Positions 1 through 64,000 of a stretch of DNA of 64,000 nucleotides are shown one piece after another. Under the pieces are notes generated by a model. The model was not told the DNA's origin. It did no database searches and saw only the letters and a list, made by a program, of their open reading frames with translations. The number at the start of each line of letters is the position of its first letter. Position 1 is the stretch's first letter. Position numbers and translations under genes: made by a program. The stretch lies in assembly GCA_030390025.1 (NCBI GenBank), contig CM059431.1, positions 135,100,001 through 135,164,000 of the forward strand, written 5' to 3'. The DNA is from Squalus acanthias. Its lineage: Eukaryota.

Positions 1-19
1 AAAGTGGCTCAAAACCAAT

Positions 20-845
20 AAATCCCCATGGGTAGATATTTACCTCAGAATGCTATGAAAGACTAGGGAGGAGTTTTGTGAGGCATTGACAGTCATTAGG
101 CGGGAGTTACTGAACACTGGGAGTAGTTTGGAAACAGGTTACATTTCGAAAGGGTGCTAAAGCATACTGTGGCAATTACAGTACTGTGGAAATAGCTAAG
201 AGTGAAATTAGAAGAGACCTAGGAGTCCTTTTAGACTCAACACTCAAATTGTCCAACCAATGGAGAGCAGCAACGAACAAAGTCAATAGAATGTTGAACT
301 ATGTAGCCAAAATAATAGAATACAAGTCATGGTCAAATTGTGTAGTGCTGTAGTCAGACCGCACCTTGAGTACTGTGACTAGTTGTGATCAACAAGGCAC
401 AAGACATTCAAGCACTGGAGTTAGGGTGGAGAATGATTGATCTCTAATGTCAGAAGTCTAAGTTATGAGAACAGATTGAAGAAACTTGGATTTTTCAGCC
501 ATAAAAGGAGATGTCTAAAAGGTGATCTTATAAAAGTATATATGACACTTAATAATATGGAAACAGTAAATCCAGAAAAAGTTAATTACGAGAGTAATGG
601 GTTACAGCTTCAAACCAGTAAAAGGCACATTTAGAACTGATATCAATGAGTTATTTTGCACATCAGGAATAATTAATTAATGAAATGGACTTTCAGATAG
701 CGTAGTGGAGGTGAAAGCCCTGGAATCATTTAAGAAACAATTAGTTGCTGTCATGGGAGGGGCTTTAGGGTATTTCTGGATGGATGAACTAAAATGGGCT
801 GAATAGCATCCCTCATCCATAATTATCTTGTAATTTTGTGATTAA
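20..845 (+). mobile_element. Highly degenerate 3' fragment of a CR1 LINE
   Basis: ORF 437-634 resembles the CR1 RT C-terminus (LSYENRLKKLGFFS..RCLKGDLIKVY). An RPHLEYC-like segment lies at ~355-378, and a decayed 3' tail (ATGGGCTGAATAGC) at ~795. Confidence 0.8.
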
Positions 846-1469
846 ATTAAAAAGACCCAACGATAGCTCAGCCATCAGTTAAACACCATTTTACTCTTAG
901 CTTCCCCAAATATATCAAAGATTGATGTATTACTAATTACTTTATTTCTCTACTTCTGTATGATCAAGGATAATATGATTGAGAGTGTAACATTATTCAG
1001 TTAATTTCAGAATTGCAGTTACAACCTTAGCTATGTCTAAGTAACATAGTATAACAGTAACTTACATTCAATTTTGAAGATTACAGTGTGTGTTTGACAA
1101 AGTTATCTGATCACAGTTTAAATAGCAATGTTAGTGGTAACAACTGTGTGCTTCCTGTTTAAGTCTCTAATTTGGAAGAAAGTAATATTTGGTCTGATAA
1201 TAAGCATATAACTACGATATCAAATTAGTTCCATTTTCCTCTACTGTGTGTTGGCTTTGGCCTCTGTGATATATCTTGCTTCCTGAGTCCTCAGCAGTCT
1301 TCTTTTTCTAACTTCTCGCGAATACCTCAGGCGTCATACTATATTTATTATGCTTCTCCTAATTGAAGTCATTGAGTACATTATTGGATTACACTATCAT
1401 CATACTATCATACACTATCCTAACAGTGGAACTGTAGTTGAACACACTCTAAATGTTCTGAAACGCATT

Positions 1470-2251
1470 GGCCCGGATTTTGCGATCAGTGATGAAGGGA
1501 CAGCGCTCGCTGCTGACCTCGCTGCCCACAAAGATTTAGCAGGCTCTGTGGCATCAGTCTCCCCTATTACAATGCCAATTTCATTCTGTCACCATCTAAA
1601 GGGGATATCTGACATCCAGGAACAGTGAAGTCATCAAGCAAGCTGAGCAGCTATCAGATTGAAGCATTCTCACAAACAGCAAACCAAGAAGTAAAAAACA
1701 CTTCTAAAAACACTGATTATCATTCACTTTTTAATCATTTTACAAAGAACAAAATAAAGATTGGGACATAACGTGGGATTAAGGTAAAAGCTGAAATATC
1801 ATAAACAAACTTTAAAAAATAAAATGAAAATACATTTTTATTAATTAAAAAATCTATGGAATTTTTATCATGCAATGGAGGGAATGACACTCCATACTTC
1901 TAAAATTAGTTTTTCAGGGCCAGAGAGGTTGCTCAGCAGTAATAATGACTTAGTACGCCATTAAAAACTCAGTTACACCTCATTCAACAAGGCTTAACTT
2001 TTTCAATGATTTTTACAGCAAGAAGAGTGCGTAAGTTGAAGTTCACGTCTAATCACTGATTCTGTGCTGATTGCATCTGAGAAGACTGCAACAGTGCACC
2101 CTGTGGAGGAGCAGGGTATCACTGGCAGCAACTTCCGGATTTCCGTGTTTAAGTGCGCATGTGCAGACGCCAGAAGTTGCTGTGAGTTTTGCACAGTAAT
2201 GACAGCGAACACTGACAGTTTTGCCGACATTACAACTGCAAATTCCAGACC
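1470..2251. mobile_element. Non-autonomous PIF/Harbinger-type element (MITE), 782 bp
   Basis: Imperfect TIRs GGCCCGGATTTTGC / GCAAATTCCAGACC. 3-bp TSD ATT at 1467-1469 and 2252-2254. A related copy lies at ~62810-63494. Confidence 0.75.
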
Positions 2252-2652
2252 ATTACTTCTATCTACATATTTCTGATTCTATCTAGACTTCTGAAAATAT
2301 ATAAAGCAAAAACCTCCCATACAAAAGCAGTAATCAATCATTTCCTATCAAAGCTGAAATTCCAAATAAAACTATACAAACACTTCTGTCCAAATAATGT
2401 TGCAAGATTCTTCATATCTATAATACATTAAAAGTTATTACTTTGCATGTTATTTATAACAAAACAGCCCCCAAACTCAGAATCCCTGTGTTGTCCTAGA
2501 TGTGTGAATGAATCTAATTATTGTTTCAGCATAAATGAGGAGGTATATTAAACTCTGTCAGCAGGTTCTAACAGTCGTTTCTCTGTACCCTACAGAACCA
2601 GTAACCTAATATTAGTTTTGGGTTTCCCTGACAGTCGCATACAAAATTCATA

Positions 2653-3120
2653 GGGGGAAAAATTCAGTTGGTTGCGCCTCCCATTAGCGCCTTAAGAGGG
2701 CGCTAATGGGGCGCAAAGCAACTAGCGTCTGGGCGCAGCAATGTTTGCACCGCTCGCGAACTTAACTAGACATTTTGCGGCGGCGCTAAACACTACCGCC
2801 ACGATCTCCTGCGCCGGCAGATCGTGACGTCAGTCGAGTGCGCAACGCCCCGGTATCGCCCCGGAGCAGATATTGAGTGGCGCCCCCTGCCTTACCGCCT
2901 GACGCTAGCAACGACAGGTTGAGGGGAGCGTTCTGCAGTCATGAAGGGAAAGGGGGAGCGCTATTTAAAGGTGACCGCTTCCTGCCTTTTATTGTTGGTG
3001 CCATTTTTGAACTACGCATTCTGAGAGAGAGAGAGACTTCTGGAGAGATTCAACGTTGTGTGAAGGAGTTTTGGGTACTGAGCAGCACTTTGCAGGTTCA
3101 TTTTGATTTGCCATTCCTTG
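2653..3120 (+). mobile_element. Terminal (transposase-side) region of a Harbinger element, truncated
   Basis: Starts GGGGGAAAAATTCAGTTGGTT, matching the reverse complement of the element end at 21761-21780. Has CpG-rich GGCGCTAA subterminal motifs like those at 43287-43350. Confidence 0.65.
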
Positions 3121-3149
3121 TATCAATTTAGAAAAGACTGTGGGGGCTG

Positions 3150-3780
3150 CACTATGCAGCACAGAATGAGGCCATTCGGCCCATCGTGCCTGTACTGGCT
3201 CTTTGAAAGAGCTATCCGATTAGTCCAACTCCCCTGCTCTTTTCCCATAGTCCTGAAAATTTCTCCTTTTCAAGTATACATCCAATTCCCTTTAGAAAGT
3301 TACTATTGAATCTGCCTCTGTTAATCTTTCCAGTAGTGCATTCCAGATCATAACAACTTGCCCCCCACCCCAGTTCTTTTGCCAATTATCGTTAATCTTG
3401 ACCCTCCTGCCAGAGGAAACAATTTGTCCCTATCTACTTTATCAAAACTCCTGATCATTTTGAACACCTCTATCAGATCTCCCCTAAACCTTTTCTGCTC
3501 TAAGGAGAACAGTCCCAGCTACTCTAGTCTCTCAACATAACTGAAGCCCCTTATTCCTGGTGCCATTCTGGTAAATCTCCTCTGCACCCTTTCCAAGGCT
3601 TTGACATCCTTCCTAAAGTTTGACACTCAGAATTGGACACAATACTGTAGTTGAGTCCTAACCAGTGGTTTATAAAGGTTTTGCATGACTTTCTTGTTTT
3701 TGTGTTCAATGCCCCTATTTACAAAGCCAAGTATCCCATATGTTTTCTTCACCGCCTTAGGAACTTGCCCTGCAAGTTTG
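3150..3780 (-). mobile_element. CR1 LINE 3' fragment
   Basis: Minus ORF 3627-3881 ends with KAVKKTYGILGFVNRGIEHK..LVRTQLQYCVQF. The CR1 3' tail is in reverse at ~3155-3200. Confidence 0.85.
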
Positions 3781-4444
3781 AATGGAGTAGGGGGTGTAGT
3801 TAGTGAGGGATACAAGGAAGTGGTTGGCAATGGCCTTGTCTGGGAGTAGAGGTCACTTGAGATGGAAAGGCTGAGTAACATTTATGTCAAGAAAATACCT
3901 GCATAAAAATGAATATTATTGATTGAATTAGTTAATGGCCTGCATGGATACTTTGGGTTCAGTGATGCACTATAAAAATACACATATCTGATTCCCATCA
4001 CTGTTATATGCCACTTTTCAGAAATGAGTACCCAATGGAAAATAACTAAAACTGTTAAAAATGACAAAAGTGTTCCAGTTTTGCTGAAGAGTTATGGCAT
4101 AAACTGAATGCTGATGGATAAGGACAAAGGCATCAAGGGTATTACGCTTTTCAAAAATATAATTAATGCATGATGAAATTGATGAGCCTCCTGAAGACTG
4201 TCTTGAATAAATACAGGTCACTTATAATGCTAGCTTGATGTTGAAGCTATAGGTTATAATTAAAAAATTATTTTGTTCTAGTTTGAACAGTGGAACAGAG
4301 ATCCCATCCCATACAGGATGCCCAAGATATACCCAACTTATGACTTTGTTCTTGTTAGTTATACAACTCGATCTTCATAGAATATTTTCAATTCACAACC
4401 TATTTTCTTATTGCGGAGGTGATCAGGTTTTTCCAAGTTGATCA

Positions 4445-4800
4445 TTGGATTGTAGTTCAGTGAGGAGGGGACACTGAATGGCACTTTCATCTTGAGGACA
4501 CATGTTTGAATCTAGCCTAGATTGATGGGATGAATGTCTCTTCTTTATCAGCTATAAGAGCCCTTTGTAAAGTATGCAACTTTGATTTAGTAGCTGCAAG
4601 GTCCAAATCTACCCCCTGCTGGAAAGTGAATGCATGTGGATATCAGGGTAGCATTGGGATTGGCTGTGATGCCCCCTGTGGTTAAATACCACTCTGTAGG
4701 TTTGCATGTGAGCAATGGTAACTTGGATAAAGTGCTGAAGGGCTCACGGGATACTCACGGGATGGTACCCATGTCCTATGCCCGTGTCCATTACACCATT
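4445..4800 (+). mobile_element. Old degenerate tRNA-derived SINE
   Basis: B-box-like GTTTGAATCTAGCC at ~4504. The body (GGCTGTGATGCCCCCTGTGGTTAAATA..CAATGGTAACTTGG) is shared with 58270-58600. Confidence 0.45.
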
Positions 4801-4919
4801 ATGAGTCACTGCCTACAGGACAGGAAAATATTGGGGATCAGAAATTCTGGAGAGTGGAGATTTTTAATATTTGCACTGTGTACACCCATCCCTACTCACT
4901 GCACTGGCAGAAACACAAT

Positions 4920-5104
4920 GGGATAGATTGTCAACTTGCCACCTGGACGTAAAACTGGCATCGCACAACAGCCTCTCGCTGTAGAGTCTGCCTCATTTTC
5001 ATTTCCATTGATTTCAACAGAAGGGAAAATCGGGCGTCTTCTCAAATGTGCGGCTGACCCCAGCGCCCGTTTTATGCCCGGGCGGCACATTGAAAATCTA
5101 CCCC
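4920..5104. mobile_element. Short Harbinger-type MITE, 185 bp
   Basis: ~40-bp imperfect TIRs GGGATAGATTGTCAACTTGCCACC / GGCGGCACATTGAAAATCTACCCC. TSD AAT at 4917-4919 and 5105-5107. Confidence 0.8.
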
Positions 5105-5420
5105 AATGGCAGCAGGCCAGAAAAAATTAGTAAAAATAACATATTGACATGGTAGTGTGAAATTTTGTGTCATCTGATTAAAATTGATCTCTAAGTGCCA
5201 TTGTACTCAGTGCTTTCACAAATGCCAAATAAAGTACAAACAATTGCAGCACAATGAAAAGCTTGTCCTCGGTAATAAAATGACTGGACTTTAGTTCTAA
5301 TTTGAATTGCATTTTAATTTACATTTGATATGCTTTCATATGTGTTCCAGTTCAGCCTGCCTGTAGCCAGATAAAAATGGCAGCCAGTAGTCATTTACAC
5401 TTACTGCTGCTGGTGCAGAC

Positions 5421-7043
5421 TGTAGGGGGTGGCGGTTTGTGTCAGCTTCACCTCTGACTTCTGAGCGGTTCGAATCGCTCCCACTCCCTTGGTTCTAGAC
5501 CTTGGACTTATTTAGGGGTTGTGACAAAAGGTGCAGCAGACAACTGAGTTTGGTGAAAAGAACTTCAATCTTTATTCAAAAGGTAAGACACAAATAATAA
5601 CACTCAATACTCTAAAGGTGGGGAACACTTCGGTACAAGCGAGGGAAATGACAGTGGAACAATACTTCACCCCTCCCAACCCCACTTTACTAGCTAAGTT
5701 AGGTTTGAAGGACCAGGGATAATGCTCACCAATCCTTTGACAGTTGGGCTAAATCGCGGTTTTGGGGTTCGCTGTTTATGGCGGTTAGTGTCTGCCGTAC
5801 CCCGTACGCGGTAGAGGACTTCACCTGCATCTCTGGTCAGTCTTCGCGAGTCCGCTGATGCGGTAGGATGTCGTTTTGGATTTATCTGGTGAGTACCCAA
5901 TTTCTTTGGTTTAACAGTAGGGTTTAGAGTCTTTGGGGAATATTTTACCCAGGGGTAAGTCAGGAGTAGATTGTAGAGTGGAAACTTTGCGGTTCTTCGG
6001 GTTTTCTTCCCTTGAGTTGGTCTTTGTTGGTCGCGGTGGCCTGCTATTACCCGGTCAGTTGGGGGTAATATGCGGCTGTTGGTTTCTTGAGGCCTTTGGT
6101 TTCCGCGATGGTTTTAGGCCTTGTCGGTCGACCTCGTGGAGCCGTCGGTGACTTGTTGCTGCTTGTTGCTCCGGGTAACTGTGTTGGGACCGTTGTTGGA
6201 GGTCCGTCGAGGTGGTATCTTCGCGGGCTGGACTCAGGTGTGTCTGAGTGGTGAGCGATGCCGACTTGGTTCCAGCTCGGCTTGTCTTCTTCGTGGTTTC
6301 TTCCGATGACCACTGACCTTGAACTGCTTAACAGGCCTTCAATTATATTGAATTGAAGTGGCCTGATCTACCCGCCAAATCTACTCAGGTCATTGTCTGG
6401 TTTTGGTGGGCTCGTAAATCGGTAATGACTTACTAGCGTGTAAACTGGTTTTTTAACAGGCCTTCAATCTCACCCATTGAACATGGCCTTATCTACCCGC
6501 CAAATCTTGCTCAGTTCATTGTCTGTTTTTGGCGGGCCTGTTACCAGTAACTGCTCTGTAAGTGTCAAATGGGTTTTGGGATGGATTGCATCCTGTTGCT
6601 CTCCTTGGTTGATTACAGTTGATTGGTTTCGTGTTTTGGGTTTCTAGGCTGGACTTGGTCTTTTCTATAGAATGGTCCTGAGTGGGTTTTATTATGCATG
6701 TTTCTGATGGGCCCTGTAATCGGTTTTGATGGGGCCTGTATTTTGGGTGGGACTGCTCTTCCCCTGGGTCTATTGTCAAAATGTTAATGTCTGCTGGGGC
6801 TTGAGTGAGGTCATCCCGGTTCCCCAGGCAGTGCAATTAACTGCATTAACCAAACTGCTTTTACAGAGGTCAAACCCACCTCCTTGTCCCTTGACAGGCC
6901 CAGACATGTTTTAAAATGCCAAAACTTGGCTTTTGGTCTTAAATTCCTTAGGTTAGGCCCAAATGCATTTTTATCACTCTGAGGTAGTTCCAAAGTCCTT
7001 TTTCCTTAGGTTTTGGGGATCTGTAAATTTTGGAAACCTTACA
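5421..7043 (-). mobile_element. Solo LTR (ERV or Gypsy), 1623 bp
   Basis: TGTAGGGG...CCTTACA termini. 4-bp TSD AGAC at 5417-5420 and 7044-7047. Minus-strand AATAAA at 5571-5576. CpG-rich, with an internal direct repeat. Confidence 0.85.
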
Positions 7044-7958
7044 AGACCTCCAGAAAAATGTGGGAACACCACTTCTATACTTCCTGGGGCACTGATGCTA
7101 CCTTAGTTATATTACATCACAGCAACCAAAGTTCTGAATGCCGTGGTGGAAACACTGTAATACAAAGAGGTCATTCACTAATTTTAAATGTCAGCTGTTA
7201 AGACCTTACACAATAAACAACACAAACCAAAACAGTGCACTCAGGGTCATCCTGACTTGAGTGTTGATGACTGAAATGTGACAAGTACACAATATTTATC
7301 CAGTGATCGTGAACTGTCAGCTGATTTTAAATGCTGACACATGTATGAAAGAGCTTTTTCAGCAGAGTCAATAATCCCAAGTGTTTTACAATTTGAGTTC
7401 CATTCCATAAATTACTCGGTGATGTTCTTTTTTTATTTCTCACTCCAATGCAGTAACATCTGGGCCTAGAAATTTGATCGTGTCAGACCCGTTTTGCAAG
7501 CGTAAAATGCATGCCTAAGAGTCCAGTATGGCGTGCGGTGTGGTGCGGTGCGGTGTTCATTCTGCGTCGGAAGTACGTTGCCCCACATATTGGATCAGGC
7601 TCCTCTGTAGGCATCCAGGGAGTGCACCGGAAGTATTACAAAACCTCATTAAACTATTTAATTAAGAGTCCTATGCTTGTTGTAGGACCCTTTTATGAAT
7701 TTTATGAATTTGTTCTGCCCTAGTGGCAAACTCCCCATGCTCAGCAACTCATGGTTAACAGGCAGGAAGGACCTTTCAGCAGTGCTTTTTAAAGGGCTCA
7801 TCCACTCCAAAAAGGTTAGTTGCTGGTTTGGCCTTTTACACTGCTGGTTAACTTCTGGGTGTTTTTTTTTTAGCCGTTTTCTGCCTTCTACAATGAATTT
7901 CTTACTTTTTGCTGGTGCTGGACTGCTTTTCTCTGTTCAAAACAGTTTTACTGCAGTT

Positions 7959-8871
7959 ATGAATGGTCTAGTGGATCTGCCTTTGGGACTGGAGGACAAG
8001 GGAAGCAGCCAAGAAGACAGGAGAGAGCAGCAGATGGGAGAAGAGGAAGGAGAAGGACATTGTGTTGGAGGCCATAGCCACAGTGGGTCTTCAAGAAGCG
8101 CTTCTACCATAACTTCACTGAGGAGCCATGTGTCCGATGCCTTCGCTTCAACAAGGAGGCTATCACGAGCTATGTCATCTGCTGCAGTCAGGACAGTACT
8201 GCCTGTGACTCTAAAAGTCACCATAGCCCTTTACTTTTATGCCACGGGGTCGTTCCAGGCTGCAGCAAGTGATATCAGCGATATCTTCCAGTTTGCGATT
8301 AACTTTTGAATATGGAAGGTGAACGAGGCTCTCTATGCCAGGAGGAACAGTTTTATTACTTTCTCTATGAACAGAGCGAAGCAGGATGAAAGGGCACCAG
8401 GCTACGCCTGCATTGCAGGTTCCCACATTGCAAGCTCCCCATCACCAGCCTGAATAGAAAGGGATTCCACTCCCGCAACGTCCAGCTTGTTTGCGACCAC
8501 TAGCAGCGCATCATGCAGGTCTGTGCCTGATTTCATGGCAGCAGTCATGATTTATTAATCCTGTGCCAGGCTTCTGTTTCACCTTTATGCCAACCAGACA
8601 GTCTGGTCACAGGCTGACTACTAGCGACAAGGCCAACACTTTCGCTGCCTGGACCATTCAGGAGTACTGCAGCCCTGACCGTGTTTTCAGATTTGTGGTT
8701 GTTTGCTGCAGGCTGCATAACTTTGTGATTATGAAGGATGAGACCTTACCATCACCTAGGCAGCAAGAAGTGCAGGAGGAAGAGGAGGAGGAAGAGCTGG
8801 AACAGCATCGACCACCAGCGCCCCGAGCTGACATTGCTGTTAGAGAGCAACTCATCCAAGAGTGCTTCTGA
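7959..8871 (+). pseudogene. HARBI1-like DDE transposase pseudogene (transposon-borne)
   Basis: LPVTLKVTIALYFYATGSFQAAASDI and VFRFVVVCCRLHNF motifs with an acidic tail. Frameshifts and stops are present. Confidence 0.85.
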
Positions 8872-10244
8872 CATCGGTAATGGGGAAAATGCTAGAGTCC
8901 ATTATAAAAGATGTAATAGCAGAGCACTTGGAAAACAGTGACAGGATCGGACAAAGTCAACATGGATTTACAAAAGGTAAATCATGCTTGACTAATCTAC
9001 TGGAATTTTTTGAGGATGTAACTGGTAGAATAGATAAGGGAGAACCAGTAGATGTGGTGTATTTGGACTTTCAGAAGGCTTTCGATAAGGTCCTGCATAA
9101 GAGATTAGCGTGCAAAGTTAAAGCACATGGGATTGGGGGTAAGGTACTGACTTGGATAGAGAACTGGTTGGCAGACAGGAAGCAAAGAGTTGGAATAAAC
9201 GGGTCTTTTTCCGAGTGGCAGGCAGTGACTAGTGGGGTGCTAGGACCCCAGTTATTCACAATATATATTAATGATCTAGACGAGGGAACTAGATGTAATA
9301 TCTCCAAGTTTGCAGACAACACAAAGCTGGGTGGGCGTGTGTGTTGTGAGGAGGATGCAGAGAAACTCCAGTATGATTTGGACAAGTTGGGTGATTGGGC
9401 AGATGCATGGCAGATGCAGTATAATGTGGATAAATGAGAGGTTATCCACTTTGGTGGCAAAAACAGGAAGGCAGATTATTATCTGAATGGCAATAGATTG
9501 GGAAAAGGGGAAGTGCAATGAGACCTGGGTGTCCTTGTGCACCAGTCGTTGAAGGTAAGCATGCAGGTGCAGCAGGCGGTTAAGAAGGCAAATGGTATGT
9601 TGGCCTTCATAGCGAGAGGATTCGAGTACAGGAGCAAGGATGTCTTGCTGCAGTTGTACAGGGCCTTGGTGAGACCACACCTTGAGTATTGTGTGCAGTT
9701 TTGGTCGCTTTATCTGAGGAAGGATGTCCTAGCCATGGAGGGAGTGCAGCGAAGATTCACCAGACTGATACCTGGGATGGCAGGAATGATGTATGAAGAG
9801 AGATTGGGACGATTGGGCTTGTATTCACTAGAGTTTAGAAGAATGAGAGGGGATCTCATTGAAACTTATAAAATTCTAACAGGACTAGACAGACTAGATG
9901 CAGGAAAGATGTTCCCGATGGCGGGGAGTCCAGAACCAGGGGTCACAGTCTAAGGATAAGGGGTAAGCCATTTAGGACTGAGATGAGGAGGAATTTCTTC
10001 ACCCAGAGAATGGTGAACCTGTGGAATTCTCTACCACAGAAGGCAGTTGATGCCAATTCATTAAATATATTCAAGAAGGAGATATATTTCTTAAGGCGAA
10101 AGGGATCAAGGGATATGGGGAGAAAGCAGGGACAGGGTACTGAATTTGGATGATCAGCCATGATCTCATTAAATGGTGGAGCAGGCTCGAGGGGCCGAAT
10201 GGCCGACTCCTGCTCCTATCTTCTATGTATCTATGTTTCTATGC
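8866..10244 (+). mobile_element. 5'-truncated CR1 (HER1-like) LINE
   Basis: RT ORFs 8862-9437 and 9537-9953 (QHGF..SCLTNL..YLDFQKAFD..KFADNTK). 3' tail CTATCTTCTATGTATCTATGTTTCTATG. Confidence 0.95.
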
Positions 10245-10734
10245 TTCATGTGAACCATCCCTCCCATCTCCAATACACCAACAGTCCCACAAACTTTACC
10301 ACCACCGTCCTTACTACCACCATCCAATTGCCTTCCTTTCAGTCCAGCCTTATGGGTTTTGCCCTCACTTCATTACAAATATTAACACCAACACCAAATA
10401 CAGAAAAATAATTAATGCAACAATTTGGGAAGTGGAAGCCTGCTGAGCTTCCATTGAGGACTCTTCAGATGGCCATGGTGAATGACCTCAAGCACGTCTG
10501 GGCCTTAAGGGCACGGCTACAGGCTGCAGCATCTTGGCATGGGCTGGGGCAGTCTGGCCCAACTGGTTGTGTGGCACTAACAAGGGCATTGGCAGAGTGG
10601 GTGGCAGGGCAGCAGGCATACTGCCTTACTGAGAGAGGGTAGCAGGTGCATCTCCAATGGAGTTAAGGCCACTCTCCTGGGATTGTACCTCAGGACTCCG
10701 ACAGCTCTGCGTGAGAACAGAGTGCAGAGACTGA

Positions 10735-11714
10735 TGTGATGTTCCTTTGCTGTTTGTAGTGTACATTAATGATTTAGATGTGAATGTAGGAGGTATGATC
10801 AGTAAGTTCGCAGATGTCACGAAAATTGGTGGAGTGGTAAATAGCGAGGAGGGAAGTCTCAGGCTACAGGACGATATAGACGGGTTGGTCAGATGGGCAG
10901 AACAGTGGCAAATGGAATTTAACCCTGAAAAGTGTGAGGTGATGCATTTTGGGAGGACAAACAAGGCAAGGGAATACACAATGAATGGTAGGATCCTAGG
11001 AAGGACAGAGGATCAAAGGGACCTTGGTGTGCATGTACATAGATCCCTGAAGGCAGCAGGACAGGTAGATAAGGTGGTTAAAAAGGCATATGGGATACTT
11101 GCCTTCATTAGCCGAGGCATAGACTATAAGAGCAGGGAGGTTATGATGGAGCTGTACAAAATGCTAGTTAGGCCACAGCTGGAATACTGTGTGCAATTCT
11201 GGTCACCACACTATAGGAGGGATGTGATTGCATTGGAGAGGGTGCAGAGGAGATTCACCAGGATGTTACCTGGGCTGCAGCGCTTCAGCTATGAAGAGAG
11301 ACTGGACAGGCTGGGGTTGTTTTCCTTAGAGCAGAGAAGGCTGAGGGGGGACCTGATTGAGGTGTACAAAATTATATGGGGCATAGATAGGGTAGATAGA
11401 AATGAACTTTTCCCCTTAGTAGAGGGGTCAATAACCAGGGAGCTTAGTTTCAAGGTAAGGGGCAGGAGGTTTAGAGGAGATTTGAGGAAAAACTTTTTCA
11501 CCCAGAGGGTGGTTGGAATCTGGAACTCACTGCCTGAAAGGGTGGTAGAGGCAGGAACCCTCACAACATTCAAGAAGCATTTAGATGAGCACTTGAAACG
11601 CCATAGCATACAAGGCTTCGGACCAAGTGCTGGAAAATGGGATTAGAATAGACAGGGCTTGATGGCGCAGACACGATGGGCTGAAGGGCCTCTTTCTGTG
11701 CTGTATAACTCTAT
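10735..11714 (+). mobile_element. 5'-truncated CR1 LINE, RT C-terminal part
   Basis: 299-aa ORF 10747-11646 (YINDLD..KFADVTK..RPQLEYCVQFWSP..NFFTQRVV) followed by a CR1 3' tail. Confidence 0.95.
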
Positions 11715-11830
11715 GGGCTGGATTTTGATACTGGGGCGGGTTGGGGCTGTGTTATCCGAATTCCGTGTTATCCACACGACTCTCATGAGATGTGTGTAAC
11801 AAACGCGATTTTCCCCTGATTGGGCAATTG
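11715..11830. mobile_element. Harbinger-type terminal fragment
   Basis: Starts GGGCTGGATTTT, identical to the terminus at 55202-55213. Confidence 0.5.
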
Positions 11831-11834
11831 TTTA

Positions 11835-14410
11835 ACATCTCTGCCATTTTTTTATACCCCATTTCAATTTCTCCTGTCTCTGACTCTAAGGGACCCATAT
11901 TTACTTTCGCTAATCTCTTGCTTTTTGCATGCTTGTAAAAGCTCTACAGTCTGTTTTTATTGTTTCTTGCTAGTTTATTCTCATTCTATTTTCTTCCTCT
12001 TTATCAATTTTTGGTCATCCTTTACTACTCTTTTTGGCAACATTGTAAGCTTTTTCTTTTAATCTAATACTATCTTTAACTTCTCTGTTTAGCCACGGTT
12101 GTACCACTATCCAGTGGAGTTTTTAGATCCGTTGAGAATTATGAATTGTTTCTTTTAATGTTTGCCATTGCTTATCAGCCGTCATATCATTTAATCTAAT
12201 ATCCCAATGTACCTCAGCCAACTTGCCCCTCATACCTCCGTAATTGGCTTTGTTTAATTTTAATATCCTAGTTTCAGATTTAACCACATCACTCTCAAAC
12301 TTAATATGAAATTCTATCATATTATGATCAACTGTATATCCAAGTACTTTTTAAATGCAATGAGAGTTTCTGTCTCTACCACCCTTTCAGGCAGTGAGTT
12401 CCAGACCCCCACCACCGTCTGGGTGAAAAAATTTCTCCTCAACTCCACCAATCGTTCTACCAATTACTTTAAATCTGTGCTCCCGGGCTATTGATCTCTC
12501 TGCTAAGGGAAATATGTCCTTCCAATCCACTCTATCTAGGCCCCTCATAATTTTATACACCTCAATTAAATCTCTCCTCAGCATCCTCTGTTCCAAAGAA
12601 AACAACCGCAGCCTATCCGATCTTTCCTCATAGCTAAAATTCTCCAGTCCTGGCAACATCACCGTAAATCTCCTCTGTACCCTCTCTAGCGCAATCACAT
12701 CTTTCCTGTAATCTGGTGACCAGAACTGTACGCACTCCCTGAGCTGTGGCCTACTAGTGTTTTATACAGTTGAAGCTCTTATATTCTATTCCTCGGCTAC
12801 TAAAGGAAAGTATCCAATATGCCTTCTTAACCACCTTAGCTACCTGTCCAGCTAACTTCAGGGATCTGTGGACATGCACTCCAAGGTCCCTCTGTTCCGC
12901 TAAACTTCTCAGTATCCTATCATTTATTGTGTATTGCCTTGCCTTGTTAACCCTCACCAAATGCATTACTTCACACTTGTCCAGATTGAATTCCATTTGC
13001 CACTTTTCTGCCCACCTGACCAGTCCATTGCTATCTTCCTGCAGTCTGCTGCTTTCTTCCTCACTATCAACCATTAGGCCAATTTTTGTATTATCTGCAA
13101 ACTTCTTAATCATGCCCCCTACATTGAAGTCTAAGTCATTGATATATACCACAAAAAGCAAGGGACCTAATACTGAGCCCTGCGGAACCCCACTGGAAAC
13201 AACGTTCCAGTCACAAAAACACCCGTTGACCATTACCATTTGCTTCCTGCCACTGAGCCAATTTTGAATCAAACTTGCCATTTTCCCTTGGATCCCAGAG
13301 GCTTTTACTTTTCTGACCAGTCTGCCGAGTGAGGCCTTGTCGAAGCCTTGCTAATATCCATGTAGACTACATCAAACGCGCTACCCTCATCGACCCTCCT
13401 TGTTACCTCCTCAAAACATGTAATCAAGTTAGTCAGACACGACCTCCCCTCAGCAAATCCATGCTAACTGTCCTTGATTAATCCGTGCCTTTCTAAATGA
13501 CGATTAATTCTGTCCTTCAGAATTTTTCCCAGTAATTTGCCCACCACCGAGGTTAGGTTGACTGCCCTGTAATTACTCAGTCTATCCCTTTCTCCCTTTT
13601 TAAACAACGGTATAACATTAGCAGTTGTCCAGATGTCTGGCACTACACCTGTAGCCAGAGAGGATTAGAAAATGATGGTCAGAGCCTCTGCTATTTCTTC
13701 CCTTGTCTCTCATAACAGCCTGGGATACATTTCATCTGGGTCTCACTGCTCAGAAATTTGCCTACATATTTGCTCTGCTATCTCCCTCTGACTGTTTGGG
13801 TGGTCCTTAGTACACTCTCAGCAATGTGAGTGCCCCTTTTTTGTTCTTCAGTTCAACCCATACGGCCTCATTTGATGATTCTTCTAACATATCATCCCTC
13901 CTCATAGCTGTAATTGTCTCTTTAACTAATATTGCAACTATGATATCATACTTCTACGTGTCTATCTGTGCCCTCACTAGACTCTTTGCATTGAAGTATA
14001 TGCTATTAAGCTCTGCCAAACTCCTTTGTTGTCTATTTTCTAGCCTTTGTTTCCTCTGCCTTCCAAACTCACTTATTAATTTACTGCCTTCCATTTTCAG
14101 ATTTGCTTCTCTCTCTTCTGAATCCATGCTCAGGTTCCCATCCCCCTGCCAAGCTAGTTTAAACCCTCCCCAACAACACTAGCAACCCCACCGCGAGGAC
14201 ATTTGTCCCGGCCCTGTTGAGGTGCAACCCATTCGGCTTGTACAGTTCCCACCTTGCCCAGAACTGGTCCCAATGCCTCAGGAATCTAAAGCACTCCATC
14301 CTGCATCATCTCTCCAGCTACACATTTATCTGCTCTATCTCCCTATTTCTGTTCTCACGAGCACGTGACACCGGGACTAATCCAGAAGTTACTACCTTTG
14401 AGGTCCTGTC
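11835..14410 (-). mobile_element. Composite of CR1 fragments (endonuclease-linker, RT and ORF1 parts)
   Basis: Minus ORFs 12123-12320, 12387-12698 and 12754-13281 (GVPQGSVLGPLLFVVYINDLD..KFADNTK). ORF1-esterase-like sequence at ~14160-14410. Confidence 0.9.
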
Positions 14411-17400
14411 CTGCTGAAGACTTGTGCTCCATAACTAGCCAAGCTGTTCCAGTACAGCTACAACACTGGCATCTACCCGACAATGTGGAAAATTGCCCAG
14501 GTATGTCCTGTCCACAAAAAGCAGGACAAATCTAATCCGGCCAATTACCGCCCCATCAGTTTACTCTCAATCATCAGCAAAGTGATGGACGGTGTCATCG
14601 ACAGTGCTATCAAGTGACACTCCCCAATAACCTGCTCACTGATGCTCAGTTTGGGTTCCGCCAAGACCACTCTGCTCCAGATCTCATGACAGCCTTGGTC
14701 CAAACATGGACAAAATACCTGAATTCCAGAGGTGAGGTGAGAGTGACTGCCCTTGAAATCAAGGCAGCATTTGACCGAGTGTGGCATCAAGGAACCCTAG
14801 TAAAATTGAAGTAATTGGTAATCGGGGAAAACTCTCCACTGGCTATAGTCATACCTAGTATAAAGGAAGATGGTTGTGGTTGTTGGAGGTCAATCATCTC
14901 AGCCCCAGGACACCGCTGCAGGAGTTCCTCAGGGCAGTGTTGTAGGCCCAACCATCTTCAGCTGCTTCATCAATAACATTCCCTCCTTCATAAGGTCAGA
15001 AATGGGGATGTTCGCTGATGATTGCACAGCGCAACTCCTCAGATAATGAAGCAGTCCATGCCCACCTGCAGCAAGACCTAGATGACATTCAGGCTTGGAC
15101 TGGCAAGTGGCAAGTAACATTCACGCCACAGAAGTGCCAGGCAATGACCATCTCCAACAAGAGAGAGAGTCCAACCACCAGCCCTTCACATTCAACGGCA
15201 TTACCTTTGCAGAATCGCCCACCATCAAAATCCTGGGGGCCACCTTGATCAGAAACTTAACTGGATCAGCCACATAAATACTGTGGCTACAAGAGCAGGT
15301 CAGAGGCTGGGTATTCTGTGGCGAGTGTCTCACAACCTGACTCCCCAAAGCCTTTCCACCATCTGCAAGACACAAGTCAGGAGTATGATGGAATACTCTC
15401 CGCTTGCCTGGATGAGTGCAGCTCCAACAACAATCAAGAAGCTCGACACCATCCAAGACAAAGCAGCCATTTGATTGGCACCCCATCCACCATCTTAAAC
15501 ATTCACTCCCTCCACCACCGGCGCACTGTGTACCATCTACAAGATGCACTGCAGCAACTAGCCAACCCTTCTTCATTAGCACCTCCCAAACCCGCGATCT
15601 CTACTACCTAGAAGGACAAGGGCAGCAGGCGCATGGGAACACCATCACCTGCAAGTTCCCCTCCAAATTACACACCATCCTGACTTGGAAATATATCGGC
15701 ATTGCTTCATCATCGCTAGGTCATCAATCCTGTAACTCCCTCCCTAACAACTGTAAGGGGTTCGGTCGTAGGTGCTTGTGCGGGGTTAGGCCTTCGTTGC
15801 CTAATGCTATTGCTTGCTCTGGTCTCCAGCCAGCCCTGTTGCAATAAGCACCTGTGAGTGGTTCGACCCACTCGCCCTTACGGTTCTGACACTGGACTTA
15901 GATGCGAGAGCAGTAATGCAGAGAAAAACTCAAATAGACCCGGTTGAATAGTACGAAATGGAAATCTTTATTGCATAGCATCCAAAATCATGAAGTACAT
16001 GTCATAGGCACAAATTAATGACAGTACAAGTATACATACATTCATAAAGCTTGGTCTAGGGTAATGAGGAACGCACGGCACATCGTAAAAAGGGGAACAC
16101 ATTATATTTTATCCTTAATAAAACCACCCTCCCCTATCAATACCTACACTATATCTAGATTTGTAGGATCGGGACACATGCTCACCACTCGTGATACTTC
16201 GGAGAATTATAAACGAGGCACTCGGCTTGTTTTGCTGCAGTACCTGACTGTCACGTGTTGGAAGGGGTCTCTGTACCCCACTTGTTTATCTTCTCTGCTC
16301 CGGCTAGCAGGCTAGGCTCCCCGTTGTCATGAAGAACTCGACAGTGCTCGGGCCCGGCTGTAGAACTCAAAGAAAAGTCTTTCTGGACCGACACCAGTTA
16401 CCGGTAAAATTCAAAGAAGAGTCTTCCTGTATCGACACCGGTTGTCGATAGAATTCGAAAGAGAGTCTTCCACTGGTCCGGGCAGCAACCTGATAGAGTT
16501 CAAAAATGGTCTTTATATTTACGGGCGCGGTCGGGGTTTACTGACCGCGGCGGCACGTGGATTCTTCTTCTTCTCTTCTCATCTCGTCTTGTCGGGCCTT
16601 CGGGTCCAAAACACTGTTTACCGACGCTCGGGATGGTGCACCCGATCACTGGCCTTCGTCGGGGCGGTTCGTTCTGCTTGAGCTCCACCCAACATTCGAG
16701 TAACCGTCCAGCACGGCTAGAGTCCAGAGGCAACAGAAGGCTGCTCGTCCAACAGAGCGATACCCGAGGATAAGGATAAGAGATCGATGGACATTTGTTG
16801 TCTATAGTTATAGTGCTGGGTTCCCTTATCTCCCGCCCAAATCTTAATGTTCATCCTTTGTAAAATCTTGGCGCTCAAAATTCCCAGTATGGGGTGATTC
16901 TTGTTTGTAATGGGTTTCGGTAGCACCTGAGACTGGCCAACTACCCGTTAATGTTTTCCCCATTGTGGAACCGGCTAGGAGCCTCTCTGGCGGGGTTTTG
17001 GGGGCCTCCGAATACTTGTGTAAGCACCCGAGAATGGCTCTCTCATTGTAGAGCCGTGGGGGAATTTGCGTATTGATGTATCGGGATGGGCCTTCGATTG
17101 CCCAGTACAATGGTCCTTACTTGTGCATGGAAAACGATTCCAGCACTTATATCTCTTGCTATTGTGTCGAATGCAGACAGGTTGTGTCTTGTCTTTATCA
17201 GTGTTTGCTGAGTATTGTCCAATCTTATACTGAAATGTATATTCGAACGCCATCTTGTCTGCCCACTGAAAATTCTGGAAGCTTCTGCCACGAGGTGCGG
17301 CGGCCATTTTACAGGCTTCTGTGTCCTGTCTAATCATGACAGCATTTTGTTTAAATAAAACTGATGAAACGAATCTGCTTTATCTCGTTATTTCGAATCG

Positions 17401-17525
17401 CGATAATTGCGAATTTTACACAACGCTATGGGAGTACCTTCACCTCACGGACTGCAGCGGTTCAAGAAGGCAGCTCACCACCAACTTCTCAAGGGCAATT
17501 AGGGATGGGCAATAAATGCTGGGCC
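14411..17525 (+). mobile_element. RT/3' half of the second (tRNA-headed, CR1/Jockey-group) LINE family, split by a solo LTR
   Basis: QFGFRQDHSAPDL..KAAFDRVWHQG and RSMMEYSPLAW motifs. The 3' end (CAAGGGCAATTAGGGATGGGCAATAAATGC) resumes at 17421 after the LTR. Confidence 0.9.
15752..17420 (-). mobile_element. Solo LTR (ERV or Gypsy), 1669 bp
   Basis: TGTAAGGGG...TTTTACA termini. 4-bp TSD CAAC at 15748-15751 and 17421-17424. The host LINE is contiguous across it. Minus-strand AATAAA at 15967-15972 and TATA-like sequence at 16511-16521. Confidence 0.9.
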
Positions 17526-18723
17526 TCCTTATTTTCCTTACCAGAATGTAATACCTCACACTTAGCTAAGTTGAAATACATCCACTGCAGGGCATCCGTG
17601 AGGCTGAGAGCCAAGTGGATAGCACATTTCAGGTCACCCCGCAGCTTAAGCGTTTGCAGGCAGAGATGGAATGGGTGACCGCCAGACAGACAAGGAGGAC
17701 CAGGCAGGTAGTTCAGGAGTCGCCTGAGTGCATCTCGCTCTCTAACTGGTCTGAATACTGGTGAGGGAGATAATTCCTCTGGGGAGTGCAACCAGAGCCA
17801 AGTCCACGGCATCATGGGTGGCTGAGCTGTACAACGGGGAAGAAGTAAGGTCAGGAAAGTAATAGTGATAGGGGCTTCAATAGTTTGGGGGACAGACAGG
17901 CATTTCTGTGGCCGCAGACGTGACTCCAGGATGGTATGTTGTCTCCCTGGTGCCAGGGTCAAGGATGTCACTGAGCGGCTGCAGGACATTCTGAGGTTGT
18001 GGTCCATATCAGTACCAATGACATAGGTAGAAAGAGGGATGAGGTCCTGCAGGCAGATTTTAGAGAGCTAGGAAAGATTAATAAGCAGGACTTCAAAGGT
18101 AGTAATCTCCGGATTACTCCCGGTGCCATGTGTTTGTGAGTACAGAAATAGGTGGACAGAACAGATGAATGCATGGCTGGAGAGATGGTGCAGGAGGGAG
18201 GGCTTTAGATTCGTGAGGCCTTGGGACCGGTTCTGGGGAAGGTGGGACCTGTACAAACCGGACAGGTTGCACCTCAACAGGGTCAGGACCAATATCCTTG
18301 TGGTGGGATTTGCTAGTTGGGGAGGGGAGGGTTTAAACTAGCTTGGCAGGGGGATGGGAACCTGAGCATAGAGTCAGAGGGAGAGAATGCAAGCTGGAAA
18401 TGGAAGGCAGTAAATTAATAAGTGAGTTGGAAGGCAGAGGAAAAAAGGTTAGAAAATAGATAACAAAGGGGTTTGGCAGTGCTTAATGGTATATACTTCA
18501 ATGCAAGGAGTCTAGTAAATAAGGCAGATAAGCTGAGGGCACAGATTGACATGTGGAAGTACGATATCATAGCTATTACTGAAACATGGCTGAAAGAAGG
18601 GCAGGAATGGCAGCTCAACATTCCTGAGTACAGGGTTTTCAGACGAGATAGAGAAGGGGATAAAAAAGGAGGGGGGTCGCAATATTGGTTAAAGAAACAA
18701 TTACAGCTATGACGAGGGATGAT

Positions 18724-21700
18724 GGGTTAGAAATTCATTATAGCCCAGGAATGAGCGGTATCTTTAGAAAAGTTTGAGAATTAGTGGTAGGTGCTAATGC
18801 TTTAGACTGCACGCAAAATTCATGCTCACTGCTCAAAGAAATGATTGAGGCGCTAAATCAAGTCTTAAAGGCCTAGCTCAGTGGCGTCACACTCAAAGGG
18901 TGGACCAATATCGGGTGCAGTCTAATCTCAACTCATCATTGCCACAGGCTGTTCCCAGTACTTAAAGGGGAGGTTCATTGATACTGCAGCAACTCATTCT
19001 CAGCATTGCTGGCTGTGCAGCTACCCCAGCAAGGGGAAGCACAACAAGGAGAAGGAGCTGGAGGAATGAAGCAGGTGTGCTCATGGCAGATCCACCTCAG
19101 TCGGGTGGTCAGGGTGATTGAATGATTCAACAAATGCTACACACCACCATCTGTACTACAAGCTTCACACACTGCCCAAAGCACCACACCCCCAGCGCTC
19201 ACCCACAACAATCTCTACCTACCAACACTCACACCCACATCTCACGCTTTGTACACAATGACAGCTATTCAACTATGACAGGCTCAAGGGTCATTAGTTA
19301 TTAGAATGAATGTGATATATGTGGTATGTTTATACATAAATTTATTAATGGAGTTTGCAATATTTTGTGGTCTCTCTCATTTCACCTTTGCTGTGATCTG
19401 GCATGACACAGGGATGATATGATGGGCATGTGGTGAGCAAAAGGAATCTGGGGTTTAAGTCATCCTGCTGTGAGGCTGGAGGTCTGTTTGGAGGAGGTGG
19501 CAGAGTTCTGTGATCACCACCTTGGTGATGCGGAGCCATCTAATACACTTCTCCTCGCTAAAGGGATTGAAGGCGGACAAATCCCCAGGGCCTGATAACA
19601 TGCATCCTAGGGTACTGAAGGAGGTGGCCCTAGAGATAGCGGATGCACTAAGTATGATTTTTCAGAATTCATTAGACTCGGGAACAGTGCCCATGGATTG
19701 GAGGGTAGCTAACGTTACCCCACTATTCAAAAAGGGGGGTAGGGAAAAAGCAGGTAATTACAGACCTGTAAGCCTTACATCAGTTGTGGGCAAAATGCTG
19801 GAGTCCATCATTAAGGATGAAATAGCGGAGCACTTAGCAAATGGGGACAGGATAGGACAGAGTCAACATGGATTTACAAAGGGTAAATCGTGCTTGACTA
19901 ATCTATTGGAATTTTTTGAGGGAGTAACTGGTAAAATAGATGGGGGAGAGCCAGTAGATGTGGTGTACCTGGACTTCCAAAAGGCCTTCGACAAGGTCCC
20001 ACATAAAAGATTAGCATGGAAAATTGAAGCTCATGGGATAAAGGGGAAAGTATTGACGTGGATAGAGAACTGGCTGTCAGATAGAAAACAGAGAGTTGGA
20101 ATAAACGGCTCATTTTCTGAATGGCAGGCAGTAACAAGTGGGGTACCACAGGGATCTGTCCTGGGTCCCCAGCTGTTCACAATTTACATTAATGACCTGG
20201 ATCAGGGAGTCGGATGCAGCATTTCCAAATTTGCAGACGACACTAAACTAGGAGGGGGGGTGGGCTCAGAGGAGGAGACCAGGAAGCTCCAGAGCGACTT
20301 GGACAGACTGGGTGATTGGGCGGATAAATGGCAGATGCACTATAATGTGGACAAGTGCGAAGTTATCCACCTTGGGTGCAGGAACGGGAGGGCAAATTAT
20401 TATTTAAATGGCAATAAATTGGGAGAGGGGGAAGTACAGAGAGACCTGGGTGTTCTTGTACACCAGTCACTGAAGGCGAGCATGTAGGTGCAACAGGCGG
20501 TCAAGAAGGCAAACGGTATGCTGGCCTTCATAGCAAAAGGGTTGGAATACAGGAACAGGGATACCTTGCTGCAGCTGTACAGGGCACTGGTGAGACCACA
20601 GCTCGAGTACTGTGTACAGTTTTGGTCGCCTCATCTGAGGAAAGATGTTCTTGCCATGGAGGGGGTGCAGCGGCGATTCACCAGGCTGATACCAGGAATG
20701 GCGGGATTGACCTATGAGGAGAGACTATGTAGTTTAGAGATGTACACACTGGAGTTTAGAAGATTGAGAGGGGACCTCATAGAAGTGTATAAAATTCTGA
20801 CAGGTCTAGACAGACTAGATGCAGAAGGAATGTTTCCCTTGGCGGGTGAGAACAGAACTAGAGGACATAATTTAAGGATAAGGGCTAAACCATTTAGGAC
20901 AGAAATGAGGGGGAATTTCTTCACTCAGAGGGTGGTGAACCTGTGGAACTCATTGCCACAGAGGGCAGTGTACGCCAGCTCATTAAATATATTTAAGAGG
21001 GAATTAGATATATTTCTACAGGCAAAAGGGGTTAAGGGTTACGGAGAGAAGGCGGGGACGGGATACTGAATTGGAGGATCAGCCATGATCTCATTAAATG
21101 GCGGAGCAGGCTCGAAGGGCCGGATGGCCTACTCCTGCTCCTATCTTCTATGTATCTATGTATCTATAAGTGCTGTTGGATTACCCTCAGAGGGTGAGGC
21201 CTCCGGGTGAGAGCCCTGATGTTCCTCCTCATCCCTCTGCGTGCATGTTCCCGTATTTCTCGCTGCCTATGCTCCCCCTGCCGTAGATCCTGGAGGGCGA
21301 GGTGGTATGCCAGTACAGCCCCCATTAATGTTGCCAAGTGTAGCAGTTTGAATCATTGTACAATAAATGTAGGCACTTTGCACTTGCCAGAAGACTGCTG
21401 ATAAAAAAAGAGCCTTGAAATTACTCATACAAAGTTATCCACTAGCTGAAACTGACAAGAAACCACTGAAACTAACCTGCTCTGACAGCTATGAGTGATT
21501 AATGCGGATGTCTTTAAATAACGTCCCTGGAGCCAGCGTCCTGCAACTGTGCGCCTCCTCTCCCTGTCGCTGTCCGGTCGAGGCGCTAAGGTAAGTGGCG
21601 AAAATCAATTTTGCCTGGCATTGAAGTCCCTGGCAGTACCTCGTACCGGCGGCACAACAGGGAGTCTGGATTTGCCGTGCACCACTGGATTCGCCTCACC

Positions 21701-21780
21701 CCGGCACTACTGCATCAGCGCCCTGTTACTGCCCTCTGCAGGCGCTAACGGGAGGCGATAACCAACTGAATTTTCCCTCC
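18724..21780 (-). mobile_element. Internally deleted Harbinger element containing a CR1 insertion
   Basis: Termini GGGTTAGAAATTCA / TGAATTTTCCCTCC with imperfect TSD GAT/GTT. The left ~250 bp match the reverse complement of 46600-46850. A transposase 5' remnant lies on the minus strand at ~21170-21340. Confidence 0.8.
19545..21167 (+). mobile_element. Young 5'-truncated CR1 (HER1-like) LINE
   Basis: In-frame ORFs 19510-20487 and 20488-21069 are separated by a single TAG. Intact FADD motif. CTATGTAT repeat tail. Confidence 0.95.
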
Positions 21781-22593
21781 GTTATGTTCGAAGGATCATC
21801 AAATAAGGCCCTATGGGTTGAACTGAAGAATAAAAAAGGGCAATCATACAGCTGGGAGTGTACTATAGACCCCCAATAGTCAGAGGGAGATAGAAGAGCA
21901 AATACGTAGGCACATTTCTGAGAAGTGCAAAAACAATAGTGCAGTAATAGTAGGGGATTTCATCTACCCTAATATTAACTGGGATAGAATCAGTGTAAAA
22001 GGTATAGATGGTGCATTCAAGAGAACCTTTTTAGCCAGTGCGTAGCAAGCGCAACAAGAGAGGGGACAGTTTTGGACTTAGTTTTAGGGAATGAAGCTGG
22101 GCAGGTGGAAGGGGTATCAGTGGGGGTGAATTTTGGTGGTAGTGATCATAATTCAGTTAGATTTAGTGTAGTTACGGAAAAGGACAAAGATAGACCAGGA
22201 GTAAAAGTTCTCAATTGGGGAAAGGCCAATTTTACTAAGCTGAGATGTGATTTAGCAAAAGTGGATTGGAAACAGCTACTTGAAGGTAAATCAGCATCAG
22301 AGCAGTGGGAGGCATTCAAGGAGGAGATAGTGAGGGTTCAGAGCAAATATGTTCCCACAAAGAAAAAGGCTGGGACTCCCAAATCTAGAGCTTCAGGATG
22401 TCAAGTGGCATACAGGGTAGGATAAGGCAAAAAAGGAAAGCTTATGTCAGATACCGAGAACGAAATACTGCAAAAAGCCGAGAGGAGTATAGAAAGTGCA
22501 AGGGTGAAATTAAAAAGGAAATTAGGAAAGCAAAGAGAGAACATGGAAAAATATTGGCAAGTAACATCAAGGAAAACCTAAATATCTTTTATA

Positions 22594-24782
22594 ACATAAG
22601 AAATGGGAGCAGGAGTAGGCCATTCGGCACCTCGAGCCTGCTCCGCCATTCAGTAAGATCATGGCTGATCTTCTACCTCAACTCCATTTTCCTGCACTAT
22701 CCCCATATCCCTTGATTCTCTTAATATCCAAAAATCTATCGATCTCTGTCTTGAATATACTCAAAGAATGAGCCTCCACAGCCCTCTGGGGTAGAGAATT
22801 CTAAAGATTCATCACCCTCTGCCTTTCTATTTTTCCTACCAAAGTGGATAACTTCACATTTCTCAACATTATATTCCATTTGCCATGTTCTTGCCCACTC
22901 ACTTAGCCTGTCAATATCCCTTGAAGCCTCTTTGCATCCTCCTCACAACTTACATTCCCACCTAGCTTTGTATCATCAGCAAACTTGGATATATTACATT
23001 TGGTCCCCTCATCCAAATCATTGATATAGATTGTGAATAGCTGAGGCCCAAGCACTGATCCTTATGGTAGCTCACTAGTTACAGCCTGCCAACCCGAAAA
23101 TGACCTGTTTATTCCTACTCTCTTTTCTGTCCGTTAACCAATCCTCAATCCATGCTTGTATATTACCCCCAATCCCATGAGCCCTAATTTTGTTTAATAA
23201 CCTCTTGTGTGGCACCTTATCGAATGCCTTCTGAAAATCCAAATACACCACATCCACTGGTTTGCCTTTATCTATTCTGCTAGTTACAACCTCAAAAAAC
23301 TCTAACAGATTTGTCAAACACGATTTCCCTTTCATAAATCCATGTTGACTCTGCCCAATCCTATTATTATTTTCTAGGTGCCCTGTTACCACATCCTTAA
23401 TAATAGAGTCTAGCATTTTCCCTATTGCTGATGTCAGGCTAACTGGTCTGTAGTTCCCTGTTTTCTCTCTCCCTCCTTTCTTAAATAGTGGGGTTACATT
23501 TGCTACCTTCCAATCCCCGTGAACTGTTCTAGAATCTCTGGAATTTTGGAAGATGACAACCAATGCATCCACTATCTCTATAGCCACCTCTTTCAAAAAC
23601 CCTAGGATGTTGGTCATTAGCTCCAGGGGATTTATTGGTTTTCAGTCCCATTAATTTCTCCAGTAATATTTTTTTACCTAATACTAATTTCTTTCAGTTC
23701 CTCATTCTCGCAAGACCCTTTGTTGTCCAGTATTTCTGGGAGATTTTTTGCGTCTTCTTCCGTGAAGACAGACACAAAGGGCTCGATTTTGTCAATGGGG
23801 GCGTGATGGAGGCGGGACTCCCACTTTTTGGGTTGTAGTCCCGCCTCCATCGACTTGTGGCCAACCCACGCTACTTTCCCTTGATTGACCTTGTTAAGCC
23901 CGCCCAGCGGGCTCAGCAGGCCAATTAAGGGACACCTGGATACTGGTGACATCAGCGATTGACATTTCATCTGTCAAGAGCTTTTGACAGATGAAATATC
24001 AGCGTTTGACAGCTCTGTGAAGCTGTCAAACACTGACAATCTGTCTTCTAACTTGTGTCCTTCTACTCAGACTCAGTTAGAGAGCTCTCCAGACCAGAAA
24101 GCAGAGGCTGCAGCTTTTGACAGTTCAGTGGCCATTCTGCTTTCTGTGCCGGTGAGCTGAGGGACTCCCGAGAACTGAAGGGAGGAAGCCTGGAGGAGAA
24201 AGTAAAGGTAAGTAAAACTTATTAAAACACTTTACACACACCAAACACACTTACCTCTGCACTCATGCACCCATCACTCACCTGTACACCGGACATCTCG
24301 ACCCCTCCAAGCCCTGCAGACCGACGGTCCGCCTCGCTAACTTGGCGTGGTTTGGAGCCGTCAGGCAGCCCACACTTCAGGGCTAAAAATAGGGACTAGC
24401 CAAAAAACTGCCTGTTAACAGGCAGTTAATTGGCACTAATCCCCTTCCCGCCTCGGGCAGGCGGCTCCCAGAACAGGTCGGGTACCCTCCTCCTGGGACA
24501 TTGGCATGGAGGTGGGTTGGGGGCGGGATGGGTACGTGCCTCCCGATTCTGCAATTTTCCCACCACTCCCGCCTCCAAACCCGCCTCCACGGGGCTTGGA
24601 AATTCGAGCCCAAAGTATTTGTTTAATTTCTCTGCCATTTCCTTATTCCCCATTATAATTTCTCCTGTCTCAGCCTGTAAGGGACCCACATTTACTTTTG
24701 CTAATCTTTTCCTTTTTACATACCTATAGATGCTTTTACACTCTGTTTTTATGCCTCTCATTAGTTTACTCTCATATTCTAT
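22594..24782 (-). mobile_element. CR1 LINE (internally deleted) inserted antisense into the host CR1
   Basis: Reverse 3' tail from 22594. Minus ORF 23075-23617 encodes the RT N-terminal part. ACATAA occurs at both junctions. Confidence 0.9.
23779..24611. mobile_element. Harbinger-derived MITE, 833 bp
   Basis: TIRs GGGCTCGATTTT / AAATTCGAGCCC. TSD AAA at 23776-23778 and 24612-24614. The host CR1 is contiguous across it. A related copy lies at 54400-55213. Confidence 0.85.
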
Positions 24783-25911
24783 TACATAAAGAGCAAGTGG
24801 AAAACTAAAGAAAGAGTAGGGCCTATTAGAGACCAAAAAGGTAACCTGTGTGCGGAGGCGGAAGACGTGGGTATGGTTCTTAATGAATACTTTGTGCCTG
24901 TCTTCACAAATGCAGTCATTGTAGTTAAGGAGGAGGATTGTGAAATATTAGATGAGATAAACATAGTGAGAGAGGAAATCTTAAGGGGTTTAGCATCTTT
25001 GAAAGTAGATAAATCGCTAGGCCCAGATGAAATGTATCCCAGGCTGTTAAGAGAGGCAAGGGAGGAAATAGCAGAGCTCTGACCATCATTTTCCAATCCT
25101 CTCTGGCTACAGGTGTGGTGCCGTTGGACTGGATGACTGCTAACGTTGTACCATTGTTTAAAAAGGGAGAAGGGGTTAGATGGAATAATTACAGGGCGGT
25201 CAGCCTAAACTCGGTGGTGGGCAAATTATTGGAAAAAATTATGAAGGACAGTATTATTCATCTTTTAGAAAGGCACGGATTAATCAGGGACAGTCAGCAT
25301 GGATTTGTTAAGGGAAGGTCGTGTCTGACTAACTTGACTGGATTTTTTGAGAAAGTAACAAGAAGGGTTGATGAGGTTAGCATGTTTGATGTAGTCTACA
25401 TGGATTTTAGCAAGGCTTTTGACAAGGTCCCACATGGCAGACTGGTCAGAAAAGTAAAATCCTCTGGGATCCAAGGGTAAGTGGCAAGTTGGATCCAAAA
25501 TTGGCTCAGTGGCAGGAAGCAAAGGGTAATGGTCGACGGATGTTTTTGTGTCTGGAAGGCTGTTTCCAGTGGTTTTCCGCAGGTCTCAGTACTAGGTCCC
25601 TTGCTTTTTTGTGGTATATATCAATTGTTTAGACTTCAATGTAAGGCGCATGATTATGAAGTTTGCAGATGATACAAAAATTGGCCGTGTGGTTGATAAT
25701 GAGGAAGAAAGCTGTAGACTGCAGGAAGATATCAATGGACTAGTCAGGTGGGCAGAAAAGTGGCAAATGGAATTCAATCTGGACAAGTGTGAGGTAATGT
25801 ATTTGGTGAGGGTTAACAAGGCAAGGGAATACACACTAAATGGTAAGATACTGAGAAGCGTAGAGGAACAGAGAGACCTTGGAGTGCATGTCTACAGATC
25901 CCTGAAGTTAG

Positions 25912-28900
25912 CTTCACAACGACATGCAAGCCGTGATCCTGACCAACGGTTCCACCACAGACCCAATTCATGTACAGACCGGGGTCAAGCAAGGCTGTGT
26001 CATCGCACCAATGCTCTTCTCGATCTTCCTTGCTGCAATGCTCCATCTCACCCTCGGTAAGCTCCCCACTGGAGTGGTGCTAATTTACAGAACAAATGGG
26101 AAACTGTTCAACCTTCGTCGCCTCCAGTCCTGATCCAAGGTCATCCCATCCTCTGTCGTCGAATTACAGTATGCAGACGACGCTTGCGTCTGCGCACACT
26201 CTGAGGTTGAACTGCAGACCATAGTCAACACCTTCACCGAAGCGTACGAGAGCATGGGCCTTACACTAAACATCCGAAAGACAAAGGTCCTCTACCAACC
26301 TGCCCCTGCCACACAGTACTGCCCCCCGATTATCAAAATACACGACAAAGCCCTGGACAACGTGGACTACTTTCCATATGAGTGAGGCAGGTACGGGGAT
26401 CCAGGAGGTAGTATTGCAGGAGCCTCAGTCCCTGAATCCAATAGATTCGAGGTTCTTGCAAACCTTGTGGACAAGTGCGGGGACTGTGGGGTCGACGAGC
26501 AAACTGACCACGGCACCATGGTACAGGAAGCCATTCAAGTGGGGGGAGTAAAAAGGAAGGTGGTTGTAGTAGGCGACAGTATAGTTAGGGGGATAGACAC
26601 TGTTCTCTGCAGCCAGGAGCGTGAGTCTCAAAGGCTATGTTGCCTACCCGGTGCCAGGGTAAAGGACATCTCCTCTGAGTTGGAGAAGAACTTGGAGTGG
26701 GAGGGGGAGGATCCAGTTGTCATGGTCCACGTAGGTACCAATGACATAGGTAGGACAAAGAAAGAGGTTCTGCTGAGAGAGTTTGAGCAGCTAGGGACTA
26801 AATTAAAAAGCAGAACCACAATGGTCATAATCTCTGGATTATTACCGGAGCCACGAGCAAATTGGCATAGGGTCAATAGGATCAGGGAGATGAATGCATG
26901 GCTCAAAGATTGGTGTGGGAGAAGTGGGTTTTGATCCGTGGAGCACTGGCACCAGTACTGGGGAAAGAGAGAGCTGTTCCATTGGGACGGACTACACCTG
27001 AACCATGCTGGGACCAGAGTTCGAGCAAATCGAATAAGTCGGGAGGTAGATAGGGCTTTAAACTAAATAAAGGGGTGGAGGGTCCCAGTGGAGAAAATCT
27101 AGAATGCTAAAGAGAAAAGACAAGGAAGCAGTTCAGGAAAATGATTGGGGTAAGGATAACCAGATTGTGTCAGGAAGGGACAGAGCGTACAAACAAAGGA
27201 GTGCACTAAAAAATAGGGTCCGGGTAAGAAAAAATGGTAATAAGACAAATAGCACCACAGTACATAAAAATGTTAAGATGTCTAAAAATGTTAAAAAGAC
27301 AAATCTAAAGGCACTGTATCTGAATGCATGAAGCATTCGTAATAAGGTAGATGAATTAACAGCGCAAATAGATGTAAACAGATACGATATAATTGCGATT
27401 ACGGAGACATGGCTGCAGGGTGACCAAGGCTGGGAGCTGAATATCCAAGGATATTCGATATTTAGGAAGGACAGGCAAAAAGGAAAAGGAGGTGGGGTGG
27501 CATTGTTAGTAAAGGATGAAATCAGCGCAATAGTGAGAAAGGATATTAGCTCAGAAAATCAAGATGTAGAATCAGTCTGGGTGGAGCTAAGGAGCACCAA
27601 GGGGCAGAAAAAATTGGTGGGAGTTGTCTGAAGGCCTCCAAACAGCAGTGGTAATGTAGGGGATGGCATCAAACAGGAAATTAGAGATGCATGTAACAAG
27701 GGTACTACAGTAATCATGGGTGACTTTAATCTACATATAGACTGGCCAAACCAAATTAACAATAATACTGTGGAGGATGAATTCCTGGACTGTGTACGAG
27801 ATGGTTTTTTAGACCAGTACATTGAGGAGCTAACTAGGGAACAGGCTCTCCTAGATTGGGTATTGTGCAATGAGAAGGGTTAATTAATAATCTTGTTGTG
27901 CGGGGTTCTTTAGGGAAGAGTGACCATAACATGATAGAATTCTTCATTAAGATGGAAAGTGAAGAAGTCCAATCCAAAACTAAGGTCCAAAATCTCAACA
28001 AAGGAAACTATGAAGGTATGAGGAGGGAGTTGGCTATGATAGATTGGGGAGCTTCCTTGAAAGGCATGATAGTGGATAGGCAATGGCTAACATTTAAGGA
28101 ACGAATGCATGAATTGCAACAGTTATACATTCTTTTCTGGCGCAGAAAACACAAAAGGAAAAGTGGCCCAACCATGGCGAACAAAAGAAATTTAGGATAG
28201 TATTAGATCCAAAGAGGAGTCATATAAAGTTGCCAGAAAAAGTAGCAAGCCTGAGGATTGGGAGCAGTTTAGAGTTCAGCAAAAAAGGACCAAGAGATTG
28301 ATTAAGAGGGGAAAAATAGAGTATGAGAGTAAACTTGAAAGGAACATAAAAGCGGATTGTAAAAGCTTCTACAAGTATGTAAAAAGAAAAAGATTAGTGA
28401 AGACAAATGTAGGTCCCTTACAGTCAGAACAGGAGAATTTATAATGGGGAACAAGGAAATGGCAGAGCAATTAAACAAATACTTTGGTTCTGTCTTCACG
28501 GAAGAGGACACAAATAACTTCCCAGAAATGCTAGGGAACCAAGGGTCTAGTGAGAAGGAGGAATTAAAGGAAATTAGTATTAGTAAAAAAATAGTGCTGG
28601 AGAAATTAATGGGACTGAAAGCCAATAAATCCCCAGGGCCTGATAATCTGCATCCCATAGTACTAAAAGAGGTAGCCATGAAAATAGTGGATGCATTGGT
28701 TGTCATCTTCCAAAATTCTATAGATTATGGAACAGTTCCTGCAGATTGGAGGGTGGCAAATGTAACCCCACTATTTATAAAAGGAGGGAGAGAGAATACA
28801 GGGAAGTACAGATCGGTTAGCCTAACATCAATAGTAGGGAAAATGCTAGAGTCTATTATAAAGGATGTGATAACAGGACACTTAGAAAATATCAACGGGA

Positions 28901-30982
28901 TTAGACAAAGTCAACATGGATTTATGAAAGGGAAATCGTGTTTGACAAACCTACTGGAGTTTTTTGAGGATGTAACTGGTAGAATAGATAAGGGAGAACC
29001 AGTGGATGTGGTGTATCTGGATTTTCAGAAGGCCTTTGATAAAGTCCCACATAAGAGGTTAGTGTGCAAAATTAAAGTACATGGAATTGGGGGTAATATA
29101 CTGGCATGGATTGAAAATTGGTTAACAGACAGGAAACAGAGAGTAGGAATAAATGGGTCTTTTTCGGGGTGGCAGTCGGTGACGAGTGTGGTACCGCAGG
29201 GATCGGTGCTTGGGCCCCAGCTATTCACAATATATATCAATGATTTGGATGAGGGAACCAAATGTAATATTTCCAAGTTTGCTGACGACACAAAACTAGG
29301 TGGGATTGTGAGTTGTGAGGAGGATGCAAAGAGGCTTCAAGGTGATTTAGACAAATTGATTGAATGGGCAAATACATGGCAGATGCAGTATAACGTGGAT
29401 AAATGTGAAGTTATCCACTTCGGTAGGAAAAACAGAAAGGCAGAGTATTATTTAAATGGTGATAGATTGGGAAATGTTGATGTACAGAGGGACCTGGGTG
29501 TCCTTGTACATCAGTCACTGAAAGCAAACATGCAGGTGCAGCAAGCAGTTAGGAAGGCAAATGGTATTTTGGCCTTCATTGCAAGAAGATTTGAGTACAG
29601 GAGCAAGGATGTCTTACTACAGTTATACAGGACCTTGGTGAGACCACATCTGGAGTATTGTGTGCAGATTTGGTCTCCTTACCTAAGAAAGGATATACTT
29701 ACCATAGAGGGAGTGCAGCGAAGGTTCACCAGACTGATTCCTGGGAAGGCAGGACTGTCGTATGAGGAGAGATTAGGTCGACTAGGCCTGTGTTCACTAA
29801 AGTTTAGAAGAATGAGAGGGGATCTCATTGAAATGTATATAATTCTGACAGAGCTAGACAGACTGGATGCAGGGAGGATGTTTCCCCTGGCTGGGGGGTC
29901 TAGAACGAGGGGTCACAGTCTCAGGATACAGGGTAGGACATTTAAGACTTAGATGAGGAGAAATTTCTTCACTCAGAGGGTGGTGAACCTGTGGAATTCT
30001 CTACCACAGAAGGCTGTGGAGGCCAAATCACTGAATATATTTAAGAAGGAGATAGATAGATTTCTAGACACAAAAGGCATCAAGGGGTATGGGGAGAGAG
30101 CGGGAATATGGTATTGAGATAGAGGATCAGCCATGATCAATTTGAATGGCAGAGCAGGCTCAAAGGGCCGAATGGCCTACTCCTGATCCTATTTTTCTAT
30201 GTTTCCATATTTTTATACCTCGGAAGCCTACTGTCAACAAGGGCAGACGTCGATGACAAAGTCTAACACCGCCTTCAATGTTCCAGTGCAGCCTTCAGTC
30301 ACCTGAGGAAGAGAGTGTTTGAAGACCAGGACCTCAAACCCGGCACCAAGCTCATGGTCTACAGAGCAGTAGTGATACTTGCCCTCCTGTATGCCTCAGA
30401 GACATGGACCATGTACAGCAGGCACCTCAAAGCACTGGAGAGGTACCACCAACGCTGCCTCCGCAAGATCCTGCAAATCCATTGGCAGGATAGCCACACC
30501 AACGTCAATGTTCTCACTCAGGCCAACATCCCCAGCATCGAAGCTTTGACCACGCTCGATCAGCATGCCCGATACGAGACTCCCAAAACAAGCGCTCTAC
30601 TTGGAGCTACGACACGGCAAGAGAGCCCCAGGTGGGCAGAGGAAACGCTTCAAGGACACCCTCAAAGCCTCCTTGAAAAAGTGCAACATCCCCACCGACA
30701 CCTGGGAATCTCTGGCCCAAGACCGCACAAAGTGGAGGAGAAGCATTCGGGAAGGCGCCGAACACCTCGAGTCTCTTCGCCGGGAGCAAGCGGAAGCCAA
30801 GCGCAAGCAGTGCAAGGAGCGCACGTCAACCCAAGCACCCCACCCACCCGGCCCTTCAACCACCGTCTGCCCCACCTGTGACAGAGTCTGTAGGTCCCGC
30901 ATTGGACTCATCAGTCACCTGAGAACTCATTTTTTATGTGGAAGCAAGTCATCCTCGGTTCTGCGGGACTACCTAAGAGAAG
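25912..30982 (+). mobile_element. 5'-truncated RTE-clade LINE split by a CR1
   Basis: TGVKQGCVIAP, LQYADD and FPY|YLGS joined across the CR1 insert. LLYASETWT motif, C-terminal CPTC..H...H zinc finger, GAAGA-type tail. Confidence 0.9.
26380..30201 (+). mobile_element. Near-full-length CR1: ORF1 SGNH esterase part plus APE-RT ORF2, disrupted
   Basis: ORF 26467-26934 (VVVGDSIVRG..CLPGARV..VHVGTND). APE start YLNA at ~27320. 502-aa RT ORF 28444-29952. TTTCCATAT flanks both sides (26371-26379, 30202-30210). Confidence 0.95.
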
Positions 30983-31299
30983 ATTTCCCCGAGCAGAAAG
31001 GCCAATAACAAGGGGGCATAGATTGAAGGTGATTCATAGAAGGATTAGAAGGGAGTTGAGGAGAATTATTTTCACCCAGAGGGTCTGTACTGCACTGCCT
31101 GAAAGGGTGATAGAGGCAGAAACCCTCATCACATTTAAAAAGTACTTGGATGTGCACTTGAAGTGCTGTGGCCTGCAAGGCTACGGACCAAGAGCTGGAA
31201 AGTTGGATAAGGATGGATAGCACTTTTTCGGCCGGCACAGACACGATGAGCCGAATGGCCTCCTTCTGTGCCGTAAATTTCTATGATTCTATGATTAAT

Positions 31300-34200
31300 T
31301 TGCCGATTATATGACCATTCTGCAAGTTTATTGATGCCTTCTTGTAATTTGTTGCAGTCCTCCTCAGTGTTGACTATCTCAATTTGGTATTGCTACAAAT
31401 TGTGTTTTTGATTCCAAATTCTGAATCATTGATATAAATTGTGAATAACAGTGGTCCCAGCACTTGTGCTTGTGCGAGCCCACCTCCCACCTTCTGCCAC
31501 TCTGAATAGCTATCCTTTACCCTTCTCTCTGATTTATGTCTTGCAGCCAGCTAGCTATCCATTCTACTACTTGCCCCCTGACTCCGCATGCTCTGACCTT
31601 ATTCATTAGTCAATTATGTTTTTTTAATTATTCGTTTATGGGATGTGGGCATCGCTGGCAAGGCCAGCATTTATTGCCCATCCCTAATTGCCCTTGAGAA
31701 GGTGGTGGTGAGCTGCCTTCTTGAACCGCTGCAGTCCGTGTGGTGAAGTTACTGTTAGGTAGGGAGTTCCAGGATTTTGACCTAGCGACGATGAAGGATC
31801 GGCGATATACTTCTAAGTCAGGATGGTGTGTGACTTGGAGGGGAACTTGGAGGTGGTGGTGTTCCCATGCGCCTGCTGCCCTTGTCCTTCTAGGTGGAAG
31901 AGGTCGCGGGTTTGGGAGGTGCTACCGAAGAAGGCTTGGCGAGTTGCTGCAGTGCATCTTGTAGATGGTACACACTGCAGCCACGGTACGCCAGTGGTTG
32001 AGGGAGTGAATGTTTAAGATGGTGGATGGAGTGCCAATCAAGCGGACTGCTTTGTCCTGGGTGGTGTCGAGCTTCTTGAGTGTTGTTGGAGCTGCACTCA
32101 TCCAGGCAAGTGGAGAGTATTCCATCACACTCCTTACTTGTGCCTTGTAGATGGTGGAAAGCCTTTGGGGAGTCAGGAGGTGAGACACTTGCCGCAGAAT
32201 ACCTAGCCTCTGACCTGGGCTTGTTGCCACAGTATTTATGTGGCTGGTCCAGTTAAGTTTCTGGTCAATGGTGACCCCCCAGGATGTTGATGGTGGGGCA
32301 TTTGGTGATGGTAATGCCGTTGAATGTCAAGGGGAGCTGGTTAGATTCTCGCTTGTTGGAGATAGTCATTGCCTGGCACTTCTGTGGCGCGAATGTTACC
32401 TGCCACTTATCAGCCCAAGCCTGAACGTCGTCCAGGTCTTGTTGCATGCGGGCATGGACTGCTTCATTATCTGAGGAGTTGTGAATGGCACTGAACACTG
32501 TGCAGTCATCAACGAACATCCTCATTTCTGACCTTATGTTGGAGGGAAGGTCATTGATGAAGCAACTGAAGATGGTTGGGCCTAGGACACTGCCCTGAGG
32601 AACTCCTGCAGCGATGTCCTTGGGCTGTGATGGTTGACCTTCAACCACCACAACCATCTTCCTTTGTGCTATGTATGACTCCAGCCAGTGAAGCATTTTC
32701 CCCCTGATTCCCATTTACTTCAGAATTACTTGGGCTCCTTGATGCCACACTTGGTCAAATGCTGCCTTGATGTCAAGGGCAGTCACTCTCACCTCACCTC
32801 TGGAATTCAGCTCTTTAGTCCATGTTTGGACCAAGGCTGTAATGAGGTCAGGAGCTGAATGGTTTTGTCGGAACCCAAACTGGGCATCAGTGAGCAGGTT
32901 ATTGGTGAATAAGTGCCGCTTGACAGCACTGTCGATGACACCTTCCATCACTTTGCTGATGATTGAGAGTAGACTGATGGGGCGGTAATTGGCCGGGTTG
33001 GATTTGTCCTGCTTTTTGTGGACAGGACATACCTGGGCAGTTTTCCACATTGTCGGGTAGATGCCAGTGTTGTAGCTGTACTGGAACAGCTTGGCTAGAG
33101 GCGCGGCTAGTTCTGGAGGACAAGTCTTCAGCACGATATCCGGGATGTTGTCGGGGCCCATAGCCTTTGCTGTATCCAGTGCGCTCAGCCATTTCTTGAT
33201 ATCACGTGGAGTGAATCGAGTTGGCTGAAGACTCGCTTCTGTGATGGTGGGAACCTCAGGAGTAGGCCGATATGGATCATCCACTCGGCACTTCTGGCTA
33301 AAGATGGTTGCGAACGCTTCAGGCTTGTCTTTTGCACTCACGTGCTGGGCTCCACCATCATTGAGGATGGGGATATTCACGGAGCCTCCTCCTCCCGTTA
33401 GTTGTTTAATGGTCCACCACCATTCAAGACTGGATGTGGCAGGACTGCAGAGCTTTGATCTGATCTGTTGATTGTGGGATCGCTTAGCCCTGTCTATAGC
33501 ATGCTGCTTCTGCTTTTTAGCATGCATGTAGTCCTGTGTTGCAGCTTCCCCAGGTTGTTACCTCATTTTTAGGTACGCCTGGTGCTGCTCCTGGCATGCT
33601 CTTCTACACTCGTTATTGAGCCAGGGTTGGTCCCCTGACTTGGTGGTAATGGTAGAGTGAGGGATATGCCGGTATATGAGGTTACAGATTGTGGTGGCAT
33701 ACAATTCTGCTGCTGTTGATGGCCCACAGCACCTCATGGATGCCCAGTTTTGAGCTGCTAGATCTGTTCTGAATCTATCCCATTTAGCACAGTGGTAGTA
33801 CCACACAACACAATGGAGGGTGTCCTCAGTGTGAAGACGGGACTTCGTCTCCACAATGACTGTGTGCGGTGGTCACCGCTACCAATACTGTCATGGACAG
33901 ATGCATCTGTGACAGGTAGATTGGTGAGGATTAGGTCAAGTAGGTCTTTCCCTCGTGTTGGTTCTCTCACCACCTGTCGCAGGCCCAGAGTGGCAATTAT
34001 GTCCTTCAGGACTCGGCTCGGTGCTACATTGAAATCCTCCACCCATACTACATTCTGTGCCCTTGCTACTCTCAGTGCTTCTTCCAAGTGGTGTTCAACA
34101 AGGAGGAGTACTGATTCATCAGCTGAGGGAGGGCGGTAGGTAGTAATCAGCAGGAGGTTTCCTTACCCATGCTTGACCTGAAGCCATGAGACTTCATGGG

Positions 34201-35375
34201 GTCCAGAGTCAATGTTGAGGACTCTTTGGGCCACTCCTTCCCAACTCTATGTCCTGCCGGTGGGACAGGACATACCAGGGATGGTGATGGCGAAGTTTGG
34301 GACATTGGCTGATGTGAATATGACTATGTCAGGCTATTGCTTGACTAGTCTGTGGGGTAGCTCTCCCAATTTTGGCACCAGTCCCCAGATGTTGGTGAGG
34401 AGGACTTTGCAGGGTCGACTGGGCTGGGTGTGGCGTTGCTGTGTCCGCAGCTGGTGCCGAGGTTGATGCCGGGTGATCCGTCTGGTTTCATTCTTATTAT
34501 TGTTTTTCGTAGCAGTTTGTTACAACTGAGTGGCTTGCTTGGCCATTTCAGAGGGCAGTTAAGAGTCAACCACATTGCTGTGGGTCTGAAGTCACATATA
34601 GGCCAGACCAGGTAACGATGGCAGATTTCCTTCCCTAAACTGAACCAGATGGGGTTTTTATGACAATCCGATAGTTTCATGATACTCGCTTTTTATTCCA
34701 AAAATGAACTTCAATTTTAGATTTATTTAATTAACTTCCCCAGCTTTCATGGTGGGATTTGAACTCCCGTCTCGGTTTCATTAGGTCACTGGATTATTAG
34801 GCCCAGTGACAGTGACAGTACCACTACGCTACTGATCCCGTACCTTATCAAAGCCCTTTGGAAATCTAGATATATTACATCTACTTAATTACCCTTGTTT
34901 ACTCATTCTGTTACCTCTTCAAAGATTTCAATGAGATTGGTCAAGCAAGACTTTCCCTTTTTGAAATCCCTGTTGAGTATTTATTATTTTTGTTTTCCAG
35001 ATGGTTTTCTATTTTCTCCTTTATTCGGGATTCCATTATTTTTACTACTACTGATGTTAAGCTGACTAATCTATAGTTCCCTGGACATGTTCTATCTCTC
35101 TTCTTAAATATGGGTATAACATTAGCTATCCACCAGTCCTGTGACACTAAAACTTTTTTTAATGAATTATTAAATATGCGTAATAGTGCCTCTACTAATT
35201 CTTCCCTAGATTCTTTTAAAATGCGTGGATGCAGTCTGTCCGGACCTGGGGTTTTATCCCCTTTGAGTTTGATTAGTTAATTTAACATTCCTCCTCTTTT
35301 TATTTTAACTGCGGTTAATCATTTCTAATCTCATCTTCCAATGTCAGGTCCACCTGATCTGTATCCGAATAGTTT
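31300..35375 (-). mobile_element. Old CR1 RT fragment, split by the LINE at 31618-34832
   Basis: CR1 RT-like sequence at 31300-31617 and 34838-35375 (minus ORF DWWIANVIPIFKK..GNYRLVSLTSVV). Confidence 0.75.
31618..34832 (-). mobile_element. Essentially full-length single-ORF (APE-RT) LINE with a tRNA-like 5' head; frameshifted
   Basis: A-rich 3' end at ~31618. RT ORFs 31922-33527 (GVPQGSVLGPTIFSCFINDLP). APE start KVLLTNIWGL at ~34400. Minus-strand A box TAGCGTAGTGG at 34821-34831 and B box GAGTTCAAATCC at 34755-34766. Confidence 0.9.
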
Positions 35376-35382
35376 GGCTGTA

Positions 35383-35930
35383 GGCCTAGAAATTGAGTCG
35401 CGTAAGGTAGGCCCCAAAATGGCGGGCAGGAATTCAACGCACATTTCTGACTGCGACTGTGCCACACGACATATTGGGTAAGGACAAACAAGAGGCCTCC
35501 TTTACCCATGCCTGAAGCAGGTGTTAGGCTATTTGGATATGCAAATAAGGGGCCTAACGCCTGCTTCAGGTCCCTCCTGCAACATTGGTCTGCCCTGACG
35601 CAGCGAGGGAAACCATCCCGAAAGATTGCTTGCAAAAAAAAAGTTAAATTACTTACCTGTAAATCACCAGCCCGATCACTGACCTGCAAGCCCCCGCAGC
35701 CCTGACATCCCCAATCCTCAACGTCCAGGACTTGGCCCCAGCCTTTGATCTCCCTCTCCTGGCCCCGATCTCCAGTCTCCCTGACCCCTGATCGCTTCCT
35801 CCCCCCCCCCCACCCCGATCCCCGATCGCTCTCCCTCTGGCCACCAATTGTACCCCCCAGAGGCCCGCAATCACCCCCCCATCAGAGGCCTGCAACCCCC
35901 CCGAGGCCCGCAATCCCGAATTTCTAGGCC
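35383..35930. mobile_element. Harbinger-type MITE, 548 bp
   Basis: Perfect 12-bp TIR GGCCTAGAAATT / AATTTCTAGGCC. C-rich CCCGATC internal repeats. No matching TSD. Confidence 0.75.
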
Positions 35931-36139
35931 AGAGTGTCATTCCTCATTTCATTTGTTCTTTTCAAATAAAGGAAATAAACAAGTTGAAATTTGAAACCTT
36001 AATGTTTTGTACTACTAGTGATTGCTAGCAATTAGGATATTTACATTTTCTTATAGCTATGAGAGAGACAGATACAGAGATACACATCCAGGAATCGATC
36101 ACAAAACACTAAATTCAGTATTTGTAGTGATCCCTTAGA

Positions 36140-36780
36140 AAATATTGAGTGATTGGTAGCCAATGTAGGTCAGCAAATGCTGCATGATAATTGAGTGGGA
36201 CCTGGTGCAGGATTGGATACAGGCAGCAGAGTTTTAGATGAGCTGAATTTACTGAGTGTGGAGGATGGGAAGCTGGCCAAGAAAGAATTAGAATAGTCAA
36301 GCCTTGAGTTGACAAAGGCATGGATAAAGTTTTCATAGCGCATGGGGTGAGGCAGGGGCGGAGGCAGGTGATGTTACATGTGATGGCAAGTATTTGGGGT
36401 CAACTGCTCAGCTCTGGATCAAATATGATGGTGCGATTGCAAACAGTCTGGTTCAGCCTGAGACAATCATCGTGGATGGAGATGGAATTGGTGGTGAGAG
36501 TACAGAGCTGGCCAAGGTCGAAATTGTGGCTCATCCATGACTGGATATTGGCAGTCTGGCAATCCAGAGGCAGAGGAGGTAGAACTGAGCGTTGCCAGCA
36601 AGCATGTGGAAGCTGACCCCAGGACGTCCTGTGGATGATGTCGCTGATGGCAGCAAGTAGATGAGGAGGAGGAAGGGGCCAAAGATAGATACTCGGGGGA
36701 TTCCAGAGGTAATGGTATAGGAGTGGGGAGAGAAGCCTTGCTGGAGATTCTCTAGCTACGATCGGATTGTAGCATCAATA
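36140..36780 (-). mobile_element. Degenerate L2 LINE RT fragment
   Basis: Minus-strand ADLHWLPI motif typical of L2, and a decayed GVPQGS.LGPLLF.IY-like segment at ~36655-36705. Confidence 0.65.
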
Positions 36781-36789
36781 CCCTCTGTG

Positions 36790-37799
36790 GGGGGAAGCTC
36801 CTAAAATTTCTAACTAACATAAAAAAAACCACCCGATTTTTCTAGGTCATAGGGTGTAAGATGTGAGGAGTGAGGTGGTGAGGGTTACTAAATTGGTGAG
36901 AGTTGGAGGTGCCGAGCATGTGAGTATGAAGTGAAGAAGGTGGTGTGCAGTGTGGGACGTGATTGTAGGAGAGTGAAGGCAAGTGGGGGAGTTGAGTAGT
37001 GAGGCTGCAGGTGGGGAGGTGTGAGCAGAGAGCAAGAGAGTTAAGATTCTTACCATGACAACTCTGGTGAGATCATGGAACTTTTTTTTACATTGCAGCC
37101 ATGTCCTGGCATTAATCTCCTCTGAAACCTCTTTCCAGTAGCGACGGAGGTGTTGTCTGGAGGGTTTTCTGCCCCAGGGGGACCAGAATCTCCCTCCTCC
37201 TGTTCACCACTTGGGCAAGGGCCTCCAATGCGGCATTAGCAAATCTGAAGGCCTGATCTGCAGGTCTTCCATCATTTGTTCTGTACGTATGGAATTCCCA
37301 TAAGCATGAATGGGGATCACACAAAAAACACATTTACATACCAAATAAATTTTGAAAAATTACATATTTAAAATTAATTAAAATACAATTTAAACATTTG
37401 AAACAAAAATTTAATTTTTTGAAAAATACATTTTAATGTTTTAAAGGGGCTAAAAGTAACATTAACTTATTTTACAGGTGTTTATAAATAATTGAAAAAA
37501 AATTATTTTTATATTCATTTAAACTTTTACGCTGGTAAAAGCAGGACTTACACCTGCTTTTACCAGGCGTAAGAATTTCATGGGCATTCGCTGGGCAGTA
37601 GTTGGGAAAATAGCCCAACTCTCCGCCCGCGGATGCCCTTTTCCCGGGGATGCGTTGGATCTGTCAAGAAGATTCTGGACCGATCAGAAGTTCCGGGTTT
37701 TCGCGCATGTGCTTTGTGCGCGAAAACCCAGAACTTGCGGGGCCCTTACGGACGCGTCCACACCATATACACACCTGTAGGCTCCGGAAAATACGGGCC
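36790..37799 (-). mobile_element. Harbinger remnant with a Myb/SANT-like exon 1 fragment
   Basis: Minus ORF QAFRFANAALEALAQVVNRRREIL, followed by a CKKKFHDLTRV-like segment and a GTAAG donor at ~37050. Terminus GGAAAATACGGGCC. Confidence 0.65.
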
Positions 37800-38566
37800 T
37801 ATATGGAAGCACAGTATAGTTTGTGCAAAGAATTATAATAGAAAGGTTAAGGCGCTTCTGTGGTGCTATAGAGACATCTTGATTTATCATGTTTTCACTC
37901 CATCGGTGGTATCTTCCACCAAGAATCTAGGCCCTTCACGTCAGGTTGTCAATACAAAGTACGGAAAAATTGGAGCTCAAAAAGTGAATTTTTTTGTATT
38001 CTGGACTACTTTTCTGAGGCTAAATTAAGGAGAGGAAAGAGGTTGGAAATGACTCTTCCCTGCTGCTCACCCCTTACACACCATAGCAGTTATATACATC
38101 CATTGCTAATGGTTTCTATTCTGAGGGTAGAAGACTGGAAGCACATAATACATTCTTGCAGCACAGTCTGCATTATTTGAGAAGCAGCTTAAGCCAGTGA
38201 CATTCAGTATGCATTTTTCTGCTTCATCATAAACTTCCTTGTGCACTGACAAGAAGCTTAAATAGTTATTCATAGAGCAGATTTATAGGTACTTTGGAGA
38301 AGAGTGAGCGTCAGGCTCCCATAATTCATTTCATGATAATTAAAAAAATAACATATTATTGGTAAACATCTGAAAAATCACTGTGTGCAACAGGATTGGT
38401 AGCTGTGTTTTATTCCCTCCCCTTTTTTGTTTTTACCTTTGCATTTGGTATCATGTTTCAGTGATGACAAAATGTTGTCAATATCTGACCACGTGAAAGT
38501 TAAAAAAAAAATGAACATGATGTCACAACGTTATTGGTGCTCCAACATGCTGTGCAGCTCTAAGGT

Positions 38567-39365
38567 GGGACATAAGCTAGCACCTCCTATTCCCTGGGCT
38601 TTGAGTTCCCTATGGGACATGAGCCAGCATCTCCTATTCCCTGGGCCTTGAGTTCCCTATGGGACATGTGCCAGCACCTCCTATTCCCTGGGCCTTGAGT
38701 TCCCTATGGGACATGTGCCAGCACCTCCTATTCCCTGGGCCTTGAGTTCCCTATGGGACATGTGCCAGCACCTCCTATTCCCTGGGCCTTGAGTTCCCTA
38801 TGGGACATGTGCCAGCACCTCCTATTCCCTGGGCCTTGAGTTCCCTATGGGACATGTGCCAGCACCTCCTATTCCCTGGGCCTTGAGTTCCCTATGGGAC
38901 ATGTGCCAGCACCTCCTATTCCCTGGGCCTTGAGTTCCCTATGGGACATGTGCCAGCACCTCCTATTCCCTGGGCTTTGAGTTCCCTATGGGACATGAGC
39001 CAGCACCTCCTATTCCCTGGGCCTTGAGTTCCCTATGGGACATGTGCCAGCACCTCCTATTCCCTGGGCTTTGAGTTCCCTATGGGACATGTGCCAGCAC
39101 CTCCTATTCCCTGGGCTTTGAGTTCCCTATGGGACATGTGCCAGCACCTCCTATTCCCTGGGCTTTGAGTTCCCTATGGGACATGTGCCAGCACCTCCTA
39201 TTCCCTGGGCCTTGAGTTCCCTATGGGACATGTGCCAGCACCTCCTATTCCCTGGGCCTTGAGTTCCCTATGGGACATGTGCCAGCACCTCCTATTCCCT
39301 GGGCCTTGAGTTCCCTATGGGACATGTGCCAGCACCTCCTATTCCCTGGGCTTTGAGTTCCCTAT
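38567..39365. repeat. Minisatellite with a 47-bp unit, ~17 copies
   Basis: Unit GCCAGCACCTCCTATTCCCTGGGCYTTGAGTTCCCTATGGGACATGW starts every 47 bp from 38576 to 39328, with no spacers. Confidence 0.97.
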
Positions 39366-40529
39366 CTCAATGATACTATCAGGAGAAGTGTAGAACAGAT
39401 ACTTAATGGTTCCTCACAGCATAGAAAGAAACTCAGGAAACAAGTTACCCTGGCTCCATCTCATGAACCTCTCCAGAAGCTAGTTCAAGAGCAGCATAGA
39501 CAGATGCCTGGAAGCAGCTCATCTGATAACCTTATTTAGTGAATAATGCTGCATGCTAAAGGAGATGGATAAAATGGGGTGGGGACAGAATTAGAAACAC
39601 TTAAAACCTGAAGGTGGACCAGATGCATAGGATTCGTTTGGTGCAGTAGGTTAATGGACTATTATTTTAGCTTATTATGGGTTGTATGCATTTACACCAG
39701 ATTGAGGACCTATCTTTAATAACTGAGTATCCCAAGAGTTTGGGCAATTTCAATCTAATTGTCGGTGCGGTTTGGTGCACGGTAGAAAACTGCCCTATAG
39801 TTCAGACCTAATTGACAATCCCACTCAGAGAATTCGCTGACATATTCAGTCTGGAATGTTTAATGGGGGTACTTTTCTGAGGTTATGGACAAACCCCATT
39901 TGTGGGGCAGAGTGGAGGTACCTTTAATGGTTATGTTTCCTATGCTATACCTGACCTGCAAGAGCTTGATGCTGGTATTTTGTGTGAAAGGTGGGAAATT
40001 GTTCCATTTACCATCATGAACATCCCTCAACTAGATGAGCACAAATTCACCAAATGTTTTGTAAAAAGAAATGCAAACTATAAAATACCGTCTCCACCAC
40101 TTACATGATCCACACTTAGCATGGGCAGTAGCCTATATCCGGCAAATAGCGCTAACTATTTGCCATTACCATAGGAGTCAATTACAAAGGCGCCGCTTAT
40201 AACGTATTGAGAGTGCCAGCTGTTTCAGAGAGATCAGTAAGTTCATTGCACCTCGTTAATTCCCTATATTTACCGATTTAAAAAGCTCCGCTGATTTTCA
40301 GCAAAGTCGGGTCGTCAAGCAGCTTCAATCAGCTGTTCACACCTTGTTAAAATACAGTTACCTTGGTGATGAGATTCTGTGCATTGGTATTGATTTGGAT
40401 GCAACTGCCAACAATTACGAGAGGCAGTTGGAAAGTGGCGACTTCAGGCGTTCTGCATTGTGCCTGATATTTTAAAATCTGCATGAGAAATTTTTCCACT
40501 ACTATTGCATTTCAGATACCTTCAGCTTA

Positions 40530-40635
40530 GCGCTGGAAAAACTCAGCAGGCCAGGCAACATCCGTGGAGAGAGAAACAGAGTTAATGTTTCAGGTCGAAG
40601 ACCCTTCGTCAGCATCCGCAGTATTTTGCTATTGT
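40530..40635 (-). mobile_element. Short Penelope-like terminal remnant
   Basis: Matches 48630-48710. Confidence 0.7.
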
Positions 40636-41943
40636 ACCTTCAGTTTAGCCTTGATTAAAGAGATGAAGAGATTAAAGAGGGGAAGGGGAATGGCCAGAAG
40701 TCATGGTCCATGTTAGAAGCAATGACATATGTAAGAAAAGGGTTGAGGTCCTACAGGCAGAGTTTAAGGAGCTAGGGAGGAAGTTAAAGAGCAAGACCTC
40801 AAAGGTAGTAATCTCTGCATTATTCTCAGTGTCATGCACTAGTGAGTATAGGAATAGTAGAATAAAACAGGTTAATGCATGGCTGGAGAAATGGTGCAGG
40901 AGGGAGGGGTTCAAATTCCTCGGGCATTGGGGCCAGTTTGGGGCAGGCGGGACTTGTACATGATGGATGGGTTGCACCTCAACAGGGTTGGCACCAATGT
41001 CCTTGTAGGTAGGCTACCTGGAGCTGTGGGGGAGGATTTAAACTAATTTGGTAGGGGAGGGGCATTTGGATGAAGCATTAGAGAGCAGATGGAAGATGAC
41101 AGAGGACTGGGGAAGACAAACAGCATTAGAATAAAGAGTAGTTCAGAAATAAGAGGGATCAGGCAGGGGGGAATTGCGAGGCAAACTAAGATGGGTTTAG
41201 AGTGCATGTGTGTAAATGCACGGAGCGTGGTAAATAAGGTTGGTGAGATGCCGGCACAAGTAGCTGCATGGGATTATGATAATGTGGCAATAATGGAGAC
41301 CAGGCTCAAACAAGGGGAGAAATAGGCACTTAATATTCCTAGCTACAGTTTATTCAGGGAAGATAGGGGAGGAAAAAATAGATCAAAGATATTGGCCGGA
41401 ATTTTCATGCTGCCATGCGTGCGGGATTGGAGGCGGGTCGGGAGTAAAAGTGGAAATAAATCGGAGCGCGTCGGGAACCCGCTGTTATCCTGCCTCCTTG
41501 CGCCTGTAACTCAGGCCCGTTTGCCAGCGCGGCAGCAACCTGAACGGCAAAGGCGGGCAACCCAATTTAGATAATTATTAGCTTGTTGTCAGACCCTTAA
41601 ACATCTTTTTAACCAGACCTTTGCAAATTCACTGCATGACCACGGGAATCATGCAGCTCGGGAACCATGTCTATCAAGCTGAGGCAGAAGTTCAGTGGCC
41701 ATTGATCCAGCTCATTAATGCACAGCATGGAAAGCACAATAGATACTGCCACCTGACACCTGCTTACTTTCCTAAGGGAAATGCTGTTACTGAGTTCATT
41801 TTCAGCACAGATTTAGGTGTCTAGAGGTAGCAAGTCTTCTCTGCAAATTCGGAAACCACTTTCACCTGATTGTTACAACCTATCACACCATTGACAGATT
41901 GCTTCTCTCATCTCTACTTGACCTGCCATCTATTACTGCAGCA

Positions 41944-42930
41944 TGGGTGCCACTTATACTGTCTCACCTTGGTCCTCAGAATCGGACTAGGATGAGCCCC
42001 TACACCAGCAGCAGCAGGCACACCAGCAGCAGCAGCAACAACAACACCACCAACCTTCTCCTGATGCTGCACAGGACAGAGGGCATCAGCGCAGGGGTGC
42101 ACCGTGCCGGAGGCGATACCTCCAACACAGGGTATACAGGCAGAGGATGAGCTTCCTCAACATGACTGAGCAACTGTGCCAAAGGAGGCTCAGGCGATTG
42201 CGCCAGGTCATCGCAGACATTTGCAGTTTGCTCGAACAAGAGCTGCAGCCCAGAGGACCTGGTGGACACGCCTTACCAGTGACTGTCAAAGTCACCCTTG
42301 TCCTCAACTTCTTTGCCTCAGGCTCCTTCCAGGGATCTGCAGCAGACATTTGCAGCATCTCGCAGTCGGCCACTCACAGATGCATCAAGTCACCAATGCC
42401 CTGTTTGACAAGTCAGACAATGATGTCAACTTTGCCACTGATGATGCCAGTGTTATTGAGTGGGCGCTGGGCTTTGCAGCTCTGGCTGGCTGCTTGGAGA
42501 CAAGGGCTATCCACTGAAGACATGGTTCATGACACCCTTGAAGAAGCCAAGTACTGAGGCCGAGGAGAGATATAATGAAAGCCATATGTTCACCAGATGT
42601 GTCATAGAGCAAATAATAGGCATGCTGAAAATGCGCTTCAGATGCCTTGACAGATCTGGAGGAGCCCTTCAGTATGCACCAGCCAAGGTCTCCAGAATCA
42701 TCGTCGTCTGCTGTGCGCTGCACAACATAGCGCATTAGCGAGGATCAGCGCTGCATGAGGAGCAAGGCTCTGAGCGCACAGCCTTTTCAGAGGAGGCAGA
42801 GCAGGAGGAGCATCAGCTGGAAGATGAGGAGGAGCAGGAGCTGGAGGAACCTGAGGTCCAGATGCCACCAGCACCCAAACACATTGCTGCCCGGGAGGCC
42901 AGGGATGACCTCATCATGGCCAGATTTACT
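41944..42930 (+). pseudogene. HARBI1-like transposase pseudogene of the outer Harbinger
   Basis: [21 protein letters not shown] and [38 protein letters not shown] motifs. Frameshifts, and the central GAIDCTH region is deleted. Confidence 0.9.
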
Positions 42931-43369
42931 TACATTTCTGCAGTACACCCATATGGAAGTCACATGCAGCTGAGCAGAGCTGGGAACATCCTGCTCCCTC
43001 CAGTGAGGAGTCTCCACTGCTGTCTCTGTCTCCACCATCTCCTCTTGCTCACTTGTGACTTGTGAGACACCAGGTGACAACACTACGCTGTCTCGCGTAG
43101 GACTAACCGAGGCGCTGGTGCTCGGTGCGCTTATGTCTGCTGACGCTGCACCCTCAGAGGCTGGAGGCTTCTCTGAAAAGTCCTCTTCCTCTTCCTCCTG
43201 GACAGTGTGGGGGGGGGGGGGGGGGAGGGGCAGGGCTGTGCTCTTGATGGACCTGTGGGAAAGTAAAGAGATGATTTAGAAATCTAGGGGGAGAAATTCG
43301 GTACCTTAGCACCTCCAGTCAGCGCCTGGCGGGGGCGCTAATGGGGCAATGAGCCAGTAGCGAGAAAGA

Positions 43370-44453
43370 TTGGAACATGCGGCCATAGGGAGGAGGAGGG
43401 CCATGAGGGCTCTCAACAAGAGACCTTACCCTCCGAGGGTCTTCCGACAGCACTTCTCCTACCTTCAATTAAGCGAGGAGCAGTGTATTAGAAGGCCCCG
43501 CTTCACCAAGGAGGTGGCCACAGAACTCTGCCACCTCCTGCAACCAGACCTCGAGCCGCAGATCAGGACGAGGACAGCTCTCTCAGTGGCAGTCAAGGTC
43601 ACCGTCGCCCTCAATTTCTTTGCCAGTGGATCCTTCCAGTCTGCAGCAGGAGACATAGCTAACATCTCGCAGTTCGCCGTCTATTGCTGCATCTGGGAGG
43701 TCACAGAGGCTCTCTACAGTAGGAGAAGGGACTACATTTCCTTCCCCATCACCAGAGAGAAGCAGGACGAGTATGCATGTGGCTTTACCAGGATAGCGGG
43801 CTTCCCCATGGTGCAGGGCGCCATTGATTGCACCCAAGTCGCTTTGCGGGCACCCCATAATAATCCTGAAGTCTTCTGTAACTGCAAAAGCTACCACTCA
43901 CTTAATGTCAAGTTGGCATGTGACCACAGACTGCGAATCCTCAATGTGAATGCCTGCTATCCTGGCAGCAGTTACAATGCCTTCATCCTGCACCAGACCG
44001 GTGTGCCAGCACTCTTCCAGCCACCACATCAAGCTTGCGGCTGGCTGGTCGGAGACTCCCCTCCGCAACCCCAACACTCCTGCCCAGCACTCATATAATG
44101 AGAGCCATGCTGCCACCAGGAGCATCATTTTACAGACCATCGGGGTACTCAAGCAACGGGTCCACTGCCTTGACCGCTCGGGAGGAGCCCTCCAGTACTT
44201 GGCTGAGCAGGTGTCCCATTTCGTCGTCGTCTGCTGCACGCTCCACAATTTGGCCATCATGAGGGCCCAACCCTTGCCACCAGGGATTGCGGGACCACCT
44301 CAGGAGGAGGAAGAGGGAAAGGAGGAGGACGAGGAGGAAGAGGAAGATGAGGAAGAGGAGGAGGAGGAACAGGAGCGAGGGAGGAGGCAGCCACTCAATT
44401 GGCCTTCCGGAAGGGCAGTCCGTGACCGCCTCATCAGACTGTGGTTCCAATAA
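43370..44453 (+). pseudogene. HARBI1-like DDE transposase pseudogene of the inner Harbinger
   Basis: GFPMVQGAIDCTQV, YHSLNV, GWLVGD and YNESHAATR..CCTLHN motifs. Deletion/frameshift at ~44055. Confidence 0.92.
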
Positions 44454-44649
44454 ATTAAACCCCAAATCCCTGTTGCTCACCACATCCCCATCATTTCATC
44501 CCTGTCACAGGCCATTTCACAGCACAAAGCTGAAATGAGACACACCACAAAATAATACAAACGGAATTAATAAATTTATCAATAATCAGTTAACACATAT
44601 TTACAACAACAATATTAACTATTCACCCTTGTGCAATCCCTTAGTTACT

Positions 44650-46492
44650 GTGCCTTTGCCTACTCTAGTGCTCCCACGAAGTGTTGGCCCAGTGGCTGCA
44701 GCAAGGCTGGTGGAAGGCTGCTGAGTGTCCATGCGGGAGACTTCAGATGGCTTTGCAGGACAACCTCAACCAGCTCTGGGCCTGGAAGTCCCGGCTATAG
44801 ACTGCACCACCTCAGTCTGGGCTGGCTGGATGACAGGCAGCAACAAGGGCAATGGCGGAGTGCCAGTGGTGGGAGCAGGAATGCTGTCATCCTGAGAGAG
44901 GACAGCAGGTTCCTGCTCCACTGACCCACTGCCACTCCCCCGGGGCAGTACCTCAGCAACCCTAGCAATCTTATGCAGCACAGATTGCTGGCCTACTGCA
45001 ACACCGTGAGATCCCCGGTGGACTGTGGTGGACCCAGCGATGATAGCAGCAGTCAGAGGTTGCGTGGCATCAAGCTGAGACTGCGTGAGAGCAGTTTGAG
45101 ATTGAATGCTACCAAGCATAGACTGCATTACAGCACTTAGATGTTGCGTCGCTTCCGCCTGTGCTGCAATGAAAGCTGCCAGATCGCCCATCACATACGG
45201 CATCAGGTCTGGGTCGCCACAGTCTCTCTGGGAGTCGACCATCCCTTGCAGACTGGAATTGATGGGCTCCATGGTGTGCACAGAGCTCTGTGCAATGTTG
45301 GAGGCGGACTCCTCCATGCTCCTTACCATTGCCGAGAGGCTCTCGGGCACCCTTGCCATTCCACCTATCATCTCCGTGCGCATGCCCATCACCCTTCTTC
45401 TGAAGGCCTCCCCGTCGAGGTCCTCATCTAAGTCCTGTGCAGCAGAACTCGCACGTGAACTTGCCCTCCGAGGAGCTGGCCCCCGAGCTAACCTGTTCCC
45501 CAGCCGTGCTGCAGCCTGCTCGTCCCGGTGCATCACCCTGTGCAGATCCCGCTACAATACTAGCCTCTAAAGAACACGTAGTGCCAGTATCTGAGCTGGT
45601 GCCTGCGGGTGAGACATGCAGCGACATGTGTGTTCTTCCTCCTCCTCTTCTCCCGCCTTGTCCTCAACAGTACCCTCAGGGACAAGCTGCTCAGGTGCTT
45701 GCTCATTACCTGAAAGCATAAAGGCACAAGAGACGGGTTAAGGTGAGGGGAGGGAGTAGGAAGGGAGAAATGCATGCATTCAGCATGATTAGCTGGAAAG
45801 TGCGAAAGGCTTGTGGGGTGAGGGGGAAGTGGGATGTGAGAAGAAGGAGTAGGGATGAACATACCGTTGTTGTCCCCAAGGGGGTCAACGTCGCTGGTGG
45901 CCACGGTGCCCACCACCTGGCACCCAAAAATCTCCAGCACTCTATTTTCCAGCGTAGACAGTGGTTGGGTGTCGGATTGTCCCCCGCCTGTGCGCTCCTG
46001 CTCCCTCCTGTTGTGAGCCACCTTGGCCTGCAAGAGAAAGGAAAGTGTGTGAGTGAGTCGTGGAGCAATGTGTTTGGGTGATGTGCCTGCCATAGTTGAA
46101 TAGCTGTCATTGTGTGCAAGGTGTGAGATGTGGGTGTGAGTGTTGGTAAGTAGAGATTGTTGGAGGGTGAGTGCTGCGTGCTTTGGCCAGTGTGTGCAGA
46201 CTGTGGTTCAGATGGTGGTGTGTAGCATTTGTTGAGGCATTGACTCACCCTGACCACTTGAGTGAGGTCATTAAATTTCTTCCTGCACTGTGTGTAGGTC
46301 CTGGGGACCACAGTGCTGCCCGAGACCTAATCGACAACCTCCCTCCCCATGGCACGGCAGACTTGCGGCGAGGGCCTCCTGCCACTTGCTGGGTAGAGCA
46401 CCGCCCTCCTTCTCTCCACAGCGGACACCAACTCCTCCAATGCTTGGTCCGAAAATCTGCGGGCTCTCTCCCTGGGGCGTGGATCTGCTATG
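44650..46492 (-). pseudogene. Three-exon Myb/SANT-like gene remnant of the inner Harbinger
   Basis: Exon 1 ~46492-46249 (RARRFSDQALEELV..QCRKKFNDL, internal stop at 46327). Exon 2 46027-45865 (AKVAHNRREQERTGGG). Exon 3 starts at 45709. GT-AG junctions. Confidence 0.85.
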
Positions 46493-48582
46493 AGTACAGC
46501 TGGTTGAGTCGTCTGGCTCCTTGGACTTGGCCTGCTCTTGCTTGCTGACACAGGTTCAGAGCCAGCAATGCTGAGAATGAGGTTCTGCAGCATGAATGAA
46601 CCTCCCCTTTAAGAACTGGAAAGAGCCTGTGGCAATGATGACTTGCGATTAGACTGCACCTGATATTGGTTAGCGCTTTGAGTGTAACGCCACTGAGCTA
46701 GGCCGTTAGTGCTTGATTTAACGCACCCATCCTTTCTTTGAACGATGACACTGAATTTTGCGTGCAGCGAGATTCATTAGTGCCTGGCGCTAAATCTCAA
46801 ACTTTTCCAAAGTTAGCGCCCACTCCTGGGCTATAATGAATTTCTCCCCCCTAATATCAAGAATGGCTAATGATACCATTGTGCACATGATGAACATTCA
46901 CTGGCTGCTGACATCAGTCCCCATATGAGTGACTGCTGTATGCCATGTGGCTGTATTAGATGTAATTCTGTCACCAGATTGCTGAGAGGTCCTCCTCTCT
47001 TCTTCTCCCACCGCCAGCTGCTCTGCAACTCCTGAGACCTCCAGGGCGACCTCCTCTGCTGGAGTCAATGTGGCCAATGATGGAGGGCCATCTCTGGTTC
47101 TCTTCCTCTCCCTCTTATTGTGGGCTCTCTTCTCATGCAAGGAGGGAAAGAAGAGATGTTTGAGTGAGGGTGATGGCATGAATGTAAGGAATGTGTGGGT
47201 TACATCTTTAGAGGGTGACTATAAGGGAGTGGGGTGCCAATGCCAAAGTGCCAATGCTAAGTGGCCTCCTTGTGTGTTGTTAGTTGGTATGATTGCATTA
47301 AGATGAGGGTGAGTGTGAGGGGTGGTTAGTCAGATGGGGATGTGAGTATGTACATAGAGAGAGACGTGCAAGGTATGTTGGTGTGAGCAATGATGTGCAG
47401 GAGCAGGCTTGGGAAGGCAGAGTGATGGGGATGTGATGAGAGGCACAGCAGGATGAAGTTGAGTGTGGCTTTGCACTCACCTTTCCTGATCTCATGAGAT
47501 CCTTGAAGTGCTTCCGGCAGTGCACCCAGGTCCTCCTGACCACATACCTGCTGTTGACCTCCTCTTCTATCTCTAGCCAGGCTATTTTAGTCTCCTGGAG
47601 TGGTCTCTTCCGCCCATCAGCAGGGAAGAGGACCTCCCTGCATGCTCTGACTCCCTCCTCAAAAATATGGAGGGAGTCATTGGAGAAACTGGGTGCAGCC
47701 CTTTGGCTCTGTGACGCCATCTGTGCAAGGCTGAGCAGTAAACAGATGCTGAAATGTACTGCCTGCAGAATCCTAGACGAACCTTCAAATGCAATGTGGC
47801 CAAGGCTGCTTTAAATATCCCGGCTGGAAAGAGTCATTGATGATGTCATCAGACCCGCACCATTTAATAGGGCCGGGTAACGTGCAGGGCTGCCTTAATA
47901 GGCGCCATTAAGGGAAAGTCGCTCTGAGAAGTGGGATGAAAAGAAGAATGGGGTCCCAACCTGCCACGCCGACTGTCCTCACTCGACCCGCCCAGGTAAT
48001 GAAAATTCCGGCCACTGTTACAGCACTGGAAAGGGATGATGTAGTTCAGGGTTCAAAGACAGAATTTATTTGGTTAGAATTAAGGAACAATAGAAGAGCT
48101 GTTATGTTTCTGGGTGTATGGTGGGACAGAGATAAAGGGGCAAATTTGCAGGCAAATTGCAGAAAGATGCAAGAGTAGTGATAATGGGGGACTTCAATTA
48201 TCCTAATATAGACTGGAAAAATAACAGTGTAAAGGGCAGAGAGGAAGAGGAATTCCGGAAATGTGTGCAAGAGAACTTTCTTGATAAGAATGTTTCCAGC
48301 CCAACGAGGAAGGAAGCAGTGCTGGATCTAGATGCAGCACAGAGCGTAACCACAGATTGCAACATCAACTGAGTGGATCGTGAACCGAGTGGGAATTTTA
48401 GAATTTGGTGAGAGTAAGAATTTGGTGGAGAGGGGGAAGGAGGTGCTTCTTTTTGGTTTGTGTAAGCTTGAGGCAGGAAGTATTTAAAATTTTGTTCAGT
48501 GTTTCAATGCTTAGTGCAAGTTAATGTGTCAAAAAAAAACAAAATCCTTAAAATAGACTAAAAGGTCTATAAACAAATAAAA

Positions 48583-49132
48583 AAGCAAAATACTGCAGAT
48601 GCTGGAAATCTGAAATAAAAACAGAAAATGCTGGAAACACTCAGCAGATCTGGCAGCATCCGTGGAGAGAGAAACACAGGTAACGTTTCAGGCCGATGAC
48701 CTTTCGTCAGAACTGGGAAACGTTACAGACGTAACAAGTTTTAAGCACGTGCAGAGGCAGGGAATGGGAGGAGGGAGGAAAGAACAAACGGGAAGATCTG
48801 TGATAGGGTGGAAGGCAGGAGTGATTAAATAACAAAGGGATGATGGTGCGAGGCAAATGGGGGTGGTAATGAGACAAGTAAAGAAACAAAAGATTGGTCT
48901 AGGAATAGCAGAATCATCAAAAGCTGCTGTGCAAAAAAATGGGGGCTGAGGTTATGTTCTGAAATTGTTGAACTCAGTATTGAGTCCGGAAGACTGTAAA
49001 GTGCCTAATCGAATGATGAGGTGCTGTTCCTCAATCTTACATTGAGCTTCATTGGAACAGTGGAGGAGGCCGAGGACAGAGATGTCCGAGTTGGAGTCTA
49101 GCAGAGAATTAAAGTGGCAGGCGGCTGGAAGC
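48583..49132 (-). mobile_element. Penelope-like element 3' fragment (GIY-YIG C-terminus plus 3' end)
   Basis: Minus-strand reading ACHFNS..ISVLGL..EEQHLIIRLGTLQSSGLNTEFNNFR at ~48960-49130. Confidence 0.8.
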
Positions 49133-51067
49133 CCTATAATTAGGGGGATAGATAGCGTCCTCTGCAGCCACGAACAATATTCCCGAAGGGTGTGTTGCCT
49201 GGTGTGTGTGTGTGGTGCCAGAGTAAGGGATATCTCGAAGCAGCTGGAGAGGAATTTGGAAAGGGAGGAGGAAAATCCAGTTGTTGTGGTCTATGTTGGA
49301 ACAAACGACATAGGTAGGAACAGGGAGGAGGTCCTGCTGAGGGAGTATCAGGAGCTAGGAGCTAAATTAAAAAGCAGGACCATGAAGGTAATAATCTCTG
49401 GATTGTTGCCCAAGCCATGTACAAATTGGCATAGAAAAAGACAGATCAGGAAAATTAACATGTGGATAAAGGGCTGGTGTGGGAAAGAGGGGTTCCTTTT
49501 CATGGGACACTGACATCAGTACTGGGAAAGGAAGGAGCTGTAAAGATGGGACAGCTCCACTTGAACCGGAATGGGACCAGTGCCATAGTGGAAAGGGTAA
49601 ATAGGGAGCTGGGAATTAAACATTGCAGGGTATAACATATTCAAAAAAGATAGAGTGGGAAAAAGGGAAGGTGGAGTAGATGTACTTATTAGCGAAAACA
49701 TAATGGCAGTAGAAGAAAGTAAAGCAGCTATCAGTAAGACAGAAATAGAATCCGTGTGGATAGAGATAAAAGATAATGAAGGATCAATCACACTAATAGG
49801 GGTAGTCTACAGACCACCTAATAGTGGAAGGGAGCTGGAGGAAAAAGTATGCAACAAATCAGGAAAATTAGTAGAAATCCTAGAATAATAATCATGGGGG
49901 ATTTCACCTACCCTGAATTAATTGGCCAGAAGAGGTAGATAAAGGGGATAAGTGAATGGAGTTCCTACAATGTGTACAGGACTCCTTTCGAACCCAGTAT
50001 GTAAGAAGCCCAATAAGGGAAGATTTGGGTACTGGGTCTAGTAATGGGGAATGAACCAGAGCAGATAAGAAAAGTAAAAGTAGGGGAACATCTAGGAAAT
50101 AGTGACCATAATATAATATACTTTAAGATAAAAATTGAGATGGACATAAGCATGACAATGACCAGGGTAATAGATTGGAGAAAAGCAGATTTTGAGGGGC
50201 TGAGAATAGAACTTGGGAAAATAAAATGGACAGCAAATATTGGCAAATAATGATGCAGAACAGCAATTGGAAACATTTAAAATGGTGTTCAACAGATTCC
50301 ATGAAAAATATATTCTGGCAAAAAATAAGAACAAACTAAACACTAATGAAACACCATGGATAAATAACGACATAAGGGAAAAATTGAGGGCAAGGAAACA
50401 GATATACACTAAGTACATGGATTGCAGGGGAGAGCATGACAAGGGTGAATATGAAGAGATTGGGAGAGAAGTCAAAAAAACAAAGAGGCAAAGAGGGACT
50501 ATGAAATTAAATAATCAAGGAATTTAAAATAAAATAGTAAAATATTCTATTCTAAAAAAAGGGAAGTCGGGATGGGAATAGGGCCACTAGAGGATGGACA
50601 GCATTAAATCACAGGCAGCGATAGCGAAGTGGCAGAAATATTCAATAATTACTTTGCTTCAGTATTTACCAGGGAGACAGATCAGGTGGGCCTGACATCA
50701 GAGGATGAGATTAGAAATTATATAACTGCATTTAAAATAAAAAGAGGAGAAATATTAAAGAAACTACTCAAACTCAAAGAGGATAAAACCCCTGGTCTGG
50801 ACAGATTGCATCCGCACATTTTAAAAGAATCTAGAGAAGAGATAGCAGAGGCACTATTACACATATTTAATAATTCGTTAGAAAAAGGTGTAGTGCCAGA
50901 GGATGGCGGATACCTATATTTAAGAAGGGAGATAGAACATGTCCATTGAATTATAGAACAGTCAGCTTAACGTCGGTGGCAATAAAAATAATGGATTCCT
51001 ACTAAAGGAGAAAATAGAAAAATATCCAGAAACCAAAAATACAATAATGAATAGTCAGCATGGATTT

Positions 51068-51225
51068 TTAAAAATTCATTCCTAGGATGTGGACATTGCT
51101 GGCAAGGCCAGCATTTATTGCACATCCCTAATTACCCTTGAGAAGGTGATGCTGAGCTGCCTTCTTGAACCACTGCCGTCCTTGTGGTGAAGGTACTCCC
51201 ACAGTGCTGTTAGGGAGGGAGTTCC
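51068..51225 (-). mobile_element. 3'-terminal fragment of the tRNA-headed LINE family
   Basis: Matches 31625-31770. Confidence 0.85.
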
Positions 51226-51840
51226 TAAGGGAAAGTCTTGCTTGACTAACCTCACTGAATTCTTTGAAAAGGTAACAGTGAGAGTAGACAAGGGTAACGT
51301 AGTAGATGTAATTTAGCTAGCTTTTCAAAAGGCCTTTGATAAGGTAACAGGTAATAGATTAATGAATAAGGTCAGAGCATATGGAAGTCAGAGGACAAGT
51401 AGCAGAATGGATAACTAGCTGGCTTCATGACAGAAAGCAGAGAGTAGGGGTAAAGGAGGAAAGGGAGTACAAATACACAAATCACTAAAAGTAGCGATGC
51501 AGGTTAATAAGGCCATAAAAAAGCAAACCAGGCACTAGGGTTTATTTCTAGAGGGATTGAATTGAAAAGTAGCGAAGTTAGTCTAAACTTGTATCGAACC
51601 TTGGTTAGACCACACTTGAATATTGTGTACAGTTCTGGTCGCCATATTATAAAAAGCATATAGAGGCACTGGAGAGGGTGCAAAAAAGATTTAGAAGGAT
51701 GATCCCAGAAATGCAAGGTTATACCTATCAGGAAAGGATGAACAGGCTGGGTCTCTTTTCTCTTGAAATGAGAAGGCTGAGGAGTGACTTAATAGAGGTC
51801 TTTAAAATTATGAAAGGTTTTGATAGAGTGGATACAGAGA

Positions 51841-52255
51841 AACATAGAATCTAGGAGCAGGAGTAGGCCATTCGGCCCGTCGAGCCTGCTCCACCATTCA
51901 ATACGATCATGGCTGATCATCCAAATCCAGTACCCTGTCCCTGCTTTAATCCCCACAGTACACATATCCCACCCTACCCCCGTAACCCCACGTATTTAAT
52001 TCACCCTAACATATCCCACCCTATCCCCACATATTTAATCCCCCCCTAACACTAAGGGTCAATTTATCATAGCCAAATCAACCTAACCCGCACATTTTTG
52101 GACTGTGGGAGGAAACCGGAGCACCCGGAGGAAACCCACGCAGACACGGGGAGAATGTGCAAACTCCACACAGACAGTCACCCGAGGTCAGATTCGAACC
52201 CAGGTCCCTGGCGCTGTGAGACACCAGTGCTAACCACTATGCCACCGTGTTGCCC
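51841..52255 (-). mobile_element. HE1-type V-SINE
   Basis: tRNA head (GGGCAACACGGTGGCATAGTGG; GGTTCGAATC). V-domain GTGTGGAGTTTGCACATTCTCCCCGTGTCTGCGTGGGTTTCCTCCGG. CR1-type tail. TSD AGAGA. Confidence 0.9.
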
Positions 52256-52927
52256 AGAGAGAATATTTTCACTTGTGGGGAAGAGAAAAACTAGAGGCCA
52301 TCAATATAAGATAGTCAGCAAGAAATCAAATAGGGAATTCAGAAGAAACCTCTTTTCCCAGAGTGTGGTGAGAATGTGGAACTCGCTACCACAGGGAGTG
52401 ATTGAGGCAAATAGTATAGATGCATTTAAGGGGAGACTAGACAAGCATATGAGGGAGATGGGAATGGAGTGTTATGCTAATAGAGTTAGATGAGGAAGGA
52501 TGGGAGAAGACTCGAGTGAAGCATTAACGGTGGCATGGACCTGTTGGGCCGAATGGCCTGCTTCTGTGCTGTATATTCTATATAATTCTATGTAGTTCTG
52601 GTGAATGAAGTGGGGCAAGTGGAGCATTTTTCAGTGGGGGAGCATTTATGAAACAGTGATCACAATATCATTAGGTTTAAAGTAATTATGGATAAGGATA
52701 AGGAAAAATCAAATGTGAAAATACTCAACTGGATGGGAACAAATTTCAGAGAGTTGAAATGGGATCTGGCCTCATGTGGATTAGAATCAAAGATTGGCAG
52801 GCAAACCAGTAAATGAGCTTTGGGAGGCCTTCAAAGAGGAGATAGTGCGGGTACAGACTAGACACATTCCCGCGGGGGGAACAGAAGGGCATCCAAACCT
52901 AGAGCTCCCTGGATGACTAAAGATTAA

Positions 52928-53614
52928 GGCCTGGAATTTTCACTTGATTGCGCTGTTTTTATCGGGGCAGTTACCCCAATATTAGCATAACCGCCGCAAA
53001 AGATTGCAGAATTTTAAACGCAAATTGCGTTCCGCGCCTCTCAAGTTTCTGCAGTCTTTAGCGTTAGGTTTCAAGACATCCGCTCGAAGCAGTCCCTGCC
53101 CACAAAACTGACCAGCCCACATTGGGAGTTCCGCTAATTGTGCTCGTTTGCAAGCCTTCGAGAAGGCTCCTAAAATTAAGCTGGATATTTTGGGTGCAAC
53201 AACACTAATAGGTACGTTTTGAATAAAATGCTTTTTAAAATTTACTAAGGAATTGGCTACTGTACCCTAATCTCACTAGAAAATAGTTTTGTTTATTTTT
53301 TAAAAGTCATTTTCAGTCATTTAAAATTGGGTTACTCACAGGTGGTAGATTAACATTGATTTAAAAAGCTTATTTTTTGTTATAAACCCATTTTCAGCTT
53401 TATTAATCAAACTTTATCAAGTTACCACTCTTAAATATATGAAGGAATACATTGTAAAGCCCGATTGCGCTGGGTCATGGCAGATTTTGTATTCGGCGAT
53501 ATGCAAATTAATTTGTTTGGTAACTCAGAAGAAAAAAAACTTTTCAAAACGGGAGTAATTTTGGGCGCAATTTGCGCCGGAATCACCGATTGCGGACAAA
53601 GTGGAAACTCTACC
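52928..53614. mobile_element. Harbinger-type MITE
   Basis: Imperfect TIRs GGCCTGGAATTTTCACTT / AAGTGGAAACTCTACC. The host CR1 resumes afterwards. AT-rich core. Confidence 0.6.
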
Positions 53615-53662
53615 TGATAGAAATTAAAATGAAACAAAAAAGGAGGCTTATGATAAATACAA

Positions 53663-53825
53663 AAGCGAAATATTCCGGATGCTGGAAATTTGAAATAAAA
53701 ACAGAAAATGCTGAAGATCAGGTCAGGCAGCATCTGTGGAGAGAGAAGCAGAGTTAATGTTTCAGGTCTTAACAATTAAAACCTGTTACACTTCTAACTT
53801 TTTCCAGTTCTGATGTAAGGTCGTC
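53663..53825 (-). mobile_element. Short Penelope-like terminal remnant
   Basis: Matches 48583-48715. Confidence 0.75.
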
Positions 53826-53829
53826 GAGA

Positions 53830-54385
53830 GCGAGGTCGCACATTGGTTCTGCTGCAGAGGACTCAGATGAGGACTTTGATGGGCCAGGCTACAGAAAAAG
53901 GCTGATGGGAGTACACACCCAAATGCTTGGTGCATTTTGAAGCCTGCCTTCAATGTCAAGGGGCATGGAGGAGTCCGGCAGCAACTTGGCACAGGGCATT
54001 GCACAGAGCTTGGAGCCCATCCTGTGCAGCATAGAAGTGGTGGCTACCTCCATCAGCACACTTGTGGAACCAACCGTTATGCAGCGTCTGATGACTGATG
54101 TCTCAGCTTCCATTGCAGCACAAGCAGTAGCCACCCAATGTCTGAGTGCTGCAGTGTAAGCTCAGACTGCTGCCATCATGGCTCTGGATACCAGTGTTCA
54201 AAGGGGCTTCCAGGGCGTCACAGCAGTCCAGCAATCTGTTGGATGGGGAGCAGGCAGCCAATCTGCTCCCAGGAGACGGGTCACTTATTTAAATATTTTA
54301 ATGGGGCTGCATGCCTCAGATTTTATCTATGTGTCAGGCTTAATGCGGGCCTTGGGAAATCTGGCAGCTAAAGGGAGGCGAGGAG
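53830..54385 (+). mobile_element. Harbinger fragment (Myb/SANT gene last-exon part)
   Basis: MSRGMEESGSNLAQGIAQSLEPI..IAAQAVATQCLSA is homologous to the minus ORF 44766-45536. Confidence 0.7.
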
Positions 54386-54399
54386 TCATAGAGTCATAG

Positions 54400-55213
54400 A
54401 GTTGGAGGCGGGCCTGCTGCTTGTTGGGTCCCGCCTCCATCATCTTCTGGCCAACCAGTGGGATTTTCCCCTGATTGACCTTGTTAAGTCCGCCCTGCGG
54501 GCTCAGCAGGCCAATTAGGGGGGAGGTCACTGACAGAGCACGTCAACGTCTGACGTGCTATCTGTCAAGACTTCTTGAAAGAAGAAATGTCAGCGTTTGA
54601 CAGCTGTGAAGCTGTCAAACGCTGACATTCTCTGTAGCTTGATGAGTCCTTGTGTTTAGGACTCATCAAACCTTTCAACTTTGTAGATTTCAGATGACTG
54701 TTGGTTCGGAGGATCCAACAGCCAGTCTGTAAAATCGACAAGGAAGATGTCGGGACTCCCGATCCAGGGTGGATGAAGGTTGTAGGGAGAAACCAAGGTA
54801 AGTGAACATTTTTTAACACTTAACACTCACCTTACATGCTTACTGCTCCACACTTGCACCCATCACTCACCTCTACATCTTACTTTCAGGTCCCTCCAAC
54901 CCTCGCAGACCTCCTTCACGTCTCCTCCAACCCGGCGGGGTTCTCCGAGGTCGGGAAGTCTTCACCTAAAAAGATAAAATGGCACTAATCCTTTTTTTCT
55001 GCCTGTTAATTACCTGTTAACGGGCAGTTAAAAGGATTTAATCCCTTTCCCGCCTCCAGGAGACAGGACCCGAAGCAGCACATCTTCCCGCCTCCTGGCA
55101 AAAGGGCATGGAGGCGGGATGGGGCCAGTTTTGCCATCCGCCCCCACTTTCTGCTACTTTACTGGCAGTCCCGCCTCCATACCCGCCTCCTCGGGGCTGA
55201 GAAAATCCAGCCC
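54400..55213. mobile_element. Harbinger-derived MITE related to 23779-24611
   Basis: Shares GATTGACCTTGTTAAG.CCGCC..GCGGGCTCAGCAGGCCAATTA and the TGTCA palindromes. Right TIR AAAATCCAGCCC; left TIR lost. Confidence 0.8.
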
Positions 55214-55645
55214 ATAGAGTCATTATGGCACAGAAGGAGGTCCATCAAGTCCGTGCCGGCTCTCTGTAGAGCAATTCAGTCAGTCCCATTCCCCCGCTCT
55301 ATCCCCGTAGCCCTGCAAGTTTATTTCCCTCAAGTGCCTATCCAACTTCCTTTTGAAATCATTGGTCGTCTCCGCTTCCACCACCCTTGACGGCAGCAAG
55401 TCCAAGGTCATTACCACTCGCTGCATAAAAAAGTTCTTCCTCACATCCCCCTGTATCTCTTGCCCAAAACCTTAAATCTGTGTCCCCTAGTCCTTGTACC
55501 AGCAACTGATGGGAACAGCCTTCTACACCTCTATCAAATCTCCCCTCAACCTTCTTTGCTCTAATGAAAACAAATCCAGCTTCTCCAACCTAACCTTATA
55601 GCTAAATCCCTCATCCCTGGAACCATTCTGGTGAATGCATTCTGG
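55214..55645 (-). mobile_element. CR1 3' fragment
   Basis: RLEKLDLFSLEQRRLRGDLIEV on the minus strand. ATAGAGTC tail repeats at 54384-54401 and 55214-55221. Confidence 0.85.
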
Positions 55646-55930
55646 ACAGATGCATGAAAGAGGTAAGTGCTTTTCCAGCACTGCTTGTGGGCCAGGAGGA
55701 GCAGGAGTGCCTCCCCCCGAACCACAAAGCAAGCCTGTTTGCCACTCCACGTGATTGGACCCTCCCCTGCGATGATTGACCCCCACACGGTCACCAAGCC
55801 CCCGCGATCATCGATGCCCCCGACCCCCCCATCTTTGCCCCAGATCTCTCCGACACCCCACGATCATCCCATGACCCTCCAAACCACGCATACTCACCAC
55901 TTCCGATCTCTACCCTGAGCAGCAGGTAAC
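55646..55930. mobile_element. MITE/Harbinger internal fragment
   Basis: C-rich CCCGATC/CCGAC repeats resembling 35700-35900. Confidence 0.4.
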
Positions 55931-56071
55931 CTAGCTACTCTAATTGTGTGAGTGCTCATTTTTTCAAGCACCTTTATTAGATGAGAAGGCAGTCTGGCCA
56001 GTCTGCCACCATAGGCAAGGGCTCGATGGGCTGAATGGCCTCCTTCTGTGCTGTAACCATTCTTTGATTCA

Positions 56072-57992
56072 TTCTACTTTGATGATGATTGAGGGTAGGC
56101 TAATGGGGTGGTAATTGGCCATATTGAATTTGTCTTGCTTTTTGTGGACAGGACATACCTGGGCAATTTTCCACTTTGTCGGGTAGATGCCAGTGTTGTA
56201 GCTGTACTGGAACAACTTGGCTAGAGGCGTGGCTAGTTCTGGAGCACAAGTCTTTAGCATTAGAGCCGGGATATTGTCAGGGCCCATTGCCTTTACCGTA
56301 GCCAGTGTGCTCAGCTGTTTCTTGATATCTTGCTTCTTGGAGTGAATCGAATTGGCTGAAGACTGGCATCTGTGATGGTGGGGACCTCAGGAGAAGGCCG
56401 AGATGGATCATGCACTCGGCACTTCTGGTTGAAGATGGTTGCGAACGCTTCAGCCTTGTCTATTGCACTCACGTGCTGGGCTCCACCATCATTGAGGATG
56501 GGGATGTTCACGGAGCCTCTTCCTCCTGTTAATTGTTTAATTGCCCACCACCATTCACAACTTGATGTGGCAGGACTGCAGAGCTTTGATATGATCCATT
56601 GCTTAGCTCTGTCTATAGCATGCTGCTTCCATTGCTTAGCACGCATATAGTCCTGTATTATAGATTCCCTAGGTTGGCACCTCATTTTTAGGTATGCCTG
56701 GTGCTGCTCCTGCAATGCTCTTCTACATTCTTCATTGAATCAGGGTTGGTCACCTGGTTTGATGGTAATGGTACAGTTAGGGATATGCCGGCGATGAGGT
56801 CACAGATTGTGGTGCAGTACAATTCTGCTGCTGCTGATGACCCACAGCACCTCATGGATGCCCAGTTTTGAGCTACTAGATCTGTTCTGAATCTATCTCA
56901 ATTAGCATGGTGGTACACAACACGATGGAGGGTCTCCTCAGTGTGAGGACAGGACTTCGACTCCACAAGGACTGTGCGGTGGTCACTGCTGCTAATGATG
57001 TCATGGACAGATGCATCTGCGACAGGTAGATTAGTGAGGACGAGGTCAAGTAGGTTTTTCCCTCGTGTTGGTTCTCTCACCAGCTGCCGCAAGCACAGTC
57101 TGGCAGCTATGTCCTTCAGGACTCAGCCAGCTCGGTCAGTAGTGGTGCTACTGAGCCACTTCGGTGATAGACATTGAAGTCCCCCACCCAGAGTACATTC
57201 TGTGCCCTTGCTATCCTCAGTGCTTCCTCAGTGCTTCCTCCAAATGGTGTTCAACATGGAGGAGTACTGATTAATTAGCTGATGGAGGGTGGTAGGTGGT
57301 AATCAGCAAGAGGTTTCCTTGCCCATGGTACATAATACCATGAAATTTCATGGGATCCGGAGTCAACATTGAGGACTCCCAGGACTGCTCCCTCCCGACT
57401 GTATACCATTGTGCTGCCACCTTTTGTGGATCTGTCCTGCCGGTGGGACAGGACATACCCAGGGATGGTATGGAGTGGTCTGGGACATTGGCTGAAAGGT
57501 ATGATTCTGTGAGTATGACTATCTCGGGCTGTTGCTTGACTAGTCTGTGGGACAGCTCTCCCAATTTTGGCACAAGGCCCCGAATGTTAGTGAGGATGAT
57601 TTTGCAGGGTTGACTGGGCTGGGTGTGCCTTGCTGTGTCCGAATCCGATGCCTAGGTCGTCCGTTCAGTTTTAGTCTTAATTTACTTCTTCGTAGCAGCT
57701 TGAAACAACTGAGTGCATGCTAGGCCATCTCAGATGGCAGTTGAGAGTCAATCACATTGCTGTGGGCCTGGAGTCACAAATAGGCCAGACCTGGTTTCCT
57801 TCCCTAAAGGACAGTAGTGAACCAAATGGGTTTTCCCCACAATCTGGTAGTTTTATGGTCACCATTACTGATACTAGCTTTTGAATTCCTTATCTATTTA
57901 ATTAACTAAATTTAAAATTCCCAACTGCCATGGTGGGATCATTATTCCAGACCTCTAGGCTACTAGTCCAGTAACATAACACTATGCTACTG
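56072..57992 (-). mobile_element. 5' half (tRNA-like head, APE, RT start) of the tRNA-headed LINE family
   Basis: Homologous to 32955-34832. APE start KIILTNIRGL..IVILTESYL. Head TAGCATAGTG at ~57980-57989 on the minus strand; B box damaged. Confidence 0.9.
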
Positions 57993-58269
57993 TTGGATTT
58001 TTGAGACCCTGACATATTTAAGTATTTAGTTATCTCCATCGGTTATGCACATGGCCAGATGTGGTCAGCGATGTTTTTTGATTTTGTTGGAGGCAGTTCA
58101 TGGTGCTGGCGGGGTTGGTGACTTTAGGGGCCAGGATCTAGTTTTTCCAAATGGTTCTTATTCTTTTGATGAATGTATTTTATTTTGTATTATGCATACT
58201 TCAGTTAGTATTAATTCTTGGGCTTTTCAATGCCATAGTGAGTAAACGCATCATATTGCTGTGGTACTA

Positions 58270-58600
58270 AAGCATATAGATTAGCAAAGCACCAGCTTTG
58301 GAGCTGTTTCAGTGCTGATTTAGCTGATCTCAGTTGGCATTGTGATAGGGCAACATCAATATGATCTCCATGTTTCTGGTTGAGGGAGGGGTCCCATAGT
58401 TCAGTCTCCTGATTGCTATCCATTGCAGGGAAGTATGTGAATGTTGACATTTGATGAGAACAGAATCGGATTCAGCTGTATTGACCCCATGGTAAAATAG
58501 CCTGCAGAAGCCCACTCTCCAGACTCGTACATCAACAATGGCTTTTTGAGTGAAGTGCCAGATAACTGTTGGTGCTGATGGCACCATACCCACCATGAAT
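58270..58600 (+). mobile_element. Old degenerate SINE
   Basis: Body similar to 4610-4770. Confidence 0.45.
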
Positions 58601-60872
58601 CAGAGGAGGAATAAGGGGAGAAAATTATGAAAAATAATTCTCAAAGAGAAAAATACACTTCACTATGGCATTGATGTTGTTGGCAAAGTGTTTGGAAGTA
58701 GGCTGAACAATTAAATGCGGACATCAATTGAAACATGCCTCAGTTGGGATAAACTAAGACATTTTTTCACCTTTAGAACTCAATAGACATTTCCCTTCAT
58801 CTAAGACATGTTGATGTTTTACCAGATGAAACTCTTGTGGTTATGAAATGATGTAAATAGCTTTAATTGGAAATTAAGTTTAGGATACAGGATATAGCAT
58901 GACAGTCAGCAGAGCGAATAAAGTGAATAGGGAGAAGGAGAAGAGGGAGAATTATGATTCGGGCAAGTGATTTGTTACAGCAATAATTTGTTATTTCTCG
59001 GATCCAGTCATAAATTGGCATTTTCGCTGCTTCCAAGACTTTTTATGCAAATTTGCAGTGCTCAGGCAGCAAGTCACGCTACATGTGGTAGATGTAAAAA
59101 CCCGTGGAATGTTGAGCTACTCCAAGACAAAAATTATCAAAAAGAAGAGATCAGGATCCACCGATGGACTTAGGCTAATATAAAAGAAAAAGCACGCTAC
59201 AGCTTATTATGTGTCCCAAATTCACTTAACAGCCTGAAGGATGCTACAATGTTCAATATATCTTGACAACAACTGGAGAAATGTTAACCTCTTGGTGTTT
59301 CCAACTTCTGGGTATTTGTAGACTAATCAGAAGGAGCTGCACTTCATACATCATTAAGTGGATAAGCCCCAAGGATGAAAACATGCATATTTAAATGGTT
59401 CTTACAGTAATTAAATGCTTGATGGAAGAAAGCTCTTAATGATAATTCCTCTTACATAGATGTTCTAAATCAATGAAAGGAGAGAGAGTGGGTCAACCTC
59501 AGACTTTATTGCCACAGCTTATTGACACTAATATTTTTTTTAAATTAAATTATTGAGAGTCAGAGAACCTCATGAGTGCTCCAGTAACAGCAACAGTAAT
59601 GCTGGTTTTGCAGTTTGATGCTTGTACTTCTTTAGACAATCAAGGTAAAGACATTGAAACACATGCACTACATATTACATCATTTTCATAATCTTTGCTG
59701 TCATTCAAAATTAACTTTTATTTCTAGGATTTTACTAAATCTGGATAATGCAGGGTGGATTATTTTATTACCTTACAATACATAAAGCATTTAGGATGGG
59801 CCACTTCAGTCAGCTGATACTTTGGATAACCTCAAGCCAACCCATTTAAATAGTTTACTACGTGTTAAAAATACATATAATCCAGAAAATAAAACCAACA
59901 TATCTATTCAGTGTAAATGCCATGGTAGATACTGTGTTTGTCTTACAAATCAGTAACAGCGCCATCCAGCTTTAGTTTAAAAAAAGCTACACAGCAGACA
60001 CTCACATACACCAAACTAGTACTGTGACTACTTGAGTTATCTAAAGGCCTTGATGGATTTGAGTGACAGTTCCAGGGCTGACACATAAATTTATGTCCAA
60101 GATTAATGATTTTGTTTAGTTCTTAGCTGGGTATCTAGATGACTGGTCTCATGAGAGCATTACTTTATACCCCAAGGAGAAAATGACTGATGTGAGTTAA
60201 TCCCTACTATGAGTTTTTTCCCCATCTGTTAGTCCATAACAAAGTGTCATTGACCGTAACTGTGGAATAACCAGTGATCTAACTGCTGCACCCTACTGGT
60301 TAAAAGGAGAAAATGTATTGTAGTGAAGGGGGAAGAAAGTGGAATAAGAGTCTTCCAATGAATTAATTGCATTACTGCAACACATTTCCTGTTCATCATA
60401 GCTGTTCTTTTGAAATTGACAGTGTTTAACTATTTTTATATATAATACAAACTACCCTAACTGTCTCAGGAGAAGGATCTTGACAACTGTCCAACAGATT
60501 TCTGATTGCCAGTTTATCTTTTGTAAGTAACAGTTTTATATTGTGTTTGATTCTGCTGCTTTGTGGAATGCACTCCCAATTCCTGAAAAATACAGTTCAA
60601 ATAATATTACTGCAATTCAAGAAAGATTTTAAAGCCTAGAGTATTGAATTAGATGTGTCTGTTGTATTCTCTTAATGATGCTTAACTTTGAGGTCTGAGC
60701 TTTTGTTTATTAAAGATTTGAAATGTTTGATGTTGATCTGATCCTCATGTGAGTTTAATAGCAATTTATCTTTGCTTTCTCTGCTGTACATGAATTACAT
60801 GACTTGCATTCAGTTTCAATTGTTTCATAAATCTTTTTAATTTGCTGTCAATGATAACATTTTGTTAACAAT

Positions 60873-60965
60873 AATAAAAACAGAAAATGCTGGAAATACT
60901 CAGAAGGTAAGGCAGCATCTGTGGAGAGAGAAACAGAGTTAACGTTTCAGGTCGATGACCTTTCG
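60873..60965 (-). mobile_element. Short Penelope-like terminal remnant
   Basis: Matches 48614-48706. Confidence 0.75.
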
Positions 60966-61803
60966 TTAACAATAGTAATTTCTTAAAGCAGTATTAAACA
61001 CTTTAGTGGAAAAATTGGGTATAGTGCCCCGAAAAAGTTAGCACCCCTACCCCATAAATTCAGTAGTAGCAGGGTGCTACTACTCAATGTCGCAGTGCTA
61101 CGTGCCACCGCGTGATTGCAGGCCTCTTCCCCTGATTAAAGGGGACTGGCCTAGCGCTGCTCACACCGGGGCCCTGCCAGACCACCTGAAATCTGTATGC
61201 TCTGGTTACCGACCCTTTTGCCACTAGAAACAGTTTCTCCTTGTTTACTCTATCAAAACCGTTCATGATTTTGAACATTTCTATCAAACCTTCTCTTAAC
61301 CTTCTCTGCTCTAAGGAGAACAACCCCAGCTTCTCCAATCCCTCCACATAACTGAAGTCCCTCATCCCTGGTACCATTCTAGTAAATCTCCTCTGCACTC
61401 TCTCCAGGGCCTTGACATCCTTCCTAAAGTGTGGTCCCTAGAATTGAAAACAATACTCCAACTGAGGCCTAGCCAGTGTTTTATAAAGGTTTAGCATAAC
61501 TTCCTTGTTTTTGTACTTAATACCTCTTTTAACAAAGCCAAGGATCCCATCTGCTGTTTTAACAGCCTTCTCAACTTGATCTGCCACCTTCAAAGATTTG
61601 CGTACATACAGCCCCAGGCCTCTCCGTTACTTCACCCTCTTAAAATTGTATAATTTTGTTTATATTGCCTCCTTATTTTTCCTACCAAAATATATCACTT
61701 CACACTTCTCTGCATTAAATTTCATCTGCCTTGTGTCTGGCCATTTCACCAGTCTGTGTATGTCCTCCTGAAGTCTGTTACTATCCTCCTCATTGTTTAC
61801 TAC

Positions 61804-61952
61804 CAACGTTCCCATTAAGCTGCACGGCTGTACAGCGGTCTGCAGGTCTGGTGCAGGCCACTAAAGGGCTTTTAAATGGAAAAAAAACGCACATACGCGG
61901 AAATGAGAATGGGCCGAGCAGCTAGTTAAAAAAAAAATGAGAGGGAATATTG
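61804..61952. mobile_element. hAT-type MITE, 149 bp
   Basis: TIRs CAACGTTCCC / GGGAATATTG. 8-bp TSD TTTACTAC / TTCACTAC. The host CR1 is contiguous across it. Confidence 0.8.
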
Positions 61953-62809
61953 TTCACTACATTTCCACGTTTCATGTCATCTGCAAGCTTTGAAATTATG
62001 CCCTATATACGCAAGTCTAGATCATTAATATATATCAAAAAAAGCACTGGTCCAGATAATGACCCCTGGGGAACACCACTCTATACTTCCCTCCAGTCTG
62101 AAAAACAGCCGTTCACCACTACTCTCTGCTTTCTGTCCCTTAGCCAATTTCGTATCCACACTGCCATTGTCCCTTTAGTCCCATGGGCTTTAATCTTGCT
62201 AACAGGTCTATTATGTGGTACCTTGTCAAACGCCTTTTGAAACTCCATATACACAACATCAACTGCACGACCCTTGTCAACTCTCTCCGTTACTTCATCA
62301 AAGAATGCAATCAAGTTAGTCAAACATGATTTGCCTTTACAAATCTGTGCTGACTTTCAATTGTTAGCCCATAATTTTCCAAATGCCAATTAATTTTATC
62401 CTGGATTATTGTCTCTAAAAGTTTCCTCACCACCGACTTTAGGCTGACTGGCCTGTAGTTGTCGGGTATATCCCCCTTCCCTTTTTAAAACAGAGGTGTA
62501 ATATTTGCAATCCTTCAGTCCTCTGGCACCACCCCCATATCTAAGGAGAATTGGAAGATTGTGGCCAGAGCCTCCGCTATTTGCACCCTTACTTCACTCA
62601 GTAATCTAGGATGCATCCCATCCAGACCGGGTGACTTTTCTCCTTTCAGGACTGCCAACCTTTTAAGTACCTCCTCTATCTATTTTTATCCTATCCAATA
62701 TCACTATTACGTCCTCCTTTACTGTTGCATTGGTAGCATCTTCTTCTCCAGTGAAGACAGATGCTATGTTATCATTTAGTACCTCAGCCATGCCCTCAGC
62801 CATCTCACG

Positions 62810-63494
62810 ATCTCTGTGGTGAGAGGTTTGCCTTTTTCAATGCATAAGTGCAGCATAGTGGGGAATTCCCCAGTGCGATCTGCTGTGATGCTAACAAAGC
62901 GTCGAAGCAGCCAATCACGTTGCAGAATTCTCACAGACAGGGAAGCAGGAAATGAGGACCTTTTTTTATGACGACTTTTTAACATTTTACAGAGAGCAAA
63001 ACAAAGGTTGGGGCTCTCACATGGGGATAAGGTAGAACCTTAAATATCATGAATAAACTTAAATTTTTAAAAAAAATTTCTTTAAAATATTAATTTTTAT
63101 CATAATGGAGAAATTTGACACTCCATAAAATTAAAATTAGTTTTTCAGGCCATAACGTTTGTTTACCAGTCAACATGCTGCTAAAACCCCAGTTACACCT
63201 AATCCAACAAGGCCTAACATTTAATGGGGTATTTAACAGCGATATTACCCCGGAAAAGTGCAAGTTTTCATCAGTTTCACTGATTTCACTGATTACAGTG
63301 ATTGCCAGCTATGGTTTTGGCAGGTGGGGTGGGGGGGCACAGCACAGTCAGTGTTGGAGCAATGAATGACTGACCGTAACTTCAGCATTTCCGCCTTTAG
63401 ATGTGCTACATCCTGAAGTTGCGGTCAGTTTCAAAGGTGTAATAACGGCGAACGCTGTTGGTTCGCCATTATTACCCATCGCAAATTCCGGCCC
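62810..63494. mobile_element. Truncated copy of the 1470-2251 MITE family
   Basis: Internal similarity to 1650-2251. Right TIR GCAAATTCCGGCCC. Confidence 0.7.
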
Positions 63495-64000
63495 AATATC
63501 TCCCTAATCAGCCAGACCCGTCCTTTGATTATCCTTTTACTATTTATGTGTGTGTAAAAGACTGTTGGGTTCCCTTTTTTTTTAGCTGCTAATCTATTCT
63601 CATACTCTGTCTTTGCCCCTCTTATTCCTTTTTTAGATCTGCCTTATACTTTTTACATTCAGCTTAGTTCTCTACTGTATTATGAACCTTACATTTGTCA
63701 TAAGGCTCCTTCTTCTGTCTCATTCGAATCTCTTTATCTTTTCTCCTCCAGGGGGCTCTAGTATTGGAGGCCCTTCCTTTCCCCTTCTGGAAATGTGTCT
63801 ATTTTGTACCCAAACCATTTCTTCTTTTCTTTCTTTCTCTATCTTTCCTGATTACCTTGCAGCCAGGAATATTAAGTTCCTAATCGTCCCGTTCTTTGAG
63901 CCTAGCCTCTGTTATTGCCATTATATCATTGTCCTATGTGGCGACTTGTGCCTGCAGCTGAACAACCTTATTTACCACACTCCGTGCATTCACGTACATG

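Follow-up and report, generated by a model that had tools for sequence, protein, structure and literature searches.

The closest relatives of the element studied here are the Zenon LINEs that Stuart et al. (2026; PMC13343379, consulted in excerpt) described in sharks, rays, the coelacanth and hagfish. They have no ORF1 and end in a poly-A tail, and the elasmobranch members, ~3.3 kb long with one ORF for an APE endonuclease and a reverse transcriptase (RT), belong to the same family as ours. Lepidopteran Zenon and the SIDE Persaeus (excerpts of PMC6740152), like hagfish and coelacanth Zenon, resemble our element in clade type, single ORF, A tail and internally deleted derivatives, but they have no tRNA head or Pol III promoter, as judged by eye for hagfish and coelacanth and as stated in the lepidopteran excerpts for the Zenon-derived 5′ sequence. 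Conversely, Bov-tA, SINE2-1_ACar, CoeSINE4 and SINE2_Gav (PMC4494074 and PMC5786205, in excerpt) combine a tRNA head with a LINE 5′ region and tail. SINEs of that type are non-coding and their partner LINEs headless, whereas the element in our window carries the head on a full coding element. SINEs are treated as Pol III products unable to encode protein (PMC5786205), and Pol III is said to yield no coding RNA in normal biology (PMC8223928, in excerpt).

We analysed a window of 64,000 nt from Squalus acanthias (contig CM059431.1, positions 135,100,001 to 135,164,000), in which three copies and two tail fragments of the repeat were located (Table 1). The repeat is an elasmobranch Zenon LINE, of a family already published (PMC13343379, in excerpt). 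A 14-nt word of its head matches the SquAca_Zenon-1 and SquAca_Zenon-2 rows in the excerpted supplement of that paper, and by eye the SquAca_Zenon-1 row is only 1-2 positions apart from our family majority sequence over the first 400 nt compared, so that the family is known. The accessible main text contains 0 matches for tRNA, polymerase III, Pol III or start codon and the accessible supplement text 0 matches for tRNA; no discussion of the head, the missing AUG or the T depletion was found in these parts. The tRNA head and the Pol III aspect of the family were likewise not found in the literature searched, nor was any autonomous LINE with a tRNA head reported there, the coverage being thin for subscription journals and Repbase notes.

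Table 1. Zenon copies, their parts and an in-genome control in the window (positions count from the first nucleotide of the window).
Feature	Position	Strand	Remarks
Zenon copy, 5′-truncated, decayed, RT half	14411..15751	+	majority positions ~1796-3188; no sense T4
Fuller Zenon copy, head to tail	31619-34839	-	one of three copies of one repeat
tRNA-like head of full-length copy	34750..34839	-	family +1 at 34839
A box	34821..34831	-	columns nearly invariant except CpG in 22 copies
B box	34755..34764	-	each position kept in 34-36 of 36 copies
T5 run in AT-rich linker	34700..34704	-	copy-specific; missing from majority sequence
Leader	34520..34660	-	conserved from sharks to a ray; stop codon directly before ORF
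ORF: Arg-rich N-terminus, APE endonuclease, RT	31684..34519	-	single frame, broken in this copy
3′ UTR, stem-loop, short A tail	31619..31683	-	AATAAA at 31670-31675
Older Zenon copy, 89.6% to majority	56072..57995	-	head present, 3′ part missing
A box of older copy	57980-57989	-	B box mostly deleted
Tail-only Zenon fragment	51065..51225	-	T5 directly before A tail
Tail-region Zenon fragment	17420..17522	+	same family
CR1 RT frame, in-genome control	28363..29952	+	4 T4 vs 5.0 expected

Other elements share the window. Upstream of the CR1 RT frame lies a GDSL esterase-like frame (26386-26934, plus strand; Pfam), the ORF1 type of vertebrate CR1. A DDE_Tnp_4 transposase piece (43361-44098, plus strand) and, on the opposite strand, a Myb/SANT frame (47298-47810, minus strand) were recognized with Pfam, a pairing that we take to be typical of Harbinger-type DNA transposons. 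A tandem array with a 94-bp period occupies 38566-39365 (~8.5 copies, 95-98% identity), and an Rfam scan of the window returned only two weak, unrelated matches.

At first look, the 3.7-Gb genome yielded 32,170 Zenon LINE candidates, 40 of which were scored. Two genome searches provided 60 loci; L031, which coincides with L001, and L047, which repeats L046, were excluded, and five older copies were added to the set, whose loci are best-scoring matches and not a random sample. A majority vote over 59 copies, namely 58 loci and the window copy at 14411, with the copy at 56072 aligned but kept out of the vote, gave a sequence of 3327 nt with 19.6% T. It opens with the tRNA-like head; an AT-rich linker and a leader as far as nt 339 follow, then an ORF, a short 3′ UTR and an A tail. 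The single ORF, of 973 codons, opens at nt 340 and is preceded only by short frames; Pfam recognized Exo_endo_phos_2 (APE endonuclease) and RVT_1 (RT) in it, and there is no ORF1.

The protein relatives are invertebrate LINEs at 35-40% identity. We built a tree of 106 rows by a quick method with SH-aLRT support only, in which ten rows were less than half filled and from which 56 of 120 proteins and 40 of 80 loci were left out. The family fell in a 66-row clade (SH-aLRT 100), separate from the CR1 of the window, together with lepidopteran, crustacean and amphioxus proteins; the tree held no named Zenon reference. A basic N-terminus precedes the endonuclease in several relatives. A scan of viral_contigs found no relative. 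In passing, an annotated aldo-keto reductase-like protein of Heptranchias (P0082) was seen to contain ~210 residues of the Zenon ORF at 89% identity, reflecting either exon capture or a gene-model error.

The tRNA-like head is the true 5′ end of the family. Nine of 29 copies chosen on whole length reach the head, and all nine start at majority positions 1-13, the truncation points of the remaining 20 being scattered; upstream flanks gave sporadic matches and no extension common to headed copies. The A and B boxes are kept in the copies and, by eye, in all seven published shark and ray consensus rows (SquAca_Zenon-1/-2/-3, CarCar, RhiTyp, ScyCan and HypSab Zenon-1; first 400 nt compared). Each of the seven has a tRNA-like head and 0 T4 (runs of four T) in these 400 nt; the B box is canonical in three and slightly varied in the others, and the sequence between the boxes differs from row to row, again by eye. 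An A- and B-box head at the 5′ end is also the hallmark of tRNA-derived SINEs (SINE2), and the Rfam tRNA match of our head is weak (22.3 bits in the sister copies L032 and L044, where the cut-off is 29 bits). SINE2 elements are short and non-coding, unlike a 3.3-kb element with a 973-codon ORF, so only the short form described below fits that class. With default settings ARAGORN found no tRNA in the window; at 80% sensitivity its 139 calls in 80 metagenome loci were noise and went unused.

No second headed lineage emerged when the 80 metagenome loci were searched by BLAST with the head and tail, the best hit (E=0.029) being no real match. As all headed elements form one lineage, there is one independent case. 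Among shark retroposons, SacSINE1 and the Deu-SINEs are also tRNA-headed (PMC5499810, in excerpt, which reports an L2 as the SacSINE1 partner). Identity with SacSINE1 or a Deu domain was considered and dropped: the SacSINE1 head differs by eye, and short words of the leader had no match in the literature and supplements searched. Three further observations concern the 5′ region and insertion sites. Majority positions 45-75, between the boxes, can form a hairpin whose sequence varies by shark species with its pairing kept (by eye). No target-site duplication was evident by eye in eight full-length copies. The near-full-length copies L040 and L051 have the same 108-nt repeat upstream up to the junction, possibly a shared target repeat.

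Vertebrate Pol III terminates at runs of four or more T, and the earlier note had drawn attention to the lack of such runs in the sense strand of the three copies. Counting bore this out for 14411-15751 (plus strand), 31618-34698 (minus) and 56072-57910 (minus), and the adjoining runs lie only at 34700-34704 and 57914-57917, as it had reported. Both of these are copy-specific, since the majority linker has no T4, in line with its suggestion of post-insertion changes; the second is a one-base gain on a TTT of the family. The T run that it had cited from a neighbouring CR1 ORF is present at about 28956. Taken whole, the three window copies contain 0, 1 and 1 T4, and because base composition predicts only 2.4, 4.5 and 3.4, a single stretch is weak evidence. 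The majority sequence, linker included, has 0 T4 and 7 T3.

The absence of T4 alone is not clearly beyond chance once TT or codon content is fixed. It departs from a mononucleotide null (4.0 expected, P=0.02), but not from a dinucleotide null (1.5 expected, P=0.19), a synonymous-codon shuffle (1.9 expected, P=0.11) or a third-position model (1.8 expected, P=0.14). The earlier note had read the absence as selection for Pol III read-through; on T4 alone, that argument does not hold, the absence being expected under codon and dinucleotide shuffles (P 0.10-0.19). What supports it, in one lineage, is the depletion of wider near-terminator words. Under the codon shuffle, T3 occurred 5 times against 11.3 expected (P=0.0045), TT 74 times against 90.6, and four T within 5 nt once against 5.8 (P=0.0065); the last count was also low under the dinucleotide shuffle (6.9 expected, P=0.0045). 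As a moderately efficient Pol III terminator (PMC8466645, in excerpt), TVTTT was counted as well: TTTT or TVTTT occurred 0 times against 3.6 expected (dinucleotide shuffle, P=0.026). Five T within 6 nt gave no significant deficit (P=0.19). The 4-in-5 and TVTTT measures were picked after the T4 result was known, and the P values carry no multiple-testing correction. The signal is thus one of low T, low TT and T3, and few near-terminator words.

The depletion is both base-specific, affecting T, and strand-specific, affecting the sense strand. By base, 4-in-5 words number 1 for T, 41 for A, 59 for C and 25 for G, and fall below the null for T only; A-runs are normal. C3 and C4 runs too fall somewhat short of the dinucleotide null (P about 0.02), so some low counts are not T-specific. 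With the next base controlled, the deficit of third-position T ahead of a T-initial codon is modest: 8 of 59, where the C-initial comparison gives 54 of 169 (P=0.006) and the A-initial one 42 of 184 (P=0.14). Phe codons, which the earlier note had proposed to compare, lean the same way (15 TTC to 3 TTT) at about P=0.08 by hand against other C/T two-fold codons, which is not significant alone. Phe makes up 1.8% of the family protein, compared with a median of 3.2% and a 5th percentile of 2.1% among 111 relatives known as protein only; low Phe is clade-wide, and no loss of conserved Phe was seen (14 of 17 kept, like relatives). Among subfamily-diagnostic changes, 8 non-CpG changes lead to T, one creating TTT and none T4, too few for a test; likewise, 6 of the 40 difference rows listed (389 in all) add a sense T and none makes a T run, with little power.

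We compared the family with 60 control LINE ORFs, comprising 58 of 80 metagenome loci with frames of at least 400 codons and two CR1 frames of the window, all single contigs rather than majority sequences. The family lies below 60 of 60 controls in T content (0.189) and in the observed-to-expected ratios for TT (0.82), T3 (0.44) and 4-in-5 words (0.17). By z-score, controls as low number 2 for TT, 3 for T3 and 0 for 4-in-5. Copies tell the same story: 60 Zenon copies have 26 T4 in 148 kb (0.18/kb), 8 of them at the tail junction, the sense strands of CR1 from the same genome 110 in 26.1 kb (4.2 T4/kb), and copies of other LINEs 30 in 7.1 kb. The majority of six older copies likewise contains these 7 TTT and lacks T4. 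In inserted copies, C>T changes occur at 17.4 per 1000 away from T and 18.1 next to T, and G>A at 19.3-19.8. Copies therefore regain T at normal, strand-symmetric rates, indicating that the depletion is kept in the active lineage and does not stem from host mutation bias.

It could be argued that a T-poor lineage, owing for instance to a bias in the replication cycle, simply happens to have no T4. The P values for T4 alone would allow this, one of the 60 control ORFs (L081) has zero T4 too, and several measures were tried. We nevertheless consider this account very improbable: for T3, TT and 4-in-5 words no other of the 61 sequences has ratios as low, mutation in the host drives copies in the direction of T, and the coincidence with a tRNA head would be left unexplained.

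The earlier note had held that equal depletion in headless relatives would speak against its reading, and no such depletion is seen in headless relatives whose 5′ end is visible. Of the relatives available as DNA with a 5′ end, L061 is the closest (37% identity, same clade); it lacks a tRNA head, and its 20 T4 compare with 20.2 expected. Two hagfish rows and the coelacanth Zenon row, with 5′ ends and orientation taken as deposited, have no tRNA head and 7, 1 and 5 T4 runs in the first 400 nt (by eye). Counting against the reading, T-poor LINEs whose 5′ end is unknown also have few T4 in their longest frames, namely 0 (L081 and L063) or 2 (L132). Separately, the 5′ UTR of L061 contains a duplicated motif of ~35 nt (L061:385-480), with a similar word in the hagfish Zenon-2 row; it gave no Rfam match and is possibly a ribozyme or promoter element.

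A different view of these data is that the head is a captured SINE piece, vestigial or working with Pol II, and that T avoidance serves other needs, such as avoiding U-rich signals for splicing or decay or, in host introns, antisense A-rich polyadenylation signals. LINE clades differ strongly and heritably in base composition (PMC7140322, in excerpt), the depletion is mostly a general poverty in T and TT (TT O/E 0.71), and many relatives in the clade are Phe-poor. Against this view, sharks and a ray retain the A and B boxes around a changed spacer; CR1 and other LINEs of the same genome and host are undepleted, and 4-in-5 words are still depleted with dinucleotides fixed. We regard this view as unlikely.

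Internally deleted forms also occur. The short form L012:547-941 (minus strand) joins majority positions 11-309 (head and leader) to 3219-3323 (tail) without the ORF, and is a SINE made by internal deletion. In contigs of four other organisms, guessed to be RNA, all 30 bins of the element are covered and ten head-to-tail joints are listed with several breakpoints; strand and start are not readable in these sets, and no listed piece spans the element. Short form and joints share the build of the bipartite SINEs introduced above.

The earliest in-frame ATG of the majority ORF is codon 287, beyond the endonuclease match, and the start is therefore not an AUG. Two ATGs were rejected as starts, one near the ORF start that lies in another frame and appears as ATA in those older copies that cover it, and an in-frame one at majority 313 that is followed by stops in most copies. 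A few bases past the leader, a GCT codon (majority 346-348; window ~34511-34513) is a candidate first codon for non-AUG initiation; it is in frame in the window family and, by eye, also in the CarCar, HypSab, RhiTyp and ScyCan rows. Frame-keeping length changes were found in 9 of 14 copies for the Arg-rich N-terminal stretch, in 1 of 11 for the leader and in 2 of 10 just downstream; those in the N-terminal stretch could arise from short repeats without selection. The leader contains several upstream ATGs and is a candidate cap-independent start element. It folds no better than shuffles (z = -0.06), which leaves an IRES-like structure unsupported.

The missing AUG fits an uncapped transcript. 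It might instead be that labour is split, Pol III making the RNA that is reverse transcribed, hence the T purge, and protein coming from capped Pol II read-through across intact copies. This would account equally well for the head and the depletion; a family of such abundance must often lie inside other transcripts, and the contig sets from other organisms, covering every bin, would suit it. LINE proteins, however, usually act on their own mRNA, a cis preference established for L1, and a non-AUG start behind upstream ATGs poorly suits cap-dependent scanning. We find a division of this kind rather improbable.

The 3′ end has features of its own. All 38 tail ends listed are A-rich, and an AATAAA lies at majority 3270, 45 nt upstream of the tail junction, with a stem-loop in the 3′ UTR. 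Of the 38 tails, 12 carry T4 or a longer run no more than 18 nt from the end, compared with 3 of 38 for a window further downstream; at a look-alike site inside the element, 1 of 37 copies has T4. The T run separating the 3′ UTR from the A tail measures 0 to 17 (for instance in the 51065-51225 fragment, L006, L011 and L018); most junctions are T1-T2, and by eye T1, T2 and T4+ occur and T3 never. B2, Dip and Ves, which are T+ SINEs (PMC8466645, in excerpt), likewise combine a tRNA head, an AATAAA and a variable T run before the A tail, a T run that Zenon has in a third of copies, and in them T runs lengthen after insertion while tails shorten. They differ in being short, non-coding and, as reported in that excerpt, limited to mammals, whereas the Zenon AATAAA sits 45 nt from the junction and most copies have T1-T2. 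The likeness of the junction to a T+ SINE terminator is a lead only.

Given that anatomy, T depletion and a 5′ end fixed at the head have all been shown, transcription of the whole 3.3-kb element by Pol III is our best explanation for the full set of observations, and we think it moderately probable. The head of a SINE most likely joined the Zenon 5′ region through template switching in an elasmobranch ancestor, a process described for SINE birth (PMC5786205). From then on, Pol III would have been the polymerase of the element, starting at the head and reading the full length, and selection on T runs would have come after, the active lineage being purged of sense T runs and near-terminators as a consequence of read-through. 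Termination might take place where a T run occurs at the 3′ end or past it, and the upstream AATAAA may allow polyadenylation like that of T+ SINEs. The uncapped RNA would be translated without an AUG from just behind the conserved leader, as the missing in-frame ATG suggests. The endonuclease and RT would copy this RNA by target-primed reverse transcription, which is established for LINEs.

Parts of this scheme have precedents. Type-2 Pol III promoters can drive a translated reporter, whose output about doubled upon TTTT removal (PMC8223928, in excerpt), and oligo-T content has already served as an argument on polymerase choice for SINEU (PMC4494074, in excerpt). Against a role of Pol III, autonomous LINEs are treated as Pol II-transcribed (Kojima 2018). 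The scheme in its entirety is that of a natural protein-coding unit of Pol III, conserved across sharks and rays: a self-coding vertebrate LINE with a 3.3-kb mRNA that Pol III makes from a tRNA-type promoter inside the element and that needs neither cap nor AUG for its translation, an ORF rewritten against terminators, and SINEs shed by internal deletion. We put it forward tentatively, at a little under an even chance.

If true, a very abundant LINE that joins a SINE promoter to an ORF purged of terminators would break down the division between Pol II for LINEs and Pol III for SINEs, and it would offer a direct route from LINE to SINE. The elasmobranch Zenon family would then also be a natural system in which to study long transcription by Pol III, polyadenylation of Pol III transcripts and translation that needs neither cap nor AUG.

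Follow-up and report, generated by a model that had tools for sequence, protein, structure and literature searches.

A high-copy LINE family of Squalus acanthias with a tRNA-like head, probably of the CR1-Zenon type and a candidate for transcription by RNA polymerase III

Introduction

As a rule, LINEs are described as protein-coding elements transcribed by RNA polymerase II (Pol II) and SINEs as non-coding elements that RNA polymerase III (Pol III) transcribes (PMC5786205, PMC10886601). SINEs are said to be unable to encode protein (PMC5786205); they measure 100-700 nt, and the processivity of Pol III is held to limit their size (PMC10886601). The closest described LINEs are the Zenon elements, reported to have no ORF1, a single APE-RT ORF and a poly(A) tail that is unique to Zenon within the CR1 group (bioRxiv 10.64898/2026.01.13.699120). 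They occur in several elasmobranchs with more than 84% identity, and their closest relatives are invertebrate elements (bioRxiv 10.64898/2026.01.13.699120). The main text of that preprint mentions neither tRNA nor polymerase III nor a promoter; a head, a missing AUG, avoidance of T runs and short derivatives likewise do not figure in it.

Bipartite non-autonomous derivatives of LINEs are listed in a Repbase survey for the RTE, Ingi, Vingi and R2 clades only, with no CR1 group among them; there they count as Pol II units, which can turn into SINEs only once a head has been acquired separately, and RTE-1_DAn is set aside without position or function (PMC5786205). Sharks harbor the DeuSINE SacSINE1, which has a tRNA head, a size (463 bp) similar to that of the short copies reported below and a CR1-group tail (PMC5499810, PMC2746220, PMC4824008, PMC3747384). 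Here we describe a head-bearing LINE family found in a window of 64,000 nt of S. acanthias DNA (assembly GCA_030390025.1, contig CM059431.1, positions 135,100,001 to 135,164,000), together with its genome-wide copies and its SINE-sized derivatives.

Classification and features

The minus strand at 31619-34839 holds an inactivated full-length copy of a high-copy, head-bearing LINE family of about 3.3 kb. Over its whole length it can be aligned to a majority sequence built from 19 copies, at 95.7% identity and with 10 deletions. The ORF is broken by frameshifts and in-frame stops, and an uninterrupted frame of 973 codons exists in the majority sequence only. The copy is embedded in a CR1 RT fragment, and no target-site duplication was seen around it. 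Its parts, and the other copies in the window, are as follows.

31619..34839, minus strand: full-length dead copy, probably an elasmobranch CR1-Zenon (alignment to the 19-copy majority sequence)
34743..34839, minus strand: tRNA-like head (matches positions 7-64 of the Rfam tRNA model, interrupted by a 22-nt insert)
34821..34831, minus strand: A box, TAGCGTAGTGG (full-length copies of the family start 7-9 nt upstream)
34755..34766, minus strand: B box, GAGTTCAAATCC (from its sequence and its conservation among LINE copies)
34520..34742, minus strand: non-coding body, common to the SINE-sized derivatives (two AATAAA in the family sequence)
34520..34546, minus strand: in-frame AUG in good context (34544-34546) and two stop sites (34538-34540 and 34520-34522)
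31684..34519, minus strand: single APE-RT frame, broken in this copy (in the family 973 codons from stop to stop)
33860..34408, minus strand: apurinic-type endonuclease domain (Pfam on copy L094; the Y, GD-N, D and SDH columns do not vary in the alignment)
32307..33014, minus strand: reverse transcriptase domain (PF00078 in two pieces, E 1.7e-13 and 1.8e-18)
31619..31683, minus strand: short 3' UTR with AATAAA (31670-31675) and poly(A), retained by all short derivatives
56076..57994, minus strand: second, older copy (80% identity over 1,833 columns)
14409..17522, plus strand: third copy, 5'-truncated (14409-15751 and 17421-17522), interrupted by a 1,669-bp insertion of the form TG...CA
51065..51225, minus strand: isolated piece of the family's 3' end (83% identity over 161 columns)

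The reverse transcriptase motif reads FVDD in the window copy and FADD in the family. A first-pass annotation had placed the element at 31618..34832; its poly(A) end, at about 31619, stands, whereas the start lies at about 34839. The same annotation had let a non-coding body of about 350 bp run into the endonuclease. The endonuclease start, KVLLTNIWGL, is found at 34408 as described, but the last 110 nt or so of that body (34409-34519) are coding and form an open, basic, in-frame extension of the ORF upstream of KVLLTNIWGL. Its statement that ORF1 is missing agrees with the length of only 329 nt upstream of the frame. The second copy, cited as sharing head, body and junction, does so at 80% identity and keeps the endonuclease, while its 3' part is absent; its A box lacks one G, however, and its B box has been deleted between two ATCC repeats.

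The Pol III consensus motifs are TRGCNNARYGG for the A box and GTTCRANNC for the B box. Both boxes of the window copy lie exactly where they had been annotated (34821-34831 and 34755-34766, minus strand), fit these motifs perfectly and are 54 nt apart. The Rfam tRNA model scored 19.7-26.9 bits on six of eight better copies, with 22.3 bits on copy L009 and 26.0 on L132, all below the cut-off of 29 bits; in most copies the alignment is limited to model positions 7-64. Rfam gave no match on the window copy, ARAGORN reported no tRNA over the 64-kb window, and no cloverleaf fold of the head was obtained. In the family head the anticodon-arm hairpin occurs as a tandem duplicate and the acceptor stem is unpaired. 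A misincorporation mark was looked for at the T-loop and none was seen, and the first 445 nt showed no stable fold (z -0.54). The tRNA likeness of the head appears genuine, though weak. The B box has 1.8% non-CpG change among LINE copies versus 3-5% in the flanking head, and no subfamily variant of it occurs. Conservation of the A box is no better than that of its flanks, and that of the B box only modestly better.

The head as part of the transposing unit

Exact pairs of A box and endonuclease number 1,204 genome-wide, versus 3,113 endonuclease-internal pairs, and a reversed control pattern gave none; the linkage of head and endonuclease is therefore not a matter of chance. The A box is reached by 25 of the 29 best endonuclease matches and by 9 of the 20 first-listed pairs, which bears out the earlier claim that the head is a fixed family trait: ORF-bearing copies are not mostly headless, nor are they joined to the head at variable positions. 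The remaining endonuclease-selected copies are 5'-truncated at scattered points, and an alternative shared 5' end was found in none of 49 copies selected on endonuclease coding sequence. Starting from the head, 17 of 20 matches run on into the ORF. The 5' ends of 53 of 87 copies bearing head or body fall within the first five positions, and LINEs and SINE-sized derivatives begin at the same place, immediately ahead of the A box. Target-site duplications were not clear in any of the five copies that were scored, 14 others being skipped. Tail matches ending in at least six A number 13,008 on the forward strand. The unit that transposes measures 3.3 kb and comprises the head, the body, a single APE-RT frame and the poly(A) tail.

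Reading frame and selection

On copy L094 the Pfam domains PF03372, PF14529 and PF00078 all score above cut-off. The first methionine of the family frame lies about 286 codons in (33735-33737), and the family sequence has no usable AUG upstream of the endonuclease. The AUG at 34544-34546 is separated from the ORF by stops at codon 3 (34538-34540; TAG in most copies, AAG in the window copy) and codon 9 (34520-34522; TAA). An overlapping AUG frame of 48 codons has lost its AUG in 39 of 114 copies. The missing AUG and the SINE-sized deletion derivatives were both absent from the first-pass annotation.

Of 4,560 junction matches the first 100 were scored: both stops are present in 56 and neither in 9 (56/19/16/9), the two sites varying almost independently. 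The first stop has been lost in scattered lineages, and often in short derivatives too; this looks like a mutation hot spot and not like a master lineage. Of twenty copies without the second stop, seven are LINEs, three of which have both sites open, 12 are short derivatives and one is interrupted. A master lineage with an open AUG frame was considered and dropped because the stop states are nearly independent. No stop-free full frame occurs among the best 139 and the best 150 protein matches.

Variants shared between copies are synonymous in 26 cases and not in 21, as against 443 and 1,269 for singletons (p 3e-5). Before the first methionine the ratios are 21:24 for shared and 117:391 for singleton variants (p 0.001). 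Transversions alone give p 0.03 before the first methionine and 2e-4 overall, and transitions alone p 0.11 in the endonuclease. Differences in the sequence runs of other organisms are synonymous in 9 of 15 cases (p 0.005). This pattern indicates that the frame is under purifying selection, the endonuclease included, in line with the autonomous behaviour that had been ascribed to the lineage.

In dicistrovirus-type intergenic IRES elements an anticodon-like loop pairs with an in-frame codon mimic, with covariation. A codon-anticodon pseudoknot of this kind was tried and is no more than a weak lead: pairing is possible between a 7-nt loop and a triplet that lies in frame 22 nt downstream, but it involves only 3-5 pairs, is expected by chance at a level of 25% and shows no covariation. 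Rfam IRES models gave no match on the window copy or on the better copies. Translation of L1 ORF2 is described as proceeding without an AUG (PMC11485995).

SINE-sized derivatives

Internal deletions repeatedly give SINE-like copies of 390-500 nt that keep head and tail. Sixteen of 142 deletion-junction matches were fetched, of which all carry the body (80-94% identity) and 12 the head, with three junction types. Twelve short forms among 20 further copies have 10 different junctions, past the body into LINE-only sequence. The skip from 592-620 to 3460-3507 is present in all four sequence runs examined. The short derivatives are thus bipartite, composed of both ends of one LINE with the middle deleted at several junctions, and the head-plus-tail deletion copies have themselves been copied. 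By their anatomy the 390-500-nt derivatives are SINEs.

T-run avoidance and 3' end

The majority sequence (3,317 nt) contains 14 internal A runs and no T run of at least four, an absence that for a single sequence is not by itself significant (p 0.04-0.33, depending on the model). TTT occurs five times versus 13.4 under synonymous shuffling (p<=0.001; not significant with dinucleotides kept, p 0.09), and TTT falls below the synonymous shuffle also in 3 of 41 distant relatives. In the copies, which are not independent of each other, TTTT is found at 0.13 per kb versus 1.23 expected, about ten times fewer on the sense strand, while A runs are at expectation (4.88 observed, 4.77 expected). CR1 pieces of the same genome give 2.9-3.6 observed versus 2.7-2.9 expected. 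TTN codons follow a T-ending codon in 0 of 27 cases. T runs of at least four are present in all 41 long frames of distant relatives, with 7-45 in each; another LINE in the window has a 612-nt frame with 15% T and no TTTT.

The T residues before the A tail were counted by hand in 55 distinct tails, in which decay at the T/A boundary is possible: 10 have none, 21 one, 13 two, 6 three and 5 at least four. With a run of at least four T in just 5 of the 55 tails, the majority of copies seem to be without their own terminator. Some SINEs have Pol III transcripts that are polyadenylated via AATAAA (PMC10572872).

Relationship to described elements

The nearest named proteins are from moth and lancelet (35-44%), whereas the CR1s of the window reach only 31%. 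A quick tree of 37 RT rows, in which no named Zenon reference was included, places the element among mostly invertebrate-type proteins and away from the window CR1s. The head-junction stretch was found in sequence runs from nine organisms, and the four runs examined cover all 30 bins. Pieces of the element occur in shark proteins at 53-90%. Among the pieces listed, none spans the junction. The absence of ORF1, the single APE-RT ORF and the poly(A) tail are traits common to Zenon and the window family; assigned by these traits and not by a tree holding named Zenon sequences, the element is probably an elasmobranch CR1-Zenon. ORF1 absence and poly(A) tail are already published for Zenon, so that on ORF1 absence the novelty is lower than was first supposed, while the tRNA head was not found in the texts covered by the literature search. 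The element's motifs gave only unrelated primer-like matches in the papers and supplements searched. Distant relatives, which are 24-48% alike and have little bearing on close sisters, showed no tRNA in 30 loci, no relevant Rfam match in 13 and no A/B pair in 12. Viral contigs contained no relative of the element, and the ESM Atlas returned generic APE-RT clusters only.

With tRNA-derived SINEs (SINE2) the family shares the A and B boxes, the start before the A box, AATAAA, the A tail and the lack of internal oligo(T). SINE2 elements are short and non-coding, however, whereas the family measures 3.3 kb with a selected APE-RT, and only its deletion derivatives are short. In T+ SINEs, AATAAA is followed by an oligo(T) terminator and after it by the A tail. 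B2 and Ves, which are T+ SINEs, are likewise described as polyadenylated (PMC10572872, PMC8466645), but most tails of the window family lack a T4 terminator. The bipartite RTE, Ingi, Vingi and R2 derivatives and RTE-1_DAn have the same anatomy of 5' and 3' LINE ends as the short copies, as far as the survey describes them. They differ in that the parent LINE of the window family already has a head, so that each deletion yields a ready-made SINE. Identity with the Deu domain or SacSINE1, at first considered, was rejected: by eye the body shares only a 10-letter stretch with the Deu alignment in the supplement of PMC7245038, the comparison being with the Deu domain alone. The body is also unlike the Meta and UCON3 domains by eye.

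Proposed mode of propagation

From sequence features we lean towards an autonomous CR1-group LINE, probably an elasmobranch Zenon, with a tRNA-derived SINE-type head at its 5' end and a full-length RNA made by Pol III. TFIIIC would bind both internal boxes, A and B, so that Pol III would produce the full-length RNA, which would be polyadenylated at the terminal AATAAA. Pol III transcription may also have led to the loss of oligo(T) from the sense strand. The uncapped RNA would be translated without a standard start; in the simplest case ribosomes that have read the mini frame Met-Ala-stop, where the body ends, would start again at a non-AUG codon without a change of frame. By target-primed reverse transcription the protein would then copy the RNA that encodes it, and, as usual, about half of the copies extending to the endonuclease would be 5'-truncated. 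T-run avoidance and the piling of 5' ends just before the A box were counted as indirect signs of Pol III. Counted against this picture were the need for an uncapped RNA to recruit ribosomes, a size beyond the limit ascribed to Pol III, T-run statistics that weaken under stricter shuffling, the modest conservation of the B box and the ordinary one of the A box, the few tails with four or more T, and the lack of a stop-free full frame among the best 139 and 150 protein matches. The fuller picture of a cap-free 3.3-kb Pol III mRNA with no standard start codon, a SINE-like body serving as ribosome entry, spread across an entire vertebrate lineage and a role as SINE factory is tentative and somewhat doubtful.

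An autonomous element transcribed by Pol II is an unlikely reading, though one of some weight. The head would then be a relic, a Pol II promoter or a boundary, the RNA would be capped, and T runs would have been lost through avoidance of U-rich splice or polyadenylation elements or through A/C-rich codon use. Pol II is the polymerase that generally transcribes LINEs (PMC5786205, PMC10886601), its transcripts usually end in AATAAA with poly(A), all Zenon elements carry a poly(A) tail, a cap would explain loading at the strong AUG (34544-34546), and the T-run statistics weaken when dinucleotides are kept. Against this, the LINEs share their 5' ends, immediately ahead of the A box, with the SINE-sized derivatives, the depletion is specific to sense-strand T and is seen neither in CR1s of this genome nor in the 41 relatives, and the two AATAAA within the first 140 nt would be awkward for a Pol II transcript.

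That the element is instead a non-autonomous giant SINE, a head joined to a start-less, 5'-truncated LINE whose copying in trans depends on an unseen sister LINE or only on the minority of open-AUG copies, is improbable. It would fit the 56 matches with both stops and only 9 with neither (first 100 of 4,560), the lack of an intact frame among the best 139 and 150 protein matches, and the template switching by which SINE modules are described as often being swapped (PMC5499810). It is opposed by the purifying selection that shared variants show, including those before the first methionine, by the lack of any other shared 5' end in 49 endonuclease-selected copies, and by stop sites that vary near-independently, with first-stop loss scattered and frequent in short derivatives. 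RNase P-like cutting at the head, which would free the RNA from longer host Pol II transcripts and make the head the determinant of the 5' end and not a promoter, is very improbable: copies do start at about tRNA position 1, and ribozymes free the 5' end in other ORF1-less LINE clades (PMC5786205), but the acceptor stem is unpaired, the head has no cloverleaf fold and the loss of T runs is not predicted.

Implications

Even under Pol II, a CR1-group LINE yields SINE-sized elements by repeated internal deletion, which is unreported for this group in the Repbase survey (PMC5786205), and the family is of relevance to the repeat annotation of cartilaginous-fish genomes. The family numbers tens of thousands of copies in a single vertebrate genome and, if the Pol III reading is true, would be a successful natural exception to the LINE/SINE rule. 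Functional multi-kilobase Pol III mRNA in vertebrates, translation of uncapped LINE RNA and the origin of SINE bodies would become testable questions, and the conserved SINE body would have a function. Every internal deletion that keeps both ends would then be a complete Pol III SINE, which would provide a direct route of SINE birth.

Organization of the element

The A box and B box proposed in the first-pass annotation are present on the minus strand of the window, and the copy that they head has the following features.

Features of the main copy of the element
34839 to 31619, minus: main LINE copy
34821-34831, minus: A box in the tRNA-like head
34755-34766, minus: B box in the tRNA-like head
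End of head to about 34520, minus: non-coding body
Downstream of the body, minus: APE-RT frame, broken
3' end of main copy, minus: short 3' UTR with AATAAA and poly(A)

This copy is dead. Its flanks are adjoining parts of a single CR1 RT fragment (paralogue at 51288-51409), and no target duplication is visible in them. The second copy (56076-57994, minus) shares the junction, as had been claimed, but its B box is gone. The third copy (14409-17522, plus, 5'-truncated) is split by a 1,669-bp insertion (15752-17420) whose ends read TGTAA...TTACA and which is accompanied by a duplicated 4-bp CAAC; the insertion looks like a solo LTR. The anticodon-arm hairpin of the family head (34770-34806) is tandemly duplicated; several heads have been reduced to one hairpin unit again and give the best tRNA scores (e.g. 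genomic copy L112).

A majority sequence built from 19 copies has 3,317 nt and a single 973-codon frame; family copies are 93-98% identical to it. Pfam assigned PF03372, PF14529 and PF00078, all above cut-off, to genomic copy L094. Many CR1 fragments in the window (8844-13350, 19474-29952, 48000-52500) served as controls; some of them have long frames free of stops, such as the 529 codons at 28363-29952, and pieces of GDSL-esterase ORF1 occur among them (26386-26934). Frames within 41991-47810 and 7686-8309 include DDE_Tnp_4 (43361-44450) and Myb/SANT-like (47301-47810) by Pfam, which we take to be Harbinger-type DNA transposon remains.

Classification

According to a 2026 preprint, Zenon elements of five elasmobranchs are more than 84% alike, are without ORF1, differ from the rest of the CR1 group in having a poly(A) tail, are not in repeat repositories and have crustacean elements as nearest relatives (bioRxiv 10.64898/2026.01.13.699120). 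The head-bearing LINE matches each of these published traits and probably belongs to Zenon, an assignment based on traits rather than on a tree with named references. Its closest named proteins are from moth and lancelet, and its identity to the CR1s of the window is only 31%. The main text of the preprint makes no mention of tRNA, polymerase III or promoter (bioRxiv 10.64898/2026.01.13.699120), and no description of a Pol III-headed coding LINE was found in the largely open-access literature searched. The Deu domain was rejected as the identity of the body on by-eye comparison.

The head in the transposing unit

In four samples the head is part of the LINE unit. With an endonuclease-only search, 25 of 29 non-self loci extend into the A box and four end at 62, 99, 399 and 459. 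The endonuclease motif pair has 3,113 exact matches. Among the first 20 in chromosome order, nine contain the whole head, nine break off at scattered head or body points, and two, representing one duplicated event, stop just 5' of the domain. Head-only matches (20 sampled of 39 non-self) continue into the ORF in 17 cases, skip to the 3' tail in two and are interrupted in one. Six long-frame copies chosen from 139 RT matches comprise one full-length and five 5'-truncated copies. No alternative shared 5' end was found in any of these samples. The 3.7 Gb genome contains at least 1,204 exact A-box-to-endonuclease pairs (reversed control pattern: 0), at least 4,560 exact junction motifs and at least 13,008 forward-strand tails, all lower bounds. 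The head-junction stretch is present in sequencing runs of nine organisms, and the whole element is covered, in pieces, by all four runs examined. The architecture is well supported as real and family-wide.

Selection and activity

Among 66 aligned copies, the variants that at least 15% of them share divide into 26 synonymous and 21 non-synonymous changes, whereas singletons divide into 443 and 1,269 (p 3e-5). The synonymous excess persists in the endonuclease 5' of the first Met (p 0.001) and for transversions alone (p 0.03 before the first Met, 2e-4 overall); for transitions alone before the first Met it is not significant (p 0.11). Of 40 differences listed out of 462 in runs of other organisms, 25 are confined to the reference copy; nine of the remaining 15 are synonymous (p 0.005). 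No stop-free whole frame was found among the best 139 and best 150 protein matches, so family activity is placed as recent, possibly but not necessarily current. Protein pieces of the element, with 53-90% identity, lie inside predicted proteins of four sharks (P0002, P0009, P0012, P0014, P0015) and would represent exonisation or annotation error; they suggest a cartilaginous fish as host.

Translation

About 286 codons of the frame, the endonuclease included, come before its first Met. The AUG of an overlapping 48-codon frame was rejected as ORF start because it reads ATA in 39 of 114 copies. Another AUG, in frame and in good context, lies at the body end (34544-34546); codons 3 and 9 counted from it are the stops TAG and TAA, respectively. 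By hand count, the first 100 of 4,560 junction matches comprise 56 with both stops, nine with neither, 19 with the first alone and 16 with the second alone. The second stop is absent from older LINE copies; the first stop site mutates at about ten times the rate of its neighbours, non-coding derivatives included. About one copy in four differs at family position 309 (window 34540), a loop letter of a small hairpin, against a background of 4%, and each of the three alternative letters occurs. LINE and short forms behave alike in this, possibly through base modification in the template RNA.

Since most copies contain two stops and the endonuclease is under selection, we prefer the reading that translation would initiate downstream at a non-AUG codon, perhaps reached by resumption after the two-codon frame. 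AUG-independent translation is known for L1 ORF2 (PMC11485995). Read-through of both stops and a pseudoknot IRES are weaker leads.

SINE-sized derivatives

A pattern linking the body end to the last 65 nt gave 142 exact matches. The 16 copies retrieved are about 390 nt long and 80-94% identical to the LINE 5' end, 12 with the head, and show three junction types with several copies each. Another 20 copies include 12 short forms, which show 10 distinct junctions and extend beyond the body into LINE-only sequence; comparable skips occur in all four sequencing runs examined. Many junctions with one direction argue that SINEs would have been derived from the LINE repeatedly. In full-length copies, 90 of 255 short deletions have at least three shared letters (microhomology), versus about 15 expected; the 5' bias of these deletions may reflect how copies were chosen.

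Transcribing polymerase

Several indirect signs count for Pol III. The A and B boxes are perfect, 53 of 87 copies begin no more than five letters from a common point immediately 5' of the A box, and the short derivatives start at that same point. The majority sense strand has no run of four T versus 14 internal A runs, and five TTT versus 13.4 by synonymous shuffling. Across 103 family pieces (139 kb) there are 0.13 TTTT per kb versus 1.23 expected, with A runs at expectation, whereas control CR1 pieces of the same genome have T runs at or above expectation. The 80 distant metagenome relatives include 41 long frames, each with 7-45 such runs.

Against this, the absence of TTTT in one sequence is not significant under most models, nor is the TTT deficit under a dinucleotide model, and low TTT also occurs in three of the 41 distant frames. 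Another LINE in the window, presumably an RTE (Pfam assigned no family to its frame), has a short frame that is likewise T-poor and without TTTT, and most family tails lack a terminator.

Across 55 tails, the number of T between tail and poly(A) (window 31619-31630) ranges from 0 to 6. In the closest metagenome relative (L135:1-1010, 37%), the AUG is normal, a poly(A) tail is present and T runs are numerous; about 1 kb of upstream DNA contains no B box.

On these sequence features, transcription of the LINE family by Pol III is slightly favoured, and the chances that its mRNA would be both made by Pol III and unconventionally translated are about evenly balanced.
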